Below, piece after piece: positions 1 to 26,984 of a DNA stretch of 26,984 bases; the first letter of the stretch is position 1; every line of letters begins with the position of its first letter. The DNA is from a virus (taxonomy: Duplodnaviria; Caudoviricetes), in the IMG/VR virus record IMGVR_UViG_3300017989_000388, positions 1 through 26,984 of that record; one strand, given 5' to 3'. Position numbers and translations under genes: made by a program. A model generated the notes under the pieces. That model was not told the DNA's origin. It made no database searches and saw only the letters and a list, made by a program, of their open reading frames with translations.

Positions 1-1469
1 ACTTCGACCCAACTGGAGCTGCTGTCGTCGTATTTTTCCAGCCAACCAGAAGCGACGTCCTCGGCCGCGTAACCGTCGTCGGTGCTGTTGAGTTTCAAGC
101 CGACAATGTACTTGCCGGTGCGACTGCAAGAGATCTCGTTACTGGAGATCGAGAACGCCGAGTTGGCGTGCTGAACCGTGCCAAGCTCCAGCGTCGACTC
201 GGTGGTCACCGTCTGCCTGTTCGTGGGAGAGGTGTCGAGGTAACACTGCCAAGTCTTCGCCGGTTCGTCCGGTTGGTCGCTGCCGTGGAACATCCGCTCC
301 GGCCCCACGTTGGGCGGTTGCGAGCGTACGCGGGTTGCCCGCTCACTGACCAACACGATGTCTTCGTTGAAGTGCGGCGGCCAAGCGATGACGCCATTGA
401 AAACGTAGTGGTACTGGCATTGGCATTGGTGTCCGAAGTCGAGCGCCAACTGAGTGGCGAGCGTGCTGAGGTCGGAGTTGTTACTTGGCGTCGACCCGGC
501 TGAACAGTTCGCCCAAGCCGCGGAATGAATCCGCTTGGCGAGACTACTGGCGGCCGTATGGCCCTTATTTGTTACACCCGTCGATTGGCTGTAACTGTAA
601 TGTTCGGCGCTCGACCCGGCGGCCGTTTGTTTGCGAAACGAGACATTGACCTGCTCCGGCACACCCCAGACAGACGGATAGGAAAGGTCTTCGCTCGACC
701 CGGCCGCTCCTCCGCTTGGCCGGGTCCACGCGCTGTCGACCTCGGGCATCACGCCGTCGATATTGATTGTCTTGTAAGCCCCGCCGTTACTGAGATCGCC
801 AACCAATCGCTGGCCTACGGAGTAAAGGCAGGCGTCGAGCATCGCAGGAACATTAAAGTCTTCGCGGCCTAACTCGACCGTGCATGGCACGAGGTAGTTG
901 GCGGAGACGGAAGCCACCGTCACATCATCCGGCAGTTGCCCGGTCAACGTGGAAAACAGGGACGACCAAGAGGCGGGAACCGACAGCTCGCCGGTGTGGC
1001 AAAACTGCCAGAAGTAGCGGCCGTCGACAAAGGGAATCAGCCAGCCGTCTTGGGGATCGGAGTCTCCTTCCCCGGTGCAGGTGACCCGCTTTGGCTCCAG
1101 CATATACATCGGCACTTCGATGTAATCGTCTGCCGTGTTGGAGATCCGCAGGGTATGCGGGCCGTCGACCGCCGCCTCTAGTAATTGATCTTTGATCGTA
1201 CTGTCGGCGACCCCGATAAAAGACCCCCAACGCTGAGCGCCGCTGGGCCAGTAGAGGGTGTTGACTTCCGCGGGCTTACACCATTGAGTGTAGTTGATGT
1301 CGCCAAGCGGCATGAAGTAATGGCTATTCTCCGCGTTGCCGCTCATTGAGCCTGTGTCGGTAATTGGCTTTGCCCAGAATGAGATCTCCCCCAAGGGGAA
1401 ATTACCCCGGACCCATTCGGCAAAGGTGGAGTCGTATTGCAACAGGACGATGTCGTTGTAGGAGATCAT
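1..1469 (-). CDS. Tail/baseplate-type structural protein, partial (runs off the left edge, about 489 aa in window)
   Basis: Translated by hand: ATG at 1469 overlaps the GT4 stop (ATGA) and the frame is open to base 1 (MISYNDIVLLQYDSTF...LYWPSGAQRW...WLIPFVDGRYFWQF...NEISCSRTGKYIVGL...). Absent from the ORF track because there is no stop in the window. Product inferred from position at the end of the tail module. Confidence 0.75.
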   Translation of the reverse strand, partial: MISYNDIVLLQYDSTFAEWVRGNFPLGEISFWAKPITDTGSMSGNAENSHYFMPLGDINYTQWCKPAEVNTLYWPSGAQRWGSFIGVADSTIKDQLLEAAVDGPHTLRISNTADDYIEVPMYMLEPKRVTCTGEGDSDPQDGWLIPFVDGRYFWQFCHTGELSVPASWSSLFSTLTGQLPDDVTVASVSANYLVPCTVELGREDFNVPAMLDACLYSVGQRLVGDLSNGGAYKTINIDGVMPEVDSAWTRPSGGAAGSSEDLSYPSVWGVPEQVNVSFRKQTAAGSSAEHYSYSQSTGVTNKGHTAASSLAKRIHSAAWANCSAGSTPSNNSDLSTLATQLALDFGHQCQCQYHYVFNGVIAWPPHFNEDIVLVSERATRVRSQPPNVGPERMFHGSDQPDEPAKTWQCYLDTSPTNRQTVTTESTLELGTVQHANSAFSISSNEISCSRTGKYIVGLKLNSTDDGYAAEDVASGWLEKYDDSSSSWVE

Positions 1470-2449
1470 GCAATCAGCCCGGCAGGCGTGTCGATGTAAG
1501 AGAACGGTCGAGGCGTGCGGCCCGCCATCAGTTCCCGCCAGAGGGCGTAGAACCAACGGCAACGGATCGACCAGTCCCAACTTTGAATGTCTTTGAGCAT
1601 AGAGCGACTAAGTCGCTTACGATGTTCCTTGGCTTTATGTAGGCAGTCGCGGAAGGCTCGTAGGTCGCGGTGGGCGGGGATCAGGCCGTTGCGGTCGTGC
1701 TTGACCAGCTCAGGGATGTTGCCGGTCGGCCAAGCGATGACCACGCAACCGCAGGCGGCCGCCTCCAAAGCGATGTTCGGGGTTCCCTCACAAGGCGACG
1801 GCATCACGAGGTAGGAACCGCTATTGTAGAACCGCCGCATCTCGTCGGGAGAAATTGCGTTGCCGGTGTTCGAGACCTTTAGTTCGACCTCGAAGCCGCG
1901 GTGCGGCATGATTTCTTCGAGATGACAGAGGACGTCGTGATAACCTTTTAGATCGCCTTCCTCAGAACCCTGGTCGATCTTCTTTTCTGACCCGGCCCAG
2001 AGGATCTTGTGGGGTCGCTCCTCGATCGGCCGCTCGGGATAAAAGACGTTGCGGTCGACGCCGTTGCTGATACAACAAGCATGAAACCGCTGCGGCATAA
2101 TGCCGACCCGCGCTTGCGACCAACAGCCGTGATTGTTGACAACCGTGTAGTCGGCGGAAAGCAAACTCTGGGTTAGGTAGTCGTGGCGACGGCCGGGTCC
2201 ACTGTTATGGCTGACGACGAGCGGAACGTCGATCAACGCCTCGTGGAACCAACGGCGGAGCGGTTGGGCGAGATTCGTCGGCAAGCAGTAGATCAGATCG
2301 TACTGTTCCCAGACGATGGCCGTGATGTCGATCTCGTCGTAACAGGCGACGTCGACAGTGAGCCAATCGGGCGCGTAGCGTTGCAGCGCCCTGGCCCTAA
2401 GAGAGAAACACCAATTGTTTGTGTCGGCGACACAGAGAACTCGTTTCAT
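1466..2449 (-). CDS. Glycosyltransferase, GT-B fold, family 4-like
   Basis: ISNGVD..VFYP, then KG, then YLVMPSPCEGTPNIALEAAACGCVVI (E-x7-E motif) and GNIPELVKHDRNGL, typical of Glycos_transf_1/GT4. Confidence 0.88.
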   Translation of the reverse strand: MKRVLCVADTNNWCFSLRARALQRYAPDWLTVDVACYDEIDITAIVWEQYDLIYCLPTNLAQPLRRWFHEALIDVPLVVSHNSGPGRRHDYLTQSLLSADYTVVNNHGCWSQARVGIMPQRFHACCISNGVDRNVFYPERPIEERPHKILWAGSEKKIDQGSEEGDLKGYHDVLCHLEEIMPHRGFEVELKVSNTGNAISPDEMRRFYNSGSYLVMPSPCEGTPNIALEAAACGCVVIAWPTGNIPELVKHDRNGLIPAHRDLRAFRDCLHKAKEHRKRLSRSMLKDIQSWDWSIRCRWFYALWRELMAGRTPRPFSYIDTPAGLIA

Positions 2450-2467
2450 GCTGCTTGCTTGCTTTCA

Positions 2468-2989
2468 TTAAGAGAGATCCCAATCGAAGCTGAGGGCGAA
2501 AGAGATCGCGAGGGTGTACCAGCCTTCCCCGAACTCACTATTGACAAGCTCCAACGGGGGTGAGGCGGAGACGGGGCGGGGTTGATCGCGGAGAATCGGA
2601 TCCCCGGTGTAAGTTGTCGGCTCCCAATTACTGGCGACTAGGGCTTTGAGGACGTTCAACTTGAGAACCTTCAGTAGTCCCAATCGCTCACTGAGGACAA
2701 CCTTGTCGATGCGGCCGGGCTGATCCTGGAAGCAGCGGCGGAAGATCGTCACCGTCAAGTCCAGTTCCTCGTTCAGTACGCTCGCCCCGCCGCCGGCAAA
2801 GAACGGCTCGGGAAACTGACTGTTCCCCAGCGAGATCGTACAGAAGGGTTCGCCGGGCGGCACCTTGGTTGGGATCGGCGCATCGCAGATAAAGCAACTG
2901 CCGTCGTCGCCAAACTCCTCGATCTGATCTTGCAGACGGGTTCTAAACGCCTCCAAGATCGTATCAAGGGTCGTGTAGGTAGCGCCCAT
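2468..2989 (-). CDS. Putative tail terminator/completion protein
   Basis: 173 aa: N-terminal helix (ILEAFRTRLQDQ), beta strands and terminal alternating strand YTLAISFALSFDW, as in lambda gpU/Mu gp37-type proteins. SD GGAGG upstream. Confidence 0.5.
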   Translation of the reverse strand: MGATYTTLDTILEAFRTRLQDQIEEFGDDGSCFICDAPIPTKVPPGEPFCTISLGNSQFPEPFFAGGGASVLNEELDLTVTIFRRCFQDQPGRIDKVVLSERLGLLKVLKLNVLKALVASNWEPTTYTGDPILRDQPRPVSASPPLELVNSEFGEGWYTLAISFALSFDWDLS

Positions 2990-3020
2990 CGGTTCGCCTC
3001 CTGCCTGCTAAAACATCGGC

Positions 3021-3245
3021 TTACGAGTAGTCGGCAACCGTATCGGCCACGAGCAACGCCAGTTCGAGGATGTGTTCCTGCACCTGGACGTACTCCGGCT
3101 CGTTGACGTCCTTGCCGGCCTGCGTGACGAGCTGTGCTTTGACGGCCGTCTCGAAAGTCGTGAACGCCGACGAGAGATTGGTCCGCACGCTGTCGGTGTC
3201 GGAAGCCTTGGCGAGGGCGTGTGTGAGTCGCTGAGCAAAAGTCAT
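3021..3245 (-). CDS. Hypothetical helical protein, 74 aa
   Basis: Fits the operon spacing, AGGAG SD upstream, plausible amphipathic helices. Confidence 0.7.
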   Translation of the reverse strand: MTFAQRLTHALAKASDTDSVRTNLSSAFTTFETAVKAQLVTQAGKDVNEPEYVQVQEHILELALLVADTVADYS

Positions 3246-3254
3246 GTCTTACTC

Positions 3255-4898
3255 CTAAGTAATGAGACTGTCGTTGATTGTTTCACTGCCGCTGCTGTCT
3301 GACGGCAATAGGGTGTTTCCGTTGACGAAGCCGTTGCGGTAGAACCACTCTTGGAAACCACCGGCGCGGTCGTTGGTGACGACGATCGTCCACTTATCTT
3401 GCGGGGCGAAGTCTGTCTGCCCGGCAAAGGCCGCCACCAGAGGGCCGCCTGTGTAAAGCTGCACGCCTTGCACCAGCGAACAGTCGTCGATGTAGACCGA
3501 AGCCGTGTTGCTGACGGCCGTCTTGATTTTGATTTGTAGGTAAACGATCGTCGGCAGGACGTTGGGAGTCTGGAACCAACCGCCGACCGCGGTGAACTCG
3601 CTGGTCGAGAGGTCGCCGCCGGACGTCGGGTCGATCAGAATACTGTTATCGACCCCCTGCACGTTATCGATGATCGTACCGGCCCCGTCGACTAAATTGA
3701 TCTCCAGTTGTCCAGCGGCCGGATAACTGTCGACCTTCATAAAGGCGTTGAAGCAGTAGGCGGTGCGGGGGTCGAGTTCGACCCGTTGCCGGATCGCCGT
3801 TAGTTCGCTGCCATTGCTATCAAAAATGACCGCCTTGTCGCGGTAGACATGGCTCGTACCGGCGGTCGTCTGAGCGTGGGCGATGCTGCCCGTGTCGAAC
3901 GTGTTTGTACTGGTCAAGAGACCGATATTGCCGGGCGGGTCGAGACCCTCGAAAGTGATTGTGTGCGTGTAGTTGGGGGATGTGCCGCTGGTGCTGACCG
4001 TGACGTTTTCCAGGCCAACCAGTCTGCGTAGGGCGGTTTGCACGGCCGCTTGTCCGGCGTCGTAGTCGATCGGGGCGGTCAACTGCTCGTCGCTGTCGAC
4101 ACTGGTGTATTTAAGGACGTAAGTCCCCTCCGTCGGGGTGCCGCTGATCGTGACCGTCTGCACCTCGTAGTCGCTCATCAGGATCGTGGTGCCGATCGTG
4201 CCGGTTTCGATCACCCAGTCATCGGGGGTATTGGCGCGGTCGTCCTCGTCGTCCATGCCGCCGTTGGAGAGTAAGCCGCCCCCGCTGGTCACACCGAGCG
4301 TAGTCTTGGACCCCGATCCATCCGGCCAGAGTTGCGAAAGCGTACCGGCCGCCTGCTCGCCCTGCAATCGCAGTTGATTCCCCTTGGAGTTGGCGACCGT
4401 GACTTCAATATCTTCGGCGTAGGCGATCTCGGTGTGCCTTGCGTTGCCTTGCGTGACACTACAACGCAGCACGCCGTCGCCGGTATTGCCGCTGTCGGCT
4501 GTGGCGGTTGCCGTGGCGGTCGAGCGGTCGACGCTGTCGTCCGGGCTGGTTTCGCCGCCCGAGCCTTCAAGCTGGTTGATAAGCTCGCCGATGGCGTTGC
4601 CGAGCGACTTGGATGGCAGCGGATTGTCGGCATGTACCATCTCGATAATCAGATCGCCCGCTTGTCTCTGGCAGGCGTCCAGGGCGGTGCTGTCTTCCTG
4701 CCAGGACTGGATCGAACTGGCGAAATTATTGAGCAAGTTGGCGTAATCGAGGGTGTCCGGCAGTTCCTCGACGGCGTCGACTACATCCTGGGCGTTGGAG
4801 GAGATGGCGGCCTGCTTGGTGACGACGTCATCCTGAAGGCCAAAAATCTGGCCTAGAATCGTGAACAGTCCCCCAGCTCCGGTGAGTGTAACTGCCAT
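3255..4898 (-). CDS. Tail-associated protein with CBM4/9-like jelly-roll and an inserted beta-rich domain
   Basis: LLSNGGMD..PDDW...IRQRVEL.PRTAYCFNAFMK...VYIDDCSL resembles CBM_4_9. EVQTVTISGTPTEGTYVLKY..TAPIDYDAGQAAVQTAL is a motif seen in phage tail proteins. Confidence 0.6.
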   Translation of the reverse strand: MAVTLTGAGGLFTILGQIFGLQDDVVTKQAAISSNAQDVVDAVEELPDTLDYANLLNNFASSIQSWQEDSTALDACQRQAGDLIIEMVHADNPLPSKSLGNAIGELINQLEGSGGETSPDDSVDRSTATATATADSGNTGDGVLRCSVTQGNARHTEIAYAEDIEVTVANSKGNQLRLQGEQAAGTLSQLWPDGSGSKTTLGVTSGGGLLSNGGMDDEDDRANTPDDWVIETGTIGTTILMSDYEVQTVTISGTPTEGTYVLKYTSVDSDEQLTAPIDYDAGQAAVQTALRRLVGLENVTVSTSGTSPNYTHTITFEGLDPPGNIGLLTSTNTFDTGSIAHAQTTAGTSHVYRDKAVIFDSNGSELTAIRQRVELDPRTAYCFNAFMKVDSYPAAGQLEINLVDGAGTIIDNVQGVDNSILIDPTSGGDLSTSEFTAVGGWFQTPNVLPTIVYLQIKIKTAVSNTASVYIDDCSLVQGVQLYTGGPLVAAFAGQTDFAPQDKWTIVVTNDRAGGFQEWFYRNGFVNGNTLLPSDSSGSETINDSLIT

Positions 4899-4900
4899 GG

Positions 4901-6688
4901 TTAATCATCCCCGAACATTGAGTTGAGTGACTGGTAGGTGACGTTGATTGCCTGACTGGCTGCTTCCTGGGCGGTATCGAATGCTTCCTGCGCCGTCTTC
5001 CAGGCTTCCCCGTCGGCGATCCAAGGCGGCAGGACCGCTTCTAGTTGTTCGTCCTCAGTCAGCGACCGTGAGAGCGAATAGGTGGCCCGGATGATGAGTT
5101 GAAACTTCGACTGCACGCCATCGGCGTCGGTGCCGCGATTGATCGGCGTCTTCGTGCAGTCGATCAGTGTTTCGGTGACACCCGCCGTGTTCTTGCGGGT
5201 TTGCGGCAGGGCGGGATGTTCCGGCGGCGCACCCAAGCGGATCAGATTAATCTTGTAGTGCTTGTAGGTTACGCCGCTGGTAACCTTGATCGTCTTGACC
5301 GTGTCTTCCTTCGAGTCGACGCTTTGCAGTTCACCGCCGGCCGCGATCGGCAGCGGGATCTTGCCTTGGTCGGTCGTGTAGTGAACCATCATCGTCGAGC
5401 GCTGCGGATCGTACATCCCCTTCTGCTGCGTCTCGTTGTCGATCTGGTTGCCGTCGCGGTACTGGGGATCTTGGTTGACCTGTTCCTGTGTTAGGTCACC
5501 GTAGCCGGTTTCGGTATCGGGCTGATCGTCGCTCTGCTCGCTACTCTGTCCGGTAGCCGCGGGGATTCTTTTGATGGCGTGGTCGCCGCCGCAGGGGGAC
5601 TGCAGGTAGCAAGTTAAAGCAAGGCCGGGACTGCCAGCCGGGAAGTCAGCCTGCTGCCAGCGCTTTTTGTCGTAGTCTTTGATGCTCTCGAACTTCAGCG
5701 GCACGCCGATTTTCTTAACGATCTCCTCTTTGTAGTCCTCTACGGCGAGAAGATGTCGTACCCGGCAACGCAACTCGACAGTGTTCTCATGGAGGCTCTC
5801 CATTAAGGTGAACTCCTCCAGAAACGCTTTCGTTTTGTCTTTTAGGGCTGGGATTTTCTGAACGGCGATCTCACCGGCGTGAAACGCCAGTGTCTTCCGG
5901 CTGGCGTCCGGGTGACCTTTGAGGCGGATGTTTAGGTAGGCGTGTTGCAAGCCGCCGCCGCCCTTGACCGTCTCGGTGTACGTGCCGGACCAACTGACTG
6001 CCGGCCAGGGCGGTGCCTCATGTCCCTGCTTATCAAGAATCGAGTAGCGGAGCGTGAGACCGTCCTTCGAGGAAACGACGCGGATGTGATGCCGCTTGTA
6101 GCCCTTTTGCAGGGTTGGTATCACCGCGTCCCGGAAAGCCAGCGGACTGCCGACGTTGGCGTTGCGGAGCCGCAATACGCCCTCGATTTGCAGCGAGAGC
6201 GCCATGTCCTCGTCGCGCGACTCCTCGACGCTCCAGCGGTTGTTGAGGATGTTGGGGTTCCCGGATGAATACTGCACGGAGTCTTCGGCGTGGCAGCGTA
6301 GGATGGCGACCTTAATCGAATACTCGCAGACCGCCGAATTGCTGCCCATTACCCGCACCACCTTGAAGCTGAGCGGGGTGGGGCCGTTGTTGCAGTCGTT
6401 CTCCTGGTCGCTGAACAGAACTTTAAAGCCGTTGATCGAAAAATGAAACGACTTCCGCTTGAGCATCAAGGCCGATTCGAGATGCTGAATCGACGACATG
6501 AAGCTGCTCGACCCGCTGTAGCCGTGGATCAACTCCTTGTCGGATTGGTGAACGACAAAGGAAACGCGGATCGTGAACTCGTGATAGAGGGCGTCGGTGC
6601 CGGACTCGTCTTCGACCACCCGCTCGTCGAAGTCGAGGGTCGTGACGTTCGTCAGTTCAATGTTATTGTAGGTTAAGTTGGTTCCCAT
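4901..6688 (-). CDS. Putative tail tip/baseplate hub protein, 595 aa
   Basis: Long beta-rich ORF directly after the tape-measure position. No family recognised; function from synteny only. Confidence 0.5.
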   Translation of the reverse strand: MGTNLTYNNIELTNVTTLDFDERVVEDESGTDALYHEFTIRVSFVVHQSDKELIHGYSGSSSFMSSIQHLESALMLKRKSFHFSINGFKVLFSDQENDCNNGPTPLSFKVVRVMGSNSAVCEYSIKVAILRCHAEDSVQYSSGNPNILNNRWSVEESRDEDMALSLQIEGVLRLRNANVGSPLAFRDAVIPTLQKGYKRHHIRVVSSKDGLTLRYSILDKQGHEAPPWPAVSWSGTYTETVKGGGGLQHAYLNIRLKGHPDASRKTLAFHAGEIAVQKIPALKDKTKAFLEEFTLMESLHENTVELRCRVRHLLAVEDYKEEIVKKIGVPLKFESIKDYDKKRWQQADFPAGSPGLALTCYLQSPCGGDHAIKRIPAATGQSSEQSDDQPDTETGYGDLTQEQVNQDPQYRDGNQIDNETQQKGMYDPQRSTMMVHYTTDQGKIPLPIAAGGELQSVDSKEDTVKTIKVTSGVTYKHYKINLIRLGAPPEHPALPQTRKNTAGVTETLIDCTKTPINRGTDADGVQSKFQLIIRATYSLSRSLTEDEQLEAVLPPWIADGEAWKTAQEAFDTAQEAASQAINVTYQSLNSMFGDD

Positions 6689-7443
6689 TAGTCACCACCC
6701 CTCCAGGGGTCACCGCCGATCGGTAGGCCGCCGATGTAGTCGAGGACTCGCTTGACGTGGTTCTTAGCTGTCTCGCGTTCCTCTTGGGCGATTTGATCTT
6801 CTACTGTCTCGTCGATATTGCGTTCCTCGGCAGCTAGGTCGAGCAGGAATTGCTGCTGCGGCGGCATTCCATCTTCGTCTTTTTCTTTCTTACGGGTATT
6901 CTTTTCGATGCCGGTCAATAGGTTGACTTGCTCCCAGAACGTCGCCTTGGCGTTTGCCATAAAGCCGGTTGTCGTGTTAAGCATGTTCTGGAATAGGTTT
7001 TGAGCGGGTCGCTGGGCTTCCTCTAATCGGTTCTGTGCCTCGGCCGCATACTTCGTCGACTCGGCGGTCACCTGCCCCGTCTTGATGTCCCGTTGCACGC
7101 GGCCGACTTCAAGCCGTTGCATCGAGGCGGCGATCGTGCCGTTGTAGTTGGCGAACCGCCGCTGACTCTCGACCACCTGCTTGTTGAGCTTGGCGAAGTG
7201 GTTGGCGGTCGCCAGCACCGCCCCGGTTAAACCGGCCATCGCCAGCCCGGCGGCGGCTGCTTCGGACGCCCCGGAAGCGACTCCGCGGGCGCTGGTGTCG
7301 TTGTCGTCGCCTTGGTCGTCGGGTCGCTGGGCGGCTGCCGCCATCATGCCCTGCGCCATCTGACCGCCTCTGCGAGCGCTCGACTGAACGCCTTCGCTGA
7401 GCGTCATCCTGCCAAGGAATCGTCCTATTGCGGCGACTGACAT
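6688..7443 (-). CDS. Short tape-measure-like protein, 251 aa
   Basis: Directly follows the chaperone frameshift pair; Ala/Gly-rich hydrophobic stretch (AAAAGLAMAGLTGAVLATA) then a long helical segment. Confidence 0.55.
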   Translation of the reverse strand: MSVAAIGRFLGRMTLSEGVQSSARRGGQMAQGMMAAAAQRPDDQGDDNDTSARGVASGASEAAAAGLAMAGLTGAVLATANHFAKLNKQVVESQRRFANYNGTIAASMQRLEVGRVQRDIKTGQVTAESTKYAAEAQNRLEEAQRPAQNLFQNMLNTTTGFMANAKATFWEQVNLLTGIEKNTRKKEKDEDGMPPQQQFLLDLAAEERNIDETVEDQIAQEERETAKNHVKRVLDYIGGLPIGGDPWRGGD

Positions 7444-7450
7444 GCTGTTC

Positions 7451-7749
7451 CTAAGTTCTGTTCATCTCGGCCTGGGCCAACTTAGATCGCATCACGGCTT
7501 GGGTGGCAAGGAATTTACCCCAGCCCTCGCTGTCGGTGCGGGCGTAATACAGATCCTCGGGGGCGTGGCCGCCATGGGCCGTGTCATGGGCTGCTAGGCT
7601 TCCTTGGAAGACGGCGTCGGCAAGTCGCAGGATCCCTCGTCCGCGGAGCATGTAGAGGGCGTAGTAGCGTTCGTAGTCTGTGCGCTCGATTCGCCGGATG
7701 TCGCAGCCGTAGAGGGCGCACATGTCGGCGAAGGCTTGGTGTTTTTTTT
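7451..7749 (-). CDS. Tail assembly chaperone GT, post-frameshift segment
   Basis: Open frame is -1 relative to 7594..8094 and is entered at the A9-C run (KKKHQAFADMCALYG...). No convincing start of its own. Confidence 0.7.
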
Positions 7750-8094
7750 TACTAGACCCGCGTATTCCCAATACGCCGAAAACAACTCGATCACATCGAG
7801 CGTCGGCAGGCCGCCGGTCTCCTCATTCCAGTCGTCCAGGCCGAAGGCGCGGCGGGTAGCGCGGACGATGATGTCCGTAGCGTTCTTGCGGAGAGCCGTC
7901 TCCTCCTCGGATGGTTCGCGGTCCTCGGGGAGCGGGTTGAGAAACTCGGGATGGACGTCGCCCCGGTACTCGGGGTCGTCGTCGAACCGATAAGCGATGA
8001 GGACGGGATCGGCTTCGCGGAAGCGGTGACCGTCAAAGAATCGAAAGATGGAGCGGCGGCGCTTTGCTCGCCACTGCCGGAACCATTGGAACAT
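7594..8094 (-). CDS. Tail assembly chaperone G
   Basis: Between tail tube and tape measure; contains GLVKKN slippery site; the residues after the site are Ser/Thr-rich overlap-type sequence. Confidence 0.72.
   Translation of the reverse strand: MFQWFRQWRAKRRRSIFRFFDGHRFREADPVLIAYRFDDDPEYRGDVHPEFLNPLPEDREPSEEETALRKNATDIIVRATRRAFGLDDWNEETGGLPTLDVIELFSAYWEYAGLVKKNTKPSPTCAPSTAATSGESSAQTTNATTPSTCSADEGSCDLPTPSSKEA
7741..7750 (-). promoter_or_regulatory. Programmed -1 ribosomal frameshift slippery site (GTA AAA AAA AAC)
   Basis: Plus strand gttttttttt = minus AAAAAAAAAC. Fits X XXY YYZ in the G frame, and the -1 frame stays open to 7451. Confidence 0.78.
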
Positions 8095-8111
8095 CTGCTT
8101 GCCTCATGTTC

Positions 8112-8618
8112 TTACTGGTCGGTGACCGTGGTGTCGAAGATCAGGCCCGAGCTGGGGTTGCGGTGGGCGACGAAGGAAAACATCGCGGGCGTGAACTTCG
8201 TGCCGATCGGTTCGTCGATCGCGTCCACGAGTTGACAAATCGGGAAGTTGAGCGGGTTGTTGGAGTTGGCGATCACCACGCGGATATACTGCTGGTCTTG
8301 AATCAGGAGCTTGCCGATGTCGTCGGTGGCGATCAAACCGGGACCGCCGATCGCATCCTTGACGCGGGTCTTTAGCTGCTTGAAGACGTCGGCGTCGTAC
8401 TGCGACAATTCGATTCGGCAGTTGATGACGCGGCCCAGGAACTGCATGTCGATCGGGGGGCCTTCGGGACCGCCATGGATGTCGCCCGGCACATCGTGCC
8501 AGTAGGACTGATCCGAGACGTCGGTCATGTCGAGCGTGTAGCCGAGCGTGGTCAGCGAACCGCCGTACCACTGCACCTTGACGGTGTTGTAACCAGCCCG
8601 TTGAATCTGCACTGCCAT
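8112..8618 (-). CDS. Probable tail tube protein
   Basis: 168 aa beta-rich, N-terminal LGYT.D motif as in many tube proteins, located between adaptor and chaperones. Confidence 0.6.
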   Translation of the reverse strand: MAVQIQRAGYNTVKVQWYGGSLTTLGYTLDMTDVSDQSYWHDVPGDIHGGPEGPPIDMQFLGRVINCRIELSQYDADVFKQLKTRVKDAIGGPGLIATDDIGKLLIQDQQYIRVVIANSNNPLNFPICQLVDAIDEPIGTKFTPAMFSFVAHRNPSSGLIFDTTVTDQ

Positions 8619-8620
8619 GA

Positions 8621-9136
8621 TTAACCTCGGTCGGTGGGTAGTCGCGTTTCCACGCGGGGAACGAGATTGCCACCCAAGCGAGTTGAGAGACAGTTCATCC
8701 GTTCGTAGGTCACGCTACTCGGCCCGTCGATCGTCGGCAGCGAAGCGTTCAGCTCGGCGTCGAGGTTGAACATGTCGACGCCCTGCTGCAACCTCGTTAA
8801 GTAGCGCTCGCGAATCGACTCGTAGCGTTCGTACAAGTCGTTGCTGTAGCCTGGGTTCCTTTCGAGTAGGAACGCCAGCGCGATTTCACAAGTCATCCGT
8901 TTGAGGAGATTCTGCGAACTGCCGGTCAACGCTTCGAGTTGGTCGGGCGTGTACCGCCTGCCGACAACCAGTGCGGCGTCAATGACCGCACTGGCGTCGG
9001 CAAGGGCAGCAAGCAGCTTGGCGTCGGTCAGCAAGGCCGCCGATTCCGGCCGGTCACCCGTATCGGTCACCAGATCCATCAAGGTCTGCTCCCGAATACG
9101 GGTCACCATGTCCGAACTAGAGGCGTAGCTTGCCAC
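8621..9136 (-). CDS. Head-tail adaptor, Mu gp36/DUF1320-like
   Basis: SYASSSDM...ALADASAVIDAAL..RY...LLKRMTCEIA...RYE...YLTRLQQG matches the gp36 pattern; follows the capsid gene. Confidence 0.85.
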   Translation of the reverse strand: MASYASSSDMVTRIREQTLMDLVTDTGDRPESAALLTDAKLLAALADASAVIDAALVVGRRYTPDQLEALTGSSQNLLKRMTCEIALAFLLERNPGYSNDLYERYESIRERYLTRLQQGVDMFNLDAELNASLPTIDGPSSVTYERMNCLSTRLGGNLVPRVETRLPTDRG

Positions 9137-9170
9137 CGACTGTCTCCTGATAGCTCACATAAAGTGAACT

Positions 9171-10217
9171 TTAGACGGCGCTCGTGAATAGGAACGTCGC
9201 GGCCGGGGCGGTCAGCACCGGCACCTCGTCGAGAACCACCGAGAGCTGGACGCGACGGTTGCGATCGTCACGCAGGGTCTCGACGCTGAGTTCCTCGTAG
9301 ACGAAGTTGGTGATCGAGCTGAAGCTCGGTCCACCGCCGCCTTCGTTGACCAGCGCGCCGGGTCGGCTGACGAGGGCCGCATAGCCGCTCTGCCAGACGA
9401 AGTCGGCCGATCGCGTGGCACCCTTCTTACTCGACACGCGGACGGTGTCGTCGACCACCACGGGGTAACCGTAGAGCTGGTCGGGCAGACCCCACTCGGT
9501 GTTAATCCCCTTGATGTCGCCCCGCACCTGCGCCCAGGCTTCGGGCGAGTGCTTGACATGATCGACGATCTCCTGCGTCTCGGCAAGTTCCATTGCCGTC
9601 GCCGGGCCGATCACAAGGTGCAAGTCCTTCTGCTTGACCACGCCCAAGGTCGCCTTCTTAATGACGCCGAGTGCATAGTTCAACGAGCGGCGGACGTCCT
9701 GCCGTTGCGTCGTCGATTGACCCCAGTTGCCGGTATTGCCGGTGATTGAGGCGACGGCGCTGTAATGGCCGCTGTCGTAGTTCGACGTATCGGTCAAACA
9801 GGTGTAGACACGCTGGGTGCGGGCGGTCATCGCCTGCTGACCATGGATCGCGCCGTGGATCCCCAGGATGTCGAAGTCGGCTTGGTCGACGGACTTGTTG
9901 CCGAGATTGGCACCGAACTCGGTACGAATCGTCTTGTATTCGAGGAACTGGAACGATTCCGTCCCTTCGTTGCGGAGCGGTCGCTCTTGACCGTCCGCCC
10001 AGACGAACTCGGAAATCGCATCCGAGTTGAGCAAGCGGGCCGCCTGCTCGGCGGTGAATTGCAGGTAGTAGCCCGACTCTTTCTGGACCGGCTTAATCTG
10101 CGTCACTTGGTTGACCGCGAAATCGTCGATATTTCGCGAGTAGCTAATTACCATGTTGCCAGAGGCTTCATGGTTCTTAACAAAGGTGTTTGAACCACTA
10201 GGGTATGTGGCGGGCAT
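9171..10217 (-). CDS. Major capsid protein (HK97 fold expected)
   Basis: 348 aa, position after scaffold and decoration genes, strong GGAGG SD, LPDQLYGYPVVV segment and terminal FLFTSAV typical of this capsid class. Confidence 0.88.
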   Translation of the reverse strand: MPATYPSGSNTFVKNHEASGNMVISYSRNIDDFAVNQVTQIKPVQKESGYYLQFTAEQAARLLNSDAISEFVWADGQERPLRNEGTESFQFLEYKTIRTEFGANLGNKSVDQADFDILGIHGAIHGQQAMTARTQRVYTCLTDTSNYDSGHYSAVASITGNTGNWGQSTTQRQDVRRSLNYALGVIKKATLGVVKQKDLHLVIGPATAMELAETQEIVDHVKHSPEAWAQVRGDIKGINTEWGLPDQLYGYPVVVDDTVRVSSKKGATRSADFVWQSGYAALVSRPGALVNEGGGGPSFSSITNFVYEELSVETLRDDRNRRVQLSVVLDEVPVLTAPAATFLFTSAV

Positions 10218-10236
10218 CGTGTTGGCCTCCTGCCAT

Positions 10237-10266
10237 AGAAAAAAGTAAACGGCCTAACCAAAGGCC
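10237..10266 (-). terminator. Weak terminator-like hairpin upstream of the capsid gene
   Basis: Minus strand GGCCT-ttggtt-AGGCC followed by GTTTACTTTTTT. Confidence 0.3.
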
Positions 10267-10274
10267 AACGATCG

Positions 10275-10697
10275 TTAGCTCAAGAGTGCGGTTTGACCCT
10301 CGCCGCGCAGGGCAACCATCACGCGGATCTTGTCGCCAGAGACGCCGGACGAGAGGGCGGTGGCACCAACCTCTTGCGTGGTCGTGCCGTTGGCGATGAC
10401 CACGCCTTTGCCGTTGGCGTCGGCTTTCAGGTCGTCGCCGGCCGCGACCGTGCCGCCCAACTCCAAGAGACACTCCTCGCCCATCCCGTGAACGCGAAGC
10501 GACTCGTTGGCGGCGGCCGCCAGGGCGGTGGAGACGCTGGGGATCGGCGCTTCACGGGTGCCTTGCTGACTGACGCCGATGATCTTGGCGTTGGCACCGG
10601 CTTGCAGCACGGCGTGGTCGTTGGAGTCGTCCTGCTTGACAAAACGGCAAGGGTAAATGTCGCCTTTGGCGATGAAGCTCGGGCCTGCAATAGCCAT
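10275..10697 (-). CDS. Capsid decoration/cement protein, DUF2190-like
   Basis: 140 aa Ala/Gly-rich: IIGVSQ, LELGGTVAAGDDLKADANGK, GATALSSGVSGDKIRV. Confidence 0.8.
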   Translation of the reverse strand: MAIAGPSFIAKGDIYPCRFVKQDDSNDHAVLQAGANAKIIGVSQQGTREAPIPSVSTALAAAANESLRVHGMGEECLLELGGTVAAGDDLKADANGKGVVIANGTTTQEVGATALSSGVSGDKIRVMVALRGEGQTALLS

Positions 10698-10729
10698 GTT
10701 TGGCTCCTTACTGGTTTAGTTGGTTGAAT

Positions 10730-10772
10730 AAAAAAACGGCCACCTGCCCTCCGTAGAGGGCGGATGACCGTT
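10730..10772 (-). terminator. Rho-independent terminator
   Basis: Minus strand AACGGTCATCCGCCCTC-TACG-GAGGGCAGGTGGCCGTT then T-tract: 17-bp stem with two G-U pairs and one mismatch, c(UACG)g tetraloop. Confidence 0.8.
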
Positions 10773-10809
10773 CGCAGTGGTCGTTACTGAATCGAGTTGT
10801 CGGGGCCGC

Positions 10810-12279
10810 TTACTTGGCGGCTTCCATCTTGGCGACGGCGTCGTCGAGGTCGGCGATCTTCTCGCCGCGACTGCGAGCGTCCGTCATGTACTTGATCGCT
10901 TTCTCCACCGTGTCCTTGGAGTAGCGGTCGCGGATGCCGCTTGCCGGAGCGGCCGCGTCGGCGGCCGGGGTTTCGACGGCGGGCATTTCACCCGGCGGGA
11001 TCGTGCGGCCGTCGACCAGCGGATCTTTGAACTCGTGGATCGCCTCGATGCGGGCGTTGAACTCCTCGGGGGTCATTTTCGAGCCGCGGGAGTAAAGGCA
11101 GCGATCCTTTTCTTTTTCGAGGTCGAGCGAGTATTTCATCGTCGCCTCGGTCAACTCGTCGAGTCGTCGGGAATCCTCCTTGGCGTTGGCGTCTTGCGCC
11201 ATCGCTTTGCGGAGATTGACGTTTTCGGCCTGCAAGCTGCGGTTCTCGGCCTCCAAGCGTCGGTACTTGGCGACCTCGCGGTTGCGGGCCGTGCGGTTGA
11301 TCGAGTACATCTCGGTCTCGTCCTCGTCTTCCTCCTCACCCTCGGCAGCCGGTTCCGGTGCGGGGGCCGGTTCCTCTGCGCCGATGTCGCCACCCAAGTC
11401 GCCGGTTTCCTCGGCCGGGGGCGGTTCGATCGGCTCCTCGTTCGGCATCTCGTCGGCCGGGTCGGCGATCGGCGGTTCAATGGGGGCTTCGTCGAGTGGT
11501 TCGTCGGCCGGGGCTTCCTCGATTGCGGCCTCGTCTTCGACCGCGGGGACTTCCGCCTCGTCGGTCATCTCGGTCAGCTTCTGCCATTGCTTGGTCGTCA
11601 TTAGGGCGTCGAGTACGGCTTTTACAATTGCGTCTTGATCCATGGACGGTGTCTCCGTTTTGGCAAATTTCTTAACGAATGTGTTACCGCCCGCAGGTGC
11701 TGCCGGGGCTGCGGCCGGACAAGAGGCGGTGTACTTTTCTACGGTTTCGCCGCTCGCTAACCTAGCGAACCGCAGGCCCGTGTCGAGCCTCGGCGTCTCT
11801 GCTCCCAGCATCGCGATCGGGTCGATAATCCGCTCGCCCATCGACTTCGCCATCCAAACCTCGACCGACCGCCGCGGCAGTTTCTTCGCCTTGGCGTGGC
11901 TCTCGCGAAAGTGCCATTCGTCGCAGGCGATCGCGTAGCGGGGGTTGAGACGGCCGAATTTGACGACGCGGAAGTTACCGGCAAAGCCCATCACCTCGGG
12001 CATCTTCGCGCCCTTGATGATCTCCTCGTGTTCGGGCGTGTGACCGTCGGTCAGAGCGGCGAAGTCGTCGCTGTCGAGGATTCGGTAATTACAGCGGTCG
12101 CAGATCGCTTGCAGCGCCTCTTTATTGTACTGCTGCGTGCGGCCCTTGCGGTCTTTAGTGGTGTGTTCCGTGAAGACGATCGAGTCGCGGACATGCACGA
12201 AGTTGCTCGCCGGGAATTTTTGCCGGGCGAGTCGCTCGATCTTCTGGTGATCGCGGAGTTGGTGGGTGCTGGCAACCAT
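10810..12279 (-). CDS. Prohead protease-scaffold fusion (Mu gpI/Z-like)
   Basis: N-terminal domain with GHT, PRRSVEVW and IAMLGAETP (His/Ser protease-like motifs), then an acidic Pro/Glu linker and coiled-coil scaffold. Position before capsid genes. Confidence 0.75.
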   Translation of the reverse strand: MVASTHQLRDHQKIERLARQKFPASNFVHVRDSIVFTEHTTKDRKGRTQQYNKEALQAICDRCNYRILDSDDFAALTDGHTPEHEEIIKGAKMPEVMGFAGNFRVVKFGRLNPRYAIACDEWHFRESHAKAKKLPRRSVEVWMAKSMGERIIDPIAMLGAETPRLDTGLRFARLASGETVEKYTASCPAAAPAAPAGGNTFVKKFAKTETPSMDQDAIVKAVLDALMTTKQWQKLTEMTDEAEVPAVEDEAAIEEAPADEPLDEAPIEPPIADPADEMPNEEPIEPPPAEETGDLGGDIGAEEPAPAPEPAAEGEEEDEDETEMYSINRTARNREVAKYRRLEAENRSLQAENVNLRKAMAQDANAKEDSRRLDELTEATMKYSLDLEKEKDRCLYSRGSKMTPEEFNARIEAIHEFKDPLVDGRTIPPGEMPAVETPAADAAAPASGIRDRYSKDTVEKAIKYMTDARSRGEKIADLDDAVAKMEAAK

Positions 12280-12281
12280 AT

Positions 12282-12320
12282 AAAAAAAGACCGCACAGCG
12301 CGAAGCACGCCGTGCGGTCT
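12282..12320 (-). terminator. Terminator-like hairpin with U-tract abutting the protease start codon
   Basis: Minus strand AGACCGCACGGCG-tgcttcg-CGCTGTGCGGTCT-TTTTTT-AT-ATG: 13-bp stem. Confidence 0.75.
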
Positions 12321-12573
12321 AGCGGGACCGTTTCCGATTGGACTGCTGCTCAAGCCGTCGCGATAGAGCATCTTCATCGCGTTCAACAATTGAACGGATG
12401 GGACCGAACTTGCCTCGGTGACGAGAGATGCGAATGCCGATCGTGCCGACGAAATCTTCGGCGTCGGCATTGCGGAGGAGAATCTCTAGCACGCGGAGAG
12501 CGCGTTCCCTCTTATCTTTATTATACACTCTACGTGAACTTTGGGTAGTGTAATCACCCTGCTTGCTGCTCAT
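12319..12573 (-). CDS. Small basic hypothetical protein (about 84 aa)
   Basis: Likely start MSSKQ at 12573. Helix then FVGTIGIRISRHRGKFGPI strand pattern, loosely DUF2292-like. Confidence 0.55.
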   Translation of the reverse strand: MSSKQGDYTTQSSRRVYNKDKRERALRVLEILLRNADAEDFVGTIGIRISRHRGKFGPIRSIVERDEDALSRRLEQQSNRKRSR

Positions 12574-15500
12574 TTTTCTCGGATTTTCCCTGTTTTTTCC
12601 TGACAATCTCGGTTTGGATGGCCTCGGCGGCCAGTTGGAGGGTGTTGCGGGCCAGGATCGTCTCGCCGACGTCGTAGCCTTTTTCCCCTTCCAACTCGGT
12701 TAATTCAGCCACCTTCCAAAGGTTCTGGCCGCCGCCGGGGCTGGCGTTCCAAACGCCAAAGCGGCCGACCGGCGTTACCATCTGGTACGCGCCGGGTTGG
12801 ACTTCGATCAGGTTCATCCGGGCGGTGGTGAACCGTTTGTACTGCTGGCGCTCGCCCCGGCGCGAGAAGGGGATCGCCGCCAATTCCTCATCGCTGACGT
12901 CGTTGAGTGCATCGTCCTCCCAAGGGTCGTAGTCCGGGTCGTCGTCGAAGGGGATCGCTTCCAGGTCGGCGTCACTGACTCGGTCGAGTGGTTGACTGCC
13001 GCGACGGTCGCTGGGGAAACCAACCTTCTGTTCAATATCCTCGATGGCGGCTTGAATCAGATCGCGGTCGTATTTTGGTGGTGCGGTGCGTTTTCCTTGT
13101 ATGAGGAAGTTTGCGAGTGCTGCCTCGGCGTCACCCTTGCCGGACATACTGCCGGTATTCCAGTGCAGCGCCTCGGGGTAGTGGCTCTCGGCGATCTGCA
13201 CTAGCTCGTCGAAGCGAAGGATATTGTCGGGATCTTCACCAGCGCGCAACCGCCTGACAATATCCCCTCGGCCTCCTGCATGTTCAATGAGACTGTTGTG
13301 TCTGTCGACTTCGTCTTTATGGTCTGCGTAGAATTGGTCGTAGTAATCCCGGAAGAAGTTACGGTCTTCCTCGTCTTCAAATATTTCCTGAAGCGTTGTC
13401 TCGTACTGTTTCTGCATGGCAGAGGCGTTTTCAGACTTCGCCTCTTGTTTACGGCGGGCAGCTTCAGCGGCTGCGGCTTGTGTCTGCTCCCATCTTGCTG
13501 CTTCTTCCGCGGCGATCTGTTGGTCGCGAGCCTCGCGCTGCTCGGGCGTTAGCTTGGCGTTGGCCTCCTCTTGTAGCCGCTGGAGTTCCTCGGCACCGGC
13601 TCGATTCAATCGTTCCTCGTGCCGCCGCTGCTCGTCTTTGTAGGCCCGCTCCGACTGGACCGTCTGCTGCTCTCGCTCCTCGATGTCAAATAGCGTCCCC
13701 TGCTCGCCCGTGATCGGGTCGGCGTCGGCGCTGCCGGTTAAGCCGTTGCTAGGTTCGGCAGGCGCGCTATCCTGTTGCCGCGCCCACTCAGCCAAAGCAG
13801 CGTCGTTCTCTGGGGCGGTCGGCGTCGGTGTTTCGACCGGCGGCTGCAACGCCTCCAGTCGCGACATGATCTCGGCGCGGAGATCGTCGTGAAACTTTTT
13901 GGCGGTGTCTGTCTGTGTGGCGGTGGTGTCAGTCTCAGCGGCTGTCTCGCCGGGTTGATCGGTCGGCGGCGGCTCGGGTTCTGGCTCCGCTGCCTGCTCG
14001 GGCGGTTCCGGCTCGTCCGGTCTCTCACCGGCCGGACTGAGCATGTCTTCTAACTGCTCGTCGCTGATCGTCTCGGGTGGCAGCGTGTGTTCGCCTGCCA
14101 ACTGCTCCGATTGTTCCAAAGCGGCTTGTCGCTGGCTTTGGAGTCTTTGCTGCTCATCTTCTTCGGGAGCTTCCGTTGTCGTTGCGGCCGCGGCTTGCTT
14201 GTCGGCTTCCAAGTCCTCGGACGCCCGCAAGAATTGCAGCGCCGCCCTCATCGACATATTGCGGAACTTGGGATCCTTCTGCTGTTTCTCGTTCTCGGCG
14301 GCGGGTTGTTGCCAACCGAGACCGGCCGCCAAGCCCATCACCATCGAGACTAGAGACGCCGTTTTCTTGCCGCCAAAGCGGTTGGCAAGGTACATCGCCC
14401 CCAGGGCCGCGGCGGTGAACGCCAGCGACTTGAGCATGTTGGCCGACGACTGCGGCGACTCGGTGACCGGCGCACCGCTCGCCTCGTTGAGATGGGCGAG
14501 CGCGGCCTGCATGTTTTGATCGGCGGTCAAGTCGGGATCGGCGTGCCAGCCGCCGTCGATCGCTTTATTCAGTAAGTGTCGCACCGCACCGGCGTTGTTC
14601 TGGGCTAGACCGACGTCCTGCCGGTACTGGTAGCCGTGTGACTCGGCGTGGGCGACTGTGTCGTGCATGTGGGCGGATTGCTGGTGCATCCAGCGGGCCG
14701 CCGCTTGCGCGTTCTCCTCGCGACTACCGCCCTGCGGCTTGTAGCCGAGCAACCCGGCCGCCTTCAAAACGTAAGAGTTGGCGTGACGGGCTTGCGTCTG
14801 GGCGTCGGCTTGCGGGTCTTTTGGTTGGTAGCCGTAGGCCGCGGCGGTGGACATGATGTCGACCGGCTCCTGCGACTCCTGCTGGCCGCCCTGCTGCTCT
14901 CCTCCTGGCAACACGGCGTCCCCGCTGATCGGGTCGGTGGGCGCTTGCGGCTCACCGGCCCCCCGCTCGATCGGGGCTTCGTCCTGGTAGCGGACCTCGC
15001 CCGTGCGGGTGTTTTGGAAGCCCTGCCCGCCACTCTCGCCGACATACGGCACCCATTCAGAATCCGCCGTACCGGAGATCGGCACTTCGGGTGACTGCGG
15101 AGCCGGCGGCGGTTGCGACGAATCAATCAAGTCGTCGGCTGGGGTAGCTTGGCTCATGCCGACCGCGGCCATCGGCGGTTGCTGCTCGAAGCCGTCGGGT
15201 GTGATCGGCAGCGCCGGTTTAGCAACCCCTTCCTGCTGCGGGGCTTCTTGCGGCGCGAACGGTGCCTGCTCGCCCGGCTTCGTTGGTAGCGGCGGCATCG
15301 TGTCGAACGGCGCAGACAAACTGGTCGACTTACCGTCCATTGAATCCGACTCGTCGACCGGCAGTACGGGAGATGAAGCGTCGGGTGCTGGCGGCGGCTC
15401 GGGGATCTGTCCGCTGGCCTGTTTACCGGAGTCATCGGCGTCCAGCCAAGCGGCGATCTGTTCGTCGCTTGGGTTCCTGTTGGCGCTCTTAAAGGCATTG

Positions 15501-17533
15501 CGGACCCAGTCGCTCTGCTTGTACTTCATCTTGTCGTCGGGGACACGAGCTTGATCGTTGCTCGCCACAAAGACCGGAGCCGTGTTGCCACCGCTGACCA
15601 CCTCCACCACCTGAAAGTGCTTGGCGAGTAGATTGCGGACCAACGATGTTGCATCTTCAGGGTCCGTGCCATTGAACGCACCCTTACGAGGTTCGCTCGG
15701 CAGGTTGGCGATAACGACGCCGCCAGCGGCAACCGACTCGGCGATCTCTTGCACGGTCCTTTTGAGTTCCTCATCCGAATCCTGTACGTTCAACACGTTG
15801 GAAGCAAAGACAACGTCGTAGGTTTTACTGAGAGCGTCGGGGTCGTGTAGCTCGCCCTGGTTGCCGCCGTAGTCGTAGGCGGTCACATCGTAGCCACTGC
15901 CTTTACGCCGTTCGGCGTGTGCGGCGGTTTTACCTGCGCTAAAGTCGAGGATCGTGCTGCTTTTGTCCACGAGCTTCTCGACGATACGCGGGACGACCGC
16001 ATTAGGGCCGATCATACCGCTGGAGCGACTGGTCGCGTTGGCAACGCCGACCGCTTGCTGGTCGTGCGGGTGCTGGCGATACCGCTCGGCGATCACCACT
16101 TCCCGCTCGGTCGGCTCGCCCTTCATGTAACGAATGACTTCGTCTTTGTCCTCCTCAAAGGCGAAGATGGCGTTACCCTGTTGGATCGCGACGGCGACTC
16201 CCTCGGGGGCGTGGGCTTTGGCGTCGTGCCATTGGGCGCGGGCGGAGTGGTATCGACGCTCGTACCGATAGCGGTTGTCTTTTGGATTGAATGTTCCCAA
16301 GTTATCCACGCTCTTGACTTGCTCTGGTGAAAAGGCGATCCAGTGGTCGGTGTCCTCGGTGACGCCTTCCATCCCGGGGAAGAACGACTTGGCGTTGCGG
16401 TAATGCACGCCGTCGTGGCCTAGCTCGCGAAAGACTTCTTGGGTGTACTCGCCAACCGCCCAGTTACCTTCGTCATCCATAAGCTCGGTGCAGTGCTTTT
16501 TAATGGCGGTGTAAACATCGTAGGCAGAGATACCGCTGTCGGCGTAATCAGCAAGTTCCTGCCATGCGTCCTGCCACTGGTCACCCCAACCTTCGTAGTT
16601 GTAGTAGCAACTCTGCATGGCGTTCATGAGGTCGATCGCGGAGCCTCCCTCGTCAACTACTTCGGCGCTGTCTTCGTCGTAGTCGGGGTCTTCGGGACTG
16701 CGACCTTGATCGTCTTCCCAAATCAACTCAAGCTCGAAGATCGTGCCACCCTTGCGGTGACCTTCGTTGGCTTGCAGAACGACCGGCTTACGGATATTAA
16801 GGTAGGCTGAGATCACTCGCTGTGTGTCGCCGACTAGTTCTTTGCGAGCGAGATCATGGACGTAGTCATCGAAGTCGGTGTCGGGGTCGAGTTCCCCTTC
16901 CTCGATCTTCTCGTCGAAGTCCCAGCGGAACTTGTCGTCATCTGCAACTCGTTCTACGAACTGCTCGATGCGGCCGGTGAGATCCGGTCCTTCGCCCGCA
17001 TAGTTACTGTCTACGTCGTCGGCAGAGGTCGAGAAATAAAACCCGGTCCCCATGTCGTTTTCGATGTTCGCGTTGTCGTAACCGAACGCCTCGAAGTCGT
17101 GGGTCGTGCCGTGCTTGACGATTAGTGGGTTGCCGTCCTCATCGACCACCTTCGAGTATTGGATCGTCTCGGCAGGCTCGTGAGTACGCGGGTCGATCAC
17201 CTTCGAGGCGTTCTCGGGATCGCCCTCCCAGTCGCCAAACCAGTTCTTGAAGACCTGGGAGCGAGTGCCGTTCTCCTGCCAGTCGCGGATCGCCTCTTGT
17301 ACCTCCGGTGGATATTCTTCTTTCTGCTCTTGCTCGGCTGACGCAGGCTGCCCGTCCGGTTGTTCATCCGGCTGACTCGGTGGCTCGGGTTGGGCAGGCT
17401 GCTCGGGCGCAGCACCCGAACCATCGGGACACTCGTCCTGGTAGCGGACCTCGCCCGTGCGGCTATTCTGCCAGCCCTGACCGCCACGCTGACCGACAAA
17501 CGGAACCCATTCACTCATTACGGAATCTTTCAT
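12554..17533 (-). CDS. Large polyvalent protein (ART-PolyVal-like, MutS-I-like fragment, SAM methyltransferase, helical repeats, membrane hairpin, coiled coil); probable internal virion protein
   Basis: FKNWFGDW..SKV...PLIVKHGT..F..F...GFYFS...YLNIRKP...GHDGV...IAFSPEQVKSVDNLGTF (16260-17270); ILDFSAG...YD...YDVVFASNVLNV (15560-16050). Start may be MSEW at 17518. Confidence 0.8.
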   Translation of the reverse strand: MKDSVMSEWVPFVGQRGGQGWQNSRTGEVRYQDECPDGSGAAPEQPAQPEPPSQPDEQPDGQPASAEQEQKEEYPPEVQEAIRDWQENGTRSQVFKNWFGDWEGDPENASKVIDPRTHEPAETIQYSKVVDEDGNPLIVKHGTTHDFEAFGYDNANIENDMGTGFYFSTSADDVDSNYAGEGPDLTGRIEQFVERVADDDKFRWDFDEKIEEGELDPDTDFDDYVHDLARKELVGDTQRVISAYLNIRKPVVLQANEGHRKGGTIFELELIWEDDQGRSPEDPDYDEDSAEVVDEGGSAIDLMNAMQSCYYNYEGWGDQWQDAWQELADYADSGISAYDVYTAIKKHCTELMDDEGNWAVGEYTQEVFRELGHDGVHYRNAKSFFPGMEGVTEDTDHWIAFSPEQVKSVDNLGTFNPKDNRYRYERRYHSARAQWHDAKAHAPEGVAVAIQQGNAIFAFEEDKDEVIRYMKGEPTEREVVIAERYRQHPHDQQAVGVANATSRSSGMIGPNAVVPRIVEKLVDKSSTILDFSAGKTAAHAERRKGSGYDVTAYDYGGNQGELHDPDALSKTYDVVFASNVLNVQDSDEELKRTVQEIAESVAAGGVVIANLPSEPRKGAFNGTDPEDATSLVRNLLAKHFQVVEVVSGGNTAPVFVASNDQARVPDDKMKYKQSDWVRNAFKSANRNPSDEQIAAWLDADDSGKQASGQIPEPPPAPDASSPVLPVDESDSMDGKSTSLSAPFDTMPPLPTKPGEQAPFAPQEAPQQEGVAKPALPITPDGFEQQPPMAAVGMSQATPADDLIDSSQPPPAPQSPEVPISGTADSEWVPYVGESGGQGFQNTRTGEVRYQDEAPIERGAGEPQAPTDPISGDAVLPGGEQQGGQQESQEPVDIMSTAAAYGYQPKDPQADAQTQARHANSYVLKAAGLLGYKPQGGSREENAQAAARWMHQQSAHMHDTVAHAESHGYQYRQDVGLAQNNAGAVRHLLNKAIDGGWHADPDLTADQNMQAALAHLNEASGAPVTESPQSSANMLKSLAFTAAALGAMYLANRFGGKKTASLVSMVMGLAAGLGWQQPAAENEKQQKDPKFRNMSMRAALQFLRASEDLEADKQAAAATTTEAPEEDEQQRLQSQRQAALEQSEQLAGEHTLPPETISDEQLEDMLSPAGERPDEPEPPEQAAEPEPEPPPTDQPGETAAETDTTATQTDTAKKFHDDLRAEIMSRLEALQPPVETPTPTAPENDAALAEWARQQDSAPAEPSNGLTGSADADPITGEQGTLFDIEEREQQTVQSERAYKDEQRRHEERLNRAGAEELQRLQEEANAKLTPEQREARDQQIAAEEAARWEQTQAAAAEAARRKQEAKSENASAMQKQYETTLQEIFEDEEDRNFFRDYYDQFYADHKDEVDRHNSLIEHAGGRGDIVRRLRAGEDPDNILRFDELVQIAESHYPEALHWNTGSMSGKGDAEAALANFLIQGKRTAPPKYDRDLIQAAIEDIEQKVGFPSDRRGSQPLDRVSDADLEAIPFDDDPDYDPWEDDALNDVSDEELAAIPFSRRGERQQYKRFTTARMNLIEVQPGAYQMVTPVGRFGVWNASPGGGQNLWKVAELTELEGEKGYDVGETILARNTLQLAAEAIQTEIVRKKQGKSEKNEQQAG
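14979..15022. repeat. Dispersed repeat, copy 2 (encodes GFQNTRTGEVRYQDE)
   Basis: 14990-15022 is identical to 20196-20228 (33 bp); 14979-15008 is identical to 17433-17462 (30 bp). Confidence 0.9.
17433..17462. repeat. Dispersed repeat, copy 1 (N-terminus of polyvalent protein)
   Basis: tcgtcctggtagcggacctcgcccgtgcgg, identical to 14979-15008. Confidence 0.9.
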
Positions 17534-18341
17534 TGGCTGACTGAACCGCTTGCAAGAACTTGGGCGTGTAGCCTGCGTCTTGTGTCGCGGCGATTAACGC
17601 GGAGAGATCCTTGGGAAAACACTTGCCGCCAAAGCCGGGGGCGTGCTTGAAGGCCATCGTGTGCATCGGTTCGACGCGGGGGTCGAGCGCCCATAACTCG
17701 CGGGCTTCGTGGAAGCTGACGCCGTGCGACTCGCAAACCTTTCGCATCTCGTTGGCGAAGGTGACCTTAGTGGCGAAGTAGACGTTCTCCCAATACTTGA
17801 CGACCTCGGCGGTCGTGCTGTCGGTCAACATGTACTGCTTGCTCGGCCCGGCGATATAAGCGAAGACGTCGGCGATCTCCTCGGCGGCTCGACGCGAGTG
17901 CGGGGCGGCACCGAAAATAAACCACGGCGTGGCGGCGACGTCGGTCTCGAAACCAAACTCGCTGTGGTACTTCGATTCGCCAATATATTCAGGGGAGAAT
18001 ACGATTGGCACCCGCAACCGCTCGGCTAACTGGTAACAGTAGCCCGGCGGCACCGTCGACTTAATCAAAAAGCTGGGTGCTTCCGAACCGTCGGGAACCG
18101 CGTCGACAATCTCATTGACCACCTGCTCGACGATCGCGGTGTCGCAGCGGCCGTCCTTGCGCTGTTGCGTCGGTACGCAGACGCAAACCAGATTGCAACC
18201 AGCAAGTAAATGCGGATGGACTTTGCAATCCAAATCGGATGTTAAAATCTGCTCGAAGCGGCGCTGAAAAAACTTAGTCATCGCGCTGCCGACGTAGCCG
18301 CGTGCGCCAACGATACCGATCCTGTACTCGCGTGGATCCAT
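17511..18341 (-). CDS. UDP-glucose/GDP-mannose dehydrogenase family protein lacking the C-terminal UDP-binding domain
   Basis: IGIVGARGYVG, VCVPT, IKSTVPPG, FSPE, AEVVKYWENVYFATKVTFANE and catalytic GFGGKCFPKD; ends at 276 aa. Confidence 0.9.
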   Translation of the reverse strand: MDPREYRIGIVGARGYVGSAMTKFFQRRFEQILTSDLDCKVHPHLLAGCNLVCVCVPTQQRKDGRCDTAIVEQVVNEIVDAVPDGSEAPSFLIKSTVPPGYCYQLAERLRVPIVFSPEYIGESKYHSEFGFETDVAATPWFIFGAAPHSRRAAEEIADVFAYIAGPSKQYMLTDSTTAEVVKYWENVYFATKVTFANEMRKVCESHGVSFHEARELWALDPRVEPMHTMAFKHAPGFGGKCFPKDLSALIAATQDAGYTPKFLQAVQSANERFRNE

Positions 18342-18374
18342 CCTGCTTGCCCTGCTTGCTAAAGGAAAACGTGA

Positions 18375-21300
18375 TTACTCGGCGCGTTGAATCTCGACGC
18401 CGTCTCGCATTGGTTTGTAGACCCAGCCGCCACGGGAAAAGAGCGACTTCTGCACCTTTGGCCCACCCGGCTCCGGTTTTTTCTCGGGGAGTTTAGAGGC
18501 GGGCGTGGGCGGGGTCGTGGGTTCGTCCGACCGGCGGCTTTCGCGTAGTTGCTGCCGGGCGAGTTTATCAGTCAAGCCAGTGGGAATCGGGTCGCCTTTA
18601 TAATCCTTAGAAGGGCCGTCGACTGTGTAACTGACCCAGGCACGGATCGGTACGCCCGCCAGTTTAGCGGCGGCGGTGCGGCGGTGACCGTCCGAGACTC
18701 GCAGCTTGCCACCCTCGGTTTGGATGACGTCGATCGGCGGCAGCGTCTTGCCCTCCTTAATCCATTCGGCGTAGCGACGAGCATCCCAACCGCGGCCTTC
18801 AGGGTTGAATTTTTCGTCGGTGTAGTCGCCTTCCGGGGTTTCCAACTCAGCCGGGTCGATCTCGATCAACTGCTCAATATCGCGACCGTGAATCCCTTCG
18901 AAGTCGTCGTCGATCTTCCAACTGCCGATCGGGAAGTTCTCCTCGAACATCGGAAATTGGCGGCTACCCTGGCCGGCAGCTCGGTCCTTGTAGTGATTGT
19001 GACGAGCTTTAGATAACTCACTCGATTTCAAAAACTGACTCTCGTCCATCGTGCCGGGGTGGGTGCCGACCGGGGCGAGACCCGTTGTCTTGATTGACCC
19101 GGCGGCGCGGGCGGGATTAGGTGCTTCCTCCTGGTGGCCCGGTAGGTTGTCGACGTCGAACATCGTCTGCTGACCGGCCAAGTCTTTGTGGCGGCCGCCC
19201 TCGGATAGAAATGTCTGCTGCTTACCTCCATTGCTGACAATCTTATCCGCCGCCTTGACGGGTTCGTCGTTCGTTAGTTGGAACGGTTTTTGCTTCGATC
19301 GCGGCTTAATGAATCCCGATAGACCTTTGTGGGTTTTGACGGGTTTGGGCGACTCTTTCCGTTTGACCCGCTTCTCGATCGCGGGTAGGGCGGTGTCGAG
19401 CAGTTTCTGCCAGTCGGACTCCTCGACTTGCTCGCCCTTGGCGACGGCCTCCATCGTGCGGCGTTGATCGTCGTCGAGTTCCCACTTGACGGCCATTACA
19501 TCGCGCTTTTGAAAGTTTGCACTTTGCAGCATGTTGCGGAAATTGAACGCAGAGTTGTCGACGTTGTCTTCCTTGAAACTCTGCTTTGTGTTTTGCCCTT
19601 TCTTGAAAGCGATGTGGTCTTGGATCGCCTTGGTGGAGCGGTTGATCGAGTTGGCGATCGTGGTGTGCGAGACGCCGTACTCCTCTTTCAGCTCGCGGGT
19701 CGACTTGCCGTCCACTTTATTGGCAATGAAAATCTGCTGGTCTTGTTCGCTGAGACCCTTGAGTGCTTCGCGGATGCTGTCCGCCTTCAGTTGCTGCTCC
19801 TCAAGCAAGTCTTCATCCGGCCCGGCATCAGCGACCGGCTCGGGGGCGTCGTCGCTCCAACCTTTCTCGTGACTGCCGCTGACCTTCGACTTGCGGGCCA
19901 AGTCGAGAACCCGTGAGTTGAAGATCGACATGATGTGTCGCTTCTTCTGCTCCATCTCGTCGCCTTCGCCCTTCGACTTGGTGGGGTCGAAGGTTTTCAG
20001 GCCGCGCACGATCGCGTCGTCCGCTTCGTTCTCAATGTCGGCCGGGTCGATGCCGGGGAAGCGGTTGATCCGCTTGTGGAGCATCCCTTTCAGTTTCTCG
20101 CGGAAGAACTCGTGCTGTTTCTCAAAGTCGCCCGGCAGTTCCGTCTCGTCTTCGTAGGGGTCGTACTTCTTTTTAGGTGGTGCCGGTTTCTCGTCGCGGA
20201 CCTCGCCCGTGCGGGTGTTTTGGAAGCCGCGGCGACCGCGTTTACCCTGGTAGGTGACCCAAAAGTCACCGTGGCTGTCCTCGAACTGCTCGATCTCGTC
20301 TTCGTAGCGGGCCTTGTTGTCGTCGCCCTCCTCGACGACCGGCAGTTCCGGCCGCTGGTATTTCTCGTGGCCGGGAAGCGGCTCGATGCCTTGCACGGTC
20401 GACTTCCGCCGCGACATTTGCATCGCCTCGGCACCGCCGCCCCCTTGCAGGAGCGTGTTGACCGGGCCGCCGTTGGGGCCGAACAGGCCCTGAGCGCCTT
20501 GGTCGACCGTACCCAATTCCGCTTGGGCAAAGGCCGGGTTTTGCAGCATGTCGTCGTCGTCGTCGGGAGAGGAAGCGCCGACCAGAGCGGCGACGTCGGA
20601 CGCCTTCAACTTCAAGCCCATATTCCAGGCTTGTTCGAGGGCTTGCAGTCGCTGCTGGACGTCCGGTTCCTCGGTGTCGATCTTAAATTTGATCCGGCAG
20701 GATCTCGACTCGGGGAAGTTGTAGAGTTGGATCGGTCGCACGAGGTCGCGGGTCAGCGTCTCTTGCAAACCGATCGCGTCGAAGCGGATGATGTCGGCGT
20801 AGGTCGCCAAGTGAGCGTCGGCCACGCCGCTGCCCAGCCCAGTCGACTCGGCTTCGCTGGTCAACACCTGACCGAGAATGTACCGCTTGATCTTATGGGC
20901 GAAGTAGCTGGTCAAGAACTCGCGCAGTTCAGCCACGCCCCCCAATCCTGGCTCGATATGCTGGGGGATGTAGAGACCGCTGTCGTCGTTCGGCACTACC
21001 GGCACGAGGATAATGCTGCGGCCGCCGCCGATCCGCTCTTGGGCGGCGACTCGGGTGGCGGCCTCGGCCTCGTCGTTGCCTTGCGGATAGGGCCAGATTT
21101 CAAAGCCGAAAGCCGACCGCTCCAGGTACTCCAAGGCCCAGGTCAAGCACTCGGTCATGGCGAGCCATGTCCAGTAGATCCTCGACCGCACGCCGACACC
21201 GTGGATGCTGCCGGCCGAGAGCGGATCTTCCCAGGCCCCGTCTTCGATCAGGTGTTTATGAACGGCTACGCAGCGGCGCTCCGGTCGCGTCAGAAAGTAA

Positions 21301-21980
21301 GCCAACCCACGATCGGTTGGCTCAACTTGATTGATTTGTTCGCCCCAAACCGAGTAGTAGCGGTGGATAATCCCGGCACCGACACGGATGCCGATCTGCG
21401 TGGGGTCGTAGCGGTGGCGGCCGTCGTCGTAACGGAAGACGAGCTTGTCGCCATGCACGGGCGTCCAGGCGGCCGGGGTGCGGTACTTCTCACCGCGGAC
21501 GTAATCCCAGCCCCAGTACCAACTATTGGCGGAGCGGCCGTACCAGATCGCCTCCAAGAGGTTGTAGCGGAATTTTAAGAAGTCGGGGATCGACTCGATG
21601 ATGTCGGTGACTTTCCGACAGAGTTCCTTCTCGCTTTGACTGTTTTCGTTCTCCGGCTCGATGTGCCAGTTGAGCAGGGCGGTGCCGCGCAGGCGGGCCT
21701 CCAGGCATTCCATGATCGCCGGCTCATTCCGCATGATGCGGGCGTTCTGCTTGCTGTCCTGGATCGCCTCGTCCGACTCGGGGTAGACGCGGGAGATCGT
21801 GCCAACCCGCCCCTGCATCGTGAGGATGTGCGGGATGACCGGCTTGCCCAGATTGGGAACCGCGCCGGGAATCCCCGCGGCCCGGTCTTTGACTTGGGCC
21901 TGGATGAACGAGGCGGGGACGTCGCGCAGGTTAAGAACTTCCGGTTTCGTCCGGCCGCTCTCGTCGGTCTTCATAATCAT
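18375..21980 (-). CDS. Portal protein (Mu gp29/DUF935-like) with C-terminal sigma70-like and ParB/Srx domains
   Basis: First ~480 aa: LEAIWYGRS, W..YLERSAFG, IKRYILGQVLTSEAESTGLGSGVADAH, LQETLTRDLVRPI..NFP. Then sigma2/sigma4-like (19610-20130) and PPIDV..GKLRVSDGHRRTAAAKLAG (18625-18875). Confidence 0.88.
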   Translation of the reverse strand: MIMKTDESGRTKPEVLNLRDVPASFIQAQVKDRAAGIPGAVPNLGKPVIPHILTMQGRVGTISRVYPESDEAIQDSKQNARIMRNEPAIMECLEARLRGTALLNWHIEPENENSQSEKELCRKVTDIIESIPDFLKFRYNLLEAIWYGRSANSWYWGWDYVRGEKYRTPAAWTPVHGDKLVFRYDDGRHRYDPTQIGIRVGAGIIHRYYSVWGEQINQVEPTDRGLAYFLTRPERRCVAVHKHLIEDGAWEDPLSAGSIHGVGVRSRIYWTWLAMTECLTWALEYLERSAFGFEIWPYPQGNDEAEAATRVAAQERIGGGRSIILVPVVPNDDSGLYIPQHIEPGLGGVAELREFLTSYFAHKIKRYILGQVLTSEAESTGLGSGVADAHLATYADIIRFDAIGLQETLTRDLVRPIQLYNFPESRSCRIKFKIDTEEPDVQQRLQALEQAWNMGLKLKASDVAALVGASSPDDDDDMLQNPAFAQAELGTVDQGAQGLFGPNGGPVNTLLQGGGGAEAMQMSRRKSTVQGIEPLPGHEKYQRPELPVVEEGDDNKARYEDEIEQFEDSHGDFWVTYQGKRGRRGFQNTRTGEVRDEKPAPPKKKYDPYEDETELPGDFEKQHEFFREKLKGMLHKRINRFPGIDPADIENEADDAIVRGLKTFDPTKSKGEGDEMEQKKRHIMSIFNSRVLDLARKSKVSGSHEKGWSDDAPEPVADAGPDEDLLEEQQLKADSIREALKGLSEQDQQIFIANKVDGKSTRELKEEYGVSHTTIANSINRSTKAIQDHIAFKKGQNTKQSFKEDNVDNSAFNFRNMLQSANFQKRDVMAVKWELDDDQRRTMEAVAKGEQVEESDWQKLLDTALPAIEKRVKRKESPKPVKTHKGLSGFIKPRSKQKPFQLTNDEPVKAADKIVSNGGKQQTFLSEGGRHKDLAGQQTMFDVDNLPGHQEEAPNPARAAGSIKTTGLAPVGTHPGTMDESQFLKSSELSKARHNHYKDRAAGQGSRQFPMFEENFPIGSWKIDDDFEGIHGRDIEQLIEIDPAELETPEGDYTDEKFNPEGRGWDARRYAEWIKEGKTLPPIDVIQTEGGKLRVSDGHRRTAAAKLAGVPIRAWVSYTVDGPSKDYKGDPIPTGLTDKLARQQLRESRRSDEPTTPPTPASKLPEKKPEPGGPKVQKSLFSRGGWVYKPMRDGVEIQRAE
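20196..20228. repeat. Dispersed repeat, copy 3 (in portal extension)
   Basis: gcggacctcgcccgtgcgggtgttttggaagcc, identical to 14990-15022. Confidence 0.9.
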
Positions 21981-22096
21981 GGTCGCAGCTTTCGCTTTTG
22001 GTGTCCGTACTCGTTTGCTGCTTGCTGCATCCGGTACATTTACAATCCGCCCTGACCGCTCCGTCGCTTGCTACGCAATGCAGAATCTTCATGTCG

Positions 22097-22339
22097 CTAG
22101 TTCTCGCTCTGGAGCGACTGCATCAGCCACTCGATGTTGTCGGGGTGGATGATGAGCCGGCGGCCGAGCTGGTAGACGGGGACATGCGGGGTCCGCTCCA
22201 TCCGCATCACTCCGCAGGTGAGTTTGGTGGTCTCTTTGGCAACCGTCAGACAAGGTGAAACACAGAAACCGTTTAAGTCGCCCAAGCCCAGTGGGTTGAA
22301 TTGTTGGGCCGTTGTTTTCTTTTGTACGGTGATCGTCAT
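22097..22339 (-). CDS. Hypothetical protein, 80 aa (MTITVQKK...)
   Basis: ATG overlaps the KTSC gene stop (ATGA), GAGGA upstream. The longer 167-aa version would overlap the upstream gene. Confidence 0.65.
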   Translation of the reverse strand: MTITVQKKTTAQQFNPLGLGDLNGFCVSPCLTVAKETTKLTCGVMRMERTPHVPVYQLGRRLIIHPDNIEWLMQSLQSEN

Positions 22340-23124
22340 GCTCGTCCTCGGTCGGGTGTGCCGCGATCCGGTAAGCCGCGGTCGGGCCTGAATCGTCGCT
22401 CGGGGAGCGTCGAGTGCCAGACCTCGCGGGAGTTGGGTACACGAATCCTCCGTTCCATGTACCCGGCAGCCGTCGCTAGACGCGGAATGTACTGGCCGGT
22501 GACGCCGTCCTCTTGTACAATCGTGGCGGGGTCGGCAAGCCGATAGGAATACTGGTGACCGTCGATCGAACCGCGGACACGCAGGTTGTCCCAAACCCAC
22601 TGCCCCTTCGACTTGGCTTTACGGAAGCCGTACCAGTAACGGTAAGGGACGTCGTCGTAGGCGTAGGTCGCACCCGGCCTACCACTGTTGCGGCCGCCGT
22701 AGGCTCCCTTGCTGGCGATCAACGCACCGACTGGCCCGCGGCCGGTGATGTGTTCGCCGGCGATCATCGGGGCCTGATAGGTGACGTAGAGGACGCAGGT
22801 ATTGCGTCCCGTGCGACGGCAACCGATCGAATGGACGTTGCTCGACGAGACGTCGATCATGCCCTCTAAGGCTTCGACCATCTCGTCGCGGCCAATCTCC
22901 TCGCCTGAGACGTCCTCGGCGGGGCCGGGTCGCGATTGCTCGCGTTGCTGTCGCGGCCGGTAGCGTTCGCCCGGCGTGGACCGGGAAGCGCGAGGGCGCT
23001 CCTCCTCCAACATGCCGAGCGCCTCCAGGATCTCCCTCGTCAACTGCCCAGCCGGAGTCGTTTCAAACCGCCGCAGTGCTGCGCGTCTAGCGGCTTCCGT
23101 TGCTTGTCGAAAGAGTCTTGACAT
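22336..23124 (-). CDS. KTSC-domain protein
   Basis: MIDVSSSNVHSIG...LYVTY...TYAYDDVP...YGFRKAKSKGQWVWDNLR matches KTSC with a Gly-rich insertion. Confidence 0.75.
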   Translation of the reverse strand: MSRLFRQATEAARRAALRRFETTPAGQLTREILEALGMLEEERPRASRSTPGERYRPRQQREQSRPGPAEDVSGEEIGRDEMVEALEGMIDVSSSNVHSIGCRRTGRNTCVLYVTYQAPMIAGEHITGRGPVGALIASKGAYGGRNSGRPGATYAYDDVPYRYWYGFRKAKSKGQWVWDNLRVRGSIDGHQYSYRLADPATIVQEDGVTGQYIPRLATAAGYMERRIRVPNSREVWHSTLPERRFRPDRGLPDRGTPDRGRA

Positions 23125-23320
23125 TTTCGGCGACTGCTATCTCCCAGTCGGCTGGCAGGATAATGACCTCAGTGTCCCAGATATTGGCGAGTTCCTTCGC
23201 TATCTTTTGAGCCTCCGCTTTGTCTACCTCGGTGGCTCTCTGTGGTAGTTTGAGAATCAGCGCGTCGTCTGGCGTCAAACTAAATACTTGTACGGCTTCG
23301 ATTACTGCTTGCTGGTTCAT
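23087..23320 (-). CDS. Hypothetical protein, 77 aa
   Basis: ATG abuts the TerL stop; plausible alpha/beta pattern. Confidence 0.7.
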   Translation of the reverse strand: MNQQAVIEAVQVFSLTPDDALILKLPQRATEVDKAEAQKIAKELANIWDTEVIILPADWEIAVAENVKTLSTSNGSR

Positions 23321-24766
23321 TTAATTCCGTCCCCTCCAACTGCCTTGCAGGTTGTCGCGGATGCGGTTGCGGCTGTCACCGCTCCGCATTACCGAGATCC
23401 CACGGTAGTTGGCGTGGGGTGTTTCCAGCGGCTTGACCGGGTCCATGCCAATACCCGCCATCTTGGCGAGCTTGTTGAATGCGCCGCTGGTGGCGTCGAC
23501 TTGATCCATAAAGGCGAACTCGGGGAACGCGCAGACCTCGTCGAGGTAGTCAGAGTTCCAGGGGGCTTGTTTGACTTTGATGTTGCCTGCCTCGGCTTGG
23601 GCGTTCCACGGTTGGGCGCGGATGATTTTCGCTTCACCCGGCAGTCGCTCTTTGCCTTTAACGCGGTAGCCGCTGCCGCTGACAACGTCGCGGTGGATGG
23701 GAAAACCGATCAACTTACGGATCGTGTTCTCCATCGACTCCTTGCCGCCGGAGCCGCCTTCCTGCTCGACATAGATCAACACGGTGTTGCCGTACTTCTC
23801 CGCATCGGAACGGGCGGTGTTGAGCATCACCTGCTCGCGCTCCCTGGCGGACCACTGACCGCGGACGACATCCTCGATGTAAAACAGACCCGTGCGTTGG
23901 TCGTGGGCCATTAGCACGCCGGCGGTGTAGGCGGCGGCAGGGTTGTCGCTGGCGGCGGTCCCCGCTTTATCCCAGTAGCGAATACGTTGGGCGATCCGCG
24001 GCACTTCGCCGACGACCTCAAACCACTCGCGGGCAAACATCAGACCGCCGAGATCGACGAATTGACCCTCCAATTCCTGGGCGGCCAGGGCCGACGAATA
24101 GAGGTCTTTGACGTTGCGGTAAAACTCCTCCGGCAGGAAGGGGTTGTCGGCAGTGCGGGCTTGAATCAAGACGGCGTTCGCCTTGGGGATATTGACGCCG
24201 TTGATCCGGTTGTAAAAAGTGCCGAACGTCCAGTGTTTGTAGCCGCGGGGGGTGAACGTCAAAAGGATCGGACCCATTTCGCCGCGGGGTTGACCGGGGC
24301 GGCGGAAGCGGCACATCGGCACGCCAATGTCAAACGCCTCCTTGGAGATCACCGACGGTTCGTCGTACCAGAGACTGGCTCGGTTCGGACCGCGCAAGCG
24401 CTCGGGGTTGTCGGCGGAACGGAAAACAAAGTTGGCGGTGCCGCCGTCTCGCGTCCTGACCGTCGCCTCGGGGATCGGCGTCTTGCGGCCGGAGACCCAG
24501 AGGTTCAGTTCCTGGGCGGTTTCACGAAACGCCGGGTAGGTGGTGTCGTGAATGTCGATCCAGGTCGGCGAGATGACCATGTGGCTCTCGTCCCGCCGGG
24601 CGCGGATCAGGCGGTCGATTGTGGCGACCTTCGTCTTGCCCGTTCCCCGGCCGCCGCAAAAGCCGATGATCTTCGGGTGGTCCGGCTCCAGCGCCTTGGC
24701 GGTCGCGGCGTGGAAGTCGTACTGCTTCTTGTAGAGACGGGTTTGGGGAACTTGTCCACGGATCAT
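23321..24766 (-). CDS. terL: Terminase large subunit
   Basis: Walker A GGRGTGKT, LRG..LWYDE Walker B, LTFTP coupling motif, nuclease motifs YWDKA, VEQEGG, DQVDA. Confidence 0.95.
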   Translation of the reverse strand: MIRGQVPQTRLYKKQYDFHAATAKALEPDHPKIIGFCGGRGTGKTKVATIDRLIRARRDESHMVISPTWIDIHDTTYPAFRETAQELNLWVSGRKTPIPEATVRTRDGGTANFVFRSADNPERLRGPNRASLWYDEPSVISKEAFDIGVPMCRFRRPGQPRGEMGPILLTFTPRGYKHWTFGTFYNRINGVNIPKANAVLIQARTADNPFLPEEFYRNVKDLYSSALAAQELEGQFVDLGGLMFAREWFEVVGEVPRIAQRIRYWDKAGTAASDNPAAAYTAGVLMAHDQRTGLFYIEDVVRGQWSAREREQVMLNTARSDAEKYGNTVLIYVEQEGGSGGKESMENTIRKLIGFPIHRDVVSGSGYRVKGKERLPGEAKIIRAQPWNAQAEAGNIKVKQAPWNSDYLDEVCAFPEFAFMDQVDATSGAFNKLAKMAGIGMDPVKPLETPHANYRGISVMRSGDSRNRIRDNLQGSWRGRN

Positions 24767-25368
24767 TCGGCGACACTGCCTTCGATGACGTTCTCGTCGT
24801 GTTCTAGTTGTTGGGCGTCGTTGTTGAATTGCACGCCGATCTTCTCGGCCTGCTCGATCGTGTCGACATGCACCACCGGCTTGATGTCGCTGCGGTCGTT
24901 GACAACCACCACTTGAATGTCGAGCGGGCTGTCGCCGACACCGCTACGCAGATCGGGAGTGTCGAGTCCCTGGATGCGGAGCTTGTCCATAATCGACTTA
25001 CGGGCAACCTCTAAGAACGTGGGGTTGCCGCTTTGCCCCTTGCGGATCGTCTCCTCGAAGCCGCCGTCCTTGCCGCCGATCCGCTTGCGGGTGGTGACGT
25101 CATCCTCTTTGCTTTTCTCGAAAGCCTCGTAGGCTTCCTTCTCAATGACGTCGAGCTGGGAGAGTTCGCGCTCTAAGATCAGGTCCGCGTTCTTGACCCG
25201 GCTCGCCAGCGCTTCCTCTAAATTCTTATGGATGTAGCGGGTGACTTGGCGGCGCGAGAGGCCGACCCGGCGGGCGATCTCGGTGGTTGACAGTCGCTTG
25301 CGGCAGAGTCTGGCAACCTGCGCACGGCGGGCCTCGATGTCAGCTTGTTCCGGTAGCGACCGACTCAC
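24763..25368 (-). CDS. terS: Terminase small subunit (N-terminal HTH)
   Basis: RRAQVARL..KRLSTTEIARRVGLSRRQVTRYI HTH, helical core, GNPTFL..GLD motif; directly upstream of TerL. GTG at 25368 has a GGAGGA SD. Confidence 0.78.
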   Translation of the reverse strand: MSRSLPEQADIEARRAQVARLCRKRLSTTEIARRVGLSRRQVTRYIHKNLEEALASRVKNADLILERELSQLDVIEKEAYEAFEKSKEDDVTTRKRIGGKDGGFEETIRKGQSGNPTFLEVARKSIMDKLRIQGLDTPDLRSGVGDSPLDIQVVVVNDRSDIKPVVHVDTIEQAEKIGVQFNNDAQQLEHDENVIEGSVAE

Positions 25369-26461
25369 TCTGTTCCTCCACTTGTTCAACTAGGCGTTTG
25401 GCGGCGTATCGCATCTTGCCAACCTTGGCCGGGGTTAAATCCTCGTAGCCTTCGTTGGTCAAGATTTTGCAGATCGTCGTGGCGCTCATCCCCTCGTCTT
25501 CCGCCATCGTGAGAATCCGCTGCGAAAGCGTGTCGAGCAGCGGATTGTCCCCTTCGTGTGGACTTTTCGGAATGACTTCGTCGACCAGCTTCTGCCAAGC
25601 GGCGTCGTTGATCGCGTCGTTGGTCTCGACCGCCTGCTCGTGCATCGACTTCGGCCGGGTGTGCAAAGTCTCGCTGTAGTCGACCGGCAGCTTGACGTTC
25701 AGTTCGACCGCCTTGGTGACGATCTCCTCGCGGGTCACTTCGGGGTACATCTTTTGCAGTTGTTTCAGCGAGACCCCCGCTTCGATGTGCATCTCGATCG
25801 GCTCGGCCGGCTTGTCGGGGGTTGGCGTCAGCGCCTCGATCTCCCGTTTGCGGGCTTTACGTTTCTCCCAGTCCTCCTCGACTGACTCGCGGTACTCGCG
25901 ATCGTGAGTCGATTCCTTGGGGTAGTGTTCGGCGTAGGGGAAGTCGTCGCCGACCTCGTTGTTGTTTTTCTTTAAGTAGAGGTAGATCCGCTGTGTCAAT
26001 GTCTCGTCGGGGCGACCGTCCGCGGTGAAATACTCGTACATTTTGGCGGCTTGCCGGATCGAGACACCGCCCGCCCCGCCCAGGCCGTCAATCAATTCAA
26101 CCAGTGGTTCCAAGGGGACACTGATAAACGGTCGCGTGGCTTGCACGGCCGCGTCGAGCGCCATCCACATCCGCTCGGTCCCCTCTTGCGGGGTGCCGGG
26201 GATGTCGGCCTCGATCGCCCTGCGCCAGCGGGTCCATTCATCAAGGAACACCTCGGCGGCTAGTACCATGCCGCGATCTTCCAGCGGGTAGTCTTCGTCC
26301 TGGCACTCACCTTCAACCAAGGCGACCGCCCGTTCAATCTCCGCGTTGACGGCGGGCAACATGTAGCCCTGCTCGTTGGGCGCGGCGGCGGCCGAGTCGT
26401 TCATCCAATTGTCGCGGACCTCGTCGAGTAGTAGAATTGCTTGCTTGAGTCGTGTGTGCAT
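25340..26461 (-). CDS. Hypothetical protein with repeated HTH-like modules
   Basis: GVSIRQAAKMY, GVSLKQLQKMY and GMSATTICKIL segments. Confidence 0.7.
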   Translation of the reverse strand: MHTRLKQAILLLDEVRDNWMNDSAAAAPNEQGYMLPAVNAEIERAVALVEGECQDEDYPLEDRGMVLAAEVFLDEWTRWRRAIEADIPGTPQEGTERMWMALDAAVQATRPFISVPLEPLVELIDGLGGAGGVSIRQAAKMYEYFTADGRPDETLTQRIYLYLKKNNNEVGDDFPYAEHYPKESTHDREYRESVEEDWEKRKARKREIEALTPTPDKPAEPIEMHIEAGVSLKQLQKMYPEVTREEIVTKAVELNVKLPVDYSETLHTRPKSMHEQAVETNDAINDAAWQKLVDEVIPKSPHEGDNPLLDTLSQRILTMAEDEGMSATTICKILTNEGYEDLTPAKVGKMRYAAKRLVEQVEEQSESVATGTS

Positions 26462-26494
26462 TACTTGAAAAATCTCCTAAATGTCTTTTCGCTG

Positions 26495-26881
26495 TTACGG
26501 TTTTTGTGGGCTGAGGCTTTCCTCCGCCGCCCCGTCGATTGTCTTGCGTTGCAGCCCCTTTGATTTAAGCCACTCGTCAAAATCGTCGGGCTGGTTTTTG
26601 CCGCCCGCCGCCGTGTAAACGATGTCGAAGTTCTTGACGAGTTGCAGGGCCAGTGTCTTCTCTCGCCCAGGCATCGGCGACCATGACAACGCCCAACCAA
26701 CAACGGTGTCGGGGGCTGCCGGTCGCACTACCGGAACCGAAAACAATTTACTGACCAAGTAGCCCGCCCGCCGCCGCTTCTTGCGAATCTTCCGCGGCTG
26801 GTCGTACTGAGACACCGCACCCTTGAACGCTTGCACGTTCTTTTTCGGCAGCACGGCGAAATAGTTTTGTCGGTCGCTCAT
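26495..26881 (-). CDS. Hypothetical basic protein, 128 aa
   Basis: ATGA overlap with the upstream gene; same strand as the operon. Confidence 0.7.
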   Translation of the reverse strand: MSDRQNYFAVLPKKNVQAFKGAVSQYDQPRKIRKKRRRAGYLVSKLFSVPVVRPAAPDTVVGWALSWSPMPGREKTLALQLVKNFDIVYTAAGGKNQPDDFDEWLKSKGLQRKTIDGAAEESLSPQKP

Positions 26882-26984
26882 AGCCGCGTTGCTCCGTAGA
26901 GTGAAATCAGAGCGTCGTTTATGTGGTCGATCTGTCCATCGCTCATCGCGTAGCGGTAAGGGATGATGTGACCGAGTGTGCCAT
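26878..26984 (-). CDS. 3' end of an upstream gene, LamG/concanavalin-like C-terminus
   Basis: Translated by hand: GTLGHIIPYRYAMSDGQIDHINDALISLYGATRL*, resembling the terminal G.I.....Y..ALS...I motif of LamG domains. Confidence 0.45.
   Translation of the reverse strand, partial: GTLGHIIPYRYAMSDGQIDHINDALISLYGATRL

Follow-up and report, generated by a model that had tools for sequence, protein, structure and literature searches.

The window, by which we mean the whole stretch of 26,984 nucleotides analyzed here, carries a head-packaging block in which TerL (23321-24766) is followed by two small genes and then by the portal gene; downstream of the portal come the genes for the scaffold, the capsid, and the Mu gp36 adaptor. 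The contig represents the late block only (CheckV completeness 41%), the early genome region being missing, and Rfam and tRNA scans of the window gave no matches. Several genes in the window start without a Shine-Dalgarno sequence. The portal gene, whose product we call P0001, and the features needed for the following argument are listed here:

18375..21980, minus strand: whole portal-cargo gene P0001, a single open frame of 1201 aa
20586..21737, minus strand: Mu-type portal core, residues 82-465 (Pfam PF06074 Portal_Mu, DUF935)
20185..20265, minus strand: shared 27-residue motif at the start of the arm, residues ~572-599 (81-nt direct repeat)
19866..20132, minus strand: divergent sigma2-like domain, residues ~617-705 (own r2 HMM, ESM Atlas, AF2 fold)
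19584..19820, minus strand: sigma4-like HTH domain, residues ~721-799 (TIGR02937, TIGR02985, fold)
18981..19583, minus strand: uncharacterized stretch, residues 800-1000 (Q-x-x-[LM]-F motifs)
18630..18866, minus strand: ParB/sulfiredoxin-like domain, residues 1039-1117, with the motif SDGHRRTAAAKLAG (phrog_1033)
12554..17533, minus strand: neighboring 1659-aa polyvalent protein (ART-PolyVal PF18760, two copies of the shared motif)

The core of P0001 is matched by PF06074 at E 1.5e-35 (123.6 bits against a gathering score of 23.9, profile positions 7-332 of 336) and by phrog_113 portal at E 3.3e-30, and residues 22-486 share 43% identity with P0003. C-terminal to this core, the same ORF runs on into an extension of roughly 700 residues, and the translation of the window reads all 1201 aa without a stop. 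Inside the extension, at 19584-20132 (residues 617-799, ~180 residues), lies a two-domain ECF-like sigma module. Both peptides quoted in the initial annotation are present: DIENEADDAIVRGLKTFDPTK...IFNSRVLDLARK covers residues 648-697 and IREALKGLSEQDQQ...NRSTKAI residues 736-786, and together they correspond to the interval 19610-20130 that it had given. Its central observation is confirmed: a sigma-like module stands in one frame with the portal, and this fusion of an ECF-like sigma2 and sigma4 pair to a Mu-type portal is real, encoded by one continuous 1201-aa gene. A GAGG 8 nt upstream of ATG 20417 (M522), also pointed out there, exists; it is one ordinary tetramer.

The shared motif at the start of the arm, W-V-x-Y-x-G-x-R-G-x-x-G-F-Q-N-T-R-T-G-E-V-R, is encoded by an 81-nt direct repeat with 3 copies; the other two, at 17433-17513 and 14979-15059, belong to the polyvalent gene and fall at residues 9 and 827 of its product. 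A motif HMM run over all six frames found these 3 copies only; the C-terminal GGWVYKPMRDGVEIQ resembles the motif by eye and is not a fourth copy by this HMM. The repeat has a 33-nt exact core at 20196-20228, where the depth is about 2.7x. In all 4 sequencing runs the Logan contigs end at this core, with loose ends that lead into the polyvalent copies, as would be seen if separate portal and sigma-ParB genes had been misjoined there. On the other side, a 5233-nt piece starting from the repeat runs through the sigma and ParB parts and a UDPG-DH gene, located between the ParB part and the polyvalent gene, into the polyvalent gene and up to the next repeat copy. The assembly graph permits one order alone, in which the portal core leads into a repeat copy, followed by the sigma part through to the first half of the polyvalent gene, a further repeat copy, and the second half of that gene; this, the order in the window, is the single path in which each piece occurs once. 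The three pieces have similar depths (8.46, 8.81, and 9.62), and typical short reads are longer than the 33-nt repeat. The 1201-aa product occurs in 3 near-identical protein variants, on contigs of 27728, 12427, and 9060 bases, so that separate assemblies yield a protein of identical length. The contigs of the 4 runs, which come from 3 studies and 2 of which may be the source of this DNA, contain no insertion, deletion, or joint. With graph order, equal depths, and separate assemblies in agreement, we reject misassembly at the repeat as exceedingly improbable.

As a whole, the sigma module is recognized by TIGR02937 (sigma70-ECF; E 3.3e-10, 39.8 bits against a cut-off of 42.9, profile positions 28-164 of 165) and by TIGR02985 (E 1.6e-11, 44.7 bits against a cut-off of 126.4) of NCBIfam, and no curated model of Pfam or NCBIfam exceeds its own cut-off for the sigma part. 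A phmmer search of 1.84 billion representatives returned 34 matches to the module at E<=1e-3. Of these, 23 were scanned with Pfam, and 18 proved to be free ECF sigmas in which r2 and r4 are both present. The 9 longer matches of this search that were scanned (P0004, P0005, P0007, P0008, P0019, P0021, P0023, P0026, and P0036), which are multi-HTH or homing-endonuclease proteins, match by the HTH only. Our AF2 models reached a pLDDT of 84.9 with an alignment and 73.5 without one, and sigma factors were the top fold matches for both (SigL 6dv9_F, Z 9.9-10.4 over 160-165 residues). The domain order and spacing are those of ECF sigmas (sigma2-linker-sigma4). By these sequence comparisons, the likeness to sigma factors exceeds chance.

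The two domains contribute unequally. Searched alone, the sigma4 part matched TIGR02937 at E 2e-8 (34.1 bits) and TIGR02985 at E 1.1e-8. It scored 21.6-25.1 bits with Pfam Sigma70_r4_2, at best 0.6 under the gathering score of 25.7. Compared with region 4 of sigmaE (2h27_D), its MSA model gave Z 10.3 with an rmsd of 1.7 over 69 aligned residues and its single-sequence model Z 10.2 with an rmsd of 2.3. Taken together, the profiles and models make the sigma4 identity well supported. The sigma2 part contributes about 6-9 bits only to the score of the whole module; searched alone it matched 0 NCBIfam families and gave no match to Pfam Sigma70_r2. An HMM that we built from the r2 region of 18 ECFs scored it at 18.8 bits, whereas 2000 shuffles reached 5.6 at most. 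In the ESM Atlas, 7 of its 30 nearest clusters are Sigma70_r2 (score 0.95). Its AF2 model made without an alignment superimposes on the N-terminal domain of SigE (8b3z_A) with Z 9.4 and an rmsd of 2.5 over 79 aligned residues, and the 2.4-helix residues N688, D693, and R696 are retained. The sigma2 assignment is thus weak by sequence, yet the fold is predicted without an alignment. Of the Sigma70_r2 and r4 matches that had been expected from Pfam, r4_2 fell just under its threshold and r2 gave none.

Beyond the sigma module, the arm continues with residues 800-1000, which had no Pfam match and no relative among 120 long portals; residues 801-1000 gave no usable ESM Atlas match. The Q-x-x-[LM]-F motifs have their Q at residues 937 and 1008, that is, at the end of this stretch and just past it. 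The ParB-like domain that follows matches phrog_1033 at E 2.1e-9 and no Pfam family. TIGR00180 parB_part scores it at E 1.3e-5 (25 bits against a cut-off of 58.45), and the PDB ParB 4umk_A is a weak match (E 0.75) in which GHRRTAAAKLA is aligned to GERRLRASKLA. This part of P0001 shares 47% identity with the C-terminal part of the portal P0003, itself a portal with a ParB-like domain, and the domain occurs also in P0106 and P0043.

Such an arm might handle DNA: phage DNA would be bound by the HTH and by the ParB-like domain, which could hold or organize the DNA end within the capsid or, once the DNA has entered the cell, protect or circularize it, and sigma2 would be a structural leftover. The HTH carries 34.1 of the 39.8 bits, it also scores weakly with Mor, GntR, KorA, and antiterminator Q models, a ParB-like domain follows it in the same arm, and small terminase-like proteins of related loci match the sigma HMM by their HTH alone. 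Rare HTH and other dsDNA-binding domains are also mentioned for polyvalent proteins in Iyer 2017 (PMC5512222). This explanation leaves unaccounted for a full sigma2 fold that is predicted without an alignment and keeps the N, D, and R of the 2.4 helix, as well as an order and linker of domains that are those of an ECF sigma. Moreover, two related phages have a Pfam-grade Sigma70_r2 in their cargo, which a plain DNA binder does not need. We consider a purely DNA-handling arm unlikely, though not to be dismissed.

The sigma2 domain departs from ECF sigmas at three sites. In region 2.2, the motif DxxQE (DxxQE/D) reads NxxDD in P0001. H682 occupies a position that is aromatic (Y, W, or F) in 17 of the 18 aligned ECFs, as counted from the alignment, and the loss of the usual region-2 aromatics that had been noted therefore holds. 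The loop before helix 3 carries an 8-residue acidic insert, GEGDEMEQ, where two other phage modules have K-[IF]-[TS]-T-W-L. The DxxQE of region 2.2 is central to core binding, and the aromatic position matters for -10 recognition; judged from sequence, the three changes together could mean loss of one or the other. A modeled complex of the sigma2 part with a Planctomycetaceae beta-prime clamp-helix stretch (L018:2167-2484) scored 0.07 against a mark of 0.32 and counts neither for nor against binding.

These changes bring up the possibility of a decoy or inhibitor: the delivered module would block host sigmas at the core, or at the flap or clamp, without opening promoters, and would thereby shut off the host. 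The histidine in place of the aromatic and the acidic insert in the specificity loop would suit such a protein, and the ART neighbor suggests a host-takeover set. But the altered motif (NxxDD) is the one presumed to bind the core, which a decoy would need most, and the sigma4 recognition helix shows nothing unusual (Z 10.2-10.3 to region 4 of sigmaE on -35 DNA). Moreover, a cell has thousands of RNA polymerase molecules, against which twelve copies are few. We therefore regard a decoy as improbable.

The other portals of this clade place the arm in context. We found 297 related portals of 911-2600 aa, and long cargo-bearing portals are common in the clade. This frequency, the ParB-like domain, and the ART polyvalent neighbor are additions to the initial annotation. 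According to precomputed Pfam annotation, the 120 that were listed carry InPase, LPD1, ART-PolyVal, 2H, topoisomerase IB, zeta, Fic, and methylase domains; at one locus (L003), a portal with InPase is followed by an ART polyvalent gene. The clade uses the portal C-terminus as a variable cargo slot. The search for other DUF935-sigma fusions that had been proposed came back empty (0 of the 120 other long portals, 0 of 16 portal frames in the fetched loci), and the fusion is known only in near-identical copies. Sigma modules do recur in polyvalent proteins of related phages. P0157, encoded directly after the portal at locus L016, has a Sigma70_r2 match of 35.6 bits against the gathering score of 24, with an HPR motif on either side of the module, and P0159 (2656 aa, L021) has Sigma70_r2 at 37.3 bits and r4_2 at 21.3 bits together with LPD1 and ART-PolyVal. 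The modules of P0157 and P0159 match each other at 63 bits and either matches that of P0001 at 13-17 bits, whereas the P0001 module matches cellular ECFs at 36-43 bits. Its greater closeness to cellular ECFs suggests a separate capture. No relatives appeared when viral contigs were searched with the P0001 sigma module; an alignment of the three phage modules retrieved from them only P0159's own contig. Genome contigs gave none with the portal core alone and 14 loci with a portal alignment. Of these loci, 12 are in Planctomycetota MAGs, and the nearest named ESM cluster of sigma2 is commonest in Planctomycetota; a planctomycete is thus the likely host.

A captured host ECF gene could also sit in the cargo slot of one young lineage as a recombination accident without present function. 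This would be consistent with its near-identical copies only and its absence from the 120 related long portals, with a sigma2 that is degraded by family standards and a module closest to cellular ECFs, and with the exact 33-nt repeat that flanks the cargo slot and could drive shuffling. However, the frame is intact across the 183 codons of the module. GC3 is 0.81 in both the portal core and the sigma part (TerL 0.80, MCP 0.80), so in its coding the module resembles a gene that has long been part of the phage. The fold is confidently predicted even without an alignment, and the independent modules in P0157 and P0159 point to selection for sigma cargo. A functionless capture accordingly seems quite improbable to us.

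Based on these findings, we propose a mechanism for P0001. Portals form dodecamers, and their C-terminal crown points into the capsid. Since portal and module are one piece, the particle would likely carry the module inside. The C-terminal ~700 residues would form a cargo arm, composed of the shared motif, the sigma2-sigma4 module, the 800-1000 stretch, and the ParB-like domain, and about twelve copies of it are predicted to lie inside the capsid. Because portals remain in the capsid, the arm must be cut off for delivery: it would be cut loose proteolytically and leave the particle together with the DNA, the sigma module would attach to the core of the host RNA polymerase, and the polymerase carrying it would be steered to phage early promoters. 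We assign this reading a probability of roughly 0.4. A more specific and far-reaching version, in which ~12 ECF-like modules are clipped during head maturation and injected, reprogram the host polymerase to phage early promoters before phage expression, and exemplify a wider, unrecognized phage habit of putting sigma modules into head cargo (as in P0157 and P0159), seems to us somewhat less probable. Mu gpH is trimmed in mature heads. In the literature on Mu portal processing, including JBD30, we found no statement on the point, and no protease, cut site, peptidase, or metallopeptidase domain for release was found in this window. The 1659-aa neighbor has matches to PF18760 ART-PolyVal (E 4.9e-10), Methyltransf_12 (E 3.5e-5), phrog_21376, and phrog_30335. 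A 489-aa ORF at 10810-12279, which sits in the position of Mu gpI, had no Pfam match and no PDB sequence match.

The module might instead act in the producing cell, where, ahead of assembly, full-length monomers or a product of an internal start (M522 at ATG 20417, or M633) would take the role of a regulator or late sigma. The GAGG upstream of M522 could provide for such a product, and the T7 portal Gp8 is reported to act on RelA/SpoT in the cell (PMC13483052, 2026), so that portals can moonlight. Yet the gene stands in the late structural block, and its product would come too late to switch that block on; a single GAGG among 20 Met codons is unremarkable where several genes lack a Shine-Dalgarno sequence, and the clade-wide enzyme cargo on portals fits delivery better. 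Action in the producing cell is, in our estimate, a slim chance. Returning to delivery with the DNA, phage infection is known to start in three ways: with host sigmas, with an injected polymerase (N4, phiKZ-like), or with injected polymerase-modifying enzymes (T4 Alt). A virion-borne sigma, released with the DNA, may redirect host RNA polymerase. If true, this would add a fourth route, and a far cheaper one, with a sigma taking the part that the virion RNA polymerase plays in N4. It would explain how the phage could command its early promoters from the very outset in a host with many ECF sigmas, and transcription initiation factors would join the list of polyvalent-protein cargo. Through the portal fusion, the module has a set copy number and a definite location in the particle, and the idea is therefore directly testable by virion proteomics and cryo-EM.

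Compared with known systems, the module resembles the ECF (group 4) sigmas, such as E. coli sigmaE, M. tuberculosis SigL, and P. aeruginosa AlgU, in its two-domain layout of ~180 residues, in its best sequence and fold matches, and in the conserved N, D, and R of the 2.4 helix. Unlike them, it is embedded at 617-799 of a 1201-aa virion protein and scores under curated cut-offs, its region 2.2 motif and aromatic are changed, its loop bears an acidic insert, and no anti-sigma partner is seen. T4 gp55, SPO1 gp28, and phiEco32 gp36 are free phage-encoded sigma factors, as are the Group 2 jumbo-phage sigmas in PMC7824862. P0001 would share with these that it is a phage-owned member of the sigma-70 family and, as proposed, uses the host core; however, they are separate, nonstructural proteins made after infection, whereas the P0001 module belongs to a late structural gene. 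As described in PMC5512222 and PMC4496689, the virion RNA polymerase of N4 and the Alt protein of T4 are head-packed proteins that enter with the DNA and redirect transcription at once, which is what we propose here. N4 brings a complete polymerase and Alt a modifying enzyme, while P0001 would bring a portal-tethered promoter-recognition subunit; in N4 and T4 both packaging and ejection have been demonstrated, whereas P0001 is known from sequence and models. P0157 and P0159 likewise have an ECF-like r2 and r4 module in a large head or polyvalent protein, with PHROGs 1740, 11138, and 1190 in common. Their modules differ in passing Pfam Sigma70_r2 and in not being portal-fused. The remark in the initial annotation that it knew of no characterized portal-sigma fusion agrees with our survey, which found neither such a fusion nor a virion-packaged sigma in the literature searched, including passages of PMC5512222, PMC7824862, PMC7318152, and PMC12282133.

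The closest parallel is with the polyvalent proteins of Iyer 2017. In that work (PMC5512222), portal fusions to PBECR, 2H, and InPase are described, injection with the DNA is predicted, and "jump-start transcription" is named as a theme. The transcription cargo discussed there differs from that of P0001, being N4-type virion RNA polymerase and ART; the word "sigma" is absent from its main text. Like polyvalent proteins, P0001 combines several unrelated domains (portal, sigma-like, and ParB-like) and lies among head genes. Its cargo is fused to a virion anchor, the portal, and it has an ART-PolyVal neighbor; its ParB-like domain resembles the kind described for P1 DdrB, and its relatives carry InPase, LPD1, 2H, and ART on the same portal. 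It differs from polyvalent proteins in that a metallopeptidase domain was not found in it. On this comparison P0001, with a sigma as a type of cargo that we did not find in print, is best read as a portal-anchored variant of the polyvalent-protein theme.

P0001, the 1201-residue portal-cargo protein, joins a Mu-type portal core (residues 82-465; PF06074, E 1.5e-35) to a long C-terminal arm, part of which resembles an ECF sigma factor. The initial annotation had claimed a sigma factor fused in frame to the portal, and the two peptides that it read are present in P0001 (residues 648-697 and 736-786, matching window positions 19610-20130). As a whole, the module (residues 600-800) matches NCBIfam TIGR02985 (E 1.6e-11) and the ECF superfamily model TIGR02937 (E 3.3e-10, profile positions 28-164 of 165), the latter with 39.8 bits, below the cut-off of 42.9. 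Filter-free phmmer against 1.84 billion representatives returned 34 proteins at E<=1e-3. Among the 23 of these taken into a Pfam scan, Sigma70_r2 and r4 occur together in 18, all of them free ECF sigmas of 155-243 aa; another 2 show r4 without r2, and the remaining 3 are of the multi-HTH kind. Since the sigma-like signal is unevenly split between the domains, sigma2 was tested separately. Sigma4 by itself retains 34.1 bits against TIGR02937; sigma2 by itself (residues 610-715) matched no NCBIfam family, and no Pfam scan of P0001 gave Sigma70_r2. An HMM of the r2 region from the 18 ECFs, which had been chosen as matches to the query (itself left out), scores sigma2 at 18.8 bits, the maximum of 2000 shuffles being 5.6. 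In the ESM Atlas, 7 of the 30 clusters nearest to residues 610-712 belong to a Sigma70_r2 set (score 0.95). The AlphaFold2 single-sequence model of the module (pLDDT 73.5) matches the SigE N-terminal domain (8b3z_A; Z 9.4, rmsd 2.5, 79 residues) and also whole ECF sigmas (SigL 6dv9_F; Z 10.4, 160 residues), and it agrees with a second model whose pLDDT of 84.9 depends on the ECF alignment supplied. Taken together, the sequence, ESM Atlas and model tests indicate that sigma2 and sigma4 are both present, sigma4 ordinary and sigma2 divergent. Of the claim, the in-frame fusion, sigma4 and the predicted fold of both domains hold; the Pfam Sigma70_r2 match expected for it is absent.

Within sigma2, N688, D693 and R696 are retained, H682 stands where 17 of 18 ECFs have an aromatic, and an acidic insert, GEGDEMEQ, lies ahead of helix 3. 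The region 2.2 motif DxxQE is replaced by NxxDD, and this alteration is one weak point of the sigma reading; that the module is a decoy seems quite unlikely to us. Because the module scores below the curated cut-offs of the family and departs from it at two conserved positions, we call it sigma-like, resembling an ECF sigma, rather than a member of the family.

Three P0001 variants are on record, each of 1201 aa, from contigs of 27,728, 12,427 and 9,060 bases, and their differences are confined to residues 225, 576, 578 and 580. Contigs of 4 runs from 3 studies, 2 of which runs may be the source of the window DNA, cover 18300-22100 with neither indel nor joint, bearing out the unbroken frame that had been proposed. 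Run contigs terminate at 20196-20228, where a sequence of 33 nt is repeated exactly and the depth is about 2.7-fold. One run contig (X1 record 1, 5233 nt) begins at this repeat, passes through the sigma and ParB parts and the dehydrogenase gene, enters the polyvalent gene and stops where the following copy lies, so that the window order is the sole walk using each piece once. With the depths of the assembly pieces also agreeing (8.46, 8.81 and 9.62), misassembly at the repeat was rejected. GC3 of the sigma part is 0.81, and the portal core and the genes for terminase and capsid have an equal GC3. A captured module without function is an improbable explanation. An 81-nt, 27-residue motif, W-V-x-Y-x-G-x-R-G-x-x-G-F-Q-N-T-R-T-G-E-V-R, has the repeat as its core; the motif is absent from all 120 other long portals examined and has three copies here:

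20185-20265, portal-arm copy
17433-17513, polyvalent-gene copy
14979-15059, polyvalent-gene copy

The sole polymorphisms seen (20243, 20248 and 20255; residues 576, 578 and 580) fall within the motif, which may serve in docking, cutting or shuffling. If the portal copy recombined with the third one, 5.2 kb would be lost, and the second half of the polyvalent protein would come to be joined in frame to the portal core.

The window, 26,984 bases long, is a linear virus contig from IMG/VR with an estimated completeness of 41%, the early half of the genome being absent from it, and every gene lies on the minus strand:

24763-25389, minus, small-terminase-like HTH protein, first in gene order
23321-24766, minus, large terminase, second in gene order
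22336-23124, minus, weak KTSC-domain protein (262 aa), between terminase and portal
22097-22339, minus, 80-codon ORF directly upstream of the portal gene
18375-21980, minus, portal-cargo gene of P0001 (1201 codons)
17511-18341, minus, UDP-glucose/GDP-mannose dehydrogenase-like gene (276 aa; PF00984, E 8.7e-26)
12554-17533, minus, polyvalent gene with ART-PolyVal and methyltransferase domains (1659 codons)
next after the polyvalent gene, minus, 489-codon ORF without matches
last in gene order, minus, scaffold- or cement-like protein, capsid protein, Mu gp36-type adaptor and tail genes
1466-2449, glycosyltransferase

The 80-codon ORF has by eye an excisionase or MerR-type HTH look and no Pfam match at E 0.01. 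A weak-KTSC protein also lies between terminase and portal at 6322-7425 of locus L016 (262-367 aa, together with that of the window), and in locus L003 this place is occupied by a 344-aa ORF without a Pfam match. The dehydrogenase-like gene, whose end overlaps the polyvalent gene start by 23 nt, sits between the portal and polyvalent genes, an odd site for a sugar-nucleotide enzyme. Hairpin-plus-T-run sites resembling terminators by eye (12280-12553 and 10698-10809) occur on both sides of the 489-codon ORF, the first immediately preceding it and the second immediately following it, in front of the scaffold gene. In the C-terminal part of the polyvalent protein, a tandem peptide repeat, D-[VA]-S-D-x-[ED]-L-x-A-I-P-F (12866-12990), has an acidic-I-P-F end that we take to resemble the bacterial SSB C-terminal tip.

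At E<=1e-5, 297 proteins of 911-2600 aa are related to the portal core. Among the 120 listed, precomputed Pfam cargo domains include InPase, LPD1, ART-PolyVal, DUF5661, 2H, topoisomerase IB, zeta, Fic, ADP-ribosyl-exotoxin and methylase. Loci L002 and L003 both have a portal of 1038 aa followed by a polyvalent gene of >1436 aa; in L003, where the portal was Pfam-scanned, the portal carries InPase (PF18823, E 5.6e-40) and the polyvalent gene ART-PolyVal. By phmmer and an HMM from an ECF sigma alignment (A1), a sigma module was found in 0 of the 120 other long portals listed and in 0 of 16 portal frames of fetched loci. Planctomycetota MAGs hold 12 of the 14 genome loci with related portals, making Planctomycetota the best lead to the host.

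Further along the arm comes a ParB/sulfiredoxin-like domain, residues 1039-1117, whose motif is SDGHRRTAAAKLAG; this domain matches phrog_1033 (E 2.1e-9), scores 25 bits against TIGR00180, below that model's cut-off, and is 47% identical to the C-terminal part of another long portal, P0003. An HTH-ParB arm that handles DNA, instead of a sigma, is an alternative that we consider unlikely, if the least so of the alternatives. Residues 800-1000 gave no match in Pfam, the 120 other long portals or the ESM Atlas. In the extensions of 121 long portals (P0001, P0003 and P0038-P0156), there are 76 instances of HPR-x(2-4)-G-x-[FW], spread over 58 proteins, where shuffling leads one to expect 0.2, and 93 of Q-x-x-[LM]-F, where it leads one to expect 13.4. 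The latter stands at residues 937, 1008 and 1177 of P0001; Q-x-x-L-F presumably resembles the bacterial sliding-clamp-binding motif.

Sigma modules also occur in non-portal cargo proteins. P0157, encoded immediately 3' of the portal-InPase gene of L016 (a Pirellulaceae MAG contig), has at least 589 aa, its frame running off the contig end, and carries Sigma70_r2 (Pfam, 35.6 bits) flanked by two HPR motifs. P0159 (2656 aa) has Sigma70_r2 (37.3 bits), r4_2 (21.3 bits), LPD1 and ART-PolyVal, and is one of two adjoining giant ORFs of L021, an IMG/VR contig of 112,930 bases:

38-9364, 3108-aa polyvalent ORF, matching PHROGs 21376 and 30335, as does the window's polyvalent protein
10001-17971, P0159

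These two modules are mutually related (63 bits). The window's module is distant from them (13-17 bits), its nearer kin being cellular ECFs, and thus sigma cargo seems, from these sequence scores, to have arisen more than once.

Portals are dodecamers whose C-terminal crown faces the capsid interior, so that up to twelve cargo arms would be enclosed in each head. Proteolysis at head maturation could then free the arm; no head protease or cut site was identified. The freed arm would exit the particle together with the DNA, and its sigma module may draw the core polymerase of the host to the early promoters of the phage. This whole course, from release of the arm onward, is the reading that we favour, at roughly 40%. 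Action in the producing cell is improbable by comparison.

Portal and MuF fusions to PBECR, 2H and InPase domains, and ParB domains of the DdrB-like type within polyvalent proteins, are described in Iyer et al. 2017 (PMC5512222), where fused cargo is predicted to be injected with DNA and "jump-start transcription" is among the themes named; the word "sigma" is absent from its main text. Neither a portal-sigma fusion nor a virion-packaged sigma was found in the literature searched. The P0001 module is like the ECF sigmas, but it lies below their curated family cut-offs and has two conserved positions changed. The P0001 gene appears to work like a polyvalent protein and has the testable features of that class.
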